Assembly: GCA_965261595.1 (NCBI GenBank)
Contig: CBDHDG010000004.1
Coordinates: 672,001 to 736,000, forward strand
Source of the DNA: a bacterium
GTDB taxonomy: Bacteria; UBA8248; JACPRG01; G963555815
Reading direction: 5' to 3'
DNA: 64,000 bases
Shown here: piece by piece, positions 1 to 64,000 of the stretch
Position numbering within the stretch: the stretch's first letter is position 1
How the letters are laid out: each line of letters begins with the position of its first letter
Notes under the pieces: model-generated
What the model was told of the DNA's origin: nothing
Seen by the model: only the letters and a program-made list of their open reading frames with translations
Database searches by the model: none
Translations under genes and position numbers: made by a program

Positions 1-12
1 ATGCGAGAGTGT

Positions 13-83
13 GGCGTTTGCGCGCCGGCCAAGCCGCGGTTGAGGCACCTGCCTCATGACAACTTCTGTGGCGCCCGGCGCTC
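13..83 (-). repeat. Copy of a ~72-nt dispersed hairpin-forming repeat (other copies 13012-13085, 13100-13171)
   Basis: Reverse complement GAGCGCCGGGCGCCACAGAAGTTGTCAT...CTTGGCCGGCGCGCAAACGCC aligns by eye with 13100-13171. Confidence 0.65.
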
Positions 84-148
84 AGATTCCTTCTAACACC
101 TAGATGCGAGAGTGTGGAGAGCCGCCACCACGTGTCCGGCCGGCCCGT

Positions 149-634
149 TTATCGGAAGGGGGGCGCGCCCCATCCCCCCCCTCCCCCTGGCGGCCGTTCC
201 GGATCGGCGGGGGAAAGAACACGATAAATATAGAGCGCCGCGCCGACCGGGACCGCCAGCGTCACCCAGTAGGCCGGGGCGCCCAGGGCCGTCGTCTCGC
301 CCATCTGGATGGAGATCCCCACGGCCCGAATCCCCTGGACCGCGAGGACGCCGAAGAACAGGACCGTCAAGCCAGCCACGATCCCATCCAGCCGACGCCG
401 CAAGCCGGGGGGCAGGTTTTCTCTCAGGACAGAGAGGCCCGGATGGGCCCCATGCCGGGCCGCGAGCGCCGCCCCCAGGAACGTCGCCCAGACGAAGAGA
501 TCAGGCACGACCTCCTCGATGTAGGCGATGGGAACCCCAATGGCCCGGGCGGCCGCGCCCGCAAACGTCAACGCCGCCATGACGGCCAGAATCGGAACGA
601 GGAGGACCTCCTCCACCCGGCCCAACCATTTCAC
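149..634 (-). CDS. dctQ: TRAP transporter small permease
   Basis: Four hydrophobic segments with EE..LFVW..FLGA..A.R.G.H motif; GTG start overlaps dctP stop (GTGA). Confidence 0.85.
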   Translation of the reverse strand: MKWLGRVEEVLLVPILAVMAALTFAGAAARAIGVPIAYIEEVVPDLFVWATFLGAALAARHGAHPGLSVLRENLPPGLRRRLDGIVAGLTVLFFGVLAVQGIRAVGISIQMGETTALGAPAYWVTLAVPVGAALYIYRVLSPADPERPPGGGGGWGAPPFR

Positions 635-1698
635 GGGCGCTTGCCCTCCTTCGACAATTCCTTCACGGCCCTTTGCACCTCGGACTCGGCGAGGTCCATC
701 ACATCCCGGCCGACCTTGGGCGCCCATTCATCGTAAACCGGTCTCACCCGCTTCCGGAACACGGCGAGCTCGGCGTCATCGAGCCGGATGACCTTCATCC
801 CCTTCTTTTCGAGGAACGCGGGAAGGCGCTTATCGTCCTCCGCAATCAGCCTTCGCTCATACTCCAGGGCCTCCCGCGCGGCGGTCTGGAAAATCCGCTT
901 CAACCGGGGGGAAAGGCCGTCGAAGAGCTTGCCGTTCATGGAAAGGATGAGGGGGTCGAACGAATAGTTCCAGATCGTGACGTGTTTCTGCACCTCGTAG
1001 AGGCGCGAGGAGGTGATGACCGAGAGGGGGTTTTCCTGCCCGTCGATCACCCCCTGCTGAAGAGAGGAGAACACCTCGCCGAAGTTCATGGTCAGGGCGT
1101 TCCCCCCCAGAAGGCGGAAAATCCTCAGGTACATCTTCGTCCCGGCGACGCGGAACTTGATGCCGGACAAGTCCTCCGGCCTCCGGATGGGCCGCTTGCC
1201 GTTGGTGAGCTGGCGGAAGCCGTTGGCGCCCCACGCGAGGGCGGCGAAGCCCTTCTCCCGGAGCCACCCCGCCCCCATCTTCCCCATCTTCCCATCCAGG
1301 ACCTTCCAGACCGCCTCGTGGCTCGGGAAAAGCCAGGGGAGATCGTACACGTCGAACCGGGGGTCAAGATACAGGGCGAGGAGGATGGGCGACACCAGGT
1401 GCATTTGGATCACCCCGCTCCGGACCATCTGAAGCTCTGTCTTCTGGCTCCGGCCGGCCAGGGAGGCGCCGGGGTAGATCCGGATCCGGATTTCCCCGTT
1501 TGTTCTCTTTGAGACCCGCTCCGCAAACCGCAGCGCCCCTTTGTGCCAGGGAGATGTGGGCGACGTGATATGGCTCAGACGTAAGGTCCGGACTTCGGCG
1601 GGAGAAGACGTTGAAAAGAGGATGCACCCGGCAACCAGCAACACCGCCAGGGCGCGGGGCCCCCGGCCGGGATGAAAAAACTTCGCGATCTTCTTCAT
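631..1698 (-). CDS. dctP: TRAP transporter substrate-binding protein
   Basis: Signal peptide; NGFRQLTN, PEDLSGIKFRV, GEVFSSLQQGVIDGQENP motifs. Confidence 0.92.
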   Translation of the reverse strand: MKKIAKFFHPGRGPRALAVLLVAGCILFSTSSPAEVRTLRLSHITSPTSPWHKGALRFAERVSKRTNGEIRIRIYPGASLAGRSQKTELQMVRSGVIQMHLVSPILLALYLDPRFDVYDLPWLFPSHEAVWKVLDGKMGKMGAGWLREKGFAALAWGANGFRQLTNGKRPIRRPEDLSGIKFRVAGTKMYLRIFRLLGGNALTMNFGEVFSSLQQGVIDGQENPLSVITSSRLYEVQKHVTIWNYSFDPLILSMNGKLFDGLSPRLKRIFQTAAREALEYERRLIAEDDKRLPAFLEKKGMKVIRLDDAELAVFRKRVRPVYDEWAPKVGRDVMDLAESEVQRAVKELSKEGKRP

Positions 1699-1808
1699 TC
1701 GAACATTTCCAGGTTGATCTCAAACCGTCCGGGACGCACACTGAAGCCTGTGACGTATGGTAACAAAATGGAAGACGGATTGTTCGAGATTCGAGGGACG
1801 TGATCCTG

Positions 1809-4800
1809 ATGAGCCTGGACCTCTTCCATCCCCTCGTTGGCGCCTGGTTCACCGAGACTTTCGACGGGCCGACGCCCCCCCAGGCCGAGGGGTGGCCGGC
1901 GATCATGGCCGGCCGCGACACCCTCATCTCCGCCCCGACCGGCTCGGGCAAGACCCTCGCCGCCTTCCTCTGGTCGATCGACCGGCTGGTCCGGGCAGGC
2001 GCGGAAGGGGGCCTTGAAGACCGGACGCACGTCGTCTACGTCTCCCCCCTCAAGGCCATGGCCAACGACATCCAGAAGAACCTCCAGACCCCCCTCCAGC
2101 AGATCCGCAAGCGGGCCCAGCAGTCGGGCGTCCCGTTCCCGGAAATCAACGTCATGGTCCGCACGGGGGACACGCCCGCCAAAGAGCGCGCGCTCATGGT
2201 CCGGCGGAACCCGCACATCCTCATCACGACCCCCGAGTCCCTCTACATCCTGCTCACCGCCGAGCGAAGCCGCCGCATGCTCGAGCCGGCCGAGACGGTC
2301 ATCATCGACGAGATCCACGCCGTGGCGGGGGACAAGCGCGGGAGTCACCTGGCCCTCTCCCTCGAGCGCCTGGACGCCCTGTGCGGCCGCCGGGTCCAGC
2401 GCATCGGCCTGAGCGCGACGCAAAAACCCATCGAAGAGATCGCCCGCCTCCTGGTCGGCAACGGGCGCGTCCTCGCCGACGGCCGTCCGGACTGCGCGAT
2501 CATCGATACGGGGCGCCGCCGGGAGTTGGACCTTTCCATCGAGATCGCCGATCAGGAGCTCGGCCCCGTCGCCACGCACGAGCTTTGGACGGACGTCTAT
2601 GACCGCGTAGCGGCGCGCGTCGAGACCCACCGCGCCACCCTCGTCTTCGTCAACACCCGGCGGCTCGTCGAGCGCGTCTCCCACCACCTCGAAGACCGCC
2701 TCGGCGAAGGCCGGGTGGCCGCCCACCACGGCAGCCTCTCCAAGGCCACGCGCCTGGCGGCGGAACAGGGGCTGAAGAACGGGGAGATTCCGGCCATTGT
2801 CGCGACGGCCTCTCTCGAGCTGGGGATCGACGTGGGCCACGTGGACCTCGTCTGCCACATCGGGGCTCCCCGGGCGCTCGCCACACTCATCCAGCGCGTG
2901 GGCCGCTCGGGCCACTGGATCGGGGCCGTTCCCAAGGGGGTCCTGTTCCCCATGACGCGGGACGAGCTGATCCAGTGCGCGGCGGCGATCCGCGCGATTC
3001 GCCAAGGCGGGCTGGACCGCGTCATCATGCCCGAGAGGCCGCTCGACATCCTCGCCCAGCAGATCGTCGCCACGGCCGCGGCGGACGAGATCGGGGAAGA
3101 GGACCTCCGCCGGATGATGCGGGGCGCGTATCCGTACCGGGACCTCCCGGAGAAGGATTGGGAGGCCGTTCTCCACATCCTGTCCGAGGGCATCTCGACG
3201 AAGAGAGGGCGGCGAAGCGCCCATCTTCACCGGGACCGGGTGAACGGTCGGATCAGGGGGCGGCGCGGCGCGCGGCTGGCGGCGATCACCTCCGGCGGGG
3301 CCATCCCGGACACGGCGGATTTCGACGTAATCGAAGAGCCCGCGGAAAAGCTCGTCGGGCGGGTGAACGAAGACTTCGCCATCGAGAGCATGGCCGGGGA
3401 CATCTTCCTGCTGGGCAACCAGTCCTGGCGCATTCGAAGAATAGAGGCGGGCAAGGTCCGGGTGGAAGACGCCCGTGGCGCTCCGCCGAACATTCCGTTC
3501 TGGCTCGGCGAGGCCCCCTCCCGCACCCACGAGCTCTCGGCGGCGGTCTCGAAGCTCCGCGAGGAAATCGCCGGGCGGAGCCGGGGCTCAGCCGGTCCGG
3601 ACGCCGCCGTTGAATGGCTCACGACCGAAACCGGCCTGGATCCATCGGGCGCGGAACAGGCGGCGGCCTACATCCGGGAATCCCTCCGGACGCTGGGGGC
3701 CGTCCCCACGCAGAACCAGATCATCGCCGAGCGGTTCTTCGACGAGTCGGGGGGGATGCAGCTTGTCCTCCACACCCCCTTCGGCGGCCGGATCAACCGC
3801 GCCTGGGGGCTCGCGCTCCGAAAAGGCTTCTGCCTGAATTTCGACTTCGAGCTTCAAGCGGCCGCCACCGACGACGGCCTCGTCCTCTCCCTCATCGAGC
3901 AGCACAGCTTTCCCCTGGAGAGCGTGTTCGGGTTCGTCCGGCCGGCCACCCTCGAGAAAAACCTCATCCAGGCCACGCTCCAGTCACCCATGTTCACGAA
4001 CCGCTGGCGCTGGAACGCCACGCGGGCCCTCGCCCTGCTCCGCCACAACGGCGGCAGGAAGGTTCCGATGGCCATCCAGCGGATGCGGGCCGAAGACCTC
4101 CTGGGGGCGGTGTTTCCCGATCAACTGGCCTGCCAGGACAATCACTCCGGGCCCGTCACCCCCCCGGACCATCCTCTCGTGAACGAGACCCTCGACAACT
4201 GCCTGCGCGAGGCCATGGACATCGACGGCCTCCTCGAAATCCTCGAAAAGATGGAACGGGGGGAGATCCGCACCGTCGCCGTCGAGACCCCCGCCCCCTC
4301 CCCGATGTCCCACGAGATCCTCAACGCGAACCCCTACGCCTTCCTCGACGACGCCCCCCTGGAAGAGCGCCGCGCGCGGGCGGTCTCGCTCCGGAGATCC
4401 CTGCCGGACTTCGAGGACGGCGTCGCCGCCCTGGACCCGGAGGCCATCGCCCAGGTCCGCGCCCAGGCCTGGCCCGACGTAAGAGACGCCGACGAGCTTC
4501 ACGACGCGCTCTTGACCTTCATCGTCCTTCCCGCGGCCGATGCCGCTGAATGGGTCTCTTTCGCCGAGGCGTTGATCGCCTCCGGCCGCGCCGCCGCGGT
4601 CCGTTGGGGCGCCTCCGATGGAGAAGAGCGCGGGGACTTCGTCGCCGCGGAGCGGCTTCGCTACGCCCGGGCCGCCCTGTCCGGGTTGCGCTGCGATGAG
4701 GACATCCGCGAGCCCCCGCCCGCCCCCGGAGAAGAAGCCGATCCGGAGGAGCAGGACGCCGTCCGGTCGATGGTTCAGGGGTGGATGGCATGCGTCGGGC

Positions 4801-6242
4801 CGATTACCGAGGCCCGTCTGGCCGAGCGCCTGGGGCTTTCGGGGAGCGCCGTCCGGACGGCCATGGCGGCCTTGGAGGCCCAGGGCGGCGTTCTGCAAGG
4901 ACGCTTCTCCCGGAACTTGTCCGAGGGGGAGGGGGAAACCGAATGGTGCGACCGCCGGCTGCTCGCCCGCATCCACCGGATGACCCTCGGGCGGCTGCGC
5001 CGCGAGATTGAGCCCGTGACCCCCGCCGACTTCATGCGGTTCCTCCTCCGCTGGCAGCACGTTCAGCCGGGAACCCGGCTTCACGGGCGGGACGGCGTTC
5101 TGGAAGTCATCCGGCGGCTTCAGGGGCTCGAGCTTCCCGCGCCCGCGTGGGAACGCTGCGTCCTGCCGGCCCGGATCGAGGACTATGACCCGGATGATCT
5201 GGAATCCCTCTGCCTGGCCGGCGAGACGGCCTGGGGGCGGATCCGGCTGAACCCCGGCATGGGAGGAGGGGGGAGTGAAGACCCGCCCGCCGTCAACGGA
5301 CCCAACGCGGCCGCCTCCCGGAGGTCCCCCTCTCCTTCCCGCCAGACCCCGCTCGGTTTCATGCTCCGCAAGGACGCGCCCGACATTCTGGAGCCCGCCC
5401 CCCCCGCCGAAGAGAGTTTCGCGCGCCTCTCACCCGTCGGTCAGGACGTTCACCGGTATCTGGAAGAAAACGGCGCGTCGTTTCTGGTGGACATATCTGG
5501 AGCGACCGGCCACCTCAAGACGGCCGTCGAGGACGCCCTCTGGGAGCTGGTCGCGCGCGGCCTCGCGGCCGGCGACGGGATCGCGGGCCTTCGGACCCTG
5601 CTCATACCGGACGCCGAGCGGAAACCCCGGCGAAGGCCTTTCCGGTCCCTTCGCGGCCGGCGCGCGGCCGAGCGGTTCATCCCGGCCGGCCGGTGGTCGC
5701 TCTGGCGCCCGCCCGCCGGTCAGGGGCGGCCGAAGCCGGTGCGGATCGAGGCCCTCGCCCGACGGCTCCTTCACCGGTACGGCGTCGTTTTCCGCGAGAT
5801 CCTGGCGAGGGAGACCCACGGGGCGCCCTGGCGCGACCTCCTGGCCGTCTTACGCCGCCTGGAGGCGCGCGGAGAGATTCGCGGAGGAAGGTTCGTCAAC
5901 GGATTCGTCGGCGATCAGTACGCGCTGCCCGAAGCCGTCGAGGCCCTGCGGGCGGTGCGGCGGAATCAGGAAGATGAGAAAACGGTGGTGGTCGCGGCGG
6001 CGGACCCGCTGAACCTCGTGGGCATCGTTACGCCCGGCGCCCGGCTGTCCCCTTTCTCCCGGCAGGTCATCGCTTACCGCAACGGGATCCCGGTGGACTC
6101 GGGCGCGCTGGGAGAGGTTCGACCCGCATTTCTCACCACCCACTCGGCGGATGGATTATCGGGTGTGAATTGGAGTGTTTTTTCCTGTCTGTCGCTTTTG
6201 CGGTGGAACCAGGGCCGGTGGGTGGTTGGAGTTGACCCGTGA
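1809..6242 (+). CDS. lhr: Lhr-family DEAD/DEAH-box helicase; native last 17 codons displaced to 9599-9652 by an IS insertion
   Basis: PTGSGKT, DEIH, GLSAT, QRVGRSGH motifs; C-terminal EIRGGRFV/AADPLNL Lhr region. Confidence 0.92.
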   Translation: MSLDLFHPLVGAWFTETFDGPTPPQAEGWPAIMAGRDTLISAPTGSGKTLAAFLWSIDRLVRAGAEGGLEDRTHVVYVSPLKAMANDIQKNLQTPLQQIRKRAQQSGVPFPEINVMVRTGDTPAKERALMVRRNPHILITTPESLYILLTAERSRRMLEPAETVIIDEIHAVAGDKRGSHLALSLERLDALCGRRVQRIGLSATQKPIEEIARLLVGNGRVLADGRPDCAIIDTGRRRELDLSIEIADQELGPVATHELWTDVYDRVAARVETHRATLVFVNTRRLVERVSHHLEDRLGEGRVAAHHGSLSKATRLAAEQGLKNGEIPAIVATASLELGIDVGHVDLVCHIGAPRALATLIQRVGRSGHWIGAVPKGVLFPMTRDELIQCAAAIRAIRQGGLDRVIMPERPLDILAQQIVATAAADEIGEEDLRRMMRGAYPYRDLPEKDWEAVLHILSEGISTKRGRRSAHLHRDRVNGRIRGRRGARLAAITSGGAIPDTADFDVIEEPAEKLVGRVNEDFAIESMAGDIFLLGNQSWRIRRIEAGKVRVEDARGAPPNIPFWLGEAPSRTHELSAAVSKLREEIAGRSRGSAGPDAAVEWLTTETGLDPSGAEQAAAYIRESLRTLGAVPTQNQIIAERFFDESGGMQLVLHTPFGGRINRAWGLALRKGFCLNFDFELQAAATDDGLVLSLIEQHSFPLESVFGFVRPATLEKNLIQATLQSPMFTNRWRWNATRALALLRHNGGRKVPMAIQRMRAEDLLGAVFPDQLACQDNHSGPVTPPDHPLVNETLDNCLREAMDIDGLLEILEKMERGEIRTVAVETPAPSPMSHEILNANPYAFLDDAPLEERRARAVSLRRSLPDFEDGVAALDPEAIAQVRAQAWPDVRDADELHDALLTFIVLPAADAAEWVSFAEALIASGRAAAVRWGASDGEERGDFVAAERLRYARAALSGLRCDEDIREPPPAPGEEADPEEQDAVRSMVQGWMACVGPITEARLAERLGLSGSAVRTAMAALEAQGGVLQGRFSRNLSEGEGETEWCDRRLLARIHRMTLGRLRREIEPVTPADFMRFLLRWQHVQPGTRLHGRDGVLEVIRRLQGLELPAPAWERCVLPARIEDYDPDDLESLCLAGETAWGRIRLNPGMGGGGSEDPPAVNGPNAAASRRSPSPSRQTPLGFMLRKDAPDILEPAPPAEESFARLSPVGQDVHRYLEENGASFLVDISGATGHLKTAVEDALWELVARGLAAGDGIAGLRTLLIPDAERKPRRRPFRSLRGRRAAERFIPAGRWSLWRPPAGQGRPKPVRIEALARRLLHRYGVVFREILARETHGAPWRDLLAVLRRLEARGEIRGGRFVNGFVGDQYALPEAVEALRAVRRNQEDEKTVVVAAADPLNLVGIVTPGARLSPFSRQVIAYRNGIPVDSGALGEVRPAFLTTHSADGLSGVNWSVFSCLSLLRWNQGRWVVGVDP

Positions 6243-7817
6243 GAGGGGCTTTTTGGCCGATTTGGCTCGGCTCCGCACGCACGTTTGCCTCGACTCCCTG
6301 CGCGTTCATTTTGCAATCTGTCTTAGACGGCGGGCTCTCCCTCCGGCCCCGCGCGCAGGTTCCGCCAGGCGTGGAAGAACACATTCATGTACGGATAACC
6401 CGTCGCAAGGGCCACGTGCACTCGCCGCACGCTCACCCGAACCTGCGCCCCGATCTTCAGCAGCCGCGTCCGCACCGTTCCACACGTTGCCTTTGCAAAC
6501 GCCGTCCCCCGAAGGCCTAGCCGACGCAACGCATGCATCAGTTCATAGGCCACCGCCGACAGGTAGAGCCGCAACTGATTGGAGCGCATCCGCGTGCACG
6601 ACGTCCGGTCCGCGTACAGGTCGAGCTGCTGCTCCTTGAGCCGGTTCTCCATCGTCCCCCGGGCGCAGTAGATGCGCTCGTACAGAGGCTTCGCGTCGAT
6701 CGCCTCCTCGTCCAGCGAAGTCACGATGAAGCGCGGATTGGCGCCCTTGGCCAGGTGCTCGGCCTTGGCGACCACCCGCCGCACCCGGCTCCAGGATGTA
6801 AGCGTCCGGTGAGGAAACGACCGGAATAACCGCGCCCCCTTCCCCGTGCTCTGATGACGCGCCTTCGCTTCGGCCAGCTCGTCCTTCACCGCTTCCTGCA
6901 GCCGGGAGGTCTTGGCCAGGCCGAACACGTAATCCACCCCCTGCGCCTCGCACCAGGCCATGATCCACTCGCGCGAGAAGTCCGAATCCGCCCGAAGCAG
7001 GATCGACACCTGCGGCCAGCGTGCCCGAATCTGGGCAACGATCCGCTCCAACTCCTCCACCACCCCCGAGGAGGCGTCGATATTGGAGGGCCGAAGCCGA
7101 GCGCACAAAAGGAAATCCCCGCAGAAGATGTAAAGCGGAAGGTAGCAGTAATGACCGTGATAGCCGTGGAAGAAACGCCCCTCCTGACAGCCGTGCACCG
7201 GGTCGTCGGTGGCGTCGATGTCCAAAACGATCCGACCCGGCGCCCGCCTCTGCGACCGAAGGAAGCCCTCCACCAACAGCCGGTCGATCGCCTCGCCTCG
7301 GTAGGCGATCTTGTGGTAGCGCTCATCGCCATCGCCCGCAAGACGCTCCAAACGGTTCAGCGTGCTCTTGCCCGCAAGGGCCGGACCCCCCTTGCGCCGC
7401 GTGGCCTCCAGCTTGCCCGAGAGGATCTGGAGCATCGGGTCAAAGCGAAGCCGCTCGTGGTCATTGACGTCCTCATAGCCAAGCGCCAGCGCGTACACCC
7501 GCTGCCGCAACAACGCCCACAACTCATCTTCCACCCGCCTCGCGTCCCGACCGTCCTCAAAACAGGCCGCGAAGCCTGCGATCAGCTTCACCCGCCCCTC
7601 GGTGTCGCGTAGCAAAAGACCGCCCGCATCAGAGGTGATCGCCCCGCCGTTGGAAGTGGCGATCACACGCCGAGAACCCAACCCTTGGAATTCCATCTGT
7701 TCTGCGATACACTGTGTGCGAGTCAAGTCGGTCTCCTTTCTTCGGGCAACCCGTTGATCAAAAAGAGTTTACCCGAAAAAAACCGGCTTGGCTCTCTTTC
7801 TTTGTGAGATATCCAGG
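6123..7817 (-). mobile_element. IS1380-family element A
   Basis: IRs 6123-6136 and 7804-7817 (GTGAGATATCCAGG) flank an intact transposase. Confidence 0.85.
6323..7726 (-). CDS. IS1380-family DDE transposase
   Basis: TSDAG, GYEDVNDH, LDIDAT, RADS, RGTMENRLKE motifs. Confidence 0.93.
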   Translation of the reverse strand: MTRTQCIAEQMEFQGLGSRRVIATSNGGAITSDAGGLLLRDTEGRVKLIAGFAACFEDGRDARRVEDELWALLRQRVYALALGYEDVNDHERLRFDPMLQILSGKLEATRRKGGPALAGKSTLNRLERLAGDGDERYHKIAYRGEAIDRLLVEGFLRSQRRAPGRIVLDIDATDDPVHGCQEGRFFHGYHGHYCYLPLYIFCGDFLLCARLRPSNIDASSGVVEELERIVAQIRARWPQVSILLRADSDFSREWIMAWCEAQGVDYVFGLAKTSRLQEAVKDELAEAKARHQSTGKGARLFRSFPHRTLTSWSRVRRVVAKAEHLAKGANPRFIVTSLDEEAIDAKPLYERIYCARGTMENRLKEQQLDLYADRTSCTRMRSNQLRLYLSAVAYELMHALRRLGLRGTAFAKATCGTVRTRLLKIGAQVRVSVRRVHVALATGYPYMNVFFHAWRNLRAGPEGEPAV

Positions 7818-7897
7818 CTAAACGCAGCACGGCGCAGGCGTAGTGTCCAGAGAGCAGCGTTCACGATCCTCTTCAGGGAGCCGTCGCACAACATTAT

Positions 7898-9594
7898 CCG
7901 GGATTTCCCAGATGACCACTCTTAGCCATCCTGCGGTCCTCCTGTGTCATCAAAGTACCCCATTTTACTACAGATTCAGGGTCTCTTTGCAGAACCCTCT
8001 GCTCAATCGAGGGGCAACGGCCGTCCTAAAGCCGCAATCCCTTGAAAACCCAGCTCTACCGGCACACTCAGGGGAGTTCGGCACAGACTGATCCCCCGTC
8101 TCCACCACGTCACTAAGCTTCCGGGCCATCTGCTCCGTCATCCGGTATCTGGTACGGGAGGCGGTAACCACAACCGTCGAATTCGTTCAAGGATTGCCCT
8201 GAACAGTTGACGCGGCACGGCCACCTCGGCCATCTGGAAGGTGGTGTACCGGGCGTGGGTGACCACCTTGGCCCCAATCTTAATCAGCTTCTCGCGTAAC
8301 GTCGTCAGCGACCAGTGCTTCACCGCTCTGGGCAACGCCAGCCGCCGCAGGAAGTTTGCCAGGTTGTACGCCAAGGCAAATAGTTGCAAGCGAACCTGGT
8401 TCTCTTCAAAGCCGTGGCAGGACAGGCGCGTCCAGTTCAGGGCGTACTTGCCCTCCTTGATCCACTGCTCCGCCGTCCCACGCTGGTTGTAGAACCTCAC
8501 GACGTTCTCTTCCCGCCAGTGCAGGTTGGTCACGATGAAGCTGACTCTTGGAAACAACTCGCCCTGGTGCCACTCGACCGCCACCACCACCCGGCGAGGC
8601 TTCTCCCAACTAGCCGCCTGATAGGGGAGACGCTGTGGTAGAAGATAATGGGCCTTTTGGGCGGTCGGCCAACCGGCCGGGTCAGAAGGTATTCGATGTC
8701 CCTGTACAAGATGGCGTTGGCCGGAAGCCGAATCGCATAGGAGTAGCCCTCCGCCTCAAGGTATCGGTACACCTCCGGCTTGGCAAATGCCGCGTCGCCT
8801 CGAAAAAACCGACAGACCTTCGCATCCCGGTAGCGAGCTACCACCGGCTCCAATACAGACCGCCAGTCATCAGCGCTGTGGACCTTGCCGTTGCGCAACA
8901 GCGCCCGCTCCAGATCGCCAAACTGGTTGAAGCAAAACAGTGGGTGATAGCAGGTGCAGCCGAAGTGGCCGTTGTAGGAAGAGCCTTCCTGCTCACCGTG
9001 GGTCGGGCTGACCGAACTGTCCATGTCCAGGATCAGCTTGCGAATCGGCTTGCGTTTGCGGACACGATCCACCAACACACCGGGCAGACCGCTCAGCGCC
9101 TTGAGGGGTTAAGGGGCCGGGTGAGGGTCTGCGTCTCGAATCGGCTCATCTGGCTGGTGGAGGCAGCGGTGTGATACTTCGCTCGCCCCCCAACCACCTG
9201 ACGCATGGCGGGATCGACACAGAGCCGCTCGGCATCATTGGTGTCTTTATATCCTGCCAGGCGGCTGTAGACCGACTGGCGCACCAAAGCGGTGAGGCTG
9301 TGCCGGGTGTTCCCGCCCGTCCGTGAATCGGACAGAAACCCCTCGGCCGCCTTCGTTAGCCCCAACACCTCATCCAGTTCACGATAGGCAAGCAAACCGG
9401 CGTCACTCGTAACCTTTGCTCCATGAAACTCCAGCCTGAGCCGACCGTCGAATTGGAGCCTCAACGGCCTCTTTTTCGCTTCACCCATCGGGTCCCCTCG
9501 CAAGATGATGGCAGGGAGAGGCCAACACCTTGATTTTACACGAGAAAACGGCCTTCGGGGCGTTAATAATTATCATCCATATGGGAAATGCGGG
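7898..9594 (-). mobile_element. IS1380-family element B
   Basis: IRs CCGGGATTTCCCA (7898) and TGGGAAATGCGGG (ending 9594). Confidence 0.82.
8138..9503 (-). pseudogene. IS1380-family transposase, frameshifted into three ORFs
   Basis: TSDAG in 9093-9503; LDMDSS/RGDAAF in 8530-9078; RGTAEQWIKEGK in 8138-8590. Confidence 0.85.
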
Positions 9595-9815
9595 TCGAAG
9601 CCGTCTGCGGAACCGGGACCCGGCCTTCCAGGAAGAGCGGATGGGCGCGTGACGCCGCCCTGGTGATGAAAAACCTCTCTATGCGGTGTGGGCGCTTGCG
9701 TGGATGACAGGGTGTTCAGACCTTGTGATTCCGTTCGCTTCCGGCAAGCGGTTGCTCGAAGTCGAGGGGGCGGGATGAAAGAAGGCGGGCATCTTCTCTT
9801 TTTGAGGATTGCGGG

Positions 9816-11627
9816 CTAACCGGCTTCCTGCACGGCCGGTTCGGTTTCTTCTTCCGACCCAATCTCGGCTTCGGGGTCTTCCTCCTCGGCGGCGGCGACA
9901 TCCGCGCCGTCTGACGCGTCGTCCCCCTCCGCCTCCCCCTCGGCCTCGTCCGGCGTCTCGACCACCTCCCCCCCGGAAAACGGCTCTTCTTCCGCCTCCA
10001 AGGCATCCGAGGCGTCCAGGGTTTCCGGCGGCGGAGCGGCATCGATCTCCTCGTCACTCGGAAGGTCGTCGGTCTCGGACGGGGTTTCCGATTGATCTTC
10101 TTCGTCGAGATCCCGAATTCCGATCTTGGAGCTTTCAGCCCCTTCATCGAAAAACTGACGCCGCTTTCTCCATCCCGTGAACGCCCCGGCCAGGCAGAGC
10201 AGGCCGAGGCCCATCATGCTCATCTGCGGCCACCGGGCTTTCCAGATGGACGGCCTTCGGACGACCGGTTTCGCGGGCTTCCGGGACGCGTCCGCGTCGA
10301 AAACGATCACCTTCCTCCGGCTCGGTTTCCGCTTTTTCACGCGCGGCTTCTCCGGAACGGATTTCTTCTCAGGGGGTTTCGGGGCGGGGATGTCAAAAAC
10401 GGGTTCAGGCGGCATACTGCCCTTTCGAAGGAACACCGGCACTTCCGTAATGGGGACGACCTTTCCGACGGGCCAACCCGATTTCGTCGCCACGGACTTC
10501 ACGAAAACAACCCGAACCACCGGAGGCCGGGCGCTCCCTTTCACAGGGATCGCGGGTATCTTATCGATCACCCGCTCCCCGCCGGCCGGGGCCGATTCCT
10601 CGAAAACCTGAGGGAGCGCGTCCGGAAGCCGGTAGGAGACTCCCTGTCCGGTCTTTTCTTCCGCCGCTCGCAACCCATCGGCCACAACGACCTTCTCTGT
10701 AGGAGCCCGGGGCGGATTCTTCGCCGGCGCGGGTTTCCGCGAAACGGATTTCTTTCCGAGACGCCGCCTTTTTGCCGGGGCCTTCCGCCGCCTCGGTGGC
10801 GCCGGCTTAGCCTTCCCCGCCCTCTCCTTCCCCCTCCCCCTCCGCTCCATCCGGAAGACAAGGGACAACCGGGCGTCCGGGGCGAGGCGGAGGATTCTGG
10901 ATTCTTCCCGGTAACCCTTCTTCCGAATCTTCAACTGGTGTTTTCCGGGTTTGAGGCCCAGAAGAAGAATGGGGGTCCTACCCTTCCACTTGCCGTCCAG
11001 GACCACCGCCGCCTGCCCGGGGGAGGAGACAATCCGCACGGTCCCGGTCCGGCCCGAAGCTTGCTTGCGCCGGTCCGGCGCACGGCGAGCCAGCTTCCGG
11101 GCCCGGTAGGAAGGCGGGAACAATGATTCGTTGAATGGCGGCGCGCCCAGGAGGTTCGCCTCCCTGACCCGCCCGCTCGGCCGTAGACGCGCGAGCCCAC
11201 TCTTGACCCACTTCAGCACTGGCCGTGATCTTGAATGATCGACATGGCCCCGGGGGATCGCCTCCAGGATTCGCTCGGCCTGCTCGGCGTACCGGATGGC
11301 CCGCGCCTTGTCGCCCATCCGTTCATGGGCATAAGACGCCAACGAAGCCGCCTCGACGACGTTGGCCCGGCCCGCGCTCCGCTCGCAAAATCCCGCGACC
11401 CGATCCAAGAATTTGGTAGCCATGGAGAATTTCCCTTGCTCCAGCATCCGCTGACCCACCTTGATGCTGAAGCGCGCTTCACTCACAGTCCCCCTGGATT
11501 TCGCCGGACCGTCGCATGAACCCGCCGAAAGGCCTCCGCCAACGGCCAGGAGAAATCCCGGAACGAGAATGAGGAGGCCGATCAAGAATCGATGCTTCGG
11601 TCGAATCATTGAAATTGATCCCAACAT
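9816..11627 (-). CDS. Membrane-anchored PEGA-domain protein with Lys/Pro-rich linker and acidic tail
   Basis: N-terminal hydrophobic segment; SSPGQAAVVLDG..GRTP..L.PGKH.L.I.K.GY PEGA motif; TM near C-terminus; D/E-rich tail. Start uncertain. Confidence 0.7.
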   Translation of the reverse strand: MLGSISMIRPKHRFLIGLLILVPGFLLAVGGGLSAGSCDGPAKSRGTVSEARFSIKVGQRMLEQGKFSMATKFLDRVAGFCERSAGRANVVEAASLASYAHERMGDKARAIRYAEQAERILEAIPRGHVDHSRSRPVLKWVKSGLARLRPSGRVREANLLGAPPFNESLFPPSYRARKLARRAPDRRKQASGRTGTVRIVSSPGQAAVVLDGKWKGRTPILLLGLKPGKHQLKIRKKGYREESRILRLAPDARLSLVFRMERRGRGKERAGKAKPAPPRRRKAPAKRRRLGKKSVSRKPAPAKNPPRAPTEKVVVADGLRAAEEKTGQGVSYRLPDALPQVFEESAPAGGERVIDKIPAIPVKGSARPPVVRVVFVKSVATKSGWPVGKVVPITEVPVFLRKGSMPPEPVFDIPAPKPPEKKSVPEKPRVKKRKPSRRKVIVFDADASRKPAKPVVRRPSIWKARWPQMSMMGLGLLCLAGAFTGWRKRRQFFDEGAESSKIGIRDLDEEDQSETPSETDDLPSDEEIDAAPPPETLDASDALEAEEEPFSGGEVVETPDEAEGEAEGDDASDGADVAAAEEEDPEAEIGSEEETEPAVQEAG

Positions 11628-11917
11628 CGAATTTCCCGCAAGTCGCCGGAAGCCGTTCCAACGCCTTAACGAGGTTCAAGTCCCGTGCCTTTTTTCGAGG
11701 ATTTCCGGGAGATCTTAAATTCGCGTTATCATGGACATATAAACATTTATAAAACAACATGTTAATATATAAATATTAATTTAATTTATTAAATTAATGA
11801 GCGGCGCTTCCTGTGAATTCGATGCAGGCGTTTTTGTTCGGGGAGAGGAAAAATCTTCCACGGCATGAAGGGTTTGCCGTTCCGGAGGAAGGCCGGCGGG
11901 TGGCCACGTCGCCCTTT

Positions 11918-12985
11918 TCACCGCGAAACATCGTCCCACAGCTCGACCGCCCGCCCCTCCCGGAAAGACCGATACGCGGCGAGGACGAAGGCCAGGGCCC
12001 GCCGCCCATCGTCCCCGGACAGATCCGCCGTTTCAGCGGCCGGAACCTCCCCGGCGGACATCGCGGATTGCCGGGCCCTCACCCCCCGCAAGAACTCGGC
12101 GTGCATCGCCGTGAAACCCGTCCGGTCTCTCGGGGACAAGAGATGAATCCTCCTCTTTTTTCCCGCAAGATAGAGAAAGTAGCCGTGGTTCTCGATATAA
12201 AGCGTCCCCTCCGTCCCGGAGACCGAGGAAAACTGCACCTTGCCGGGGGCCGGGATGCCCCAGGAATGGGTCAATTCCCCGACAACCCCGCCCTCATGCT
12301 CGCTGATGATGTGCACCGTATCCTCGAGGGGGACGCCCTCGCGGGTCTTCGGACCCCGGACGGCATAGACCTTCTTCGCCGCTCCAGCCAGACAGAACAA
12401 GGTGTCCACCCAGTGGATTCCCCCGTCCAGGAGCGCGCCGCCGCCCATCCGTTCCACATCGGTCCGCCATCCGCCATGCCTTGAGAGCTCCGAAATCTTC
12501 ACCCGGGCGCACTTCACCCGGCCAACGGCCCCCGCCTCGATGAGCCGCCGGGCCTTCCGGACGCTGGGTTTGAACCGGAAGTTCTCGGCCACCATCAGAA
12601 CACACCGGCCGCCGGTCTTCGATTCCGCCGCGCGGACGGCCCGGATGATTTCGTCGGCCTCCTCCAGCGTCCGTCCGAGGGGTTTTTCCATCAAAACGTG
12701 GACGCCGCGGGACGCGGCCAAAAGGGCGTGTTCAACGTGGAGATTGTGAGGCGTGCAGATGACAGCGGCGTGGACCCGCTCATCCCCGAGGGCCTGCTCG
12801 TGGGACCCGAAGCCGGCGTCCCCTCCGAACCGCGCCCGATACGTCTCGGCTTTTTCGGCCGAGCGGCTGGCGAAGAACAGCCGGGGTCTGTCTTTCAGAC
12901 GGCGGAGAGCCGCCGCGTGTCTGGGGGCGATCCCTCCGCATCCCACAATGCAAATACCGAGGGGTGAACGTGATTGGGCGGTCAA
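11918..12985 (-). CDS. Gfo/Idh/MocA-family oxidoreductase
   Basis: GCGGIA, ICTPH..H, HVLMEKP, GGGALLDGGIH..D. Confidence 0.9.
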   Translation of the reverse strand: MTAQSRSPLGICIVGCGGIAPRHAAALRRLKDRPRLFFASRSAEKAETYRARFGGDAGFGSHEQALGDERVHAAVICTPHNLHVEHALLAASRGVHVLMEKPLGRTLEEADEIIRAVRAAESKTGGRCVLMVAENFRFKPSVRKARRLIEAGAVGRVKCARVKISELSRHGGWRTDVERMGGGALLDGGIHWVDTLFCLAGAAKKVYAVRGPKTREGVPLEDTVHIISEHEGGVVGELTHSWGIPAPGKVQFSSVSGTEGTLYIENHGYFLYLAGKKRRIHLLSPRDRTGFTAMHAEFLRGVRARQSAMSAGEVPAAETADLSGDDGRRALAFVLAAYRSFREGRAVELWDDVSR

Positions 12986-13011
12986 TTACCGCTCCCGCAT
13001 CCCGCCGTGAC

Positions 13012-13171
13012 AGCGCGGCGTGCGCCGGCCGGGTGGTGATCCGTCCGACCCCTTCCAGCCGCCGCTTGGCCGGCGCGCAAGCGCCTCATTGAACCATCGA
13101 AGCGCCGTGCGCCACGGAGGTTGTCATCGGCGTATACACTTCAATCGCAACTTGGCTGGCGCGCAAGCGCC
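13012..13171 (+). repeat. Two tandem copies of the ~72-nt hairpin repeat
   Basis: Both end CTTGGC(C/T)GGCGCGCAAGCGCC and begin GCGC..GTGCGCC (self-complementary arms). Confidence 0.65.
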
Positions 13172-13180
13172 CAAGCGCCC

Positions 13181-13513
13181 TCAGCGGCCCTGGAGGTAGT
13201 CGCCCAACCTTCCCCGGGAATGTTCATCATCGTGGCAATCAGCGCAGAGGTTTTCCCAATTGCCGCCATCCGGCGGGTTGTTCCCCGGGTCGCCGTCCTT
13301 GTGGTGGACGGTGAGGAGATGGAGGTTCTCCCGCTCGAACTCCCGCCCGCACTTTGCGCATATCCATCCATGGAGCGCAAGGGAGCGCTCCCGATATCCG
13401 GCCTTCTTCCCGGACCTTGCGTCCTGAACGAAGTCCCGTATCTGATCGGGCTTAATCTCGGTCTTGAAAGGCCCTCTACCCCGCCGGCCTTTTCGGAATC
13501 CCGGACCCGGCAT
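13181..13513 (-). CDS. yajD: YajD-family HNH nuclease
   Basis: YRERSL..HGWICAKCGREF...NL..LTVHHKDG...NNPPDG.NWENLC..CHDDEHSR. Confidence 0.85.
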   Translation of the reverse strand: MPGPGFRKGRRGRGPFKTEIKPDQIRDFVQDARSGKKAGYRERSLALHGWICAKCGREFERENLHLLTVHHKDGDPGNNPPDGGNWENLCADCHDDEHSRGRLGDYLQGR

Positions 13514-13597
13514 TCTGAATTCTCCATAAAGTTAAATCACTTTATTTCAAATATTTAAATAATATAATATAAGGAAACATATTAATAATACTGAAAC

Positions 13598-14005
13598 TTA
13601 TTTCTCTTCGGATCCGGGTTGGGGCCGGCTTATTGGGAGGCCTTCGAGAATCGCCTGGACGGAGGCGTCCGGCCCATCGGACGTCCGGCCTTCATCCGGC
13701 ATCCTGAGCCGTTCGACAACCTCGCCGCCGACGATGTGCCGCTCGACGATCTCCTTCACGTCATCGGCGCCGCCGACCCAGTACCAGACAGCCTCGGGGT
13801 AGACGACCACGCTCGGCCCGAGATCGCAGGCGTCCAGGCAACCGGCCCGGTTGGCCCGCACCACGCCCTGCAAGCCGTGACGCTCGATTTCGGCCTTGAA
13901 GAGCTTTCGCAGGTCCCCGGCGCCGCGATCCATGCAACAGCCCCTCGGGTCGCTCGGGTCCCGCTGGTTCTCACAGACGAAAATGTGATGTTTGAAGGGC
14001 GGCAT
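13598..14005 (-). CDS. Thioredoxin-like [2Fe-2S] ferredoxin
   Basis: HIFVC.N.R....RGCC, GCLDAC..GP.VVVYPE.VWY. Confidence 0.88.
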   Translation of the reverse strand: MPPFKHHIFVCENQRDPSDPRGCCMDRGAGDLRKLFKAEIERHGLQGVVRANRAGCLDACDLGPSVVVYPEAVWYWVGGADDVKEIVERHIVGGEVVERLRMPDEGRTSDGPDASVQAILEGLPISRPQPGSEEK

Positions 14006-14164
14006 TGTTCACATCGCTCCGGACCCCCGAAAGTATATCACAAGCGGTTGAAGGCCCTTCGAACCCCAGGATACCCAAACCCATCTCTTTGAAAGCAATC
14101 GGAGTTCCCTCCGGGCGGAACTCCGAATGGAATCCGGATTATCAAATCGTCCGGACCCGGCGCG

Positions 14165-14610
14165 TCAGGGCTTGATGAAGGAGACAACGAGGTTCTGACA
14201 GAAGTGATGACCGAGGCGCCGCTCCAGGGCGGCCCACAAGGCGCCGTACACCTTGTCCACCGGCCGAAAGGGGGGCAGACACCGGGACAATTTTCCGGCC
14301 AGGTCCCGCATGATCCAGGCCGGCTCCCCCCAGGAACGCCAGTGCCCATAACCCATCGTCCTGTCGACGCGCAGTCCGGCCCTCCGGCCCAGCCTCCGCA
14401 AACCGGCGGCGGTGAAATCCGTCTCCCAACCGTATTTCCAAGCGCCGCGCCTCATCTTCCACCGCTTCATGACGGCATAACCGGAAAACCTTTGCGGGAC
14501 ATCGACGATCAACCGGCCGCCCGGCCGCAGGACGCGGACCTGTTCGCTCATCGCCCGGCCCGGATCAGGAAAGTGTTCCAGGACCCCCTGTGAGAACACG
14601 ACGTCCCGGC
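14165..14610 (-). pseudogene. C-terminal fragment of a class I SAM-dependent methyltransferase
   Basis: DVVFSQGVLEHF..P......RVLRPGG motif; SAM-binding motif I and start missing. Confidence 0.6.
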
Positions 14611-14710
14611 ACCGTCAAGCCATCCTTCGGGCGAATGGGCAGGTTGAATCCAAACGGCGTCGATATCGGACCCTCGAATAAACGGCGAACGGAAGGGCAT
14701 TCCGTGGGCA

Positions 14711-14962
14711 TCAAACGGCAATCCCGCCCGCGATGGGCGGAAAGATTCCAACCACGTCCCCTTCGGCCAGACGCTCCTCCGCTGAAACCTGCCGGTGATT
14801 CCGCATCAAGAGATTCACCTCCTCCCGCGGGATCCCCATGCGCCGGATGATGTCGGACACCCGGGCCCCCTCGGGTAAATCCAGGGTGGAGCGCTTCCCG
14901 CGCCGGTCTTCCGGCGGAAGATACCCGATGAAGTGCGCAAAGACCCGGACCTCAATTCTCAC
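14711..14962 (-). CDS. MoaD/ThiS-family sulfur carrier
   Basis: 83 aa, LAEGDVVGIFPPIAGG motif followed by IAV. Confidence 0.85.
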   Translation of the reverse strand: MRIEVRVFAHFIGYLPPEDRRGKRSTLDLPEGARVSDIIRRMGIPREEVNLLMRNHRQVSAEERLAEGDVVGIFPPIAGGIAV

Positions 14963-16190
14963 GGCGCAGGACCTCTCTGGCCGCCGCGAGGGCCTCCTCG
15001 TGCACCCGCCGGAGGGGAACCCCTTGCTCCCGCGCCGCCCGGCGGCAATCCTCGTACTCGGGCGACACCCCCGGGTCCGGCCCCCCGCACGGGGAAGACA
15101 CCTTGACCCTCAGCGGGCCGTATCGCGTCCGCACCGTCATCTCGCGGCGCGCGACCGCCAGCCGGTCGGTCCAGGTCCAACGGACGCCGAGGCTCGATGT
15201 CTCTCGCAGGACCGCATGCACGAGGGCGCTCTTCTTCTCTGGCCGGCCCAACACGGAGAGGAGGATTCCGGGGCGGGATTTCTTCATGCCCACCGGCGTC
15301 CAATAGACATCCAACGCCCCCTCCGCGAAGAGGATCTCACCCACGTGCTCGTAGAACTCGGGGTTCATGTCGTCGATGTTGGCCTCGATGAGGACCAGGC
15401 GCTCGATGACCGCTCCCCCGCCCTCCCCATCCATCCCCTCTTCCACCGGCTCCCCCAGGACGAGCCGCAAGACGTTGGGCCGTTCCAGGTCCCGGGTTCC
15501 CGCGCCGTACCCCACGGCCTTGAGCCGCATGGGCGGCATGGGGCCGAAGGCGTCCGCCAGCGTCGTCAACAGGGCCGCGCCGGTCGGCGTCACGAGCTCG
15601 GCCTCGATCCCGGTCCCCCGAACCGGCACATCCCGGACCAGCTCCAGCGTGGCCGGGGCCGGAACGGGCTGTTGTCCGTGGGCGGAGCGGATGAACCCGG
15701 CGCCCAAAGGGAGCGGCGAAGCCTCGACGCGCCCGACGCCCAACAGGGCGAGGCCCGCGACCGCTCCCACGATGTCCGCGATGGCGTCCAGGGCCCCGAC
15801 TTCGTGGAAATGGACCTCCTCAATCCCGATGCGGTGAATCCGGGACTCCGCCTCGGCCAGACGGCGAAAGACCCGCAGGCTCTTCTCCTTCACCGCCTCC
15901 GAGAGGGCGCTCGATTCGATGATCCGCCGGACCTCGGCGTAGCGGCGGTGTTCGTGGCGCTCCTCCCCCGGGGGAGGGTGGGAGGGGGGGCGGGCCGGGG
16001 TCACGACATCCACCTTTGTGGCGCCGAACCCGTTCTTCTTGACGGACCTTGCGCGCAAGGACAGGCCCGGCAAGCGAAGCCGGTCGATCTCCCCCTGAAG
16101 GTCTTCGATGGGAAGACCCGCGTCCACCAGGGCCCCCAGCGTCATGTCTCCGCTGACGCCCGACACGCAGTCGAAGTAGGCGAGCGTCAC
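14952..16190 (-). CDS. larC: Nickel-pincer cofactor nickel insertase
   Basis: YFDCVSGVSGDM.LGAL, VHFHEVGALDAIADIVG, PVPAPAT, ELVTPTGAA, EANIDDMNPE, MKKSRPG. Confidence 0.95.
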   Translation of the reverse strand: MTLAYFDCVSGVSGDMTLGALVDAGLPIEDLQGEIDRLRLPGLSLRARSVKKNGFGATKVDVVTPARPPSHPPPGEERHEHRRYAEVRRIIESSALSEAVKEKSLRVFRRLAEAESRIHRIGIEEVHFHEVGALDAIADIVGAVAGLALLGVGRVEASPLPLGAGFIRSAHGQQPVPAPATLELVRDVPVRGTGIEAELVTPTGAALLTTLADAFGPMPPMRLKAVGYGAGTRDLERPNVLRLVLGEPVEEGMDGEGGGAVIERLVLIEANIDDMNPEFYEHVGEILFAEGALDVYWTPVGMKKSRPGILLSVLGRPEKKSALVHAVLRETSSLGVRWTWTDRLAVARREMTVRTRYGPLRVKVSSPCGGPDPGVSPEYEDCRRAAREQGVPLRRVHEEALAAAREVLRREN

Positions 16191-16951
16191 GTCCCGATCC
16201 GGTTGATTTTGTCGGCCTGAACCGCGGCGCCAAACCCGTTGTCGATGTTCACCACCGAAACCCCCGGGGCGCAGGAATTAAGCATGGCGAGCAGCGCGGC
16301 CAGCCCGCCGAAGCTCGCCCCGTAGCCGACGCTCGTCGGGACCGCGATGACCGGGCAGTCCACCAGCCCGCCGACAACGCTCGGCAGCGCCCCCTCCATC
16401 CCCGCCACGACGATGATCACCCGGGCCTTGCGGAGGATCGGCCACCTGTCGAGCAATCGCGGAAGGCCGGCCACGCCCACGTCGTAAACACGCTCCACCC
16501 GGTTGCCCCACGCCTCGAGCGTGAAGGCCGCCTCCTCGGCGACGGGATAATCCGCCGTCCCGCCGGAAGCCACCGCCACCCGGCCGAATCCGTCCCTCGG
16601 CGAAGCCGGGGGCTCACGGCGGATGAGAGCGATGCGGGCCTCGGGGTTGCACTCAAATGGAAATCCCAGGGATTCCAGGGCCCGCGCGGATTCCGGCGGG
16701 AGCCGGGTCGCCAGGACCATGTCCTCGCCGCCCCTCAGAATCTCCCGGGCGATGTCACGGGTCTGATCCGGCGTCTTCCCCTCGGCGAAGATGACTTCGC
16801 CGCGTCCGGTCCGCAGGGCCCGGTGATGATCGACCTTCGCGAAGCCGAGATCGGTGAAAGGCATCGCCCGGAGGCGATCGAGGGCCTCCTCCGGGGCGAC
16901 CCGGCCCGCCTCGACCTCGATCAGCAAGGACCTCAGGCGATCAACGTTCAT
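16187..16951 (-). CDS. larB: Nickel-pincer cofactor biosynthesis carboxylase/hydrolase
   Basis: AKVDHHR..R.G..EVI..EGKT, DVGVAG, VAGMEGALPSVVGGL, PTSVGYGA, VNIDNGFGAA. Confidence 0.95.
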   Translation of the reverse strand: MNVDRLRSLLIEVEAGRVAPEEALDRLRAMPFTDLGFAKVDHHRALRTGRGEVIFAEGKTPDQTRDIAREILRGGEDMVLATRLPPESARALESLGFPFECNPEARIALIRREPPASPRDGFGRVAVASGGTADYPVAEEAAFTLEAWGNRVERVYDVGVAGLPRLLDRWPILRKARVIIVVAGMEGALPSVVGGLVDCPVIAVPTSVGYGASFGGLAALLAMLNSCAPGVSVVNIDNGFGAAVQADKINRIGT

Positions 16952-17816
16952 GCGCGAAAACGGGTGTGGAGATGACCGGCAGCGGGATCGACCCGGGACG
17001 ATCGGCGGGCGGCCCGTTCAGGCTCCCGGTGCGGTACCCCTTCAGGTCTACGGAGACCTTGGGAAACCCGATCCGCTGAAACGCGCGAGAGACCGCGTCC
17101 ATCATGCCGGGCTCGAAGAACCGGGCGATCTCCCCCGCCTCCACCTCGATCCGGGCCAACGGTCCGTGGTGGCGGACCCGGAGCTGGCGAAAGCCGAGCC
17201 CCCTCAAATGGGCCTCGGCCCGCTCCACCGTCCTGAGCTTCTCGGCGGTCACCCGCTGTCCCCGGGGAATCCGCGAGGCCAGACAGGCCATGGCCGGCTT
17301 GTCCCAGGTGGGCAGCCCCATCGCCTTGGAGAGGACGCGAATCTCCGCCTTGGTCAGGTCCGCCTCCAGCAAGGGGCTGCGAACGCCGTACGCCCGCGCG
17401 GCCGCCCGCCCGGGCCGCTCATCGGACAGGTCGTCCGGGATTGTGCCGTCCGCCACGCAGGCGATTCCCTCGCGGTCCGCAATCGAGACCAGCCGGCGGA
17501 AAAGCTCTTCCTTGCAGAAAAAGCACCGGTCGGCGGCATTGGCGGCGTATCGCGGATCGGCCAGCTCCCGGGTGTCGATCTCGAGGAGACGGATGCCGAT
17601 CCGCTCGGCCACGCGCCGGGCCTCGGCGAGATCGGACGCCGGAAGAGAGGGCGACCGCCCCGTCACCGCGAGGGCGCCGTCGCCCAGGACGCGCCTTGCG
17701 GCGTCGGCCAGAAAGGCGCTGTCCACCCCGGCGGAGAACGCCACCAGGACGCTTCCCATCCGGAGGAGGATCGTTTCCAGATTCCGGTGTTTCTGTTTCG
17801 TCGGCGGGGGGATCAA
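16941..17816 (-). CDS. larE: ATP-dependent sulfur insertase of NPN biosynthesis
   Basis: PP-loop SAGVDS, RCFFCK, KPAMACLASRIP, RVRHHG, DLKGYRTGS. Confidence 0.95.
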   Translation of the reverse strand: MIPPPTKQKHRNLETILLRMGSVLVAFSAGVDSAFLADAARRVLGDGALAVTGRSPSLPASDLAEARRVAERIGIRLLEIDTRELADPRYAANAADRCFFCKEELFRRLVSIADREGIACVADGTIPDDLSDERPGRAAARAYGVRSPLLEADLTKAEIRVLSKAMGLPTWDKPAMACLASRIPRGQRVTAEKLRTVERAEAHLRGLGFRQLRVRHHGPLARIEVEAGEIARFFEPGMMDAVSRAFQRIGFPKVSVDLKGYRTGSLNGPPADRPGSIPLPVISTPVFAHER

Positions 17817-17923
17817 AATCGGTCTCTGGGCGCGAAGTGGACGGGAGTTCAGGGAATGAGGATAATGCCCTTACATATACTTCATTATCTTCCCAAATGT
17901 CCGTTTAGGCAACGGAGGCAACG

Positions 17924-19234
17924 ATGGCGAAGGAGAAAGCCCCGGTTGCGGGCCAGGCGTCGACAGCGGAGACCCCGCTTCCGGCCAAGCGCTCGATGTT
18001 CGAGAACGCCCAGCTCTATTTCGACCGGATCGCCGAACAGATGGATCTGGACGATGGAATCCACCAGCTCCTTCGCACGCCGGTGCGCGAGCTGACGGTC
18101 AACTTTCCCGTCGTTTTGGATGACCGCACCGTCCGGATCTTTCAGGGATACCGGATTCAGCACAGCCTCCTGCGCGGACCGGCCAAAGGGGGCATCCGCT
18201 ACGCCCCCTCCGTCACGCAGGATGAGGTCCGGGCGCTGGCCATGGGGATGACCTGGAAGACAGCGGTCGTCAACGTTCCTTTCGGCGGGGCGAAAGGCGG
18301 GGTCCGCGTCAACCCCAAGGAGGTCTCCGATCGCGAGCTGGAGCGGATCACCCGGCGTTATACGTCGGACATTTCGATCATCATCGGTCCCGACAGCGAC
18401 ATTCCGGCTCCCGACATGGGAACCGACGCCCGCGTCATGGCCTGGATCATGGACACCTACAGCATGAACAAGGGTTTTTCGATTCCGGGCGTCGTCACCG
18501 GGAAGCCGATCTCGATCGGCGGATCCCTGGGGCGGGTCGAGGCCACGGGACGGGGCGTCATGTTCGCCACCGTCCTGGCCGCGAAGAAGCTCAACATCAA
18601 CCTTCACGACGCCAAGGTCGCCATCCAGGGCTTCGGCAATGTGGGATCGGTGACCGCCAAGATCCTGGATGAAATCGGCTGCCGGATCATCGGCGTCAGC
18701 GACGGGGAGGGGGGCATCCACAATCCGTCGGGGCTCGACATGGAAGCCGTCTTCGAATACAAGGACGGACCCGGCGGCCAATCGGTCAACGGGTTTCCCG
18801 AGGCGGACGCCCTGTCGAGCGACGAAGTCCTCTATCTGGACGCGGACATCGTGATCCCCGCCGCCATCGAGAACCAGATCCGGGCCGACAACGTGGACCG
18901 CATCCGGCCCCGGCTCCTCATCGAGGCGGCCAACGGACCCACCACGCCGGAAGCGGACGCGGCGCTTCTCGACCGGGGGGTCTTCATCGTGCCCGATATC
19001 TTCGCCAACGCCGGCGGCGTCATCGTCTCTTATCTGGAGTGGGTTCAGAACCTTCAGGAATTCCAGTGGACGGAGGAATCCATCAACCACCAGCTCAGGC
19101 GGACGATGGAAGAGAGCTTTCACGAGATCAACGAGATCGCCGATCAGAAGAAGGCCGACATGCGGACGGCCTCTTACCGCCTCGCCGTGAACCGGGTCGC
19201 CGAGGCGTTCAACGTCCGGGGCATTTTCCCGTAA
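17924..19234 (+). CDS. gdhA: Glu/Leu/Phe/Val dehydrogenase (glutamate dehydrogenase)
   Basis: GPAKGGIRY, MTWK, FGGAKGG, DIPAPD, QGFGNVG, EAANGP. Confidence 0.93.
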   Translation: MAKEKAPVAGQASTAETPLPAKRSMFENAQLYFDRIAEQMDLDDGIHQLLRTPVRELTVNFPVVLDDRTVRIFQGYRIQHSLLRGPAKGGIRYAPSVTQDEVRALAMGMTWKTAVVNVPFGGAKGGVRVNPKEVSDRELERITRRYTSDISIIIGPDSDIPAPDMGTDARVMAWIMDTYSMNKGFSIPGVVTGKPISIGGSLGRVEATGRGVMFATVLAAKKLNINLHDAKVAIQGFGNVGSVTAKILDEIGCRIIGVSDGEGGIHNPSGLDMEAVFEYKDGPGGQSVNGFPEADALSSDEVLYLDADIVIPAAIENQIRADNVDRIRPRLLIEAANGPTTPEADAALLDRGVFIVPDIFANAGGVIVSYLEWVQNLQEFQWTEESINHQLRRTMEESFHEINEIADQKKADMRTASYRLAVNRVAEAFNVRGIFP

Positions 19235-19278
19235 TCCCCCGCGCGATTCCTTACGGGAGGGGGGAGGAGGGAGGGGCA

Positions 19279-19884
19279 ATGTCACGGAAGCGAAGCCTTT
19301 GGGCCGCGCTCATCGCGTGGGTCCTTCTCGTTCCGCCGGCCCCAGGCCCGGCGGCGGCGAAGAAAGACCGGGGAAAATATTCCTCCTCCTCCTCCCCCTT
19401 TCGGATTCTCAAGCGCCGTCCGAAGTTCGGTCTCGTCCGATTCCCGAAAGCGCGCCCCTCGCCTGAATTCAGCCTCCCGGATCTCGAAGGGAAAATCGTC
19501 CGCCTTTCGGACCTTCGCGGCAAGGTGCTGGTCTTGAATTTCTGGGCCACCTGGTGTCCCCCCTGCGTGGAAGAAATGCCCAGCCTCGAGAAGCTCCACC
19601 GGCATTTCCAGGGAAGGCCGTTCGAGGTGGTCGCTGTCTCGGTAGACGCCGAAGGTGTGGAGAAGGTCCGGGAATTCGTGAAAAAAGGAGGATTCACCTT
19701 CCGGGTCCTGCACGACCGGAAAAAGACGACGGAGCGCCCTTTCGGCGTCCGCGGCCTTCCGATCTCCTACGTGATCGACACCAAAGGGAGGATGGTGGCG
19801 GGGGCCATCGGGGCCAAGGATTGGGCCTCGAAGAAGGCTTACGCGTACTTCGAGGGGCTTTTGAAGGGTGTTTCGAGCCCATAG
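19279..19884 (+). CDS. TlpA/ResA-like periplasmic thiol-disulfide oxidoreductase
   Basis: Signal peptide; LNFWATWCPPCVEEMP; GLP cis-Pro loop; GGAGGAGG RBS. Confidence 0.9.
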   Translation: MSRKRSLWAALIAWVLLVPPAPGPAAAKKDRGKYSSSSSPFRILKRRPKFGLVRFPKARPSPEFSLPDLEGKIVRLSDLRGKVLVLNFWATWCPPCVEEMPSLEKLHRHFQGRPFEVVAVSVDAEGVEKVREFVKKGGFTFRVLHDRKKTTERPFGVRGLPISYVIDTKGRMVAGAIGAKDWASKKAYAYFEGLLKGVSSP

Positions 19885-20071
19885 CGGGTCAGGAAAACCG
19901 CCCGTCGCTCCCCCCTCCCCTCCCCCCCCCCCCGATTTCGCTTGCCGGAAATAAAACACCGCCCCTTGCGATTCAACCGGATGAGATTGGGCGGCGCCCT
20001 CCGCGCATCTTTCCGGCCTGGATCTCTTTGAATCCGGTCAGACGCCCGTTCGGCCGAAAAGGCGCTCTTCG

Positions 20072-20860
20072 ATGGCTCGTCATGGTCTCCGCGTAATCGT
20101 CCTCCTCCCCCTCCTCCCCTTCCTCGCCGGCTTCGCCGGGATTCTCGCCGAGACATGGGGTCAGGCGGGAATTCCCCGCGACGATGCTCCGATGGCCCGG
20201 GTCCCCGCCGGTGTATTCCTGATGGGCGATTCGCGCGGGGCGCTCACCGAGCGGCCCCAAATCCGGGTCCACCTGGACGCCTTCGAGATCGACGTTCACG
20301 AAGTCACGAACGTGCGGTACGCCCGGTTCATGCGGGCGCGGCGCAAGACGGGAAGACCCGTCAGGACACCCGATTATTGGGACTCCCCCGCATTGAATCC
20401 GCCGCGGCATCCCGTGGTCGGGCTGACTTGGCAGTAGGCCCGGGCCTACTGCGCCTGGGCCGGAAAACGCCTTCCCACCGAGGCCGAATGGGAAAAGGCC
20501 GCGCGCGGAACGGACGGTCGGAGGTATCCGTGGGGGGACGCCTTCGGCGCCGGCAGGGCCAACGCCGCGCCGGCGGGTCTGAACCGGCCGGCGCCGGTGG
20601 GGTCCTTTCCTTCCGGGCGAAGTCCGTACGGACTGGAGGACATGGCGGGAAACGTCTGGGAGTGGACGGCCACGCCTTACGGGGCTTACTACTACCGGGT
20701 CTCTCCCCCGCGGAATCCCCGGGGCCCTCGTGACGGATGGCTGAAGGTCATTCGCGGCGGTTCCTGGATGAACGGGCCGGATCAGGTCCGGACGAGCGTG
20801 CGCTTCCGGCTGGACCCCGTCGTGAAATGGAAGCGCGTGGGCATGCGCTGCGCCCGCTGA
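20072..20860 (+). CDS. Secreted FGE-sulfatase (SUMF1)-domain protein with in-frame TAG at 20435-20437
   Basis: [58 protein letters not shown] continuous in one frame across the TAG. Confidence 0.8.
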
Positions 20861-21021
20861 CCCGAAGGGCGCCCGGTTCTCATCATTCCAAAGCCGGAAA
20901 CGGACAGAATAATCCAATTGAGAATTTGTTGACCCTATTAAATAATGACGGATCTCCCGTCTTCAGAGGATTTGTTCCCCTGACGACAAGAAAAGACGAG
21001 GATCCGAAGAAGGGACGTTTG

Positions 21022-21743
21022 GTGAATCGAATTCGATGGATGGCCCTGGGGATTGTGCTCCCCGCGATGTTCTGGACTTTTTCCGCGTGGGGTTACGAGG
21101 TCGTCGAGGTAAAGGACGGCGGCGCGGTGAGCGGAACAATCACATTCGAGGGACAGGCCCCGGCGCCGAAAGAATTGCGCGTCACCAAAACGAAAATGTC
21201 TGCGGGGTGAAGCCCTTATTTTCCCAGGAGTTCGTCGTCTCCAAGAAGGGGGCGCTCAAGAACGTCGTGATTTCGCTGGTCGGCGTTGAAAAGGGCAAGG
21301 CCTTCAAGAAGAAATCCGCCCGGCTGATTCAGCGGCAGTGCATGTTCGTCCCGCACGTCGCCCTGATCCCGGTCGGAAAGCGGTTCAAACTCGTCAACGA
21401 GGACAAGCTCCTCCACAACCTCCGGACCCTATCGAAAGAGAACGTCGCCCTGAACATCGCCCACCCGAAGTTCAAAAAGACCCTCCGGATCAAGAAGAAG
21501 TTCAAGAAACCCGAAATCATGCGGATCAAATGCGACATCCATTCCTGGATGGACGGGTGGATCATCGCCATCGCTCACCCCTACTACGTCGTATCCAAAA
21601 AGTCCGGCCGGTTCACCCTGAAGAACGTCCCCCCGGGCGCATACAAGCTCCGGGCCTGGCACGAGATCCTGGGCGAACAGGTCCAAACCGTCACGGTCCC
21701 CGCCGGCGGAGAGGTGAAGGCCGATTTCACTTTCAAGAAATAG
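21022..21743 (+). CDS. Secreted cupredoxin-like / carboxypeptidase-regulatory-like domain protein (1-nt frameshift near 21190)
   Basis: Signal peptide; QxxCxFxPHV, HN, CDIHSWM, PPGxYxLxAWHE; frames join if one A is added to the run at 21187-21190. Confidence 0.75.
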
Positions 21744-21753
21744 CCTCCTCGGC

Positions 21754-22905
21754 ATGAGCCCCCTGCCGCCCTCCGGCGCCCGAGCGCGCTCCGCGAGCCG
21801 TTCGCGCCCCTCCGCCCAAGGGCGATGCCCCCGCCTTGGGCGGGCCTGTCGCGCCCTCCTCGCGGGATTCCCCGCTCCGTCTTCCGCCCACCACGTCAAG
21901 ATGCGGTCCGGCCCCTTCGGCGGAATGGTCAGCTCCATTTCCATCCACCCCTCGGACCCGCGAAGGATTTACGCGGGGGTCTTCGGCACTGGTGTCTTCG
22001 GCGCGGGGGTCTACCGCTCGGACGACGGCGGGACCCTTTGGACCGCGAAATCCAGGGGCCTGACGGACACCGGCGTCTACAGCGTCCTCGTCCTCCCGGC
22101 AGGCGGAACCGTCCTGGCGGCCACGAACACCGGGGTTTTCCGGTCCGTGGACGGGGGTGAATCGTGGAAGCCGTCGAATCGCGGACTCCCCGATACAGGG
22201 GTCCGGATGTTCGCCCCCCTGTCCGAAAGCCACATCCTGGCCGCAACCGGGTCGGGGGTGTTTCGCAGCCGCGCCGGGGGAAAGACCTGGGCGGATGCGT
22301 CCGAAGGGCTCACAAACCAGGACGTCCGATGGCTTACCGTCGAGCCCGACGCGAAGAGAACGATCTTCGCGGCCACCTTCGGGGGCCTTTTCGAGAGCCG
22401 GGACGGCGGACGGACCTGGCGGGAAAAGGGTCTCTCCCTCCCCCCACTGCGCACGGCCATTGTGGCGGCGGGGGGACGGACGGTGATCGCCGGTTCGGCG
22501 AACCGGGGCGCCTTCATCAGCCTGGACGGGGGCGCGACGTTCAAACCCGCGAATGAAGGCCTCCCCAGCCCCTACATCATGGCCCTCGGATTCTCGGCGG
22601 CGGCGGGGGAGGAAGAAGGAGCAGAGGGATCTCCACCCATCTTCCTGGCCGGGACCCTCGGCGGATTGTACGTGAGCCGCAACGGAGGAAGCCGTTGGAA
22701 TTACCTGTCGAGCGACATGACGAACCTGTCCATTACGGCCTTCGCCGTCCATCCGAAGGACCCGAAGATGATTTTCGCCGCCACCGGCGGCCTGATCTTC
22801 CGGACGGCCGATGGAGGCCGCACTTGGACGAACCAGGCGCGCTGGGTGATCCATCATGCGGGGAGATTGAATCCGGCGCGGGGAAAATCCTTCGCCGGCC
22901 GGTGA
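21754..22905 (+). CDS. BNR/Asp-box repeat beta-propeller protein (VPS10/Ycf48-like)
   Basis: Repeated GVYRSDDGGxxW / SxDGGxTW Asp boxes; start uncertain. Confidence 0.8.
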   Translation: MSPLPPSGARARSASRSRPSAQGRCPRLGRACRALLAGFPAPSSAHHVKMRSGPFGGMVSSISIHPSDPRRIYAGVFGTGVFGAGVYRSDDGGTLWTAKSRGLTDTGVYSVLVLPAGGTVLAATNTGVFRSVDGGESWKPSNRGLPDTGVRMFAPLSESHILAATGSGVFRSRAGGKTWADASEGLTNQDVRWLTVEPDAKRTIFAATFGGLFESRDGGRTWREKGLSLPPLRTAIVAAGGRTVIAGSANRGAFISLDGGATFKPANEGLPSPYIMALGFSAAAGEEEGAEGSPPIFLAGTLGGLYVSRNGGSRWNYLSSDMTNLSITAFAVHPKDPKMIFAATGGLIFRTADGGRTWTNQARWVIHHAGRLNPARGKSFAGR

Positions 22906-22999
22906 ACGGTTGCGGGACCGCCGGCCTGATCCGTGATTGCGAATGACCGTGGGCGCATGCGCCAAAGGAGAGAAGCTCCATGAAAGGGAGGGAAGTTCC

Positions 23000-23719
23000 A
23001 TGAAAGGGAGAAACCGGAAGTGGTTGGGCGTTTCCTTGCTGGCCCTGGCGTTTGCCGTCAGCGGGCCGATGGGCTGGACGCAAACGTCCGACGCCGCAAA
23101 GAAGGCCAATCCATGTAACCCATGCGCCGCGAAGAAGGGAAATCCGTGTAATCCGTGCGCGGCCAAGGGAAATCCATGCAATCCCTGCGCGGCGAAGAAG
23201 GCCAATCCGTGCAACCCATGTGCGGCCAAGAAGGCCAACCCATGCAACCCGTGCGGGGTCAAAGCCAAGGCGAATCCGTGCAACCCGTGCGCGGCCGGCG
23301 GCGGCCGGAAGGGCCCCCGGGCCAAGGCCCGGATGATCATCGGGAAGGTGCTCTACGCGAAAGGCAATTACGTGGCGGTCCAGTGGAAGGGCGCGAAAAT
23401 CAACATCGGCGTCCACGCCAAAACGCAGTACTCCCGCGGACCCGCCAAATCCTCCCTCGGCTCGATCAAGCCGGGAGAGCGGATCATCGTTTCGATGATG
23501 GATCGGGGCGGCAAACTGAGCGCCAACTACGTCTACCTGTCCAAGGCCTCGAAGGGCGGAAACCCCTGTAACCCATGCGCGGCCAAAGGGAATCCCTGCA
23601 ACCCGTGTGCGGCCAAGAAGGCCAACCCGTGCAACCCATGCGCCGCCAAAGGAAATCCCTGCAATCCATGCGCGGCGAAGAAGGCCAACCCGTGCAACCC
23701 GTGCGCGGCCAAAAAGTGA
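23000..23719 (+). CDS. Secreted protein with 11 NPCNPC repeats flanking a small basic beta-rich domain
   Basis: RBS, signal peptide ending SDAA, 6 N-terminal and 5 C-terminal NPCNPC units, synonymous codon variation among units. Confidence 0.88.
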   Translation: MKGRNRKWLGVSLLALAFAVSGPMGWTQTSDAAKKANPCNPCAAKKGNPCNPCAAKGNPCNPCAAKKANPCNPCAAKKANPCNPCGVKAKANPCNPCAAGGGRKGPRAKARMIIGKVLYAKGNYVAVQWKGAKINIGVHAKTQYSRGPAKSSLGSIKPGERIIVSMMDRGGKLSANYVYLSKASKGGNPCNPCAAKGNPCNPCAAKKANPCNPCAAKGNPCNPCAAKKANPCNPCAAKK

Positions 23720-23805
23720 TTGCGGCTTGTGCCGACGGATTCCGAGCGGGATTCGAAAGAGACGCGTCCAAACGCGGAACACTCGAACTCAAGGGAGGTC
23801 AATCA

Positions 23806-24435
23806 ATGCTTCGATCATGGACGAGGGTCTCGGCGGCCCTCCTCGCAGCGGTGGTGATGACGGCCGGGACGGCCGCAATCGCCTCCGCCCAGAAAAAGAA
23901 GACCATCCCCATGGGGCCCTATTTTCAAACGCTCCAGAAGGATGCGTCCATCGCCGCCGCCATCAAGCGGGGAAAGCGGCAGTTCAACCAACTGGGTTGC
24001 GCTGGCTGTCATCCGCGCGGGGGCACCATCGGCGGAACCGCCCGGGCGGTCGACGGAAGCCCGGTGCCCGTTCCCATTCCCCAGCTCGTGGGCGCGGCCC
24101 TTCACTACCCGCGCCTATCGATGACGGGGTTCGCGGCGAACATCGGCATCATGAACGACCTCTGAAACACGATCTTTCTCGGCCGTGAGCCGATGGATCC
24201 CAATTCCCAGCAGTACATGGACCTGTACGCCTACGTCGCCTCTCTTACACCGGCGGTCAAAAAGGAGATGCTCCGGTGGGAGAAAGAGCGCCAGGCCCTG
24301 ATGAAGAAAATCATGAGCAAGGGCGGGGGCGGCAAAGGCAACCCCTGCAACCCGTGCGCGGCCAAAGGGAACCCGTGCAATCCTTGCGCGGCCAAGAAGG
24401 CCAATCCGTGCAACCCATGCGCGGGGAAGAAGTAA
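23806..24435 (+). CDS. SoxA/TsdA-like monoheme cytochrome c, predicted selenoprotein (U120), with 3 C-terminal NPCNPC repeats
   Basis: GGAGG RBS, signal peptide, CAGCH, LVGAALHYP, MNDL-TGA-NTIFLG..DPNSQQYMDLYAYVASL in one frame. Confidence 0.82.
24171..24199 (+). promoter_or_regulatory. Bacterial SECIS-like hairpin
   Basis: Stem TCGGC/GCCGA (24179-24193), loop CGTGA with GT, 18 nt between the TGA and the loop; lower GATC/GATC pairing. Confidence 0.72.
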
Positions 24436-24460
24436 GAAACGCACGCTGTTTGATATAATT

Positions 24461-24494
24461 GAAAGGGGGACGGTTGCGAGGCCGTCCCCCTTTC
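24461..24494 (+). terminator. Strong hairpin after the cytochrome gene (terminator or mRNA-stabilising)
   Basis: GAAAGGGGGACGG-N8-CCGTCCCCCTTTC perfect 13-bp stem. Confidence 0.7.
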
Positions 24495-24552
24495 GATTTG
24501 GTTCCGCGAAAAAATTCGGCGCGGATGAACACTGAAGATGGATGGAGAAACG

Positions 24553-25317
24553 ATGAACGCATTCCGGAGACTCTTCGTCGGCGGCATTTTCCTGGCCGTC
24601 GGGTGGGCGGCGTCGCCCGCGATAAGCGCCGAAATCAAGGGCGACCTGGAACAGGGCAAAGACGTCTACGAGGAGATCTGCTTCTCATGCCACGGCGCCA
24701 GAGGGGACGGGAAGGGCCCGAGCTTCCGGAACACGATGCCCTACCCCCAGGTTTTCGCGAATCCCAACTACATGAAGCGCCTGACGCCGCAATACATGTT
24801 CGACGTGGTGAAGTTCGGCAAGCTCGCCGTCATCAAAGGCGAGAAGCAGACCGGGAAGTACGACGTCCTGCCCATGCCCGGGTTCGAGGATTCCCTGGAG
24901 GACGGGGAGATCCGCGGTCTGATCGCCTATGAGAAGTTTCTCCTGACCGGAAAGTGGAACCCACCCAAAGGAAGTGAATTCACGCAAGCGGATATGAAGG
25001 AGTACTTCGACGGGGCCTGCGCCGAGTGCCACGGCCCGAAGGGCAAGGGAAACGGGGACAAGGCGGTCGGAAAGCAGGACCCCGGCAAACCGTTCGTCAG
25101 CGTCGCCCAGCCCGCGCCCGCCGACCAGACCGACCCCCTCCTCATGGCCCGGTTCAACGACGAGTTCATCTTCTGGCTGATCAAGAAAGGCCGCATCGCC
25201 GTCACCGAAGAGAAGAACTTCGACATCATGAAACCCTACGGACACGTCATGAGCGACGAGGAGATCTGGAGCGTCGTGCGGTACGTGTGGGAAACGTATA
25301 TCGAAAAGAAAAAGTGA
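24553..25317 (+). CDS. Diheme cytochrome c
   Basis: Signal peptide; CFSCH and CAECH; PMPGF and MKPY distal Met motifs. Confidence 0.9.
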   Translation: MNAFRRLFVGGIFLAVGWAASPAISAEIKGDLEQGKDVYEEICFSCHGARGDGKGPSFRNTMPYPQVFANPNYMKRLTPQYMFDVVKFGKLAVIKGEKQTGKYDVLPMPGFEDSLEDGEIRGLIAYEKFLLTGKWNPPKGSEFTQADMKEYFDGACAECHGPKGKGNGDKAVGKQDPGKPFVSVAQPAPADQTDPLLMARFNDEFIFWLIKKGRIAVTEEKNFDIMKPYGHVMSDEEIWSVVRYVWETYIEKKK

Positions 25318-25385
25318 GGCGGGCTTCTCGGAAAAGAGAAGCGGCCGACCCGTCCGGCGTTCGTTCTTCGAGGCGCGCGGCAATC

Positions 25386-26597
25386 CTACGGAAGCAGAAT
25401 CGTTCTATCGTACAGGACATACGGCGAAGACATCGCGTGGGCGCGGGCCTTCTCGATCAGTCCGCGCGCCCGGGCGCTCATCCGGCCCTGGAGAAGCGAA
25501 GGGAAGAACGTCGCGCCGTAGTAATCGTCGGGATGGACCTCCACGAAGACGTGGAGGCGCTTCGCCCCCCGGGGGTTGGGCGCGTTGTAGTCGAAGACGC
25601 GGGTCTTCCCGGGGGGGATGCGCGTGTCCGACCGCTCGACCCAGCCGCCTTCGTATTCAAGCCGGCGTTGGATGCGGTCCGCCCGGCGGCTCCCCTCGAT
25701 GGTCTTTCCATTCTCGTCGAGCAGCTCCACCTTGATGAAGACGGCCGGAATCATGTACGTCGGAAACATGTGACCCGCCCCGGTGTTGGTCAGGGTGATT
25801 CGCGCGACGGCCCGGCCCGGAACGGCCTCCTTCCCCCGGGGGACCACAACGCCCAGCGTCACCGCCCGGGCCGTCATCTCCTTGTCGTGAATGCCCCGCC
25901 ACAGGTGCTTGCGCCCCGGCATGTGGCAATCCTGGCACTGAACGCCCAGCTTTGAATACGGCCCTTCTTTCCACTCCACATACGTGTTCTCAATCGGCTT
26001 TCCGTTAACGGCCGCCGACATCGGATGCTGGTGGCACGTCCGGCAAAACTCCGACCGCTCGAAGGCGGTCGTCCGGGTTACGCCTCCGTGGGGCGATTTC
26101 TCCACGCTGGGTCCAAGGGATTTCCCCGCCTTCGGCGGGCCGAACCGCTCGTGCCCCCGCACGTGACAAGCGGCGCAGATCAGCCCCCCCTTCTCCAAAT
26201 CTTTCACGTAGCCCTCGTTCCTGACGACCGTCCCCGACCGCCCGACCCGATAAGGCTGCTGCTCGGCCAGGGGGGCGTGACAACCCACGCAGTCCTCCGC
26301 CCCGGCGGGATTGTCCACCCACTGGCCGACCACGCCCGGGCCCATGGCCTTGGCGTGAAGACTCGTCTTCCAGTCAGCGAGCTGGGCGGGGTGGCAAGCC
26401 CCGCAGGACTGGGGATCGAGCGCGCTTTCCAAGGGAGAGAACCCTTTGGGCGGCTTCCCGTTGGGCGCGAACGGAGATTGCCAGTGCTTGGCGACGAACG
26501 CTTCGATCGCCGGGTCCGGCGACTGGGCCGGGGCCTGGTCCGAAGAGAGCAGGAAGAAACCGGCGCAAGCGACGACGCGAAAAAATGTTTGCCGCAT
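25386..26597 (-). CDS. Pentaheme cytochrome c (c554-like multiheme family)
   Basis: Signal peptide; CGACH, CVGCH, CAACH, CRTCH, CQDCH; C-terminal NTGAGHxFPT domain. Confidence 0.9.
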   Translation of the reverse strand: MRQTFFRVVACAGFFLLSSDQAPAQSPDPAIEAFVAKHWQSPFAPNGKPPKGFSPLESALDPQSCGACHPAQLADWKTSLHAKAMGPGVVGQWVDNPAGAEDCVGCHAPLAEQQPYRVGRSGTVVRNEGYVKDLEKGGLICAACHVRGHERFGPPKAGKSLGPSVEKSPHGGVTRTTAFERSEFCRTCHQHPMSAAVNGKPIENTYVEWKEGPYSKLGVQCQDCHMPGRKHLWRGIHDKEMTARAVTLGVVVPRGKEAVPGRAVARITLTNTGAGHMFPTYMIPAVFIKVELLDENGKTIEGSRRADRIQRRLEYEGGWVERSDTRIPPGKTRVFDYNAPNPRGAKRLHVFVEVHPDDYYGATFFPSLLQGRMSARARGLIEKARAHAMSSPYVLYDRTILLP

Positions 26598-26625
26598 TTT
26601 CAGCGATTGATCCTCTCAGGGAAGA

Positions 26626-26672
26626 CGAAAAGAAAAGACCCGGGAGGATTTTCCTTCCCGGGCCTTCTTTTT
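26626..26672 (-). terminator. Rho-independent terminator after the NPC peptide gene
   Basis: CCCGGGAAGG/CCTCCCGGG stem followed by T-rich run on the minus strand. Confidence 0.65.
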
Positions 26673-27017
26673 ATCAGAATCCAGCCGAAATCAACAATCG
26701 ATTGCTACTTCTTGGCCGCGCAAGGATTGCAGGGGTTGGCCTTTTTCGCCGCGCACGGGTTGCAAGGATTGGCCTTCTTCGCAGCGCACGGGTTGCAAGG
26801 ATTGGCCGCCACCTTGGCCGCGCACGGGTTTGCAGGGGTTGGCCTTTTTCGCGGCGCACGGGTTGGCCTTCTTGTGCCAGGCCGCGTCACTCACCCCGGA
26901 TCCCGCGACGAACAGGACCGCGACCGCCGCCACCAGGAAACTACACAACAGTCCCCCGCTCTAGGGTTTTGTTGGACACTCGATTGATCCATGATTCATG
27001 GAGAAAGGGGTGTCGCG

Positions 27018-27404
27018 ATGAACGAACAAAAGCAAGAGGGGGCTTTGGCGGAGGGCGCCCGCAGGGCGAACGGAGCCAAGGCCCCAGGGCATCGCAGTGA
27101 GCGGGGTCGGTTCTCCTGCCAGCGCAAGCGGGAGGCGGTCCTGCGTCTTTTGCGGGGCGAGAGCCTGGAGACGCTCTGCCGCGAGTTGGGCACGACAGCG
27201 GCTCGGCTTTCCGCCTGGCGCGAGGCGTTCCTTCGCGGGGGCGAGGCGGCGCTCAAAGCCCGCCCGGCGGATGAGCGGGACGAGGAGAACGCCCGGCTCA
27301 AGGCCAAGGTGGGCGAACTCACGATGGAGGGCGAGGTCCTGCGGGAGAAGATCGACCGCCTGGAGGCCGGCCGCCCTTTAGCCGGCAGGAGGTGGAGGCG
27401 ATGA
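27018..27404 (+). CDS. IS3-family transposase OrfA
   Basis: HTH (KREAVLRLLRGESL..L.RELG) plus coiled coil (ENARLKAKVGELTME). Confidence 0.85.
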   Translation: MNEQKQEGALAEGARRANGAKAPGHRSERGRFSCQRKREAVLRLLRGESLETLCRELGTTAARLSAWREAFLRGGEAALKARPADERDEENARLKAKVGELTMEGEVLREKIDRLEAGRPLAGRRWRR

Positions 27405-28309
27405 GTCAGGCCCGCTTCACCTCCACGGGCAGAGCCTACGGCCTGAAGCGGGTGTGCGCCCTTTGGGGCTTGGCGCGCTCCACGGTCTACGCGCAACGGC
27501 GGCGAGAGGCGGTCCCCGTTCATGAACGCCCCACGCCCAATAAGCGCGGCCCTGTGGGCCCGTGCACCGATGCGGAACTCCTCGGCCACATCCGGCAGGT
27601 CCTGGAGGACTCTCCCTTCCATGGCGAGGGCTACCGCAAGGTGTGGGCGAGGCTGCGCTTCGCGGGCATCCGCACCAGCAAGGAGCGGGTGCGTCGCCTG
27701 ATGCGGGAGGCGGGGCTTCAGGCCCCCCACCGGGTGGGCAAACCCCGAGGTCCCAAGGCCCACAACGGGACCATCCGCACCGAGCGGCCCGACCGAGTGT
27801 GGGGCACGGACATGACGACGACGGTGACCACCGAGGAGGGGATGGCCTCGGTGTTCGTGGCGGTGGATCACTGCTCGGTGGACTGCGTGGGGATCCATGC
27901 GGCCAAGAGCGGCAACCGCTTCGAGGCCCTGGAGCCGATCCGGCAGGGGGTCGCCGAGCGCTTCGCCGGCTTGGAGGCGGACGTCGCCGAGGGGCTTAAA
28001 GTTCGTCACGACCACGGCCCCGCCTATCTGTCCGATGACTTTCAGCGGGAGATCGCCTACCTGGGCATGACCAGTTCGCCCAGCTTCGTGCGGGCGCCCG
28101 AGGGAAATGGCTACTGTGAGTGGTTCATCCGCATCTTGAAGGAGAATCTCCTGTGGGTGCGCTCTTTCGCCACCGTAGAGGAACTGCGGTGGGCGCTGCT
28201 TGAGTTCAAGAACCTGTACAACCATCATTGGATTCTCGAGGGCTACGGCTACCGAACGCCGGCCCAGGCAAGGCAGGAAAAACTCGCTCAAGTTGCGGAG
28301 GCCGCATGA
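27401..28309 (+). CDS. IS3-family transposase OrfB (DDE)
   Basis: GYRKVWARL, WGTDMT, HDHG, GNGYCEWFIR; ATGA overlap with orfA. Confidence 0.9.
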   Translation: MSQARFTSTGRAYGLKRVCALWGLARSTVYAQRRREAVPVHERPTPNKRGPVGPCTDAELLGHIRQVLEDSPFHGEGYRKVWARLRFAGIRTSKERVRRLMREAGLQAPHRVGKPRGPKAHNGTIRTERPDRVWGTDMTTTVTTEEGMASVFVAVDHCSVDCVGIHAAKSGNRFEALEPIRQGVAERFAGLEADVAEGLKVRHDHGPAYLSDDFQREIAYLGMTSSPSFVRAPEGNGYCEWFIRILKENLLWVRSFATVEELRWALLEFKNLYNHHWILEGYGYRTPAQARQEKLAQVAEAA

Positions 28310-28797
28310 GGTCGAATACCCTCACCCGAGTGTCCAATAACCCAGGGGCGGTCCAACAGTTTCTTCATGCTCTCTTCTCCCTCTCGTTTTGTAATGGTTC
28401 CCACTTGGAAGACAAAGATTGACCGTCCGGATCACTCGGGCGCCGGATTGAGGGCTTCCCCGGAGACTCGACTTCATCCCCTCTCCCCCTGGATTCAAGC
28501 ATCGCCACTTCTCTGATAACCAAAAAGAAGAGGAGAAATTTCATGGATCGTTGAAATCGTCTAAATTTTTCTTCCACCGGCCTTACCCCCGGCAGGCCGG
28601 ACATCCGGGCCAACCTTGCCCGGCCCGAGCGCAAAGTCATTCCTCCGCCCCTTCAGGACCGCGCGTTCTCATTCGGAGGCTGATATACTGGCAAGGGAAC
28701 CATCACCCGAACCCGACCCAAGAACCTTTGAACGCTCCACTTCGGCCGGGATCCCCCGGATTGCAGGCCCATCGTTTCATGCGGAGGAACCGAGCCC

Positions 28798-29334
28798 GTG
28801 TCGGAAAACCAACCCAAAGACCCCGGCGGCTACACCGAACACAAAGAACTCAGCGCCGACCAGGACTCGCTGCCCTTCGCGGTCATCACGGTCAGCGATA
28901 CGCGCACCGAGGAAACCGACAAGAGCGGAAAACTGATCCGGGACATGCTGACGGAAAAAGGCCACCGGATCGCCCGGCGCCGCATCGTCAAAGACGACCC
29001 CGACGCGATGAAGGAGGAGTTGGAGGCCTGCCTCTCCGATCCGGACATCCGAATTATCATCTCCAACGGGGGGACCGGCGTGGCGCGGCGGGATGGGACC
29101 TACGAGGTGGTCACCTCCTTCCTGGAAAAAACCCTCTCCGGTTTCGGGGAAATCTTCCGCATGCTGAGCTACGACGACATCGGAGCGGGGGCGATCATGA
29201 GCCGGGCCACGGCGGGGATCGCCCGGGGCAAGGTCGTGTTCGCCATCCCGGGCTCCTCGGGCGCCGTCCGCCTCGCCATGGAGAAGCTGATCCTCGAAGA
29301 GGCCGGCCACATCTATTGGGAGATCACCAAATAG
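28798..29334 (+). CDS. moaB: Molybdenum cofactor biosynthesis protein B (MoaB/MogA family)
   Basis: VITVSDTR...DKSG, GGTG...RD.T, GFGEIFR..S, SRA.AG, PGS. Confidence 0.9.
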   Translation: MSENQPKDPGGYTEHKELSADQDSLPFAVITVSDTRTEETDKSGKLIRDMLTEKGHRIARRRIVKDDPDAMKEELEACLSDPDIRIIISNGGTGVARRDGTYEVVTSFLEKTLSGFGEIFRMLSYDDIGAGAIMSRATAGIARGKVVFAIPGSSGAVRLAMEKLILEEAGHIYWEITK

Positions 29335-29458
29335 GAACGCGGCGCGAAATGAAATGAACGGTTCACGACATGCGGATGAGAAGACCCCGCGGGAGCCCTA
29401 GAAGCTGTGGGCGGGCAAGGGGTCTCCAACCCGGGGGGTCTCCGACCCGAGGGGTCTT

Positions 29459-30663
29459 TTACTTGCTGATCGTTATCGTGGGGGCGAAGGCACCGGAGAC
29501 GTCCGTCAGCGTCATCTGGAAAAGTTGGTAGAGAAGGATGAAGGCCCGCTTGTCCCACCGCGTATCACTCACGGAATAGTGCCGATCCCTGAACGACGCC
29601 TGGGCGATGTGGGAGGGAGGGGGACTGCCGGTCACCCGGATCGCCAGCGTCCGCTTCGGGTTGGAATCGACCTTGCCGGTGCGCGGGTCTTTTTCCACGT
29701 CAAATTCGGGAATCCGCTCGACTTCGTCTCCCAGGAATTGAGTGATGAGGTTCAGGCTGCGGAGCTTAATCGCCCCGAAGAAGGAATAATCGCCACCGGG
29801 GCGCCCCGGCCGGATATCCACGAGAATGAAACTTTCCGGCCTGGAATTCGCCAACCGGTTGAGCTCCGCCCGTTCGGCGTTGCTCAATTTGCGCGGGTCA
29901 TAGTTCGACACCAGGACCCGGCCGACCACCTTCCTGCGAAGCTCGTATGTCGTATTCTTTCCCGCCGTATTTCCTACGGGTCGAAGCCTGTATCCCATCT
30001 CCCGCGCCTTTATGAGATCCATCGCCGGCGGCGGTTTCGACAGCTTCATCCCCAGCGACTCTTCAAAGGTGATCCGGGAGACAAACAGCTTTCTTTGCCC
30101 GTTCAGCCAAGTCCAGTGCAGGACCCGCCTGCGGAATTCTTTGTATTCCTCCGTCTTGTCGGGAGAATTCAGGATGAAGCCTTGAAACGCTCCGTCACGA
30201 TTTCGGATTTCGATCCCCCGCGCCATCAGCCGCGTCACCATGTCGAATCGCGCGCCTTGAATCAGAAGAAACTCGAATTTCCTTTCGTCCATCGGGGTCA
30301 AGACACGCTTCGTGAATTCCTCGCCCTGTATGGGGACGATGCTGAGCGTCGGGTTCTCCGCCACGCTTGACCCAAGACTCAACTCCAGCGAATCGCTCCC
30401 GGGAAATGCCAGGGTTCCCGTAAGCCCGATTTGTGTGCGGAAATCGAATGTCGCCGCGATGCTCGATGGACCGTGAAGTGACTCGGCAGATCATTGTGCT
30501 TCCGGGCGATGTTGAGCAGGAGCATCTCCCGATCCAGCCGGCTGATGGTCTCGTCGTAACCCAACACCGCCTGGTGGAGCGCCACCGGCCCCAAACACCC
30601 TGCCAAAAGAGGAAACAGAAGTAAGGACGCCAAGCGGAGCAGGGTGGGACGAAAACTTTCCAT
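29459..30663 (-). CDS. Hypothetical lipoprotein (frameshifted near 30380-30470)
   Basis: LAGC lipobox and LLLNIAR in 30379-30663; continuation ENPTLSIVP in 29459-30382. Confidence 0.6.
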
Positions 30664-30830
30664 GATGAGCCTATCAGGGAGATTTACTGTTTCAAATTCG
30701 GACAGACGAGCACCGGCCCAGTCGTTGCTGTTCGGCCCGCTTTTACCCCGCTCTGACCGGACCTGTCAACTCCATCCCATGCTCCTCGGGGGTCGTCCGC
30801 CCGGCCACGGAGAAGCTTGATCCCCGAAGA

Positions 30831-30852
30831 GGGCGGGCAAGATGCCCGCCCT
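30831..30852. repeat. REP-like palindrome (similar copy at 61215-61237)
   Basis: GGGCGGGCAAGATGCCCGCCC, intergenic. Confidence 0.55.
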
Positions 30853-31026
30853 GCCCGCGTTTGAAAACACCCACCTTCCACCGTCCGGTAGGCCGGGCGT
30901 TTGGGTCGGTGGACCCCTTGCCCGGCCGGAAGGGGCAATTCGGATCTCGAACCGTAGAGCGATTTACAACACGCTACAAGATGGTGGAAATTCCCCCTTG
31001 CGGACGCGGAGGGGGAGCACAGGACG

Positions 31027-33347
31027 TTATTTCTTCAAGGCCGTCAACAGCTTCTCCGCCGTGACGGGAAGCGAGGTCATTCTCACGCCCGTGGCGTTAT
31101 AGACCGCGTTGGCGATGGCGGCGGCGGTCGGGTCGATGGGCGTCTCCGACCCCCCCTTTCCGCCGAACGGGCCGTACGGGTCGTTCGTCTCCACCAGGAT
31201 CGTCTGAATGGGCGGGGCGCCCTCGGCTCTCGGCAGGGGATAGTCGGCGAAGCTCCCGTTCACCACATCGCCCCCTTCGTAGATCATCCGCTCGTACAGG
31301 GCCAGCCCCAACCCCTGAATCACGGCCCCCTCCACCTGCCCTTCCGCCGTCAGCGGGTTCAGCGCCCGCCCGATGTCGTCGGCCGCGATGAGCCGCAGGA
31401 CTTCAATCCACCCGGTCTCGACGTCCACCTCCACCTCCGCCGTCTGGGCGGTGAAGGTGTACGCGCCTGCGATGTTTCCGTACCGGGTCTCATCAGCCAT
31501 CACCGAGGGGGGGTCATACGTCGCCCGGGCGACGATGGGCGCCCAACCGGGCCGGCAGACCGAATCCCGAATCAGCTCCCCGACCGAGAGGCCCTTCTCC
31601 CCGCTCCCCACGACCGAGATGCGCCCATCTTCGATCCGGAGGTCCTCCCGCGCCGCTTCGAGGCGGGAGGCGGCCAGACCCAGGATCTCCTCCCGGGCCT
31701 TTCCCGCCGCGCTCCGGACGGCGTTTCCCGCGATGAACATCAGGCGGCTCGCCCGCGCGCCGAACCCCAGGGGGATGATGTCCGTGTCCGCGGCGGAAAG
31801 CTCGATGTCCTCCAGACGGAACCCCAGCTCCTCGGCGGCGATCAGGGCCAGGACCGTGTTGGCCCCCTGGCCGATGTCCCCCTCGCCGATGACCAGGCCG
31901 GCCCGGCCGTCCTCGCGGATGCGGATCTCGGCCCCGGCGCCGTCCCAGTCCATGTGGACGCGGTTTCCGCTGACGTGGACGGCGCAGGCCATCCCGACCC
32001 CCCGGACGGCCCGCCGCCCGGCGCCGGAATCGAGCGCCCCTCCTCTCCCTTCCCCCTCCCGCCCTTCTCTCGCCGCCCCTTCCACCCGCAGGCCTCCGCC
32101 GCTTTGCGGATGCAGTCCGTGAGGCTGCAGCTCTTCATCTCCCAGCCGTGAATCGAGGTCTCGCCCTCCCGGATGGCGTTCTTCAACCGTAGGTCGAGGG
32201 GGTCCATCCCCAGCGCCTCCGCCAGGTGATCGAGGCAGGCCTCGAGGGCGAAGACCATCTGGGGGTTGCCCATCCCGCGGAACGCGCCCGCGGGCAGGCG
32301 GTTGGTGTAGACCATCCGCGCGTCCGTCCGGAGGGACCCGAACCGGTAGCAGTTGTCCATCCGCATGCACGTGACGCTCATGACCTTCTGCGTCCGGCCG
32401 CAGTAGGCGCCGGCGTCCCCCTCGATCCGGGCCTCTTTGGCCGTGAGATCGCCTTCGGCCGACGCGCCCACGCGCAGGCGGATCCGGTAAGGGACCCGGG
32501 GCCTCGATCCCCGGAATTCCTCCGTCCTGCTGTTCGACAGATGAACCGGAAGACCCGCCGCCCCGGCGAGCAGGGCGGCCAGGATGGTGTTGGGCTCGTC
32601 CACCATCTTTCCGCCGAACGCCCCGCCGACGCTGGGCTGGATGATCCGCACCCGGGAGGCCGATACGCCCAAGGCCTCGGCCACGCGGTCCCGGGCGGGA
32701 AAGATGTTCTGGACCGGGGCGTAGACGGTGAATTTCCCCGCCGGGTCCACTTCGGCGACTGTCCCGATGGGCTCCATGTAGGCGTGGTGCTGCATCGAGG
32801 TCTCGAACGTGTTCTCGTAAACGGCCGCCGCCCTCCCGAACGCCTCCTCCGGGTCCCCCCGCAAAAAGGTCATGCGCCGGGCGACGTTGTCCGGCCTCTC
32901 TTCATGGAGGACGGGCGCGCCCTCGGCCAACGCCTCGTCGATGCCCAGGACCGGCGGGAGGAGCTCGTATTCCACGCGGATCCGGTCGAGGGCTTCGAGG
33001 GCCGCGTCCTCTTCGGCCGCCGCCACGGCGGCGACCTCCTCTCCCGCGAAGCGGACGCGCCCCGCGGCCAGGGCCGTCTGATCTTTGATCTCGTGCCCCC
33101 AGCGGACTTGCGGAATGTCATCCCAGGTCAGGACGGCCCGGACCCCGGGGACCTTTTTGGCGGCGGCGGTGTCGATCCCGGCGATACGGGCGTGGGGGTG
33201 CGGACTGCGCAGGACTTTTCCCGTCAGCATGCGGGGAAGGCGGAGGTCCGCGACGTAAGCCGCCCTCCCCCGCGCCTTCGCCGGGGCCTCCAGCGTCGGG
33301 ACGGGCTTTCCGATCCAGCGAAACTCGCCGGGGTTCCGGCTCATCAT
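31027..33347 (-). CDS. Xanthine dehydrogenase-family molybdopterin-binding subunit (frameshift near 32050)
   Basis: LRSPHPHARI, VGGAFGGK, AFRGMGNPQ in the N part; GQVEG, GPFGGKGGSE in the C part. Confidence 0.85.
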
Positions 33348-33394
33348 GAACCTCGAACAGAGACCGGACCACGAGGGGGGGGGTCCGCGTCGGA

Positions 33395-34510
33395 TTACGG
33401 AATGACGATCAGCTCGTCGTTGGGGGTCTGATCGGACAGGACCTCGCACCCGGAATCGGTGACCGCGACCATGTCCTTGCTCTGAAGGCCGAAACCCTTT
33501 CCCACGCCATAGACCAAGGGCTCGATCCCGAGCACCATGCCCGCTTCCAGGCGGTGGTCGGAGTATTTTCCCAGGTAGGGATCCTCGTGCAAATGGAGAC
33601 CGATGCCGTGCCCCACGAAGGAGATGGGGGGAAGACCGAGCTCCCCGAACTTATCCAGGAACGCTTCATAGACGGCCCGGGCGCCCGCGCCGGGCTTGAT
33701 CAGACCGAGGACCCGTTCCTTGCACTCTATCAGGACCCGCCAGATGTCGATCTCCTCGGCCGAGGCCTCCCCGACGACCGCGGTCCGGCAAACGGCGGCG
33801 TGATACCCGCCGATGATCCCGAAAATCTCCACCCGGCAGAGATCCCCCCGCTTGAGGACGCGGTGCGTCGGCCCCACGTTGGGGTACTCGCTCCGCTCGC
33901 CGGTGGCGACGATCATCATCCTGAACTGTTCCGCGCCGCGCGCGTAGATCTCACGGGTCAGCGCCCCGGCCAGGTCCATCTCGGTCATCCCCTCCCGGAC
34001 GGCGCCGAGCGCCTCGCCCACGGCCTGGTCCGTGATCCGGGAGAGCCGCCGGAGGAGGTCGATCTCCTCGGGCGATTTCAACTGCCGCAGGCGGTTGAAA
34101 ATCTTCTGCGCGGCCGAAAACCGGGCCTCGGGCAGGAGGCCCCGTAGCTCCTCGAAGTCCCCGGCCGGGAGATAATCCATCTCGATCCCGACGGCGGCTT
34201 CGGCGAGTCCCAGGTCCCAGAGCAGCCGGGCGAACACCTCCATCGGCCGGTCGGTAAATTCCCCCCATACCCGGATCTCGACGCCTTCCGCCCGGCTCCG
34301 GACGGTGGTCTCCTCCATGTCGACGGTCAGGAGGGCCTCCCGTCCGTCCCCCGTGACGACGGCCATGGCGTGCCGCCAGCGCATCAAGTGCTGCGAGGGG
34401 ACGACGAATCCGGCGGTGTAGGCGAAGTTCTCCGGCGACATCGCGACCAGGGCGTCCAGACCGGCCTCGGCCATGGCATCGCGCTGCCGGCTGATGATTT
34501 CCTTTTGCAT
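33395..34510 (-). CDS. M24-family (Xaa-Pro peptidase/creatinase-like) hydrolase
   Basis: R.LKSPEEI, GHGIGL.LHEDP, LEAGMVLGIEP. Confidence 0.88.
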   Translation of the reverse strand: MQKEIISRQRDAMAEAGLDALVAMSPENFAYTAGFVVPSQHLMRWRHAMAVVTGDGREALLTVDMEETTVRSRAEGVEIRVWGEFTDRPMEVFARLLWDLGLAEAAVGIEMDYLPAGDFEELRGLLPEARFSAAQKIFNRLRQLKSPEEIDLLRRLSRITDQAVGEALGAVREGMTEMDLAGALTREIYARGAEQFRMMIVATGERSEYPNVGPTHRVLKRGDLCRVEIFGIIGGYHAAVCRTAVVGEASAEEIDIWRVLIECKERVLGLIKPGAGARAVYEAFLDKFGELGLPPISFVGHGIGLHLHEDPYLGKYSDHRLEAGMVLGIEPLVYGVGKGFGLQSKDMVAVTDSGCEVLSDQTPNDELIVIP

Positions 34511-34541
34511 GGGGAATCCCCCCCCCCTTCCATCGGTCCCG

Positions 34542-35633
34542 CTAGGTTACGGCCGCGAGGACCGCCTCCGGCGAAAGCCCCTCCAGACCCATCCGGGCCA
34601 TGTTGAGGCCGTCGCGGCGATAGTCCTTTTCCAGGGCGATCGACGCCAGGGTGATCATGCTGTCCATGGCCGGGGTCTCGACCCCGACGAGCCGGCCGAA
34701 CCCGGACATCGGGACCAACCCGTAGCCGATGTCCTCGTGTATGTACCGGTGGTCCAGGGAGGAGGGGGATTGGATGGTCGCGTTCGGCCCGCTTTCGAGC
34801 ATGGCCCGGTGCACCGATCGCGACTGTCTCGCCGCCTCCGTCGTCAGGCCCGCCTCGCGGAAGTAGTCGATAAAGGCCGGAACCTTCAGGCCGAGCCGCC
34901 CGACAATGGCCAGACGCTCGGCGTCCACCTCCTCGATGACGCGCGCCACCGAGGGGGTGATCGACTCCTTGTAGAACAGAACGTCGCCCCCGGTGAACTC
35001 GATCCACCCCGCGTTCATCAGCATCCCCGGCGGATGGATCACGGCGTTGATGTTCATGAAACCCGTTTCCAGGACGCTGGAGGCCGGGAGGAGGTTGGGG
35101 AAGAGCGGGGTCAGAAGCCCCCGCAGCTCGGCCGTGCGCGAGGCCGGCAGGGCGGCGAACCGGAGGTTGGCCGTCTCCCGGTATACGGCGGCCGTCGCCG
35201 GCCCCTCCATCCGGCAGATGTAGGTCAGCGTCACCGACTCGCAAAGGGGGGGCTCGTCCGGCCCGTTCGCCGAGCGCAACGCGCCGGCGAAGTGGAGTCC
35301 CCCGCCCGTGTGTCCGGGGTTCAGGTAGATGACCTGCTCCCCGTCCAGGAGCGGCGCGAGGGCGCAGGCGTAGCCTTCGTGGGAAACCGAAGGGACCACC
35401 AGCATCACGAGATCGGACCCCGGGACAACCTCCGCGAGATCGGTCGAGAGGACCGCCGGCCGAACCGTTCCCCGATACGCGCCCTGAACGGTGATCCCGT
35501 CCCGCAGGGGGGCGAGGCGCTCTTCGGACCGGCTGTGCATCCGGACTTCGAAACCGCGCAGCGTCAGGACGGCGGCGGCGGCGCATCCCCCGTGGCCGGC
35601 CCCGAGAACGGCGACCGTTCGGATTTCACGCAT
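34542..35633 (-). CDS. NAD(P)-dependent opine (octopine/nopaline) dehydrogenase family protein
   Basis: GAGHGG, LNPGHTGG, NINAVIHP, HRYIHEDIGYGLVP. Confidence 0.88.
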   Translation of the reverse strand: MREIRTVAVLGAGHGGCAAAAVLTLRGFEVRMHSRSEERLAPLRDGITVQGAYRGTVRPAVLSTDLAEVVPGSDLVMLVVPSVSHEGYACALAPLLDGEQVIYLNPGHTGGGLHFAGALRSANGPDEPPLCESVTLTYICRMEGPATAAVYRETANLRFAALPASRTAELRGLLTPLFPNLLPASSVLETGFMNINAVIHPPGMLMNAGWIEFTGGDVLFYKESITPSVARVIEEVDAERLAIVGRLGLKVPAFIDYFREAGLTTEAARQSRSVHRAMLESGPNATIQSPSSLDHRYIHEDIGYGLVPMSGFGRLVGVETPAMDSMITLASIALEKDYRRDGLNMARMGLEGLSPEAVLAAVT

Positions 35634-36795
35634 CGGAGTCCACCCGGTATTTCGCGATCTTGTCCTCGTCTACGTCGATCCCCATTCCCGGGCCGTCCGG
35701 CACGCGGATCGCGCCGCCTTCGAAGGTGAAGGGCGCTTGGATCAGGTCGTCGGTGTAGTAAATCCCGGCGATCCGGCCGTCCTGGGCCTCGGCCGGGGTC
35801 GAGACGGGGACCACGCAGGAGAGCGTGACCGGCGCGGCGGCGGCGGCCAGGTGGATGTTGGCGAGGTTGCCCACGCCCGTCTCCACCGAGCCGTTCAGGT
35901 TGCACGGGAACCCCGCGGCCCGCGCCACCGCGGCGACCTCCATCGCCCGGTAAAGCCCCCCCGGCTTCGTCGTGTAGATCGAGATGATGTCCGCCGCCCG
36001 GCGCTCGAAAATCTCGAGAACGTCGTAGGCGTTCCACGCGGTCTCATCCGCCATGACCGGCGTATCCAGGGCGCGCGCGACTTCGGCCAGGCGCGCCATC
36101 CCCTCGACCGGCTGCTCGGCGTATTTGAGCCGGACGGGCTCCATGGCCTTGAGCGTCTGAAGGGCCTCCGCCGGACTGGCGTAGCCCTGGTTGGCGTCCA
36201 CGCAGAGGTCGATCTCCTCCCCCACGGCCTCCCGGACCCGGTGAACGAGATCGATGTCCCGCCGGGGATCCCCGCCCACCTTGATCTTGATTGTCCGGAT
36301 TCCCTCTTTCACGACCTGCCGGCATTCGGCCACGGCCTCGTCGCCGGGGAGAAGCCCGATGGAATGCGTGACCGGAATCCAATCCCGGACGCGGCCGCCC
36401 AAGAGGGCGTAGACGGGAACGCCGAGAGACCGACCCGTCAGGTCGTAGGCGGCCATCTCGACAGCGGCCTTGGCGTAGGGGTATCCCCGGACCGCGGCGT
36501 CCATCTTTTGGTGAAGCCCCGCGAAGTTCCCCGCATCCTCATTCAGAACCGCCGGCGCCAGACAGCTCTCGATGACGAACTTCACCGTGCCCGCCGACTC
36601 GCCGAAATAACGGCCGTAGTCGCCCGCCCAATCCTTGAGCGCGGGCGCCTCTCCCCAGCCGACCGTTCCGTCGTCGCCGGTCATCCGGACGAGGAGATAC
36701 CCGCCGATGGAGTCGGTCTTGAGCCCCGTCCACTTGTGAACCCGCCGCGTCGGCAGGGCCACATGGATCATCTCTATCCTCCGGATTTGAGTCAT
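35626..36795 (-). CDS. Muconate cycloisomerase/mandelate racemase (enolase superfamily) enzyme
   Basis: GWGE, KIKVG, DANQ, EQP, ADE motifs. Confidence 0.9.
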   Translation of the reverse strand: MTQIRRIEMIHVALPTRRVHKWTGLKTDSIGGYLLVRMTGDDGTVGWGEAPALKDWAGDYGRYFGESAGTVKFVIESCLAPAVLNEDAGNFAGLHQKMDAAVRGYPYAKAAVEMAAYDLTGRSLGVPVYALLGGRVRDWIPVTHSIGLLPGDEAVAECRQVVKEGIRTIKIKVGGDPRRDIDLVHRVREAVGEEIDLCVDANQGYASPAEALQTLKAMEPVRLKYAEQPVEGMARLAEVARALDTPVMADETAWNAYDVLEIFERRAADIISIYTTKPGGLYRAMEVAAVARAAGFPCNLNGSVETGVGNLANIHLAAAAAPVTLSCVVPVSTPAEAQDGRIAGIYYTDDLIQAPFTFEGGAIRVPDGPGMGIDVDEDKIAKYRVDSDA

Positions 36796-37009
36796 TCAAA
36801 CGTCTCCGGATTGTCCAAAAAATCAGGGAGGAGGAGGGGCGCAACCCTGGCGGCCGCCCCGGCCCATCGAAGGCGGCGTCCCGCTGTCAAAGAGCAAACC
36901 TTAACAGGAGGCGGTTCCACGGGGCAAGGGTCGTCCGGGGCGTCGAAACCGGCCCTTCTCAGGCACGTCGCCAAATCATGGAGCGTCGATCAGGTCTCAG
37001 CCCCCCGCT

Positions 37010-38752
37010 TCAATCCTCCACCGTGAGGGCCGAACACTCCATCTCCCCGCGCTCCCCCCGCCTGACGCGCGTCACGCGCCGCCATCCGGGGTCGATCCCG
37101 GGATGATCCAGCCGGTAATGGGCGCCGCGGCTCTCTTTTCGCATGCCGGCCGCGGCGGCCAGCATGCGGGCGACCTGACACAGGTTCCGGGTTTCGACGG
37201 CCGCGCGCATCGCCTGGTTGCGGGCCGCCGGGCCCATGCCGTCCAGCTCCTCGGGCGGAGCGAGCGTCAGGCTCTCCCGCACCCGCGTCTCCAGCGCCGC
37301 CAACCGCTCCACCGCCGCGTCGAGCCTCGGGCCTTCCCGGATGATGCCGAGGTCGGCTTGGGCCAGCTCCCGGATCTCCCGCCTTACGGCCGCGGCCGGG
37401 ACGCCTTCCCGCCGGTCGCGGACCGCGTTGAGCCAACAGACGCCCTCCCCCCCCTCTCCCCCCTCCAACGCCGCCCCGGCCTCCGCCCGCGCGGCGCTCT
37501 CCCCGGCCAGGCGCGCCGCCGCTTTCCCCGCGCGGCTTCCGAAGACCATGGCGGCCGACAGGGCGCTTCCGCCTATCCGGTTCGCCCCGTGGATTCCGCC
37601 GGCGTTGTCCCCGGCGGCGAAGAGTCCCGGCACGTCCGCGGCCCCGTCTACGTCGATCTTCACGCCCCCCAGCCAAGTGTGCGAGCCCGGGGCCAGCTCC
37701 TGGGGCCGCTCGGTCAGGTCGATCCCGTGGTTCTTGTATTGGCGGTGGATGTGGGGCGCGTACTTGAGGATCCGATCGAGCGGCAGGTGGGTGCTGTCCA
37801 GATAGATCCCCCCCGCCGGGGTCCCGCGGCCTTCGCGGATCTCCATGGCCATGGTGTGGCAGATCTCGGCCCGGCCGGCCTCCTCCGCGATTCCCGGATA
37901 ATACCGTTCCATGAAGGCCTCTCCAGAGGCGTTGCGGAAAATGCTCCCCATGATGATGAAGCCGGTGGGGTGAGGGGCGAACCCCCGCATCTTCTCCGGC
38001 GCGACGCAGAGGGGCTGAAAATCGACCATCTCCAGGTTGATCAGAGAGGCCCCCGCGCGATAGGCCGCCGCGTATCCGTCTCCGGTGATGAGGGGCGGGT
38101 TGTCGTGCACAAGGTAGAGGGCCGAGCCGCCTCCGGAGGCCAGAACGACCGCCGGCGCGGAAATGGCCAGCCATTCGCCCCGGCCGTAATCCCAGGCGGC
38201 CGCCCCGGCGCAGCGCCCCGCTGAAACCGCGAGGTCCACGAGAACGGCCTGCTCCGCCCGCTCGATGCCCGGCGTTTTCTTGACCTTCGACGACAGACAC
38301 TTCATGACGGCCACACCCGTGTGGTCGCGGCCGTGAAGGGCGCGGGGATAGGTGTTCTTCGGCATTTCCTTCTGCTGAAAGTCTCCGCCCTCCCGAACGA
38401 GGTCAAGCCCCCAGGTCTCCTTCTCGCGGACCAGGGGAACAATATCCCGCGTCCAGACCTCCGTGAGACGGGGGCTGTTCAGACCTCCTCCATTCCTCAA
38501 CACGTCTTCGGCGTGGGCCGCCGGGCTGTCCCGGGGATCGCGAATGGCCAGGGCCGCGCCGAACCCTCCCCGCGCCATGCCCGAGACGCCGCTCGGGACC
38601 CGGCCCTTCGTCAGGAGGAGGACCTTCGCCCCCGCCTCCGCCGCGGAGATGGCGGCGAGACAACCCGCCGCGCCGCTTCCGACAACGAGGACGTCAACGG
38701 CCTTCTCGATAACAGGGGAGGGGGGGGGCAGGGGGGGCGGCCGGAGGCTCAA
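37010..38752 (-). CDS. FAD-dependent oxidoreductase, SdhA/NadB-like flavoprotein
   Basis: DVLVVGSGAAG, TGDG, GLFAAGD, GIHGANRIGG, ESRGAHYR; TTG start overlaps upstream stop. Confidence 0.85.
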   Translation of the reverse strand: MSLRPPPLPPPSPVIEKAVDVLVVGSGAAGCLAAISAAEAGAKVLLLTKGRVPSGVSGMARGGFGAALAIRDPRDSPAAHAEDVLRNGGGLNSPRLTEVWTRDIVPLVREKETWGLDLVREGGDFQQKEMPKNTYPRALHGRDHTGVAVMKCLSSKVKKTPGIERAEQAVLVDLAVSAGRCAGAAAWDYGRGEWLAISAPAVVLASGGGSALYLVHDNPPLITGDGYAAAYRAGASLINLEMVDFQPLCVAPEKMRGFAPHPTGFIIMGSIFRNASGEAFMERYYPGIAEEAGRAEICHTMAMEIREGRGTPAGGIYLDSTHLPLDRILKYAPHIHRQYKNHGIDLTERPQELAPGSHTWLGGVKIDVDGAADVPGLFAAGDNAGGIHGANRIGGSALSAAMVFGSRAGKAAARLAGESAARAEAGAALEGGEGGEGVCWLNAVRDRREGVPAAAVRREIRELAQADLGIIREGPRLDAAVERLAALETRVRESLTLAPPEELDGMGPAARNQAMRAAVETRNLCQVARMLAAAAGMRKESRGAHYRLDHPGIDPGWRRVTRVRRGERGEMECSALTVED

Positions 38753-40032
38753 GGCTCGCGGCTCCGGCGTCCCGCCGTCTCGATGAGGCCGCACGCCCTT
38801 TGGACCAGAGCTTCGGCGAATTCCGGATCGTTGATGTGGGCGTCGACCCGCCGGACCGGAACCCCTTCCAGACCGGCCTCCAGCGCCTTCAGGAAGGCGC
38901 GGTCGGCCTCCGGGTCGAACCAGCGGGCCTTCGGACTGCCTTCGTGGGGGGAGACCTCGGGGCCGCCTTCGCGGTCCAGCGACGAAAACCCGCGAAGCGG
39001 GACCAGGACCTCCACGGGTCCGGCCGCGGCGTTGAGCTTGCGGGCCATCAAGCCTCCGAGCGCGCGGCTCTCCTCCGCGTTCGCGCGCATCAGGAGAATG
39101 TCCGCGTTGTAGCGGTGCAGCGTGCGCCGTCCGAACCGCTCGGCGGGAAAATCCTTCACCCAGAAATTCACCAGGTCCAGCGCGCCGGGGACAACCACCT
39201 GGGGGACGCCCGCCTTTCCCGCGCCCTCGAGCCGGTCCGGTCCGGCCGCGAAGCTTCCGCCGAGCAGGGCGTCCGTGAGCTCGCTCGTCGTCAGATCCAC
39301 GGCCCCGGCGAACATCCCCCGGGCGGCCAGGTCCTCGAGGGCCCGGCCTCCCGGTCCGCTCGCGTGAAACAGCATCACCTCGTAGCCCTTCGCCTCCAAA
39401 CCGGATTTGGCCGCGTCCACGCAGGGCTGGGTGACGCCGAAGGAAGACATCGCGACCAGGGGGAGGGGGCTCGCCATATCCGGGTACGGACGCGCGGCCA
39501 TCCCGAGGACGGCCCCGACGGCTTCGGCCAGGATCCTCCGGGTGGTGCGGTTCAGGGACAAGTCCCCGATGGAGGAGAGCATCATGATGTCGCCCGCGCC
39601 GACGTAATGGGCGACCTCGCCGGAGGCCATCGCGGAGACCATCACCTTGGGAAAACCGATGGGGAGGGTCCGCATAACGCCCGTAGCGAGCACCGTCCCG
39701 TTCGCGCCGCCGAGGCCCATGACGCCCTGGACCTCGCTCTTCGCGGCCCACCCGCCGACCAGACGCGCGGCGCCTTCGACCAAAACCCGCGCCGCGTCCC
39801 GACGGTCCAGGCGGTGGACCGCCGCAAGGTCCATCCCGCCCAGGGCCGCCACCTCCCCCGGGAGGACGTCCGCCTCCGCCGCGCCTTCTCCCCGTAGGCT
39901 CACGTCCACCAGACGAACGTCCGCGCCCGCCTCGCCCAGAAGGGTCCGGACAAAGTCATACTCGGGCATCTTCGTGTCGAGCGTCCCGATGAGGGCGATG
40001 GTGATCTTCTCGCGGCTCAAAGCGTGATCCAT
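38749..40032 (-). CDS. Tm-1-like ATP-binding domain protein (UPF0261)
   Basis: GTLDTK, LPIGFPKVMVS, FGVT.PC, FHASG.GG, PGALDLVNF, HINDPEFA. Confidence 0.9.
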   Translation of the reverse strand: MDHALSREKITIALIGTLDTKMPEYDFVRTLLGEAGADVRLVDVSLRGEGAAEADVLPGEVAALGGMDLAAVHRLDRRDAARVLVEGAARLVGGWAAKSEVQGVMGLGGANGTVLATGVMRTLPIGFPKVMVSAMASGEVAHYVGAGDIMMLSSIGDLSLNRTTRRILAEAVGAVLGMAARPYPDMASPLPLVAMSSFGVTQPCVDAAKSGLEAKGYEVMLFHASGPGGRALEDLAARGMFAGAVDLTTSELTDALLGGSFAAGPDRLEGAGKAGVPQVVVPGALDLVNFWVKDFPAERFGRRTLHRYNADILLMRANAEESRALGGLMARKLNAAAGPVEVLVPLRGFSSLDREGGPEVSPHEGSPKARWFDPEADRAFLKALEAGLEGVPVRRVDAHINDPEFAEALVQRACGLIETAGRRSREP

Positions 40033-40445
40033 CCGTCGTGCGACCAGCCTTGGCGGCGGTCTGATGGATTTGAGAAAATCCGACGCGGGTCGGGCCGATC
40101 CTCCCGCCCCCCCTTCCCCCCCTCAGACTCCTCGGATTTCTCGGCGATAAGATAAATTCGAGGCTACTCAACCACCCGTGCGTTCGTCAAACAAAATGGG
40201 CTCGGACCATTCGGGATCGGCGCGGCCTGAGGGACCGGCGTCGACTTCCGACCGCGGAAATCCGTCTATCCGGTTCTCGGTCCAGTCCCCCCGAAATCTC
40301 TCTCATTCAAAAAAACTGTTGACCCACCGCGCCAACACGGTCACATTATCCAAGCGTGTAATTGTGCCTGCATTTGTAAGGATGTTCGTCTCGTTTGCGG
40401 AGATCGCAAACAGTTCCTGTGGAACCCAGGGAGGAAGCTGAGTCG

Positions 40446-40670
40446 ATGGCTACCAAGAAACCCGCCGCGAAAAAATCTTCGGCCAAAAAGACCACCGCGA
40501 AACGCGCCGCACCGAAGAAGGCCGCGGCCAAAAAAACCACCGCAAAACGCGCCGCGCCGAAAAAGGCCGCGGCCAAAAAAACCACGGCCAAAAGAGCGCC
40601 TGCCAAAAAGGCCGCCGCGAGAAAGACCACAGCCAAAAAGAAAACAGCGAGCAAGGCCAGAAAAAGATAG
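40446..40670 (+). CDS. Histone H1-like Lys/Ala-rich basic protein
   Basis: 74 aa of [15 protein letters not shown] repeats; GGAGGA RBS. Confidence 0.8.
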
Positions 40671-40850
40671 GGCCGGCATTTACAGAACGGCCGCGGAACG
40701 AAAACCTCGTCTTGCGCCGGGGAGCGGAATTCCCATTCCGTCCCCGGCCGGGCGTGATCATGTATCCATACGGTTCACGCTGTGGACTGACCCAAGCGGT
40801 CCCGGGAGGCCGGCCCGTCCTCTCTCGTCACCGCTCCCACGCCACGGGGC

Positions 40851-41696
40851 GTGACTTCCGCACGACCCGCCCGAAATGAAATTTCGTGCGGCGCCTTGCG
40901 CCCCAGTTTCCGGTATGGACAGCGCAACGGCCTCTCTATCCCTGAGACCCGGGCGGTTCGGTCATTGACGAATTCCAGGAAGATCTCACGAATCGATTCA
41001 CCGCCCGGAGAACGCCGGACGGACGCCTCCCGGCTTGAGCTCCTCCGCCGGCTTTTCAACCGGTTGAACCGGGAGTTGTTCCGCGACGCCCTCCCCGCAC
41101 CCAAGCTCCGCCTCAGCCGCCGGATGAAATCGAGCGCGGGCTCCGTCCAGTACGGCTCGGCGCACAGAATCCTGACCATCTCCATCCCCTATCACGATCA
41201 TTTCGGTTGGGACGAAGAGCTTGTCTCCACCATGAAGCATGAGATGCTTCACCTCCACTTGGAGCGCACCCGCGGGATTCGGGGCCACGGCAAGGTGTTC
41301 TCCGACATGTGCAAGGCGCTCGGGACTGAGCGCTACTGCAAGGCGCGCACGCACGCGGGACCGACGCACTTGTACCGATGCCCGATGTGCAAAACCGAGT
41401 ACACGTATCGAAAAAAGGTTCGGCTCTATTGCGGCTCGTGCCATCCGGCGGCCGGATTCAGAAGGACAAGGCTCCGCCTCGTCCGGACGACGACGCCCCG
41501 GCCGGCCGCGGCGGTCACGGCCCCGGAGCGGCCGCGGGAAATCCCGGCCCTGGCGGAGCGGACGGGAAGACAATTGCCGCTTCCGGGCTTTGAAGACGTC
41601 CAGCTTCAGCGCACGGCCGCCCGGCATCGAAAAAAAAACTCCGACGGGATCTTCCCCGAAGTGACACGAAGGATGGGCGACGGCCCGATCCCCTGA
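40851..41696 (+). CDS. SprT-like zinc metalloprotease
   Basis: LNRELF, HEMLH, HG..F, CPMC/CGSC ribbon; start uncertain. Confidence 0.8.
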   Translation: MTSARPARNEISCGALRPSFRYGQRNGLSIPETRAVRSLTNSRKISRIDSPPGERRTDASRLELLRRLFNRLNRELFRDALPAPKLRLSRRMKSSAGSVQYGSAHRILTISIPYHDHFGWDEELVSTMKHEMLHLHLERTRGIRGHGKVFSDMCKALGTERYCKARTHAGPTHLYRCPMCKTEYTYRKKVRLYCGSCHPAAGFRRTRLRLVRTTTPRPAAAVTAPERPREIPALAERTGRQLPLPGFEDVQLQRTAARHRKKNSDGIFPEVTRRMGDGPIP

Positions 41697-41720
41697 ACGC
41701 CCCGATTCCAGGGTGAGCCT

Positions 41721-42182
41721 TTGGACCCTCCCTTGTGGACGGCCGAGCACGTCCGATTTCTGGAGACGGCGAGGGTGGGCCATCTCGCGACGGCCGACGG
41801 CCGTGGACGTCCTTCCGTCGTTCCCGTGGTGTTCGTCCTGGACGGCGGAAAGGTGTACACGCCCATCGACGGCAAACCCAAGGGCGACGCGGGGACACTC
41901 CGCCGGATCCGGAACATCCGGGAAAACCCCGCCGTCGCCTTCCTGGTCGACCGATACGATGAGGATTGGACGCGTCTGGCCTTCGTCCACATCCGGGGAA
42001 CCGCCGCCATCCTGAGCGCCGGGGCGGCCGGATCCGGTCCGGCGGACAGCGACGAATTTTCCAGAGCCGAGACCCTTCTCAGAGAGAAGCACCCCCAATA
42101 TCGTTCCGTTCCCCTGGGCGGTCCGGGAGGATTGATGATTCGAATCAACCCCAAGAGCTGCACCGCCTGGGGGCCGTTGTGA
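41721..42182 (+). CDS. PPOX-class (putative F420-dependent) oxidoreductase
   Basis: RVGHLAT, PSVVPVVF, DGKPK, RIRNIRENP, DRYDEDW. Confidence 0.85.
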   Translation: MDPPLWTAEHVRFLETARVGHLATADGRGRPSVVPVVFVLDGGKVYTPIDGKPKGDAGTLRRIRNIRENPAVAFLVDRYDEDWTRLAFVHIRGTAAILSAGAAGSGPADSDEFSRAETLLREKHPQYRSVPLGGPGGLMIRINPKSCTAWGPL

Positions 42183-43279
42183 AGCTGAAACTTCCCAAGC
42201 TCCCCCGGCCTGAACGGGCCGACGAGGCCCCGCCGCTCATCGGGGTCGCCGGCCAAAGCGGCCCGGTCCTGCTCTCCGCGCTCAAGGGCCTTGCGGACCT
42301 GGGCAGGATCCGCATCGCCGGCCTTTGGGCGCCGCCCGGCGTGACTTGCGAACCGGCCGCCGATTCACTCCACCTTCCTCCGGAAAACCGATTCGACGAC
42401 CTGGAGGCGCTGCTTCGCCGGGAAAGGTTGACCGCTCTCCTCGTGACGGGGGCCTTCGAGGACCGGACCGAGACCATCCGAAAGACCGTGGAACGGAAGG
42501 TCCACGTTCTGGCCGAGCCGCCCCTCGCCGGAACCGCGGCCGAGGCCGAATCGCTCATCGACGCGGCGGCCGCCGCCGGGGTCCACCTGGGCGCGATCCA
42601 CAGCGCCCGCTATGACGCCCTCTACGCAGAGCCCCTTGGGGCCGTGCGGGAGGGGCGGATTGGAGAGGTCCTGTTCGTCCGGACCGAAGGCCCCGGTCCG
42701 GACGCCCTCGACGCGGATGATGGGGCGGCCCCCTTTTCCGCGCAGCTCTACGAGGACATCTACCTGACCCGCGCCTGGGCCTCCGCCCCCGTGACCTCCG
42801 TCTACGCGCGCACGGAATGCCGCAAGCGCCGCCGGAGCGAGGCGGGTTTTACGGTGCTGCACCTCGGCCACGCCGGAGGCGGCGCCTCGGTCCTGGGGCG
42901 GATCAACACGGCCGGCGCGCCGTCGGAGGTCCGCGAGATTCACGGGACGGACGGCGCCATTCGGATTCACCGGGCCGAGCGGGCGTGGTCTCTCCGCAAG
43001 CGGACGGAGGGGGGGGAAGACGAAGCGGGCGCCTGGACGCGAAACGATCCGGGCGAGGAGACACTGCGCGACGGCGCGGCGCCCGAGGGCATCCCGGCCG
43101 GGACGGGCGCCCGCCCCAGCGCCCGGGCGCTGGATGACGCCTTCACCTCCTTCGCCCGGGGGCTTCCCCCGCCGGTGGATGGACGCGAGGCCTGGCTCAA
43201 CCTCCGCGCCCTCGACGCCGTCCGCGAATCCGCCCGCACGGGGGAGGTGGTCCGGGTGGAAATCTCCTTCCCCCGGTAG
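42179..43279 (+). CDS. Divergent Gfo/Idh/MocA-family oxidoreductase
   Basis: HVLAEPPLA, GRIGEV, EIHGTDG, ESARTG; GTGA overlap. Confidence 0.75.
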   Translation: MKLKLPKLPRPERADEAPPLIGVAGQSGPVLLSALKGLADLGRIRIAGLWAPPGVTCEPAADSLHLPPENRFDDLEALLRRERLTALLVTGAFEDRTETIRKTVERKVHVLAEPPLAGTAAEAESLIDAAAAAGVHLGAIHSARYDALYAEPLGAVREGRIGEVLFVRTEGPGPDALDADDGAAPFSAQLYEDIYLTRAWASAPVTSVYARTECRKRRRSEAGFTVLHLGHAGGGASVLGRINTAGAPSEVREIHGTDGAIRIHRAERAWSLRKRTEGGEDEAGAWTRNDPGEETLRDGAAPEGIPAGTGARPSARALDDAFTSFARGLPPPVDGREAWLNLRALDAVRESARTGEVVRVEISFPR

Positions 43280-43468
43280 CGTCCCGCAGTCTCTTCGCGC
43301 GCATTCCAGGTGAACCGCCTGCTCCGGCGCGCTGATCTCAATCCATCAAAAAATTCCTGAATCCTTTCTCCCCGCCGGGTCTCTAAACCGTGTGAATGAG
43401 GAACAGTGGAAGGTCCAAAGAGACCTGAACAAGAACGCCAAACGGAAAAAGAGAAAGGGATCACAATC

Positions 43469-43807
43469 ATGAAGACCACGAAGATTTTCAAGGCTGTTGC
43501 TTTTTCGGACCTGCTCCTCGCGGGAACCACGGGCGCCGCGCTGGCCCAGGATAGTCTGGTATCCGGCGAGCCCTATCAGGGATTCTTCCAGGGCGTTACG
43601 ATTCCGGCCAACGGGCCCATCGTGACGACCCGCGTGGCGACTGAAGCCCCCGGGAATCTCGTGGCCGTCGAAGGTCAGGCGATTTATCAGGGTGGTCTGA
43701 GCAACGCCAAGCTGGCCGGCCTGAACCCGGAAGCGGTTATCGGTCAGGGTTGGTTCGAGACCGACGAGGACGCCGAGGAGGCCATCTCCATCGCGATGGC
43801 CAAGTAA
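43469..43807 (+). CDS. Hypothetical secreted protein
   Basis: RBS, signal-like N-terminus ending ALA, downstream terminator. Confidence 0.6.
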   Translation: MKTTKIFKAVAFSDLLLAGTTGAALAQDSLVSGEPYQGFFQGVTIPANGPIVTTRVATEAPGNLVAVEGQAIYQGGLSNAKLAGLNPEAVIGQGWFETDEDAEEAISIAMAK

Positions 43808-43890
43808 CAAGATGACCGCGGACCGGAAACCGCCCGGTGATCCAGGGCGGTTTCCGGACCCGAAGGAAATGGGGAGCCTTCCCCGAATCG

Positions 43891-43922
43891 AAAAGCCACC
43901 CTGAAGGGGTGGCTTTTCTTTT
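43891..43922 (+). terminator. Rho-independent terminator
   Basis: AAAAGCCACCC-TGAAG-GGGTGGCTTTT followed by CTTTT. Confidence 0.75.
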
Positions 43923-44020
43923 GAGAACAGGGCCCTCTCGTGATATAGGAGAAGTCGGAATCGGTCCAAAGAAGAGAGGGACACCTCGGCCGCCAGGCCC
44001 AACGGGAAAGCGTCATCGGC

Positions 44021-44653
44021 ATGCACCGCTTCGCGTGTTTGGAAGTCCTCGCCTCCCGCCTCCGGGACGAGCTCTGCATCGTGGGGCTGGGGGGATTGGT
44101 GGACGAGTGGACCGAGTTGTATCCCGCGCACCGGAGCCTCCCTGTGAACGCCATGGGGTGTGTCGTGCCCCTGGCCCTGGGCGTCGCGGCGGGGCTTCCC
44201 GGGCGGCGGATCGTGGCCCTGGAAGGCGAGGGAAGCCTGTTGATGAACATCGGGATTCTGGCGACCCTCGGCAATGAGAATCCCCCCAACCTTCTGACCG
44301 TCGTCTTCGACAACCACTCCTTCGAGAGCTCGGGCGGGTTCGGCACACACACGGGAGAGGCAACGGACCTGGCCGCGATTGGAAGCGGCGCGGGGATCGG
44401 GCGGGCTTACGCCGTCTCGGACGTGGACGGTTTCAGCGGGGTCCTGGACGAATCTCTGGCCTTGAGCGAGCAGACGCTCATCATCGCGCGGGTCGACAAA
44501 GGGACCCGCCTCTCCCCCCAGCGCGAGACGGACGGATTGGAGGACAAATACAACTTCGTCCGTCACGTGGAGAAACTCGAATCCACCCGAATCATCCCGG
44601 TCGTTCCCCGCAAGAGGTATGACGTCGAGCTGCCTTGGAAAGCGAGAAACTGA
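44021..44653 (+). CDS. TPP-binding decarboxylase beta subunit (sulfopyruvate/phosphonopyruvate decarboxylase-like)
   Basis: AMG...PLALG, EGEGSLLMN...VFDN TPP motif. Confidence 0.8.
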   Translation: MHRFACLEVLASRLRDELCIVGLGGLVDEWTELYPAHRSLPVNAMGCVVPLALGVAAGLPGRRIVALEGEGSLLMNIGILATLGNENPPNLLTVVFDNHSFESSGGFGTHTGEATDLAAIGSGAGIGRAYAVSDVDGFSGVLDESLALSEQTLIIARVDKGTRLSPQRETDGLEDKYNFVRHVEKLESTRIIPVVPRKRYDVELPWKARN

Positions 44654-44666
44654 CTCGGCGGTTTCA

Positions 44667-46022
44667 TCACCCCCCGAGGATCTCGGCCGCCTTCCGCGCG
44701 GCCTTCTCCCCCACGTCGATGCGCTCGAACTTCGCTTCCTTTCCATGAGTCACGGTCGCGTCGAGGCCCATCTTCGTCGTGAGCAGGGATCCGTCCCGCC
44801 GCTCGGCGGAGGGATCGATGGCGAAGCCGGCCGCCTTCGGGATCGTGACCAGGTCCCGGTCGGCCTGAAACCGCGAGGACACCGCCCAAGCGACCATCCG
44901 GCCGTCCTCCGGGTCCACGTCTTCGTCCACGACCACCACCTGCTTGAGCACGGAAAACAGGCCGAAGCAAAGGGCCATCACGTCCCGGGCGTGGCCGGGC
45001 CGGCTCTTTCGGATCGAGACCACGGCGTGGGTGGAGCACGTGCCCGGCACAAGATGGAGCGCCCGGACGGCGGGGTCCTGGGCGCGCAGGCGGAGTTCCA
45101 TCGGAATCGCATAGGCCACGGCGAGGAGGGATTCCTCGTCCCGGCTCCAGGGCAACAGGGCGTGGTAGAGGGGGTTCTCCCGGTGCGTGACCGCCGTCAC
45201 CTCGATGATGTGGCTCCGGTTGTGCGTATAAACGCCGGAGCTCTCTCCCATGGGGCCTTCCTTCACCCGATCGCCCGGCAGGACCCGGCCCTCGAGGACC
45301 ATCTCGGCATGGGCGGGAACCGGGAGGTCCACGCTGACGCCGTCCGCGACCTCGACGGCCCCGCCCCTCAGCCCGCCCACGGACTCCAGCTTATCCGCCC
45401 CGGGTCCGGACTGAAGAACGGAGCCGAGATACAACCCCGGCTCCGCGCCCAGAACGATCCCGACCGGAAAGTCTTCGCCGCGCGCCTCGGCATCCGCCAG
45501 ATGGCGGGTCAGGGGCGGGCTGATGATCTGCGCGCTCAACTGATTGGGCGTCTTCCGGATCTGGAGGCGGTAGATCCCCATGTTGACCCGGCGGGTCTCC
45601 GGGTCGCGATAGAAGAGGATGCCGCAGGTGATATAGGGGCCGGAGTCCCGCTCGTGGTAGGTGAAAACGGGGATCAGGGACGACAGGTCGATGCCCCTTT
45701 TCCGGACGACCTGCTGAACAGGCGTGTTTCGGGCCTTGCGAGGCTTGATTCGCCGGCCGAGGCGATCCATGACGGTCCGCCGATAATCTCCCTCCGACCC
45801 GAGCGCAAGGTTCAGCCGCCGGCGCGTGCTGAGCAGGTTGCCGACGGCGGGGACGCGGCGCCCCCTCAGGTTCTCGAACCAGACGGCCGGCCCGCCCGAA
45901 TCATCGAGGGAGCGCAGGACGGCCGAGGCCTCCAGGCGGGGGCGGACGGACCGTCCGACGCGAAGGAGGTCCCCCTGATTTTCCAGCTCCTCCAGAAACG
46001 AGCGCAGGTCCCGGTAGGCCAA
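44667..46022 (-). CDS. UbiD-family decarboxylase
   Basis: DLRSFL..LE, DSGPYIT, NMGIYRLQ, EGPMGE, VVVDEDVD, KMGLDAT. Confidence 0.92.
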   Translation of the reverse strand: MAYRDLRSFLEELENQGDLLRVGRSVRPRLEASAVLRSLDDSGGPAVWFENLRGRRVPAVGNLLSTRRRLNLALGSEGDYRRTVMDRLGRRIKPRKARNTPVQQVVRKRGIDLSSLIPVFTYHERDSGPYITCGILFYRDPETRRVNMGIYRLQIRKTPNQLSAQIISPPLTRHLADAEARGEDFPVGIVLGAEPGLYLGSVLQSGPGADKLESVGGLRGGAVEVADGVSVDLPVPAHAEMVLEGRVLPGDRVKEGPMGESSGVYTHNRSHIIEVTAVTHRENPLYHALLPWSRDEESLLAVAYAIPMELRLRAQDPAVRALHLVPGTCSTHAVVSIRKSRPGHARDVMALCFGLFSVLKQVVVVDEDVDPEDGRMVAWAVSSRFQADRDLVTIPKAAGFAIDPSAERRDGSLLTTKMGLDATVTHGKEAKFERIDVGEKAARKAAEILGG

Positions 46023-46125
46023 TGTTCTCCCTCCTCGTATGCGGGTCGAAATAAGGGCGTCTTACTCTTGAGCCGGATTTTTCCCACCAACCATTGGCAA
46101 AACGGCCGGAAAGTCCCCGCGCCCA

Positions 46126-48501
46126 TCACAGCCGGAACTCCGGCCCACCCCCCTCCCCCCCCCCGGCCTGGATGATCCCCCACAACCGGAACGGTGTCAG
46201 GGGAACCTCATGAATCCGGATGCCGTGGGGTTCGAGCGCGTTCTCGACCGCGGCGACGATCGCGGCCGGGGCCGCCATCGTTCCGCCCTCCCCCGCGCCC
46301 TTGACGCCCAACGGATTGAAGGGTGACGGGCTCTCCATGTGGGAAAGCTCGAAATCCGGCACGTCCGTGGCCAACGGCAGGAGGTAATCCAGGAAGGTGG
46401 ACGCCAGGGGGGTTCCGTTCTCGTCAAACACCACTTCCTCGATCAACGCCTCCCCGATCCCGTGAACCACCCCGCCCTGGATCTGCCCGTCGAGCAGCAT
46501 GGGGTTAAGCACCCGGCCGCAATCGTGGGCGACGTGGTGGCGCAGGACTTTCACAAACCCCGTATGCGCGTCCACCTCGACCACAACGACGTGACACGCG
46601 GCGGCGGTCGCCGCCCGGCTCGGGGTGTAGTATTCGGAGACCTCGAGCCCGGGCGTCCGGCCGCTCATCATGATCCCCGGCACGCCCGCCGCCTCCTTGG
46701 CCAGCTCGCCGAACGCGACCGATCGATCGGGCGCCCCCCGGACGAAGACCTTTCCATCCGCGAGGTCCAGGTCCTCCGCCGAGGCCTCGAGGCGGGACGC
46801 CGCGCACTCGAACATTTTCTTCTTGAGGGCCTCCCCGCCCAGAAGAACCGAGTTCGCCGCCATCACCGCCACCCGGCTGGCGAACGTCCCGATGCCGTAG
46901 GGAATCGCGCGGGTGTCCCCCGTCACGACGGTGATGTCTTCGGGCGTCACGTTGAGGACGTCCGCCAATACCTGGGCCAGGACGGTTTCCGTGCCCTGCC
47001 CTTGCGGGGCCGCGCCGGTGGCGAGGAGGATCCGCCCGGAAGGCTCCACGCGGATCACCGCCCCCTCGAAGGGGCCGAAGCCGGTCCCCTCGACGTTGCA
47101 GCCGATGCCGATGCCGACGAGCCGGCCGTTCGCCGGATCCCCCTCTTCCCCCGGGCGGCGCACCCCCTTTTTGAATTCCTCATACCCCGTGGCTTCGAGG
47201 GCCTGGTCCATCAGCTTGGGATAGTCCCCGCTGTCGTACGTCATCATGCTTCCGTCCCGCGCCCGGAGTCCCACTTCGTAGGGCATGTCCTCGGGCTGAA
47301 CAAAGTTCCGGCGGCGGACCTCGGCGGGGTCCAGGCCCAGGGCGTGGGCAATGTGGTCGATCACCCGCTCCATGATGAAGGCGGCCTGGATGCGGCCGGC
47401 CCCGCGGACGGGGGCCACGGGGACCCGGTGGGTGTAAGCCGCTTCCAACACCCCTGAGAAGTTGGGGATTTTGTATGGGCCGGGAATGCACGTGAGAGAG
47501 AGCAGCGGGACAACGATGCTCCAGGGCAGATAGGCCCCCAAGTCGCAGATGCCGCGATCCCGCAAGGCCCGGATGCGGCCCTCATCATCGAACCCGATCT
47601 CCACCTCGTGGATCTGCTCGCGCTCCTGAACAGTCGTCTGGATATGTTCCAGGCGGTCCTCGATCCACTTGACGGACCCGCCCAGACGGATGGCCGCCCA
47701 GGCAATCACGGTGTCCTCGGGATAGGCATAAGCCTTCGGGCCGAATCCGCCCCCCACGTCCGGGGCGATGACGTCGATCGCGCTTTCCGGCCGGTCCAGC
47801 ATGTAGGCCAGGTCTTTGCGCATCAGATGAGGGGTCTGCGTGGAGGCGTAGAGGGTCAGGTGGTCGAACTTGGGATCGTACGAGGCCAGATGACCCCGGG
47901 TCTCCATGGCCCCGGACCCTCCGCGCTGCATCTTCAAACGGATCGTCTCCCGGCGCGGCGCCCGGGCCAGCGCTTTCTCCGCGTCTCCGATGTTGACCTC
48001 GAGGCGGGCCGCCAGGTTGTCGCCCAGGTCGTCGTGAACCAGGGGCGCGCCTTCCTTCAAGGCGTCGGCCGGATGGACCGTCGCCTCGAGGATTTCGTAG
48101 GACGCCCGAATGCCTTCGAGGGCGTCCTCGGCCCGCGCGCGGCTTTCCGCCAGAACAACGGCGACGGGCTCGCCCATGTAGCGCGTCTTGTCCTTCGCCA
48201 GGGGGACGGTGTTATGCGGCCGGAGCGCGGGATGGGGAACGGGGACGGGGTATTCCTTCCACGCCGCCCCCAGGCCTTCGGCGGTGAACGCGGCTGCGGC
48301 CCCGGCCTTCAAGGCCCCCGAGACATCGATGGATTCAATCCGGGCATGGGCGTAGGGAGACCGGAGGAAGGCGGCGTGCAGGGCGCCGGAATCGGGCAGA
48401 TCGTCGATGTATCGGCCATTCCCGGTCAGCAGCCGCTTGTCCTCGATCCGCGGAACGCGCGCACCGAAAAACCGGGGATTCAAAAGCGGGCCTGAGCTCA
48501 T
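46126..48501 (-). CDS. CoxL-like molybdenum hydroxylase large subunit (not form I CODH)
   Basis: RIEDKRLLTG, DVGGGFGPK, PVRGAGR, YDSGDY, NPLGVKGAGE. Confidence 0.9.
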   Translation of the reverse strand: MSSGPLLNPRFFGARVPRIEDKRLLTGNGRYIDDLPDSGALHAAFLRSPYAHARIESIDVSGALKAGAAAAFTAEGLGAAWKEYPVPVPHPALRPHNTVPLAKDKTRYMGEPVAVVLAESRARAEDALEGIRASYEILEATVHPADALKEGAPLVHDDLGDNLAARLEVNIGDAEKALARAPRRETIRLKMQRGGSGAMETRGHLASYDPKFDHLTLYASTQTPHLMRKDLAYMLDRPESAIDVIAPDVGGGFGPKAYAYPEDTVIAWAAIRLGGSVKWIEDRLEHIQTTVQEREQIHEVEIGFDDEGRIRALRDRGICDLGAYLPWSIVVPLLSLTCIPGPYKIPNFSGVLEAAYTHRVPVAPVRGAGRIQAAFIMERVIDHIAHALGLDPAEVRRRNFVQPEDMPYEVGLRARDGSMMTYDSGDYPKLMDQALEATGYEEFKKGVRRPGEEGDPANGRLVGIGIGCNVEGTGFGPFEGAVIRVEPSGRILLATGAAPQGQGTETVLAQVLADVLNVTPEDITVVTGDTRAIPYGIGTFASRVAVMAANSVLLGGEALKKKMFECAASRLEASAEDLDLADGKVFVRGAPDRSVAFGELAKEAAGVPGIMMSGRTPGLEVSEYYTPSRAATAAACHVVVVEVDAHTGFVKVLRHHVAHDCGRVLNPMLLDGQIQGGVVHGIGEALIEEVVFDENGTPLASTFLDYLLPLATDVPDFELSHMESPSPFNPLGVKGAGEGGTMAAPAAIVAAVENALEPHGIRIHEVPLTPFRLWGIIQAGGGEGGGPEFRL

Positions 48502-48873
48502 GAGGGACCTCTCGTTTGGGTGAAGAAGGCTTCTCCACGGCGTCTACGATGTGGTGACAGCCGGCGGATCTCATCCCGCGTCCGGGTCCGCGCCTCCGAC
48601 AGCGCCGCCTTCCCCGCCCGATAAGCCCGCCCCTGAAAAACTGTGCATATCATAATCGAAATGACGGTCGGATTCACACCGCCCTTCCGCCCGAAGAACC
48701 CCGGCTTGTCGTTGGCCTATAATGAAACCGGTTCGGATCGTCATCGGGGGGACCCGGTTCGGCCGCGCCGGGATGGCCGGCCCGCACTTCGTGGCGACTC
48801 CGGCGGCCTCCCGGTCCGGATGGGTCCCCGGGGGCGGGATCGGCGGGACGTAATGTTTTCCGGAGGCTGAGGA

Positions 48874-51162
48874 TTGACCGAATACACGATCCTGGGGAAG
48901 GCCCTTCCGCGCATTGACGGCAGGCCCAAGGCGACCGGCGCGTCAAACTACGCGGCCGACATATCGATGCCCGGCTGCCTTCACGGCCACATCCTGCGCA
49001 GCCCCTATCCCCACGCCCGCATCCTGAACATCGACACCTCCAAGGCGGAGGCCGTCAAGGGGGTCAAGGTCATCCTGACGGCCCGCGACCTGCCCGATGT
49101 CCATTACGGCATGTGGATCCTGGATCAGAGACTCTTCCAACCCGACAAGGTCCGATACATCGGCGATGAGGTGGCCGCCCTGGCGGCCGGGGACGAGGAC
49201 GCCGCCCAGGAAGCCCTGGACCTGATCCGGGTGGAATACGAAGAGCTTCCCGCCGTCTTCGAATCCGAGGACGCCCTGAAGCCCGGCGCCCCGTTGGTCC
49301 ACGAGGACTTCGCCCGGCACAAGGCCTATTTCGACGCGGCCGGGCGCGAGGGAAACCAGGTCTGCAAGGTCCGCTTCGGCTACGGCGACGTCGAGACGGG
49401 GCTTTCCGAGGCGGATGAGGTCATCGAAAACCGCTTCACCACCCACGCCAACCACCCGACCTATCTGGAGCCGCACGCGGCCCTGGCGAGCTGCGACGCG
49501 GCGGGAAGCCTGACGGTTTGGACGACCACCCAGGGGGTCTTTAAGGTCCAGGAATGGATCGCAATCCTCCTGGACATCCCGATGACCCGCGTGCGTGTCA
49601 TCGGGACCGCGGTCGGCGGGGGGTTCGGCGGAAAGAAGCCCCGGGTGGACCTCTACGCCGCCGCGCTGGCGTTCAAGGCGCGCGCGCCCGTCCGGATTGT
49701 CCTTGACCGCGAGGAGGACATGGCGACGACGAACAAGCGCCATCCGGCCGCCATCGACATCCAAACGGGCGTGAAACGCGACGGCGCCCTCACCGCCTGG
49801 GACTTTCGGATCGTCCTGAACACGGGCGCGTACGCCGATCACGGCCCCTCGATTCTGTCGTTCGGCGCGTTTCACGCCCGGGGGCCCTACAAAACGCCGC
49901 ACGTGAACATCGAGGGCCGGCTGGTGTACACCAACCGGAACATCAGCGGCGCGTTCCGGGGGTACGGCAACCCCCAGGTCGCCTTCGCCGTTGAATCCCA
50001 GATGGACATCATCGCCCGGCGCCTCGGAATCGATCCGGTGGAGCTTCGCCGCAAAAACGGCATCGGACCGGGCGACGCCATGGTGAACGGACAGCGGTAT
50101 CCCGAGGTCTGGTTCCGGGACACCCTGGAGCAGGCCGTCGAGGCGTTCGGGTGGGAAAAACCCAAAGAACCGCCGGCCAACGGGCGCAGGCGGGGGATCG
50201 GAATCGCCGCCGGCTCCCACCCGTCCGGGGGGTGGAGCTCCTCCGCGACGGTCAAGTGGATGGCCGACGGGACCCTCCAGGTCGTGACCGGAACGATAGA
50301 GATCGGCGGGGGAGAATACACCGTCGCCGCCCAGATCGCGGCCGAGGCCGCCGGCGTTCCCTACGAGAAGGTCCGCGTCGTCGCGGCCGATACGGACATC
50401 ACCCCCTACGAGCAGTTCACCGGCGCAAGCCGATCGACCTTCACCATGGGTCAGGCGGTCCGTCTGGCGGCGCTGGACGCCCGCCAGGAGCTGCTCCAAC
50501 GCGCGGCCGAGCTCCTCGAAGCCCCGGTGGAAGACCTGACCACCGGCCGGGAGCGGGTCTTCATCGCCTCCGCCCCCGGCCGGGGCGTGGCCTTCGCCGA
50601 AGTGGCCCAGGCGGCCAACCTCCATCAGAACGGACCGATTCTGGGGAAGGGGGCGTGCTGCCCGCCCGCGCCGCCCGCCGTCCGGGAATGCTGGGAGGGG
50701 GCGGCCATGCACGAGTTCCCCGCCCACGGCTATGCCGCCCACATCGCCGAGGTCGAGGTGGACGAAGAGACGGGGACGGTCGAGCTCATCCGGCTCATCT
50801 GTGCGCACGACATCGGCCAGGCCGTCAACCGCGGGGGCTTGGAGGGTCAAATCGAGGGAGGGGCCGCGCAGGGGATCGGCTTCGCCCTCATCGAGGAAAT
50901 GTGTTACGAGGGAGGCGTCCTCGTCAACGGCGCCCTGGTCGACTACAAGATCCCGACCATCCTGGACGTTCCGCCCATCGAGTATCGCTTCATCGAGAAG
51001 GCCGATCCCAACGGGCCCTTCGGCGCGAAAGGGGCGGGCGAGTCCGTCCTGGTCCCCACGGCCCCGGCCATCGCCAACGCCGTGTACGACGCCGTGGGCG
51101 CGCGGATCAAAGACCTTCCCCTCACGCCCGACAAGGTGCTTCGGGCCCTCCACAACATTTGA
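48874..51162 (+). CDS. Xanthine dehydrogenase-family molybdopterin-binding subunit
   Basis: LRSPYPHARI, VGGGFGGK, AFRGYGNPQ, GQIEGG, GPFGAKGAGE. Confidence 0.92.
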   Translation: MTEYTILGKALPRIDGRPKATGASNYAADISMPGCLHGHILRSPYPHARILNIDTSKAEAVKGVKVILTARDLPDVHYGMWILDQRLFQPDKVRYIGDEVAALAAGDEDAAQEALDLIRVEYEELPAVFESEDALKPGAPLVHEDFARHKAYFDAAGREGNQVCKVRFGYGDVETGLSEADEVIENRFTTHANHPTYLEPHAALASCDAAGSLTVWTTTQGVFKVQEWIAILLDIPMTRVRVIGTAVGGGFGGKKPRVDLYAAALAFKARAPVRIVLDREEDMATTNKRHPAAIDIQTGVKRDGALTAWDFRIVLNTGAYADHGPSILSFGAFHARGPYKTPHVNIEGRLVYTNRNISGAFRGYGNPQVAFAVESQMDIIARRLGIDPVELRRKNGIGPGDAMVNGQRYPEVWFRDTLEQAVEAFGWEKPKEPPANGRRRGIGIAAGSHPSGGWSSSATVKWMADGTLQVVTGTIEIGGGEYTVAAQIAAEAAGVPYEKVRVVAADTDITPYEQFTGASRSTFTMGQAVRLAALDARQELLQRAAELLEAPVEDLTTGRERVFIASAPGRGVAFAEVAQAANLHQNGPILGKGACCPPAPPAVRECWEGAAMHEFPAHGYAAHIAEVEVDEETGTVELIRLICAHDIGQAVNRGGLEGQIEGGAAQGIGFALIEEMCYEGGVLVNGALVDYKIPTILDVPPIEYRFIEKADPNGPFGAKGAGESVLVPTAPAIANAVYDAVGARIKDLPLTPDKVLRALHNI

Positions 51163-51237
51163 AAAGGCTGAAAGGACCGACCCTGACCGCTTCCGGGGCG
51201 GCTCGGACCGCTCAACCCCGCCATTGGGAGAAATCGC

Positions 51238-51681
51238 GTGATCATCCAGGGAAAGCACAAGTTCAAAGCCGGCCGTCAGGCCGTGTGGGACCTGCTCATG
51301 GACGCCGACGCCCTGGCGGCCGCAATCCCGGGCTGCCGGGGATTGAAGGAGACGGCGCCGGGCGCGTTCGAAGCCGAGCTCAACGTCGGCGTGGCCCCGG
51401 TGAAAGGCGAGTTCTCCGGGTCGGTGAAGTTGGAGGACCTGAACCCGCCCGACGACTACCGGATGGCCATCGACGGAAGCGGAACGCCGGGTTTCCTGAG
51501 GGGAACGGCGCACATCCGCCTGAAAGCCGACGGCGACGATACACACCTCGAGGTCGACGCGGAGGTCCAGATAGGAGGGGTCATCGCCGGCGTCGGACAG
51601 CGGATGCTCGGTGGAATCGCCAAGCTCCTGATGGGCCAGTTCTTCAAGGCCCTCGAAGGCCAACTGGCCGGGCGGAGCTGA
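51238..51681 (+). CDS. coxG: CoxG-family (SRPBCC) protein
   Basis: VWDLLMD..L...IPGC, GGVIAGVGQRM. Confidence 0.85.
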   Translation: MIIQGKHKFKAGRQAVWDLLMDADALAAAIPGCRGLKETAPGAFEAELNVGVAPVKGEFSGSVKLEDLNPPDDYRMAIDGSGTPGFLRGTAHIRLKADGDDTHLEVDAEVQIGGVIAGVGQRMLGGIAKLLMGQFFKALEGQLAGRS

Positions 51682-51876
51682 GCGGCGCAGAGGCGTGACG
51701 ATACCTGGTGTCGCGTCTCAGAAATACTTTCGATTAGTTTCGCGGTGCGGGATACCCTTTGGGTGTCCCGGAAAAGGCGGCAATGAGCCGGGAGCACGGC
51801 GCTGGACACCTCTCAAAGATGTAGCGCCAGACCCCCGGGCGCCCCTTGCGTCCAAACGGTTGGTGATCAATCCGGT

Positions 51877-53031
51877 CTATCCACCGACAGGCGCCGGGAC
51901 CTTCGCGCGGAAGTGGGGCATCACCTCTTTCGCGAACACCTCGACGTTCTTCAGCGTGAGGTCTTGGGGAAGACTTCCGAAATGGAGGAGGACGACCAGC
52001 AGGCCGATGCCGGCCTCATTTTGAAATTCGGTGAGCCGCTCCCGGACGGTTGCGGCGCTGCCGATGAGGATCATCCCCTTGTCGTTCATGTCTCGGAGGT
52101 CATGCTGCTTGTTCCCAACCGATTTGTCCCCCATCACCCGGAACATGGATTTTTCGGTGAGGTAGCCCGGCGGGAAAAATTGGTGAAAGGGCCGCTTCAG
52201 GAGCTTGTTGAACAGGAAATTCATGTGCGGGCCGGCCTCCTCCCAGGCTTTCTCGTCGGTCTCGGCCACATAGAGGGGGACCGCCCACCCCAACTGCTCG
52301 GGCGGGGCCTCGTAGCCGAAGCTCCGGGCCTGGTTCTTGTATTCATCCAGGATCCGCTTCACCGTCGTGAAAGGGCTGAACACCTGCATGTAGGGATACC
52401 GCCGCTCGGCCGCGAAGGCGACGGTCTCCAGGCTCCCCTGGGAGGGCAGCCAGATGGGGGGATGCGGCTGCTGATACGGCCGGGGCCAGGTGTTCACGTA
52501 CCGAAAGTTGTAATGCTTTCCCTCGAAGGAGAAGGGACCCGGCTCGGTCCAGGCGCGCACGATCAGGTCATGGGCCTCCAGGAACCGGGCCCGCGACGTT
52601 GTGGGGTCCATGCTGAAGGCTGTGTACTCGTCCCCCACCCCCCGGACAAACCCCGAAATGATCCGCCCCTTGGTGATCACGTCCAGCATGGCCACCTCTT
52701 CCGCCACCCGCAGGGGATGGTTTCGGAGGCAGATGGCGTTGCCCAGGATGGCGATCTTCGCGCGCGTGGTCCGGCGGGCCAGGGCCGCGGCCATGAGGTT
52801 GGGCGAAGGCATCAGGCCGTAACAGGTCTGGTGGTGCTCGTTCACGCAGATCCCGTCGTAGCCCAGCCGGTCGGCCAACTCGAAAACGTCCAGATAATCG
52901 TTGTACAGCTTGTGCCCCACCTCGGGGTCAAACAGGCTGTTGGGGATCGTGGCCCAGGAGGTCCCGTACCGGTCCAGGTAATCCTCCGGCATGTGCGGGT
53001 AGGGCATCAGGTGAAAGAAATAGAATTGCAT
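51877..53031 (-). CDS. LLM-class flavin-dependent oxidoreductase
   Basis: NEHH, MPSPN, PLRVAEE.AMLD, PRPYQQPHPPIW. Confidence 0.92.
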   Translation of the reverse strand: MQFYFFHLMPYPHMPEDYLDRYGTSWATIPNSLFDPEVGHKLYNDYLDVFELADRLGYDGICVNEHHQTCYGLMPSPNLMAAALARRTTRAKIAILGNAICLRNHPLRVAEEVAMLDVITKGRIISGFVRGVGDEYTAFSMDPTTSRARFLEAHDLIVRAWTEPGPFSFEGKHYNFRYVNTWPRPYQQPHPPIWLPSQGSLETVAFAAERRYPYMQVFSPFTTVKRILDEYKNQARSFGYEAPPEQLGWAVPLYVAETDEKAWEEAGPHMNFLFNKLLKRPFHQFFPPGYLTEKSMFRVMGDKSVGNKQHDLRDMNDKGMILIGSAATVRERLTEFQNEAGIGLLVVLLHFGSLPQDLTLKNVEVFAKEVMPHFRAKVPAPVGG

Positions 53032-53231
53032 GGGCTTCCTCTCGTGATCGGAACGGCCGGACCCAGGCCGGGGAGCGGACGAAAAACGTAAAACAGTTTA
53101 CCAAAATCGTGGTTGACTATGGTATGATCCAAGTCTCTTCGAGACAAAGTGGATGAGACGGGAAAGAACCTCAGGAGGGAGTATACGTCAGGCTCCCGGG
53201 GGAAACCACACCCAACAGGGGGGAGGCAACC

Positions 53232-54260
53232 ATGAAAGCGGGAAATTTCATCCGAAGGCTTTTGGCCGTTGCGGGGATCATCGGGCTCGTAGCGGGAGGG
53301 GTTTTCTTGCCAGACCGCACCTCGGCCGCTGATAAGGTCATCTTCCAGTTCGACTGGGTGCCCTACGGCAAGTACACCGGGTACATCAACGCTCGGGACA
53401 AGGGATTTTACAAGTCCGTCGGTCTCGACGTGAGCTTCCAGCGAGGCTATGGGGGCTCTTCTCCCTCCATCGCGGCGGGTAAGCAGGATTACGGCATCGA
53501 CGCCGTAGGCTCGGTCGTCATCGCCCGCTCGAAGAATCTGCCGGTGAAGATGATCGCCATGTGGCACGAGAAGCTGATGTACAACGTCCTCGTCCTCAAG
53601 AGCTCGGGGATCAAGACGCCCAAAGACCTGGAGGGGAAGAACCTGGCCACGACCTTCGGCGACGCCCTTCATCGGAACTTCCCCCTCTTCCAGCAGTCCA
53701 TTGGGCTGAAGAAATTCAAATGGACTTTCATTCGGCCCGCGGCCAAAAATCCCAGCCTCCTCTCCAAGAAGGTGGACGCCATCATCACGTACACCACGGT
53801 GGCCATCCCCGTGAGGATCCAGGCGAAGAAGATCGGCGAGGAGGCCGTGGAGTTTCTCTGGAGCGACTACGGCGTCCGGCTGCCAACAGACGGGCTCGTC
53901 ACGACTGACAAAAAGATCGCCGAAAAGCCGGGCGAGGTGAAGCGGTTCCTGGGGGCCACCCTCAAGGGCCAGGCTTGGTCCATCGAGAACCCGGAGGAGG
54001 CCGTCGCCAACTTCCTGAAGTCCTATCCCAACCAGAACCCGGGTCTCACAAAAAAGTGGTGGAACCTCAGCAGCCGGTTCCAGGTGTGGGGAAACCTGAA
54101 GAAACACGGGTTGGGTTACATGGACCCGGATGTCATGAAGTACACGCGCGACGCCATCTCCAAAGCGTATAAACTGAAAGATCCTCCGGCCATGAAGGAC
54201 TGGTATACGTCGAAGTTCCTTCCGAAGAACTTGCCGAAGCCGAAGCTTCCCAGCAGCTGA
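53232..54260 (+). CDS. NMT1/THI5/SsuA-like ABC substrate-binding protein
   Basis: Signal peptide; FDW, KGFY...GLDV, GIKTPKDLEGK. Confidence 0.85.
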   Translation: MKAGNFIRRLLAVAGIIGLVAGGVFLPDRTSAADKVIFQFDWVPYGKYTGYINARDKGFYKSVGLDVSFQRGYGGSSPSIAAGKQDYGIDAVGSVVIARSKNLPVKMIAMWHEKLMYNVLVLKSSGIKTPKDLEGKNLATTFGDALHRNFPLFQQSIGLKKFKWTFIRPAAKNPSLLSKKVDAIITYTTVAIPVRIQAKKIGEEAVEFLWSDYGVRLPTDGLVTTDKKIAEKPGEVKRFLGATLKGQAWSIENPEEAVANFLKSYPNQNPGLTKKWWNLSSRFQVWGNLKKHGLGYMDPDVMKYTRDAISKAYKLKDPPAMKDWYTSKFLPKNLPKPKLPSS

Positions 54261-54267
54261 GCACGAC

Positions 54268-54300
54268 GGCCCCGGGAGGGATTACGCCCTCCCGGGGCCG
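54268..54300 (+). terminator. GC hairpin after the SBP gene
   Basis: GGCCCCGGGAGGG-ATTACG-CCCTCCCGGGGCC. Confidence 0.55.
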
Positions 54301-54361
54301 CCTCACAGTTTCCCGCTCACACGGGACGGCAACAAGCGCTTCGTCAGGAGAGCGTCAACGG

Positions 54362-55282
54362 ATGATCGTGGATGCCCACGCCCACATCGCCCCGCTGGAG
54401 ATGCGCCCGGCGAAATTCGCCGAAGAGATGGCGGAGCCGCAATTCCGCTGGCCCAGGCGTCCCCTGCCCCCCTCCCTCACCGCGCCCCTCAAGGTGGAGA
54501 ACTTCCTCCGGGATTACGAGGCGGCCGGCGTCGATCGCGTCCTCATCTTCGCCTCGGCCCCCAGAACGCCCAGGGCTTACGGACGGGGAGGATCGCGCGA
54601 GATTCTCCGGGTGGGCGTGACCAACGAGTTTGTCTCAGAGACGGCGGGCCGTAATCCGGACAGGCTCATCCCGGTGGCCTCCGTCAGTCCTCACCTGGGC
54701 GACGCGGCCGTGACGGAGCTGGAGCGGTGCGTGCGCGACCTCGGGATGAAGGCCCTGAAGCTCTATCCCACGTACGAACATTACGCGCCCGATGACCGGG
54801 AGTTAATGTGGCCCATCTATGCGAAGGCGTTGGAGCTCGATATCCCGGTCATCATCCATCAGAGTTGGACGACGATCGTGAACGCGCCGATGAAATTCCA
54901 AAGGCCGGCGCAGGTGGATGACGTCGCGCGGGACTTCCGGGATCTGACCATCGTGATGGCCCATTTCGGCGTCCCCTGGGTGGACGAGGCCGCCTGCATG
55001 GTCGGCAAGCACGATCGGGTTTACGTGGATCTGAGCTGGTGGTCCATGCTGGAGACGCCCGAGGAGATCATGCGCCAGCTTCACCGGGCGCCGAGGTTCG
55101 GCTGCGGCTACGACCGCATGCTCTGGGGGACCGACCACCCGATGATCCTCCCGGCCCAAAGCCTACGGACCTTCCGGGAGGAGCTTCCCCGCGCGGCCAA
55201 GCGCATCGGCATCCCCGCGCTCACCGACGAAGAGCTGGCCCTCATCCTGGGAGAGAACGCCCGCGCCGTTTTCGACCTTTGA
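54362..55282 (+). CDS. Amidohydrolase_2-family protein
   Basis: DAHAH, LKLYP, PVIIH, AHFG, WGTDHP, LGENA. Confidence 0.9.
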   Translation: MIVDAHAHIAPLEMRPAKFAEEMAEPQFRWPRRPLPPSLTAPLKVENFLRDYEAAGVDRVLIFASAPRTPRAYGRGGSREILRVGVTNEFVSETAGRNPDRLIPVASVSPHLGDAAVTELERCVRDLGMKALKLYPTYEHYAPDDRELMWPIYAKALELDIPVIIHQSWTTIVNAPMKFQRPAQVDDVARDFRDLTIVMAHFGVPWVDEAACMVGKHDRVYVDLSWWSMLETPEEIMRQLHRAPRFGCGYDRMLWGTDHPMILPAQSLRTFREELPRAAKRIGIPALTDEELALILGENARAVFDL

Positions 55283-55555
55283 GGAGGGCGTCAGGTCCTC
55301 CCTCGGGGCTTGATGTTGTAGGCACGTTCCCTTGTGCGACGGGCCAGTCGGCCCGTCCGCTCATGCCAGGCTCTCGCGGGCGGCCGCGACAACGCGCGGC
55401 GTCGCCCAAAAAGCGGCATTCCCTTGCCGGGCCACCCAAGCCCCTAACCTGGATTTCTCACCAAGCGAAGGTTTCGTGTTTCGCTCAGCGAAGGGATGGC
55501 CATCGGCGGCTTTGTCGCGTTGAAACCAGCGGATACACACAACGGTCGGTTTTTC

Positions 55556-55629
55556 GGGCGGGGACGGGGACCCGCCCCTACGGGTAAACAGGGGTTTTCC
55601 GTCGTAAGGGCCGGTCCCCGTCCCGGCCC
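55556..55629. repeat. Pair of oppositely oriented GTAG-type REP-like palindromes
   Basis: GGGCGGGGACGGGGACCCGCCCCTAC and GTAAGGGCCGGTCCCCGTCCCGGCCC. Confidence 0.5.
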
Positions 55630-55808
55630 GTCACACTCCCATTGGGGAACAGAATGCTGGAACTTGGTCAGCACCCGTCCATTGGATAAATGATTGAAAG
55701 CTAACCGGTTCAATCGACCTACCCCGTTCGGGCGTTCAAGTTGGTGAGAAACCCAGGCTAACCCTCCACGAAACCGGGGTAAGTCCAAAACCCTTTGCGC
55801 CGGAGCGC

Positions 55809-55837
55809 TTGACATACATACTAAACGTGTGTATATT
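55809..55837 (+). promoter_or_regulatory. Sigma70 promoter of the TA operon with overlapping operator-like inverted repeat
   Basis: TTGACA-17 nt-TATATT; ATACATAC...GTGTGTAT inverted repeat. Confidence 0.75.
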
Positions 55838-55866
55838 TTAACCGGTCGAAAGGAGGTTTCATCGAA

Positions 55867-56112
55867 ATGCGTCAGCGCGTGAACATTACGCTCGCGGAAG
55901 AAACGATCCGGATGCTCGACGGAGTGGCCGGCAAGGGCGAACGGAGCCGCCTGATTGATGAGGCGGTGCGGCACTTCGTGAAGGCGCGGCGCCGGGAAAC
56001 CCTCAGGACGCGGCTCAAGGAGGGCGCTCGGAAACGAGCTGAGCGGGACCTGCGCCTGGCCGAGGACTGGTTTCTCCTGGAAGAAGAATCATGGCGGCCC
56101 GACGCAAAATAG
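55867..56112 (+). CDS. RHH/CopG-type antitoxin
   Basis: RVNITL.EE....LD...RSRLI..AV; AAGGAGG RBS; upstream of toxin. Confidence 0.85.
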   Translation: MRQRVNITLAEETIRMLDGVAGKGERSRLIDEAVRHFVKARRRETLRTRLKEGARKRAERDLRLAEDWFLLEEESWRPDAK

Positions 56113-56468
56113 CCTTTCCGAAACGTGGCCAGGTGTATCTGGTGAGCTTTGACCCGACCGTGGGCAAAGAAATCAGAAAGACTCGCCCCGCCGTCATTCT
56201 CCAGAACGATGTGGCCAACCGCTGGAGCCCGATCACGATTGTCGCCGCCGTGACCTCGCAGTTCGAGGAGCCGTTGTATCCAACCGAGGTGCGGGTCAAG
56301 GCATCCGAAGGCGGCTTGAGCGCCGATTCCGTTGTGCTTTTGAACCAGATCCGGTCAATCGACAAACGGCGCCTCGTGAAACGCCTCGGGGTGTTGAACC
56401 AGGATACGATGGCCCAGGTTGACCGGGCGATCATAGCGAGTTTGGGGTTGGTGAATATAGCGGGATGA
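56091..56468 (+). CDS. mazF: PemK/MazF-family toxin
   Basis: RGQVYLV.FDP..GKEI.KTRPAVILQND, QIRSIDKRRL. Confidence 0.92.
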   Translation: MAARRKIAFPKRGQVYLVSFDPTVGKEIRKTRPAVILQNDVANRWSPITIVAAVTSQFEEPLYPTEVRVKASEGGLSADSVVLLNQIRSIDKRRLVKRLGVLNQDTMAQVDRAIIASLGLVNIAG

Positions 56469-56494
56469 CGGATCCCGAAGTGGGCGGTTTTCTC

Positions 56495-56908
56495 TCAGAC
56501 GTCTCCCCTCGCGCCCACCCAGCCGCGCTGGGAGATGTCCACGACCACGTCGTCGGGGGCGGTGTACTTGAGCTCGTAAAAGACGGTGTCCTCGCCCCGC
56601 CCCTCGTACCGATCCGCCGCCAGCTCCGAGCCGTCCGCCTCCAACGCCCCGGCGGCTTTCTCCATGTCCTCCACGATGAACCCGAAGTGGTGGATGCCGG
56701 TGTAGTTTTCGCTGTCCCAGGACCGGTTGGAGTTGGGGATCTTAAACTTGAGAATGGCCAGGGAGACAACGCCGTCCGTCAGGTAGTAACCCTGGGCCAG
56801 GTCGTTCTCGATCCTGCCCGCAACCTCCATCTCGAAATGCTTCTTATAGAATTCGATCGTCTTCTCAGGGTCCTTCGTCGCCACGGCGATGTGTCTCAGC
56901 TTGGCCAT
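56495..56908 (-). CDS. VOC/glyoxalase-family protein
   Basis: LRHIAV, GIHHFGFIVED. Confidence 0.85.
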   Translation of the reverse strand: MAKLRHIAVATKDPEKTIEFYKKHFEMEVAGRIENDLAQGYYLTDGVVSLAILKFKIPNSNRSWDSENYTGIHHFGFIVEDMEKAAGALEADGSELAADRYEGRGEDTVFYELKYTAPDDVVVDISQRGWVGARGDV

Positions 56909-57090
56909 GCCTTATCGCTCCTTTTTTCGAAACTTCCCTTCCCCCCTGTGAATTCACCGGCGATTATACCCGAAGTCCGCACGGCCTTCCGGAAAACGGA
57001 CGCCTTCACAGCGAAATCCATTCAGGTGTAGAATTTCCTTTGCTTCTTGGACGGCTTCTCCAAGGTCTTCCCAAACCCGAGGGGGCGCGG

Positions 57091-57606
57091 ATGCCCACGC
57101 TGCTGATCGACGGTTACAACCTCATCCCCGCCATCCCCTCCCTGGGCCGGTTGATCCGCCGTGACCTGGAACAGGCCCGGGACGCGCTGTTGGATCTTCT
57201 CCACGCCTATCGCGCGAACGCCCCGTCCCGTCCGTCGATAATCGTTGTGTTCGACGGCAAGGCCCACATCGAAAACCCCCATCCGTCCCGGAAGGCGGGA
57301 ATCCAGGTCCGCTTCTCCAGCGGGGAGACGGCGGACGACCTGATCCTGAGACTCCTGGGGGGTGAGCACAGAGGGGCCATCCTGGTCACGTCGGACCGGG
57401 CCCTCCGGGACGCCGCCCGGGCCGATGCCGGGGAGCTGATCCGCACCGGAGAGTTTTCCGAAATGCTCCTCGCCCGTCAGGACCCGGAGGACGGCGGCCG
57501 CGAAGACGGTGAGACCACGCCGGTCCTCACCACCCGGAAAAAGGGAAATCCGAAACGGCGCCCGAAGAGGGATCGCCGAAGGGCGGGAAAGCTTCGCGGG
57601 TTGTGA
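57091..57606 (+). CDS. YacP/Rae1-like NYN-domain protein
   Basis: LIDGYN, VVFDG, TADD.I, VTSDR. Confidence 0.88.
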   Translation: MPTLLIDGYNLIPAIPSLGRLIRRDLEQARDALLDLLHAYRANAPSRPSIIVVFDGKAHIENPHPSRKAGIQVRFSSGETADDLILRLLGGEHRGAILVTSDRALRDAARADAGELIRTGEFSEMLLARQDPEDGGREDGETTPVLTTRKKGNPKRRPKRDRRRAGKLRGL

Positions 57607-57926
57607 CTCCCCGACGGCGATCCAACCGTCCCGAAGCCGAACCGGCGACAAAAACCTTCCGGAACAGGAGACGTTCATGCGATGGCCGGTCCTTGCGCGG
57701 TCTTCCTCATGCTGTCGAGCGGTCCGGTGTCCGCGGACGATGTCTCGAATCAAATGGACGAAGCCAAAAGGCTTTATGAAAACGGAAGGCTGGCCGATTC
57801 GGTCCGGGAGCTCGAAACGGCCATCAGCGGGATTCGGCGCGGGATCTCGGCCCGGCTCGGCTCGAAGATGCCCCCCCCCCCCCGGCCGGAACGTTTGCCG
57901 ACGGCGAGGTGTAAGCGGGCGGCTCA

Positions 57927-58325
57927 TCAACCCATAAAACTGCAACGCTCCGGGACAACCTTGTAAGTGACCCGCACCTCTCCGGGTTTCAGAAGGGGGT
58001 ACTCGTCTTTGCCCAGGTACTTCTTGGACAGCCTGTGGATGTGATCGACGCCGCCCTCTTCGGTGACTTCCACGACGCGGCCGCGAACCTCAAGATACCG
58101 GTAGCCGTTATCGGGGTCCAGGATGGACAGGGCCACGCGGCCATCCCGGCGCATGTTCAGGTCTTTCTTTCTTCCTTTGGAAGAGTTCAGGAAGATGTGA
58201 GCGCCGTCGTAATCAAACCAGACCGGCGTGTTCTGGGGGGAGCCGTCCGCGTTCAGGGTGGCGAGATGGGCGAAGCTTTTCTTCTCGAGCAGGTCCTTGA
58301 ATTCCTCGGGCACGACTTGGGACAT
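57927..58325 (-). CDS. PPOX-class putative F420-dependent oxidoreductase
   Basis: AHLATLNADGSPQ.TPVW, K..NMRRD.RVALSI.D, YRYLEVRG. Confidence 0.9.
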   Translation of the reverse strand: MSQVVPEEFKDLLEKKSFAHLATLNADGSPQNTPVWFDYDGAHIFLNSSKGRKKDLNMRRDGRVALSILDPDNGYRYLEVRGRVVEVTEEGGVDHIHRLSKKYLGKDEYPLLKPGEVRVTYKVVPERCSFMG

Positions 58326-58793
58326 GGGCGTTTTCCTTTCTGACAAACGGTAGCCGATGGATTGATTCGCGTGTGAAATGTTTCGTTCAACCGGACAAAT
58401 ATAGGCTGCCATTCGTCAGGAAGCGAAAAAATACGGCCGAACATGACGACCCTGGTGAAAACGCTGTAGAACCCGGCGGCCGGCCGGCCCCACGGGCTAC
58501 GTCCGCCCATTCGCCCCTGTATCTCCGATCCAAACCCGGTGGGATCTCCAGTAGTCCATCCCGGCGAATTGCTTGAACGCTTCACACCCGATGGGGGTCA
58601 CGATGAGGTTGTGGCACAGCGTCCTGCTTGCCGCCCTGGCCGAAAATGGGACTCCTTTCCAGTGTGCGGATTTGTTCTTGTATTCCGTTTGATCCCGGTT
58701 GCCTCCGCCTTCTCTCTTGTGCTTGAATTCAAGAGGCCCAAGTAGTGAGTTTTCAAGGCGAGGTGAGAAAACAGCCCGAATTTCCAGGCCGTC

Positions 58794-58880
58794 GCCGGGG
58801 TGGCGGAACGGTAGACGCAGCGGACTTAAAATCCGCTGGGGCCAAGCCCCGTGAGGGTTCGACTCCCTCCCTCGGCACCA
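58794..58880 (+). tRNA. tRNA-Leu (anticodon TAA)
   Basis: Acceptor GCCGGGG/CCTCGGC+ACCA, anticodon arm GCGGA-CTTAAAA-TCCGC, long variable arm, GGTTCGA T-loop. Confidence 0.95.
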
Positions 58881-59030
58881 CTGATTCGTTGGATGAGGCC
58901 CCCGGCCGATGCGGACCGGGCGGCCGCTTGCGGCCGTTTTCCGACTGCCGTATGGTTGATCCGAAATTGAAAACCTGATTCGATTCCCACCCGGTCCAAT
59001 CCCTTCCCACTGAATCCGGAGGATTCCAAA

Positions 59031-59639
59031 ATGACCCCAGATCCCTCTTTCCCCGCCTCCCGCCCCGCCCCGTCCGACGGCTTGACGAAGGTGCTCGTCG
59101 TCGCGGACTGCGAGAACAAGGAGAAGCTGCTCAGCAAGGTTCGCGCCTACCAGATGGTCGACCGAGGTGGGAAAGACGCCTCATCCGGCGGGTCTCCGCC
59201 CGGAGGGGGAGGGGTCGAGGTAAAAGACGGCCCTGACTTCACCTTGACCTTCTGTTCGGACGAACCCCCGCACCTGCTGGGCGACGGTAATTTTCCACAA
59301 CCCCTGTCCTACATCGCGGGCGGAATCGGAACGTGACTGTTGAGCAACTTGAAGCTGTGCGCTTCAAAAATGAATCTCCGCATCCAATCGGCCCGAGTCC
59401 GGGTGGAGATGGACTGCTTCCAGGGAGGGTCGGTCCTCCAGGGCACGGTGGTCAGCGGATGCAGCGAGGTCAGGTCGGACTTCGAACTCGAATCGGACGA
59501 GCCCGATGAAAAGCTCCGTCTCCTGATCCGGAACGCCAAGCGCGCCTGTTTCGCGGAAAACATGGTCCAGACGACCATTCCGCTCAGGAGCTCCGTGAAG
59601 CTCAACGGCAAGCCGATCGACGTTCCGCTGGACGACTGA
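59031..59639 (+). CDS. OsmC-like protein, predicted selenoprotein (U102)
   Basis: SDEP..L.G....P.PLSY..GGIGT-TGA-LLSNL..., second Cys in KRACFAE; one frame through TGA 59334-59336. Confidence 0.85.
59349..59367 (+). promoter_or_regulatory. Bacterial SECIS-like hairpin
   Basis: Stem TTGAAGC/GCTTCAA, loop TGTGC with GT, 19 nt between the TGA and the loop. Confidence 0.78.
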
Positions 59640-59673
59640 CCGGAACATCTCGCCAGCGGCTTGTACGAAGCGG

Positions 59674-61197
59674 ATGAAAAAAAGCGCCATGAGAAGCACA
59701 TCAAGCCATCCCGTTGACCCGGGGATTGCCGGCAGGCCATTCCCCGGCCCGCTCACGCTGGCGCTGACATCCGCCCTTCCATTGCTCTTCGCCTTCCCGA
59801 CGCCGCTCCATGCGCATGGAATTCAGGAGGTCCGGTATTCGCCCCCCATACCGGGCTGGCTCTTCCTGATCGGCGGGGGCCTCGTCGTCGCCCTCTCCTT
59901 CGTCTTCATCATCCTTCGCCCGGACCGGGGGGCGGGCTCACCCGGATACAGCCGCCGGGAAATCCCCGCCGGCCGGGGCGCCCGGTCCTCGGGCCGCCTG
60001 CTCTCGGGGGCCGGTCTCCTCCTGGCCGCCCTTATTCTGGCCGGCGGATTCATCGGCGACACGCGGTCCGAGGACTCGCTCCCGCCCGTTCTGGTCTGGA
60101 CCGGCTGGTGGATGGGGCTGACTTGGCTGACGCTGGTCATCGGCAACGCCTGGCCTGCGCTCGACCCGTGGAACACGGTGCGCCGCTTCTTTGGACGGCG
60201 GATGCGCCGCCCCTTGTCCCTGGGCCTCCCCTACCCCGCCTGGCTGTCGGCCTGGCCGGCCGTACTCCTGCTTCTCGGATTCGTCTGGTTCGAGCTGGCC
60301 TGGTTTCAGGCCCGGGGCGGCGGCGGCGTCGTCAACTATTTCCTGCTCTTCACGGCCTGGCTCTGGGCGGGGATGGCCGTCTTCGATCCCGAAAGCTGGT
60401 GGAAGAACGCCAACCCGTATACGCGATTCTTCCAGGTCCTGGGCAAATTCAGTCCGCTTGAAAAACGCGGGGACCGCATCGAAGTCCGCATACCGGGAAC
60501 GGCCCTGCAGGCAAGCCGGCTGGGACACGCCTCGGAGGCGGTTTTCGTCATCGTCGTCCTGTTCGCGGTGACCTTCGACGGTTTTGTCGCCACCCCGGAA
60601 TGGTGGGTCATCCTTCGGCGGATGATGCTCAAGGCCTTCGGAATCCTCCCCAGGAGCCTGGCGTTTCACGCCTCGTTCCTCTTTGCGATCCTGGCGGGGG
60701 CGGTCCTGTTCTCCGCCGCGTATTTCACGGTCTGCGGCGTCATGAGCAGGCTGTCGCGCGGCAAGCGGAGGACGGCGGAGGTCGCCGGCGAGTTCGCCAT
60801 GACCCTCATCCCGATTGCGGCGGCCTATCACATCGCCCACTTCATTCCCGCCGTTCCGGGCCGGGTGACCCGTCTCGTCCAAGCGGTCTCGGATCCCTAC
60901 GGCTTGGGTTGGAACGTGTTCGGATGGCACGCGTTCAAATGGGACGTTCAATGGACCCCGGAAATCGCCGGGGTCATCTGGGTGATCCAAACGGCCCTCA
61001 TCGTCCTGGGGCACATCGCCTCCATCTGGTCTTCCCACCGGAAGGCTTTGGCGATTTTCAAGGAGAAATCAATGGCGGCGAAGGTCGAGCTGCCCATGGC
61101 CCTTTTGATGATCTGCTACACGGTCATCAGCCTGTGGATCATCTCTCGACCCGTCCTGAATGGACCCCTGGTCCCGCTTCCGGGGATCACGCCATAA
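59674..61197 (+). CDS. Polytopic membrane protein of unknown function
   Basis: ~11 hydrophobic segments; AHG N-terminus, GN.W..L.PW, YHIAH, SDP.G.GW, GHI motifs. Confidence 0.75.
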   Translation: MKKSAMRSTSSHPVDPGIAGRPFPGPLTLALTSALPLLFAFPTPLHAHGIQEVRYSPPIPGWLFLIGGGLVVALSFVFIILRPDRGAGSPGYSRREIPAGRGARSSGRLLSGAGLLLAALILAGGFIGDTRSEDSLPPVLVWTGWWMGLTWLTLVIGNAWPALDPWNTVRRFFGRRMRRPLSLGLPYPAWLSAWPAVLLLLGFVWFELAWFQARGGGGVVNYFLLFTAWLWAGMAVFDPESWWKNANPYTRFFQVLGKFSPLEKRGDRIEVRIPGTALQASRLGHASEAVFVIVVLFAVTFDGFVATPEWWVILRRMMLKAFGILPRSLAFHASFLFAILAGAVLFSAAYFTVCGVMSRLSRGKRRTAEVAGEFAMTLIPIAAAYHIAHFIPAVPGRVTRLVQAVSDPYGLGWNVFGWHAFKWDVQWTPEIAGVIWVIQTALIVLGHIASIWSSHRKALAIFKEKSMAAKVELPMALLMICYTVISLWIISRPVLNGPLVPLPGITP

Positions 61198-61542
61198 CAG
61201 GCTACTGAGGCACTGGCGGGCAAGATGCCCGCCCTACCTGCGTTTAAATACATCGGCTTTCCACCGTTCGGCCGGCCGGGCATCCTGCCCGGCCGGAAAG
61301 GGTAATCCTCACGCGAATCAACGCAATGAAGCACGCGGCAACCCCGGAAGGTTTCCATCAGGCACGGAACAGATTGGGGAAAGGCGTTTCGGACGGGAGC
61401 CCCTTGGCGGACTCAGCCCAGCGGGGCGTCCTTGGACAGCAGGGCGTGGATGCCCTTGTTCCCCTCCGAGAGGCGCCGGCGAACGGGGAAGGGAATCTCC
61501 CCCCCCTCCCCCGTCCGCCGTCCTTGTTTTGATCGGGACCGG

Positions 61543-62991
61543 CTACCTGCCTACAAACGAATTGGTGTGCGGGGGCTGACCCGGGTTCACATTCCCCTTG
61601 CGATGCAGCTTCAAGGCCCTCGCCTGAATCTTCTCCAGCCCCTGTTCCACCGTTTGCCGGCCGGCGGCGGCCTCGGTGATCTGGATGGTGATCTCCTCCC
61701 GAAGCTGGATGTAATTCGAGAACCCGGGGTCGATCCAGCCGTGCTTCATGGAGATCAAGGCCGGCCCGTAGACCGGGTGCCCCTTGACAAACGGAATCTC
61801 CAGGGAGGATTTCCGCACGAGGAGTCCGTGTCCCGGCCCTTCGATCCACTTCTTCTGGATTCTCTTTGAGGCAAGCCACTGATGAAGAGATAGGACGCCG
61901 CCCGGTTCTTGCTGTACTTGCTGATCACCAGCGGCTCGGCCTCTCCGAAGCCGCCCGGGGGCATGTCCGCCTTCCGGGAGGGCAGCGGCGCAAAGCTGTA
62001 TTCCCCGTCGGCCTTGGAAAACTTGGGGTCGTCGAAAACGAAGGCGAAGGGCACGCTCCACTGAATGGCCTGGGCGATGTTTCTCTTCGTCATCAGGACG
62101 AACAGGTCGATGAAGCCGGCCTCGGTGACGCCGGGAGGCGCAAATTTTCGCAGGCCCAGCCACCAATTCGTGGCGTCGGCGATCGCCCTCGTTGTGAACG
62201 TGGGTCTACCTTCCTTGTCGAAAACCGACGCACCCCAACCCTTCAAGATGTTGAACCACTCCCACGACAGAGAGGGCTCCCGTTTGCCCACCACGCCGAC
62301 GCCGTAGAAATTGGTCTTCAGGACTTTGCCCGCCAGCTTCTCGCCCTTTTTCCGGGTGAGGAACTCGGCGATGTCCCGGTACTGCTTGAATGTTCTGGCC
62401 GGGCCCAGGTCGTAGCCGTACCTCTTCTTGAAGGCGGCCCGCTCCCCGGAGTGATTCATGAGGTCTTTGCGGAACCAGTAGACCATCTGGTAGTTGAACG
62501 TCGGAAGACAGGTCCGTTTTCCGCCGTTGAAAAGGCAGTAATCATCCCACAGGGGCTGGAGGAAATCGTCCGGATCCAGGTCCGGGTCCCGGAGCTTCGG
62601 GTCGTTCATGTACTTGTTGATCCATTCTACGTGCCCGTTGCCCACCCAGTCCTCGGCGCGGTTGTGGTGCATCATCACCAGGTCGAAGTAGCCGGTCCGC
62701 GAGTAAAGGTCGGCGTCTCCCTTCGCGTCCCACTCCGAGTGGGTGAATTTCTCCACCTTCACCTTGATCCCCGTTCGGGGCGTAAAGTCGTTCTTGATGA
62801 GCGGAAAAATGCCCCCCACAACGGGGACGAACGCTCACGCCCACCTTGAGGGTCGCCCCCCGGTAGGGTTTGGCCGCCTCTTCCAGGGTCCATCCCCAAG
62901 AAGGACCGGCCAGGACCAGCCCCAGAAAGGCCGTCAAACCCCAAACGACAAAATATCGCATGATTCGAAACGTCCTCTCTTGCCCCTTCAT
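61543..62991 (-). CDS. Sugar-type ABC substrate-binding protein (frameshifts near 62835 and 61885)
   Basis: WTLEEAAKPYRG.TL, TGIKV, YFDLV, RKDL, LVISKYSKN spread over three frames. Confidence 0.72.
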
Positions 62992-63091
62992 CCTCACTCC
63001 CTCCTCGATGAGCTGAGCTCCGCGGCACCTCAAACGCGGCGGGCGCTCAAGGGGGAACGCCGTTCCCGATCCTTCGACCGCTGAACAGGTC

Positions 63092-64000
63092 TTACGACGG
63101 CAGAACCGCCTTGTCCAACATGGCGTGGATGCCTTTGTTGCCGTCCACAAGCTGGGTGACCCGAAGGTCCGCCGCAAGGCTGCAAAGGGTGTAGGCGTCC
63201 TCGGGCGACAGCCCGGCGACTTCGCCCACGAGGGCGATCATCTCCCGCAGGGCCTGCTTGGCCGCGTCGTCCAGATCCTCGTTCATCCCCATCGTGATGT
63301 AGTGGGTGGGCGATTCAGCGCGCGGGAATTTCAGGGAAAGGTCTTTGCGGACGACGAGATCGAACGTCCCCGACAGGCTTGCCTCGATGGCCGTCAGGCA
63401 GACTTCCCCGTCCCCCTGAACGGCGTGGCCGTCCCCCGCCGAGAACAGGGCCCCCTCGTTCCAGACGGGCAGGTACAGGGTCGTCCCCGCCACAAGCTCC
63501 TTGTTGTCCATGTTCCCCCCGAACTCCCTGGGCGTATTCGAGGGGATCCGGCCGTAGACGGACGGCGGCGCGACGCCCATGATTCCGAAAAAGGGGCTGA
63601 GGGGAATCGAGCCTCCCCAGGGGGGACGGGCGGTCATGGCCTTGCGATCGAGGGGGATGTGGACCCGCCGGACCAGCGGGAAATCCTCGGGCAGCGTTCC
63701 CAGGAGGGGCAGGATGAGATTCCAGCCCCAGTCCTCCCGCAACGCGCAGTCGAGAATTCGGACCTCAAGGGTGTCGCCCGGCTCGGCGCCGTTAACCCAA
63801 ACGGGTCCCGTCATGAAGTGGGGGCCGATCCCGCGATCGGCCTTGGCATGAATCTCCAGGAGCTCCGGAAGGACGTCGAACCCCTCGGGCGGCAGGTCGT
63901 CGGGCTCAGCCGTGACGGCGTGAATCGTGACCCGGTCGCCCGAATCCACCTTAAGGGCCGGGGGCAACGACGCGTCAAAATATCCCCAGTGAACCGTTTC
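63092..64000 (-). CDS. Acetamidase/formamidase-family protein (5' end beyond window)
   Basis: VHWGYFD, HFMTGPV, AEPGD.LEV, GGNMDNKEL, GDGHAVQGDGEVC.TAIE. Confidence 0.92.
   Translation of the reverse strand, partial: ETVHWGYFDASLPPALKVDSGDRVTIHAVTAEPDDLPPEGFDVLPELLEIHAKADRGIGPHFMTGPVWVNGAEPGDTLEVRILDCALREDWGWNLILPLLGTLPEDFPLVRRVHIPLDRKAMTARPPWGGSIPLSPFFGIMGVAPPSVYGRIPSNTPREFGGNMDNKELVAGTTLYLPVWNEGALFSAGDGHAVQGDGEVCLTAIEASLSGTFDLVVRKDLSLKFPRAESPTHYITMGMNEDLDDAAKQALREMIALVGEVAGLSPEDAYTLCSLAADLRVTQLVDGNKGIHAMLDKAVLPS

What the first reader, a model, noticed from the sequence alone, without database searches (positions are those of the whole stretch)
19279..28368. Candidate undescribed periplasmic system: NPCNPC (CxxC) repeat proteins plus a Sec-cytochrome, multiheme cytochromes, TlpA and a cupredoxin-like protein
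Seen: three genes carry the same (K)K(A/G)NPCNPCAA unit: 11 copies in 23000-23719, 3 on the cytochrome 23806-24435, and 4 plus one half unit in a standalone peptide. All three have signal peptides. They sit with diheme and pentaheme cytochromes c, a WCPPC TlpA, an FGE-domain protein, a CxxHxxM protein and a beta-propeller, most with export signals. Inference: a dedicated periplasmic module in which many CxxC dithiols are kept reduced by TlpA. The thiols could bind soft metals (Cu, Hg etc.) or carry sulfur/selenium to a His/Sec heme, with electrons passed to the di/penta-heme cytochromes. I know of no characterised pathway with this composition.
Basis: partly seen in the sequence, partly recalled or inferred. 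Interest (0 to 1): 0.92.

Follow-up and report, generated by a model that had tools for sequence, protein, structure and literature searches.

The report
Selenocysteine-haem cluster with cysteine arms
A conserved group of exported bacterial redox genes centres on an unannotated haem protein in which selenium probably replaces the sulfur atom that binds the haem iron, together with proteins carrying long cysteine-rich arms; it looks like an undescribed system for sulfur or thiol chemistry outside the cell membrane.

Summary
NPCNPC units number 11, 3 and 4.5 as stated. The cytochrome's in-frame UGA (24163-24165) is very probably selenocysteine. It is UGA in 72 of 72 readable metagenome homologues and Cys in a sister clade. 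A covarying SECIS hairpin follows it, and the genome has selA, selB, selD and tRNA-Sec. Profile and fold searches place Sec at the haem-ligating catalytic Cys96 of TsdA/SoxA, predicting a His/Sec c-type haem. I found none in print and no such family in a 119-family selenoprotein list. The neighbours recur across lineages in shuffled order: dihaem 49/49, propeller 55/59, pentahaem 13/19. The protein lacks TsdA's arginines, and SoxY, SoxB and DsrA were not found in the genome, so this is neither TsdA nor Sox. Best reading (0.45): a periplasmic sulfane/thiol redox module with tethered cysteine arms; the substrate is unproven. In this strain three accessory genes are damaged; two are intact in near-identical strains. 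This scan earlier noted the Sec cytochrome and the NPCAAK arms separately on other DNA.

The parts
19279..19884 (+). TlpA/ResA-like thiol-disulfide oxidoreductase (WCPPC), exported
   Evidence: best ResA 109 bits, below cut-off 170; near the cytochrome in 8 of 19 metagenome loci of 8 kb or more
20072..20860 (+). FGE-sulfatase-domain protein; in-frame TAG at 20435-20437 in this strain
   Evidence: runs X4 and X7 read a sense codon there; intact in L001; directly after the dihaem gene in 13 of 18 regions taken from relatives
21022..21743 (+). Cupredoxin-like protein (His...CxxHxxM, type-1 copper-like ligand set, recalled) with C-terminal carboxypeptidase-regulatory domain; frameshift at A-run 21187-21190
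   Evidence: (amicyanin E 0.056); intact in L001; motif kept in 7 of 7 homologues; 6 of 19 long loci
21754..22905 (+). BNR/YCF48-like beta-propeller (start uncertain; run X7 has 18 more bases near 21850)
   Evidence: upstream of the cytochrome in 55 of 59 metagenome loci with 400 nt or more upstream
23000..23719 (+). Exported OB-fold barrel flanked by 6 + 5 NPCNPC units (22 Cys)
   Evidence: AF2 pLDDT 88.5; generic OB fold, top Z 9.2 with many ties; no conserved His/Met/Cys in the barrel
23806..24435 (+). Monohaem c-type selenoprotein of the SoxA/TsdA fold: CxxCH at 65-69, Sec120, 3 NPCNPC units at the C-terminus
24163..24165 (+). In-frame UGA read as selenocysteine; aligns with TsdA Cys96
   Evidence: no variant in runs X1, X4, X7
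24176..24197 (+). Bacterial SECIS hairpin (5-nt loop with G at its second position, 18 nt after UGA)
   Evidence: matches the consensus model in PMC13188914
24553..25317 (+). Dihaem cytochrome c with two conserved Met (probable His/Met haems), likely electron partner
   Evidence: follows the cytochrome in 49 of 49 loci with 700 nt or more downstream; co-occurs in 31 of 33 genomes; weak complex support
25386..26597 (-). Pentahaem cytochrome c with C-terminal beta domain, distantly MccSep/ExtKL-like but without its catalytic Cys239 and Sec325
   Evidence: 13 of 19 long loci; elsewhere in the genome in family-f2 relatives
26705..26951 (-). 3' part of exported NPC-repeat peptide gene (4.5 units), 1-base frameshift near 26829
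   Evidence: frameshift absent in X4, X7, X20; intact 133-aa orthologue in L001
26952..28355 (+). IS3-family element with 4-bp target duplication, inserted in the peptide gene; not part of the system
   Evidence: contigs of X4 and X7 diverge at 26952 instead of entering it
28356..28368 (-). 5' end (ATG and first codons) of the NPC-repeat peptide gene
   Evidence: matches the N-terminus of the L001 orthologue

Best explanation
The cluster encodes a periplasmic sulfur/thiol redox module built around a SoxA/TsdA-type catalytic haem whose distal ligand is selenocysteine. Shown: the UGA is conserved, has a SECIS and aligns with the catalytic haem-ligating Cys96 of TsdA; the dihaem, propeller, barrel and pentahaem genes travel with it. 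Inferred step 1 (about 0.85): Sec120 binds the haem iron opposite His69. Inferred step 2: as Cys96 does in TsdA/SoxA, the selenolate leaves the iron to form a mixed Se-S bond with a sulfur species (sulfane sulfur, polysulfide, persulfide or thiol, not thiosulfate in the TsdA way). Inferred step 3: two electrons pass through the haem to or from the adjacent His/Met dihaem, then the cupredoxin or pentahaem. Inferred step 4: the flexible NPC(AAK) arms, fused to the cytochrome, to the barrel or free, act as multi-site thiol carriers or sinks in place of SoxY, and TlpA resets them. Because SoxY, SoxB and DsrA were not found and a SigH/SigR-like ECF sigma with a zinc anti-sigma often lies beside the cluster, a protective role against reactive sulfur or thiol oxidants is more likely than energy conservation.
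For: Sec aligns to TsdA Cys96 (profile of A2 vs 4wq7, E 2.5e-8) and to the Cys of the SoxA N-terminal haem domain (1h31, E 1.7e-11). The AF2 model (pLDDT 93.8) best matches SoxA 1h31 (Z 10.2, rmsd 1.8, 85 aligned), TsdA 4v2k (Z 9.7, 3.0, 94) and TsdBA 5lo9 (Z 9.6, 2.6, 93). Cys/Sec is kept in 48 of 48 close and 25 of 26 distant rows. Cys96 is the catalytic, sulfur-modified ligand in TsdA (PMC6879331 passages). NPC arms are fused to a second, separate SoxA/TsdA-domain family (PF21342 in 21 of 120 listed hits, hand count), and one such gene lies inside the cluster in L088. The dihaem is adjacent in 49 of 49 loci. Complex prediction for a Cys-type pair from G027 scored 0.45 against a best control of 0.01; runs agree in at least 92% of contacts; partner pLDDT at least 82. 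That mark is reached by 116 of 157 solved and 2 of 215 mismatched pairs, but at 0.60 or under by only 18 solved pairs and both mismatches, so the support is weak. ECF sigma and zf-HC2 anti-sigma occur in 15 and 16 loci.
Against: TsdA's substrate-binding arginines are missing: the Arg92 position is M/F/L in 48 of 48 close rows. The window protein does not hit PF21342. Foldseek gave no match at E 0.001 or better. Hydrazine synthase gamma (Z 9.6, rmsd 12.3) and a peroxidase (Z 9.1) tie or nearly tie with TsdA, so the fold does not fix sulfur chemistry. Arms are dispensable on the cytochrome: many Sec-type rows have no tail, and 2 of 19 long loci have no NPC array. Arms also occur on thioredoxin and DUF6789. 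No sulfur-pathway gene is a regular neighbour; SoxC was seen once (L111). No ECF pair was found near the window's own cluster.
Confidence: 0.45

Rival explanations
1. Periplasmic defence against oxidants (peroxide, HOCl, HOSCN, quinones). The selenolate and the cysteine arms are sacrificial or catalytic reductants, recharged by TlpA and the multihaem cytochromes. It overlaps the best reading but needs no sulfur transfer.
For: SigH/SigR-like ECF plus zinc anti-sigma beside 15-16 loci (their thiol-stress role is recalled). Cytochrome c peroxidase domains are among the top sequence and fold hits. An RclA/MerA-like flavoprotein is adjacent in L056. Arms are fused to thioredoxin elsewhere.
Against: A thiolate/selenolate sixth ligand blocks the open site that peroxidase haems need (recalled). 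His/Met dihaems are usually acceptors rather than donors (PMC6879331). The flavoprotein neighbour was seen once.
Confidence: 0.22
2. Metal or metalloid handling (Cu, Hg, As, Se/Te oxyanions). The arms act as metallothionein-like sinks, and the Sec haem with the multihaem proteins changes the redox state of the bound ion.
For: 22 Cys on one exported protein. Cupredoxins recur: the CxxHxxM protein, plus a CopI-like one in 12 loci. MerC, ArsS, ArsM-like and DUF3179 genes each lie beside single loci. Weak hits to ExtS and ExtKL of the selenite/tellurite operon. The barrel resembles SilB-C (Z 8.5).
Against: No metal exporter is a regular neighbour. The barrel has no conserved His/Met, and the SilB match ties with dozens of unrelated OB folds. 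CxxC spacing is not conserved. The Ext hits are far below cut-off.
Confidence: 0.2
3. An electron-transfer chain or sensor only. The His/Sec haem is a low-potential, non-catalytic centre (as recalled for PsbV2-type His/Cys haems), and the catalytic part is another protein such as the pentahaem or the propeller.
For: TsdA arginines absent. Monohaem. The propeller and FGE-domain proteins have no assigned role, and the propeller is nearly always adjacent (55 of 59).
Against: Sec is kept over wide divergence, and Sec usually marks a catalytic site (PMC13188914). Arg71, His100, Arg103, Asn117 and Asp118 are invariant in 48 of 48 close rows. The pentahaem lacks MccSep's catalytic residues.
Confidence: 0.1
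4. The UGA is a real stop or an error and the cluster is a loose group of decaying genes.
For: The strain has 178 copies of one IS and three damaged genes in the cluster.
Against: 72 of 72 readable metagenome homologues have TGA with a conserved frame after it; Cys in sister genomes; SECIS covariation; whole cluster intact and collinear in L001.
Confidence: 0.02

Closest known systems
TsdA thiosulfate dehydrogenase, haem-1 domain (A. vinosum, PDB 4wq7/4v2k; TsdBA 5lo9)
   Same: Same fold and same position of the distal chalcogen ligand; a separate His/Met dihaem next door recalls TsdB.
   Different: Sec instead of Cys; one haem per chain; Arg82/Arg92 positions not conserved; C-terminal helix and NPC tail; 18-22% identity.
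SoxAX with SoxYZ (R. sulfidophilum 1h31)
   Same: Best fold match is the SoxA N-terminal haem domain (Z 10.2); 51 of 74 alignment members hit the SoxA model at E 0.01 or better; the arms may do what the SoxY arm does (inferred).
   Different: SoxY and SoxB not found in the genome; the window protein itself does not hit the SoxA model; the carrier would be a multi-Cys repeat, not a single GGCGG arm (motif recalled).
MccSep/ExtKL polysulfide reductase (G. sulfurreducens, PMC13510729)
   Same: Periplasmic haem-c selenoprotein in sulfur chemistry; the cluster's pentahaem is distantly similar (E 0.002).
   Different: In MccSep, Cys239 binds the haem and Sec325 sits beside it. Here Sec is predicted to be the ligand, in an unrelated monohaem fold, and the pentahaem has neither residue.
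Natural Sec-ligated cytochrome P450, family M (PMC11703216)
   Same: The only natural selenolate-haem ligation I found in print.
   Different: P450 fold with Sec at the lower axial position; here a c-type haem, His/Sec, exported.
CusF/SilB-C and DUF5666 OB-fold barrels
   Same: Small exported OB fold; DUF5666 weakly hit by one homologue.
   Different: No conserved His/Met site; flanked by Cys arms.

Membership tests
Bacterial selenoprotein | In-frame UGA aligned with Cys in homologues, frame conserved beyond it | tested here: met
   72 of 72 readable of 76 metagenome loci TGA; TGC/TGT in 24 of 31 printed loci from relatives
Bacterial selenoprotein | SECIS hairpin 16-37 nt after UGA with G in the first two loop positions | tested here: met
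   18 nt, G second in loop; 160/160 cells paired, one pair covaries (8 cells, 0/500 shuffles); -12.2 kcal/mol, z -2.0; not kept in Cys-type genes
Bacterial selenoprotein | selA, selB, selD, tRNA-Sec in the genome | tested here: met
Bacterial selenoprotein | Selenium in the protein | not testable with these tools
   needs mass spectrometry or 75Se labelling
TsdA | Haem-1 domain with His and distal Cys96-equivalent | tested here: met
   position met by Sec; the ligation itself is inferred
TsdA | Second haem domain in the same chain | tested here: not met
   one CxxCH
TsdA | Substrate-binding Arg82/Arg92 (taken as Arg109/Arg119 of PMC6879331 with a 27-residue offset; the offset is my inference) | tested here: not met
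   M/F/L at the Arg92 position in 48 of 48; no Arg at the Arg82 positions
TsdA | Thiosulfate/tetrathionate interconversion | not testable with these tools
   enzyme assay needed
Sox system (SoxAX) | soxYZ and soxB in the genome | tested here: not met
   PF13501 and TIGR04486 not found in a 96.7% complete genome; the positive control rang
SoxA/TsdA cytochrome c domain (PF21342) | Score above the gathering cut-off | tested here: inconclusive
   window protein no hit; four more distant relatives pass at 39-90 bits; profile and fold link them
MccSep/ExtKL (for the pentahaem) | Five haems with haem-ligating Cys239 and catalytic Sec/Cys325 | tested here: not met
   five CxxCH present; neither residue aligns; NF040886 51.6 bits vs cut-off 250
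MNIO (DUF692)-modified Cys-rich RiPP precursors | DUF692 maturase in the genome | tested here: not met
   PF05114 not found
Formylglycine-generating enzyme | Active-site Cys pair after the RGGSW motif (recalled) | tested here: not met
   no Cys in that stretch in the window protein or the 12 homologues printed
Metallothionein-like metal sinks | Stoichiometric soft-metal binding by the Cys repeats | not testable with these tools
   binding assay needed

The most novel reading that the evidence does not exclude
A widespread, unannotated periplasmic pathway in which a His/Sec-ligated c-type haem loads or unloads sulfur (or selenium) on poly-cysteine NPC arms, a SoxY-free counterpart of SoxAX/TsdA chemistry. 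It would be the first natural His/Sec c-type haem and the first function for the NPCAAK repeat, in uncultured Nitrospinota-labelled, Binatia, Rokubacteria and Methylomirabilia bacteria.
Probability: 0.35. Interest if true: 0.92.

Novelty: new variant of a known kind. Interest (0 to 1): 0.78.

Why it matters
A natural His/Sec c-type haem would be a coordination type I did not find in print. It would let one test directly what selenium does at the SoxA/TsdA catalytic ligand, since natural Sec and Cys forms of the same gene exist in one class, including genomes that keep selB. Databases hold the family cut at the UGA (all 120 listed hits cover 57-62% of the query), so its ligand has been invisible. 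The conserved cluster also gives the best handle so far on the NPCAAK repeat, and points to sulfur or thiol chemistry in lineages where no Sox or Dsr was found here.

Tried and rejected
CxxC dithiol model for the repeats: rejected. RiPP-precursor reading: no DUF692 found. Sox, Dsr and TsdA membership: not found or not met. Single-sequence search of solved structures gave nothing below E 0.09; Foldseek gave nothing at E 0.001 or better. The barrel's fold search is uninformative (generic OB fold), and the Atlas gave only unnamed clusters. No Atlas result exists for the cytochrome. Promoter and terminator scans were at chance level (1 vs 1.1; 14 vs 12.2). Expression is not shown: RNA run X20 has two short near-exact contigs (pentahaem 25623-25910; peptide 26684-26952) at share 0.06 and may hold DNA. 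Whether the CxxHxxM frameshift is shared by X4/X7 is unresolved, as 13 indel rows were not shown. The tree (129 columns, SECIS columns dropped, poor outgroup) puts the 16 Cys-type class rows in one clade (SH-aLRT 100) among Sec rows, which suggests one Sec-to-Cys change; no AU test was run, so the order is not shown. Literature searches without a relevant hit: (repeat and ligand terms; TsdA+SoxA+selenocysteine) returned only the MccSep paper. Haft and Tolstoy 2025 was not held; its families were seen only through the review table. The BSepDB supplement was cut before its family table.

Full report
1. Observation. The window is G000:C4:672001-736000. The closest named relative locus is labelled Nitrospinota (L001). 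The repeat counts are right: 11 NPCNPC units in 23000-23719, 3 on the cytochrome, and 4 plus a half unit in the peptide. A six-frame scan of the whole genome finds such arrays only here. Three accessory genes are damaged: the FGE-domain gene (TAG at 20435), the CxxHxxM gene (frameshift at 21187-21190) and the peptide gene (IS3 insertion in codons 4-5 plus a frameshift near 26829). Run X1, possibly the source sample, matches the window letter for letter over 19200-26978. Runs X4 and X7 from other studies have a sense codon in place of the TAG, lack the peptide frameshift and leave the window sequence at the IS junction. The FGE and peptide damage is therefore strain-level, and the whole cluster is intact and collinear in L001.

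2. The UGA is selenocysteine. A database search with the read-through domain found 209 proteins among 249 candidates. All 120 listed cover only 57-62% of the query, and the 20 displayed of 40 aligned end exactly before the UGA. Source names include Nitrospinota, Methylomirabilia, Binatia, Rokubacteria and Deltaproteobacteria. Among 61 genomes, 34 match; six have TGA inside the match. Of 31 printed loci from relatives, 24 have TGC/TGT at that codon. Of 76 metagenome loci, 72 reach the site and all 72 have TGA with a conserved frame beyond it. That scan used patterns from Sec-type sequences, so it cannot measure the Sec:Cys ratio, and some loci are near-duplicates. A hairpin follows the UGA. Its two synonymous positions covary without exception (CTT with CCA 53 times, CTC with CCG 21 times). 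On 20 sequences all 160 cells pair and 0 of 500 shuffles reach the covariation, though only one pair changes on both sides. It fits the published bacterial SECIS model (PMC13188914 passages), and the encoded residues change in Cys-type genes. selA, selB, selD and tRNA-Sec are present. Most Cys-type genomes keep selB, so the swap is gene-specific.

3. Where the Sec sits. A profile of 74 Sec, Cys and distant homologues (A2) hits SoxA (1h31, E 1.7e-11) and TsdA (4wq7, E 2.5e-8), and places Sec on TsdA Cys96. The top hit by E-value was a cytochrome c peroxidase (3o5c, 8.3e-13), in whose alignment the site is not Cys. The AF2 model (Cys for Sec; pLDDT 93.8, pTM 0.88) aligns best to SoxA 1h31 (Z 10.2, rmsd 1.8 over 85), TsdA 4v2k (9.7), hydrazine synthase gamma 5c2v (9.6, rmsd 12.3), TsdBA 5lo9 (9.6) and YhjA (9.1), well above the next row (6.9). 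Foldseek ranked TsdA first but only at E 0.023. In TsdA, Cys96 is the distal ligand of haem 1, is essential, and is modified with sulfur during catalysis; two arginines bind substrate (PMC6879331 passages). Those arginines are absent here, while Arg71, His100, Arg103, Asn117 and Asp118 are invariant in 48 close rows. So the protein probably works like the TsdA/SoxA haem but is not a TsdA, and its substrate is probably not thiosulfate. I could not measure the residue-to-iron distance; ligation is inferred from homology.

4. The cluster is conserved. In 18 regions from relatives, the order barrel, cytochrome, dihaem, FGE is the rule: barrel 14, dihaem 16, FGE 13 by my count. In metagenome loci the dihaem follows in 49 of 49 with enough flank, and the propeller precedes in 55 of 59. 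Of 19 loci of 8 kb or more, 17 have NPC arrays, 13 the pentahaem, 8 TlpA, 6 FGE and 6 the CxxHxxM protein; L086, L088 and L099 carry all parts in other orders. Across 51 genomes of the phylum the cytochrome is in 33 and the dihaem in 35; both in 31, neither in 14 (kin are not independent). The pentahaem is in 35, often at another locus and in six genomes without the cytochrome, so it is a looser member. An ECF sigma (best hit SigH/SigR-like, below cut-off) and a zf-HC2 anti-sigma recur in 15 and 16 loci (denominator not printed), but were not found near the window's own cluster. A complex prediction for a Cys-type cytochrome and its dihaem from G027 scored 0.45 against a best control of 0.01 (runs agree in at least 92% of contacts, partner pLDDT at least 82). 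That is weak support: at 0.60 or under, 18 of 157 solved pairs and both false passes fall in this band.

5. The arms. CxxC spacing is a local variant: 56% of spacings here, 7% in related loci, 5% in database hits. The arm is modular. It occurs on this cytochrome, on OB-fold barrels, as free peptides, on a second SoxA/TsdA-domain family (21 of 120 listed hits), on DUF6789 and on a thioredoxin. Its repeated fusion to cysteine-ligated haem domains favours a thiol arm that serves such haems. I first gave metal binding higher odds; the wording 'arm' and part of the shift came from scan note e1-4552578, and the fusions were then checked here. Arms are absent from many Sec-type cytochromes, so they are not needed in cis.

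6. Mechanism. Best reading (0.45): His/Sec haem as catalytic centre, Se-S adduct with a sulfane or thiol species, electrons via the dihaem to the cupredoxin or pentahaem, arms as carriers or sinks, TlpA as resetting reductase; probably protective rather than respiratory, since SoxY, SoxB and DsrA were not found in a 96.7% complete genome. Rivals: oxidant defence (0.22), metal or metalloid handling (0.20), pure electron transfer (0.10), artefact (0.02). Shown: genes, Sec signal, homology position, linkage. Inferred: ligation, substrate, direction, role of arms and TlpA.

7. What is known. The 119-family selenoprotein table of PMC13188914 (section 7, parts 1-2 of 3 read) lists ExtKL, GSU2204 and an octahaem cytochrome, but no monohaem SoxA/TsdA-type protein. 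NCBIfam and Pfam give no family above cut-off except generic cytochrome c. In MccSep, Cys is the ligand and Sec is not (PMC13510729, first of 8 parts and passages). A natural Sec-ligated P450 exists (PMC11703216 passages). Passages of deep-Sep (PMC12013277), BSepDB (PMC13326102; supplement cut) and a Nitrospinota survey (PMC10839748) gave no mention of such a protein. Searches found no description of this family or of the repeat; search 31 (60 papers, 25 listed) and searches were seen as listings, and only the papers named here were opened. Haft and Tolstoy 2025 could not be read, and most subscription papers are not in the library. Within this scan, the Sec cytochrome was noted before on other DNA (e1-7656932, e1-7418258, e1-7418259, seen after my own alignment) and the arms separately. 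These are unchecked notes, not support.

8. Verdict. A real, conserved, apparently undescribed periplasmic module; its core is a new selenium variant of the SoxA/TsdA haem. This locus adds the link between that haem, the cysteine arms and a defined set of partner genes. Interest 0.78.

Noticed in passing
window 26952-28355 and whole genome: One IS3-family element has 178 near-identical full copies in this 6.17-Mb genome, with frameshifts in neighbouring genes (e.g. the xanthine-dehydrogenase-family gene near 32050): a recent IS expansion with early gene decay.
   Followed up: partly
G000:C4:522314-522988: A second, isolated copy of the dihaem gene (about 62% identity) with the second CxxCH changed and the C-terminus cut; G003 has a second copy too.
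   Followed up: partly
L018-L032 (family f2, genus g7): In Cys-type relatives the arms expand to 31-38 NPC units or decay into NPG/NPR variants, and in several genomes a barrel-like N-terminal arm is fused to the cytochrome.
   Followed up: partly
L088:11263-12117 and L088:5348-6649: A second NPC-flanked SoxA/TsdA-domain cytochrome and a 434-aa protein with about 30 repeats lie inside the same cluster.
   Followed up: partly
L072:12712-13320; P0244, P0284: DUF6789 membrane proteins, often with an internal NPC array, recur near the cluster and among repeat hits (18 of 120 listed, hand count).
   Followed up: no
P0235, P0308, P0310, P0270: Free NPC-repeat lipoprotein-like peptides in cyanobacteria (three source-named hits) and an NPC-thioredoxin fusion occur outside this cluster.
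   Followed up: no
window 14714-17816: larE-larB-larC (nickel pincer cofactor genes) with a MoaD-like gene lie upstream, collinear with L001 but not found in the other loci; treated as unrelated.
   Followed up: no
G000:C5:89297-90265: SelD itself carries an in-frame TGA.
   Followed up: no
L067:9475-11639; L056:10523-11428; L111:256-684, 9832-11154: Single-locus neighbours: TrsS-like radical SAM plus methyltransferase, ArsS, MerC-like transporter, SoxC-type sulfite dehydrogenase.
   Followed up: no

What the first reader, a model, noticed from the sequence alone, without database searches (positions are those of the whole stretch)
23806..24435. Cytochrome c with selenocysteine at the expected axial heme-ligand position (His/Sec heme)
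Seen: ORFs 23575-24165 and 24193-24435 are one frame separated by a TGA (24163-24165) and nine sense codons. A TCGGC-CGTGA-GCCGA hairpin follows, with GT in the loop 18 nt downstream, the geometry of bacterial SECIS elements. Known: SoxA/TsdA-type domains follow CxxCH...LxGxAxxYP...INxC...DSxEMxxLxAY, where the Cys is the distal ligand and catalytic residue in thiosulfate chemistry. Here the text is CAGCH...LVGAALHYP...MNDL-U...DPNSQQYMDLYAY. Inference: U120 replaces the ligating Cys, giving a naturally selenolate-ligated c-type heme enzyme that annotation would split into two ORFs.
Basis: partly seen in the sequence, partly recalled or inferred. Interest (0 to 1): 0.9.

Follow-up and report, generated by a model that had tools for sequence, protein, structure and literature searches.

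The report
Selenocysteine at a cytochrome's haem-ligand site
This gene encodes a small exported c-type cytochrome of the SoxA/TsdA kind in which the cysteine that normally binds the haem iron is replaced by selenocysteine, a widespread selenoprotein family that gene finders cut in two.

Summary
Window 23806-24435 (+) is one gene with an in-frame TGA at 24163-24165 (residue 120).

- **Codon at that column:** among 42 sequences (41 reference-genome loci plus the window), it is TGA in 28, TGC in 12 and TGT in 2. It is never TAA or TAG.
- **Downstream frame:** it stays open and evolves like coding sequence.
- **Hairpin:** a hairpin 10 nt after the TGA (24176-24197, loop CGUGA) shows a fully compensated C-G/U-A pair and frozen synonymous sites in the 26 Sec forms aligned.
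- **Sec machinery:** in one relative (L007), tRNA-Sec, selD and selB lie right beside the operon.
- **Family and fold:** family profiles reach SoxA, TsdA and di-haem peroxidase structures. A confident AlphaFold model is closest to TsdA.
- **Ligand position:** the Sec/Cys column aligns with TsdA Cys96 and with SoxA residues 114 and 222 of chain 1h31_A. No other possible sixth ligand is conserved.

Still unproven are the Fe-Se bond itself, the substrate, and Sec machinery in the window's own genome. I found no published description. A native Sec-ligated P450 has been reported, and so have cytochrome selenoproteins in which Sec is not a ligand.

The parts
23806..24435 (+). Whole selenoprotein gene: 209-aa precursor of a one-haem SoxA/TsdA-type cytochrome c, read through TGA; stop TAA 24433-24435
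   Evidence: homologues
23806..23889 (+). Signal peptide (residues 1-28, ...AAIASA|QKKK), so the protein is exported, as c-type haem attachment requires
   Evidence: read from the translation; the cleavage site is my inference, no predictor was run
23998..24012 (+). Haem attachment motif C65-A-G-C68-H69; His69 is the proximal ligand
   Evidence: invariant; aligns with TsdA C49-x-x-C52-H53
23950..24255 (+). SoxA/TsdA-type cytochrome c domain (about residues 49-150); it spans the TGA
   Evidence: Pfam PF00034 covers 53-147; PF21342 in 31/33 relatives; PDB profile hits; AlphaFold pLDDT 93.9 and TsdA as best fold matches
24163..24165 (+). TGA = selenocysteine 120, at the position of the haem-ligating cysteine
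   Evidence: 28 TGA / 12 TGC / 2 TGT among 42 sequences; aligns with TsdA Cys96 and residues 114 and 222 of SoxA chain 1h31_A
24176..24197 (+). SECIS-like hairpin inside the coding sequence: 8 pairs with a bulged U (24194), loop CGUGA (24184-24188), starting 10 nt after the TGA
   Evidence: 95.2% of cells paired; pair 24180/24192 is C-G in 12 and U-A in 14 of 26 sequences, none broken; Gly GGC and Glu GAG third bases invariant
24340..24432 (+). C-terminal tail of (G)NPCNPCAAK repeats, each carrying a C-N-P-C (CxxC) motif
   Evidence: present in some relatives and absent in the Methylomirabilota/Rokuibacteriota forms
24538..25317 (+). Di-haem cytochrome c gene immediately downstream; probable electron partner
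   Evidence: Pfam Cytochrome_CBB3 and Cytochrom_C, two stretches each; found just downstream in 34 of 42 loci
22937..23719 (+). Upstream gene: protein with NPCNPCAAK repeats at both ends and a small central domain
   Evidence: (P0102); relatives in 28 of 42 loci; no Pfam or NCBIfam match
21754..22905 (+). Upstream gene: BNR/Asp-box (Ycf48-like) beta-propeller protein
   Evidence: Sortilin-Vps10, BNR, PSII_BNR; upstream in 23 of 42 loci
21036..21743 (+). Upstream gene with a carboxypeptidase-regulatory-like domain
   Evidence: found in 8 of 42 loci
25386..26597 (-). Five-CxxCH cytochrome on the opposite strand, distantly like the ExtKL/MccSep selenoprotein family
   Evidence: five CxxCH motifs read from the translation; NCBIfam NF040886 E 5.4e-14, 51.6 bits, below the cut-off of 250; found in 12 of 42 loci

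Best explanation
Window 23806-24435 encodes one exported, one-haem c-type cytochrome of the SoxA/TsdA domain superfamily. Its UGA codon 120 is decoded as selenocysteine. SelB and tRNA-Sec would do this with the help of a hairpin that starts 10 nt downstream, inside the coding sequence.

Sec120 occupies the position of the cysteine that is the distal haem ligand and catalytic nucleophile in TsdA and SoxA. The mature protein most likely carries a His69/selenolate-ligated haem.

By analogy with TsdA and SoxAX, I propose the following cycle:
1. The selenolate leaves the iron when it forms a covalent Se-S (or Se-Se) adduct with a sulfur or selenium anion.
2. The two electrons pass through the haem to the di-haem cytochrome c encoded next door.
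3. The adduct is passed on, possibly to the CxxC-rich NPC-repeat tails and proteins of the same gene cluster.

**Shown here:**
- the TGA/Cys pair
- coding conservation past the TGA
- RNA-level constraint on the hairpin
- the domain family and fold
- the alignment to the ligand cysteine
- the conserved gene neighbourhood

**Inferred:**
- actual Sec insertion (my estimate about 0.9)
- Fe-Se ligation (about 0.7)
- the chemistry and partners (about 0.3)
For: **(1) Sec/Cys pair.**
- 28 TGA, 12 TGC, 2 TGT and no TAA/TAG among 42 sequences (41 loci plus the window; L042 is cut before the column).
- 116 of the 120 listed database proteins end exactly before the column, and 3 continue with Cys.

**(2) Translation continues past the TGA.**
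- None of the 26 Sec forms has an in-frame stop in the next 40 codons.
- Pairwise differences by codon position are 2642/1607/5880.
- 23 of the 25 complete Sec-form genes end in TAA or TAG.
- The cytochrome domain spans the TGA.

**(3) Hairpin.**
- The pair at alignment columns 24/36 is U-A in 14 and C-G in 12 sequences, with none broken.
- For the 8-pair helix, 95.2% of cells are paired. None of 500 shuffles reaches that, and slid controls give 14-48%.
- The Gly and Glu third bases that close the loop are invariant in 26/26. By contrast, 37 of 40 third positions downstream vary.

**(4) Sec machinery.** In L007, tRNA-SeC, SelD (364 bits, cut-off 125) and SelB (308 bits, cut-off 242) lie directly after the operon.

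**(5) Family.**
- PF21342 SoxA-TsdA_cyt-c matches 31/33 close members and 30/32 members of the broad alignment.
- TIGR04484 SoxA matches 27/32.
- The profile against PDB gives SoxA 2.2e-12, di-haem peroxidase 3.4e-12 and TsdA 4e-11.
- The AlphaFold model has pLDDT 93.9 and pTM 0.89. TsdA entries are the top fold matches (probability 1.00, TM 0.53-0.56).

**(6) Ligand position.**
- Counting the printed alignments, the column equals TsdA Cys96 (its CxxCH His is His53) and residues 114 and 222 of SoxA chain 1h31_A.
- His53/Cys96 are the haem 1 ligands, and mutating Cys96 abolishes activity (PMC6879331, passages).
- Across the broad family, only 8 columns are invariant: the CxxCH residues, this Cys/Sec, two Gly, one Pro and one Leu.
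- Met130 varies (M/T/I/L).
- His100 is not kept outside the close family.
Against: - No experiment here shows selenium in the protein or on the iron.
- The window's 64 kb holds no tRNA-Sec. No SelA, SelB or SelD was found among the 61 ORFs scanned. Its whole genome could not be searched.
- The hairpin alone is unremarkable (z -0.20).
- No Rfam family matches the region.
- The 14 Cys forms fold at the same place at least as stably (mean -10.7 against -8.7 kcal/mol). Part of the pairing therefore follows from the encoded peptide.
- Only one pair shows two-sided change, and well-supported tree branches force only one such event.
- The window protein itself does not reach PF21342 or the SoxA model.
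- No Foldseek match has E <= 0.001.
- I could not read model coordinates, so no His-to-Sec distance was measured.
- His100 is invariant within the close family and could matter at the distal site.
- TsdA residues 82 and 92, which I take to be its substrate arginines, align with non-conserved positions. The substrate is therefore unknown.
Confidence: 0.75

Rival explanations
1. Selenocysteine is inserted at 120 but does not bind the iron. It would be a catalytic residue in the distal pocket, as in MccSep where Cys ligates and Sec sits nearby. The sixth position would be taken by His100, by water, or left free.
For: His100 is invariant in the 33 close relatives. In the pentahaem selenoprotein MccSep, Sec is next to the haem but is not its ligand (PMC13510729, passages). 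In TsdA and SoxA the Cys ligand can dissociate and carry adducts (PMC6879331, passages). No coordinates were available to measure geometry.
Against: His100 is replaced by T, N, S, K, R and others in the broader family, which still keeps the Cys. The column aligns with the ligand Cys of TsdA and with residues 114 and 222 of SoxA chain 1h31_A, not with a neighbouring residue. There is no second conserved Cys in the domain that could play the MccSep ligand role.
Confidence: 0.17
2. The UGA is read through but as another residue. For example, cysteine from a UCA-anticodon tRNA charged with Cys, or near-cognate Cys or Trp when selenium is scarce. The protein would then be an ordinary His/Cys cytochrome.
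For: The aligned residue in relatives is Cys. Nothing here shows which amino acid is inserted. Recoding of Sec-type UGA to Cys in some bacteria is something I recall from the literature; I did not check it in a call.
Against: A genuine tRNA-SeC, SelD and SelB lie beside the operon in L007, and SelD is needed only if selenium is used. The Sec and Cys forms are cleanly separated by one branch with 100/100 support, as expected for a stable Sec clade.
Confidence: 0.05
3. The TGA is a true stop. The locus would then be two genes, a pseudogene or an assembly error, and the downstream frame would not be joined to the cytochrome.
For: Gene finders call it that way: there are 116 truncated entries and separate small C-terminal ORFs. 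The hairpin is not significant on its own.
Against: The same TGA is seen in 27 independent assemblies from several phyla, and never TAA or TAG. Conservation downstream is biased to third positions. One cytochrome domain and one confident fold span the codon. Cys forms are continuous. A 119-aa product would lack the distal-ligand residue and the two C-terminal helices of the fold.
Confidence: 0.03

Closest known systems
TsdA thiosulfate dehydrogenase, N-terminal (haem 1) domain (PDB 4WQ7 and related entries)
   Same: It is the best fold match and a profile hit at 4e-11 over 114 positions. The CxxCH His aligns with His53 and the Sec column with Cys96, the distal ligand and catalytic residue. Both are exported c-type cytochromes.
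   Different: TsdA has two haem domains, while this protein has one. Sec replaces Cys. TsdA residues 82 and 92 align with non-conserved positions; equating them with the Arg109/Arg119 of PMC6879331 is my inference. This protein has extra C-terminal helices and a CxxC-repeat tail. The window protein does not itself reach PF21342.
SoxA of the SoxAX thiosulfate-oxidising complex (PDB 1H31, 2C1D, 3OA8)
   Same: It is the best PDB profile hit (2.2e-12). Both SoxA domains align, with residues 114 and 222 of chain 1h31_A on the Sec column. The SoxA model TIGR04484 matches 27 of 32 broad-family members. There is a partner cytochrome gene next door, as with SoxX.
   Different: No soxX, soxYZ or soxB was recognised among the neighbours scanned. 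This protein has a single domain. The partner is a di-haem CcoP/c4-like protein. That SoxA Cys114 and Cys222 are haem ligands is recalled by me, not taken from a call.
MccSep / ExtKL pentahaem selenoprotein (polysulfide reductase of Geobacter; PMC13510729)
   Same: It is a c-type cytochrome selenoprotein with a His/Cys-type active haem and sulfur/selenium chemistry. A distant relative of it is encoded 1 kb away (25386-26597). The window protein's only NCBIfam hit is ExtS of the same Geobacter cluster (E 3e-4 to 5e-4).
   Different: In MccSep a Cys ligates the haem and Sec325 sits beside it (passages). Here Sec is at the ligand position itself. The fold and the number of haems differ.
Native selenocysteine-ligated cytochrome P450 (subfamily M; preprint PMC11703216)
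   Same: It is a natural haem protein with TGA at the axial Cys position. It was found the same way, as truncated entries read through to TAA or TAG (passages).
   Different: It has a b-type haem in a P450 fold with a single axial thiolate/selenolate. This protein has a covalently bound c-type haem with a His/Sec pair and a different chemistry.
C-terminal domain of bacterial di-haem cytochrome c peroxidases (PDB 3O5C)
   Same: It is the top hit of the single-sequence and close-family searches, a 3.4e-12 profile hit, and a fold match with rmsd 3.3-4.3 A.
   Different: That domain has a Met sixth ligand. In the weak alignment the Met falls one residue before the Sec column. This protein has no second haem domain.

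Membership tests
Bacterial selenoprotein gene (SelB/SECIS-dependent UGA decoding) | In-frame TGA that aligns with Cys in homologues, with conserved flanks | tested here: met
   28 TGA / 14 TGC or TGT / 0 other among 42 sequences; alignments
Bacterial selenoprotein gene (SelB/SECIS-dependent UGA decoding) | Sequence after the TGA is translated (open frame, coding-type substitution pattern) | tested here: met
   No stop in 40 codons in 26/26; differences by codon position 2642/1607/5880; the domain and fold span the codon
Bacterial selenoprotein gene (SelB/SECIS-dependent UGA decoding) | Stem-loop shortly downstream of UGA with conserved G/U in the apical loop | tested here: met
   8-pair helix starting 10 nt after UGA; loop CGUGA in 25/26; compensatory pair 14 U-A / 12 C-G. 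Caveats: not significant alone, no Rfam match, and Cys forms also fold there. The distance rule for bacterial SECIS is recalled, not from a call.
Bacterial selenoprotein gene (SelB/SECIS-dependent UGA decoding) | selA/selB/selC/selD present in the same genome | tested here: inconclusive
   Not found in the 64-kb window, and the rest of the genome is unavailable. In relative L007, tRNA-SeC, SelD and SelB lie next to the operon.
Bacterial selenoprotein gene (SelB/SECIS-dependent UGA decoding) | Selenium demonstrated in the protein | not testable with these tools
   Needs 75Se labelling, ICP-MS or LC-MS/MS
SoxA/TsdA cytochrome c domain superfamily (Pfam PF21342) | Match to the family model | tested here: inconclusive
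   The window protein matches only PF00034 (1.5e-4 to 3.2e-4). 31 of 33 close relatives match PF21342 at E <= 10 (best 3.4e-5), and 30 of 32 of the broad family match (best 3.9e-19).
SoxA/TsdA cytochrome c domain superfamily (Pfam PF21342) | CxxCH haem site plus a conserved Cys as distal ligand about 40-55 residues later | tested here: met
   C65-x-x-C68-H69 and U/C120 are invariant. They align with TsdA H53/C96 and residues 114 and 222 of SoxA chain 1h31_A. Here the residue is Sec.
SoxA/TsdA cytochrome c domain superfamily (Pfam PF21342) | Fold | tested here: met
   Model pLDDT 93.9. The top seven TsdA entries have probability 1.00 and TM 0.53-0.56. TsdBA and SoxA also appear. No match has E <= 0.001.
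TsdA thiosulfate dehydrogenase | Two haem domains in one chain | tested here: not met
   One CxxCH in 209 aa; the TsdA match covers only chain residues 20-129
TsdA thiosulfate dehydrogenase | Active-site arginines (Arg109/Arg119 in PMC6879331; I take these to be residues 82/92 of the PDB chain) | tested here: not met
   In the alignment they face a Pro-rich, variable position and M/L/F116. The numbering match is my inference.
SoxA of SoxAX | Match above the cut-off of TIGR04484, and sox neighbours (soxX, soxYZ, soxB) | tested here: not met
   No TIGR04484 hit for the window protein. The neighbours are a BNR propeller, an NPC-repeat protein, a di-haem and a five-haem cytochrome. No Sox model appears among the 61 window ORFs scanned.
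Di-haem cytochrome c peroxidase / MauG | Two haem domains with a His/Met electron-transfer haem | tested here: not met
   Single domain. No conserved Met: M116 is M/L/F, residue 119 is L/M/V/W/F, and M130 is M/T/I/L.

The most novel reading that the evidence does not exclude
This would be the first natural c-type cytochrome with a histidine/selenocysteinate-ligated haem.

- **Spread:** it defines an unannotated selenoenzyme family found in the loci across Nitrospinota, Tectimicrobiota, Methylomirabilota, Rokuibacteriota, Binatota, Myxococcota, Acidobacteriota, Thermodesulfobacteriota and Chloroflexota.
- **Proposed role:** together with a di-haem cytochrome, a beta-propeller and CxxC-repeat (NPC) carrier-like proteins, it would form a new periplasmic pathway for sulfur or selenium redox chemistry.
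- **Further lead:** three more distant subfamily members also stop one residue before the Cys column (P0160, P0169, P0189). The ligand Cys may therefore have been swapped for Sec more than once.
Probability: 0.6. Interest if true: 0.9.

Novelty: new variant of a known kind. Interest (0 to 1): 0.82.

Why it matters
His/Cys-ligated c-type haems are rare. They are catalytic centres of sulfur-cycle enzymes such as SoxAX, TsdA and MccSep. A natural version with selenolate on the iron would matter in several ways:

- **Bioinorganic chemistry.** It would be a native system for asking what selenium does to haem potential, ligand lability and chalcogen transfer. So far such questions have been addressed with engineered Sec-P450s and one reported native Sec-P450.
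- **Selenoproteome.** It would add a widespread family to the prokaryotic selenoproteome.
- **Annotation.** It exposes a systematic error: 116 of 120 listed database entries are truncated at this codon.
- **Pathway discovery.** It marks a conserved but uncharacterised periplasmic gene cluster in nitrite oxidisers, methane-oxidising Methylomirabilota and other groundwater, soil and ocean lineages.

Tried and rejected
- **Hairpin by energy alone.** Not significant.
- **Rfam.** No SECIS family at gathering or permissive thresholds.
- **Narrow PDB searches.** The single sequence and the close-family profile gave only weak peroxidase hits and no TsdA or SoxA. The link appeared only after distant relatives were added.
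- **First AlphaFold model.** The 33-sequence alignment gave a poor model (pLDDT 67.6), and its fold search was weak. It was replaced by the 47-sequence model.
- **Met130 of PMDP as sixth ligand.** Rejected, because it is M/T/I/L.
- **Met116 and residue 119 as ligands.** Rejected, because they are variable.
- **His100 as the general ligand.** Rejected for the broad family, but kept as a minor rival.
It was wrong. They fold there too.
- **Another selenoprotein nearby.** The TlpA/ResA-like gene at 19039-19884 weakly matches the WAxxUGC selenoprotein model, but it has an ordinary WCPPC motif.
- **ESM Atlas.** The look-up of the NPC-repeat protein's central domain gave only sub-threshold leads (0.83-0.85).
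- **Papers not held.** Haft and Tolstoy 2025 (PMC12013261) and Deng et al. 2026 could not be read.
Full report
**1. What is in the sequence.** The + strand carries ORFs 23575..24165 and 24193..24435 in one frame. TGA 24163-24165 and nine sense codons separate them. The upstream part of the first ORF overlaps the end of the preceding gene. The credible start is ATG 23806, preceded by GGGAGG. Reading TGA as U gives a 209-residue protein with these parts:
- a signal-peptide-like N-terminus
- one CxxCH motif (C65-H69)
- U120 in IGIMNDL-U-NTIFLGREPMDP
- two C-terminal helices
- a tail of NPCNPCAAK repeats

On its own it is no better than shuffled sequence: z = -0.20, and 74 of 200 shuffles fold as well. 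The loop GU is 20-21 nt after the TGA, not 18.

**2. The TGA is a conserved Sec/Cys site.** A search of the protein collection gave 189 hits. Of the 120 listed:
- 116 end exactly at ...ND[LMVIFW], one residue before the column
- 3 (P0004-P0006) run on with Cys and the same downstream sequence
- 1 is the repeat-rich neighbour

DNA of relatives from reference genomes (42 loci) shows the codon directly. Among 42 sequences that reach the column (41 loci plus the window; L042 is cut), 28 have TGA, 12 TGC and 2 TGT. None has TAA or TAG. After the TGA the frame stays open in all 26 complete Sec forms. It encodes NT[IV]FLGREP[MLIT]DPxSQ...DLxAYVxSL. Pairwise differences fall 2642/1607/5880 on codon positions 1/2/3, which is the signature of translated sequence. 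The real terminators are TAA or TAG in 23 of 25 complete Sec-form genes. Gene finders have also called the C-terminal pieces as separate small ORFs. On a tree of 33 domain sequences, one branch with 100/100 support separates the 8 Cys forms from the 25 Sec forms.

**3. The RNA element.** I aligned 26 Sec forms; two of the 28 are cut by contig ends and were left out. RNAalifold keeps a 4-pair stem whose only variable pair is U-A in 14 and C-G in 12 sequences, never broken. An 8-pair helix with a bulged U (window 24176-24197, starting 10 nt after the TGA) behaves as follows:
- paired in 95.2% of 208 cells
- none of 500 shuffles reaches this value or the covariation score
- sliding the partner gives 14-48%

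An alternative lower stem does worse. The third bases of the Gly (GGC) and Glu (GAG) codons that close the loop are invariant in 26/26, and the loop U is kept in 25/26. In contrast, 37 of the 40 third positions downstream vary.

There are caveats:
- The single covarying pair needs 2-3 changes on the tree, but well-supported branches force only one.
- The 14 Cys forms also fold at this spot, and slightly more stably (mean -10.7 against -8.7 kcal/mol), with variable loops.
- So the stem partly follows from the encoded F-[IL]-G-x-x-P-M-D peptide. What is specific to the Sec forms is the frozen GGCCGUGAGCC core.
- No Rfam family matches.

**4. Sec machinery.** The window has only a tRNA-Leu. No SelA, SelB or SelD was found among the 61 ORFs scanned. 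In relative L007 the operon is followed at once by tRNA-SeC, SelD (364 bits, cut-off 125) and SelB (308 bits, cut-off 242). L019, a Cys-form locus, also has a tRNA-SeC nearby.

**5. What kind of cytochrome.** The window protein alone matches only the general Cytochrom_C model (E 3.2e-4, residues 53-147, across the TGA) and, weakly, ExtS. Its best PDB sequence hit is the C-terminal domain of a di-haem peroxidase.

A profile search of 1.84 billion representatives found 425 relatives. Many are one- or two-domain proteins of 130-270 aa that all keep a Cys in (M/V)-N-(N/D)-x-C. With these added:
- Pfam SoxA-TsdA_cyt-c matches 30 of 32 members (best 3.9e-19) and 31 of 33 of the close family (best 3.4e-5).
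- The SoxA model TIGR04484 matches 27 of 32.
- The profile hits SoxA (1H31, 2.2e-12), peroxidase 3O5C (3.4e-12) and TsdA (4WQ7, 4e-11).

A second AlphaFold model built on 47 sequences is confident (pLDDT 93.9, pTM 0.89). Its best PDB neighbours are seven TsdA entries (probability 1.00, TM 0.53-0.56), then the peroxidase, TsdBA and SoxA. No match has E <= 0.001.

**6. Is residue 120 the haem ligand?** I counted the alignments printed.
- The CxxCH histidine falls on TsdA His53 and the Sec/Cys column on TsdA Cys96.
- In SoxA chain 1H31_A the column falls on residue 114 of the first domain and on residue 222 of the second.
- His53 and Cys96 are the proximal and distal ligands of TsdA haem 1, and mutating Cys96 abolishes activity (PMC6879331, passages read).
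- That SoxA Cys114 and Cys222 are ligands is my recollection.
- In the broad alignments only eight columns are invariant: C65, C68, H69, U/C120, G56, G72, P102 and L140.
- Other candidates fail. M130 is M/T/I/L, M116 is M/L/F, and residue 119 is L/M/V/W/F. H100 is invariant only in the close family.

I could not read model coordinates, so the geometry is untested. I put Fe-Se ligation at about 0.7.

**7. Not TsdA, not SoxA.** The protein has one haem domain. TsdA residues 82 and 92 align with non-conserved positions; I take these to be the Arg109/Arg119 of PMC6879331, which is my inference about numbering. No sox genes were recognised nearby. It is a distinct one-haem branch of the superfamily.

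**8. Neighbourhood and likely working.** The gene sits in a co-directional row with gaps of 10-102 nt:
- a carboxypeptidase-regulatory-like protein (21036-21743)
- a BNR beta-propeller (21754-22905)
- an NPC-repeat protein (22937-23719)
- the selenoprotein
- a di-haem cytochrome c (24538-25317)

A five-haem cytochrome distantly like ExtKL/MccSep lies opposite (25386-26597).

By tblastn over the 42 loci, many of which are short contigs, the counts are:

| Neighbour | Loci with a match (of 42) |
|---|---|
| Di-haem gene, just downstream | 34 |
| NPC-repeat protein | 28 |
| BNR propeller | 23 |
| Five-haem cytochrome | 12 |
| Carboxypeptidase-regulatory-like protein | 8 |

By analogy with TsdA/TsdB and SoxA/SoxX, I propose that the Sec-ligated haem is the catalytic site. 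Sec would form a covalent chalcogen adduct, and electrons would pass to or from the di-haem partner. The CxxC-rich NPC tails could be carrier or resolving thiols. This part is inference only.

**9. Literature.** Five searches found no Sec-containing SoxA/TsdA-type or one-haem cytochrome. A sixth, which looked for the groundwater selenoproteome study of Deng et al. 2026, did not find it in the library. What exists in print:
- A preprint reports the first native Sec-ligated P450 (PMC11703216, passages).
- MccSep is a pentahaem selenoprotein in which Cys ligates and Sec does not (PMC13510729, passages).
- The 2026 inventory of prokaryotic selenoproteins mentions cytochromes only for ExtKL, the GSU2204 family and an octahaem tetrathionate reductase type. 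It has no occurrence of SoxA, TsdA or haem (PMC13188914, passages).
- The BSepDB paper's main text has no occurrence of cytochrome or haem.

Haft and Tolstoy 2025 and Deng et al. 2026 were not held. They may bear on priority.

**10. Verdict.** This is a new, widespread selenoprotein variant of the His/Cys cytochrome kind. Sec insertion is very likely, Fe-Se ligation is likely, and the chemistry is open.

Noticed in passing
window 23108-23299, 23561-23680, 24340-24396 (+) and 26702-26830 (-): Runs of (G/A)NPCNPCAAK(K) repeats, each with a C-N-P-C motif, occur in three ORFs of the cluster: both ends of the 22937-23719 protein, the tail of the selenoprotein, and a small ORF at 26705-26890 (-). 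Relatives of the repeat protein are in 28 of 42 loci. Its central domain has no Pfam or NCBIfam match and only weak DUF5666-like leads.
   Followed up: partly
window 25386-26597 (-): A 403-aa cytochrome with five CxxCH motifs. Its best NCBIfam match is the ExtKL/MccSep selenoprotein family (E 5.4e-14, far below the cut-off), and it has weak PDB hits to cytochrome c554 and MccSep. It has no in-frame TGA here. Relatives occur in 12 of 42 loci.
   Followed up: partly
L007 3349-6375: tRNA-SeC, selD and selB lie directly downstream of the Sec-cytochrome/di-haem operon in this MAG contig. A tRNA-SeC also lies about 1.8 kb downstream of the Cys-form gene in L019 (12421-12517).
   Followed up: yes
L001 10862-10864: In the closest relative, a second in-frame TGA sits between the helical region and the NPC-repeat tail (...MKKLSR-TGA-GGGKGNPC...). 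It could be a true stop, a second recoding site or an error.
   Followed up: no
proteins P0160, P0169, P0189: Three members of more distant subfamilies end one residue before the conserved Cys column (...QNNM...MNNR...MNNG). This hints that TGA at the ligand position may occur outside the close family. No DNA was available.
   Followed up: no
loci L009-L041, Cys forms: The Cys-encoding relatives fold into a hairpin at the same place as the Sec forms' SECIS-like element, with different loops. This may be a relic or a precursor of the element, or a by-product of the peptide sequence.
   Followed up: partly
window 24469-24492: A G+C-rich inverted repeat (GGGGGACGG...CCGTCCCCC) followed by TTTCGATTT lies just after the selenoprotein's stop codon and before the di-haem gene. 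It looks terminator-like by eye, but the scan did not list it.
   Followed up: partly
window 31027-33449 (-): A xanthine-dehydrogenase-family molybdenum subunit appears split into two overlapping ORFs in different frames: 31842-33449 matches the N-terminal half and 31027-32370 the C-terminal half. This could be a frameshift, a pseudogene or an assembly error. Two intact paralogues lie at 46126-48501 (-) and 48874-51162 (+).
   Followed up: no
window 26991-28309 (+); 6323-7726 (-); 8530-9078 (-): Mobile elements: a two-ORF transposase next to the cluster (HTH_Tnp_1 followed by an rve integrase core), an IS1380-family transposase, and a fragment of another.
   Followed up: no
window 14952-17816 (-): Nickel-pincer cofactor genes: LarC (14952-16190), an AIR-carboxylase-type protein that may be LarB (16187-16951), and LarE (16941-17816).
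   Followed up: no
window 19039-19884 (+): A TlpA/ResA-like thiol-disulfide oxidoreductase with an ordinary WCPPC motif lies upstream of the cluster. It weakly matches the WAxxUGC selenoprotein model but has no TGA. Its real start is probably the internal Met near 19279.
   Followed up: yes
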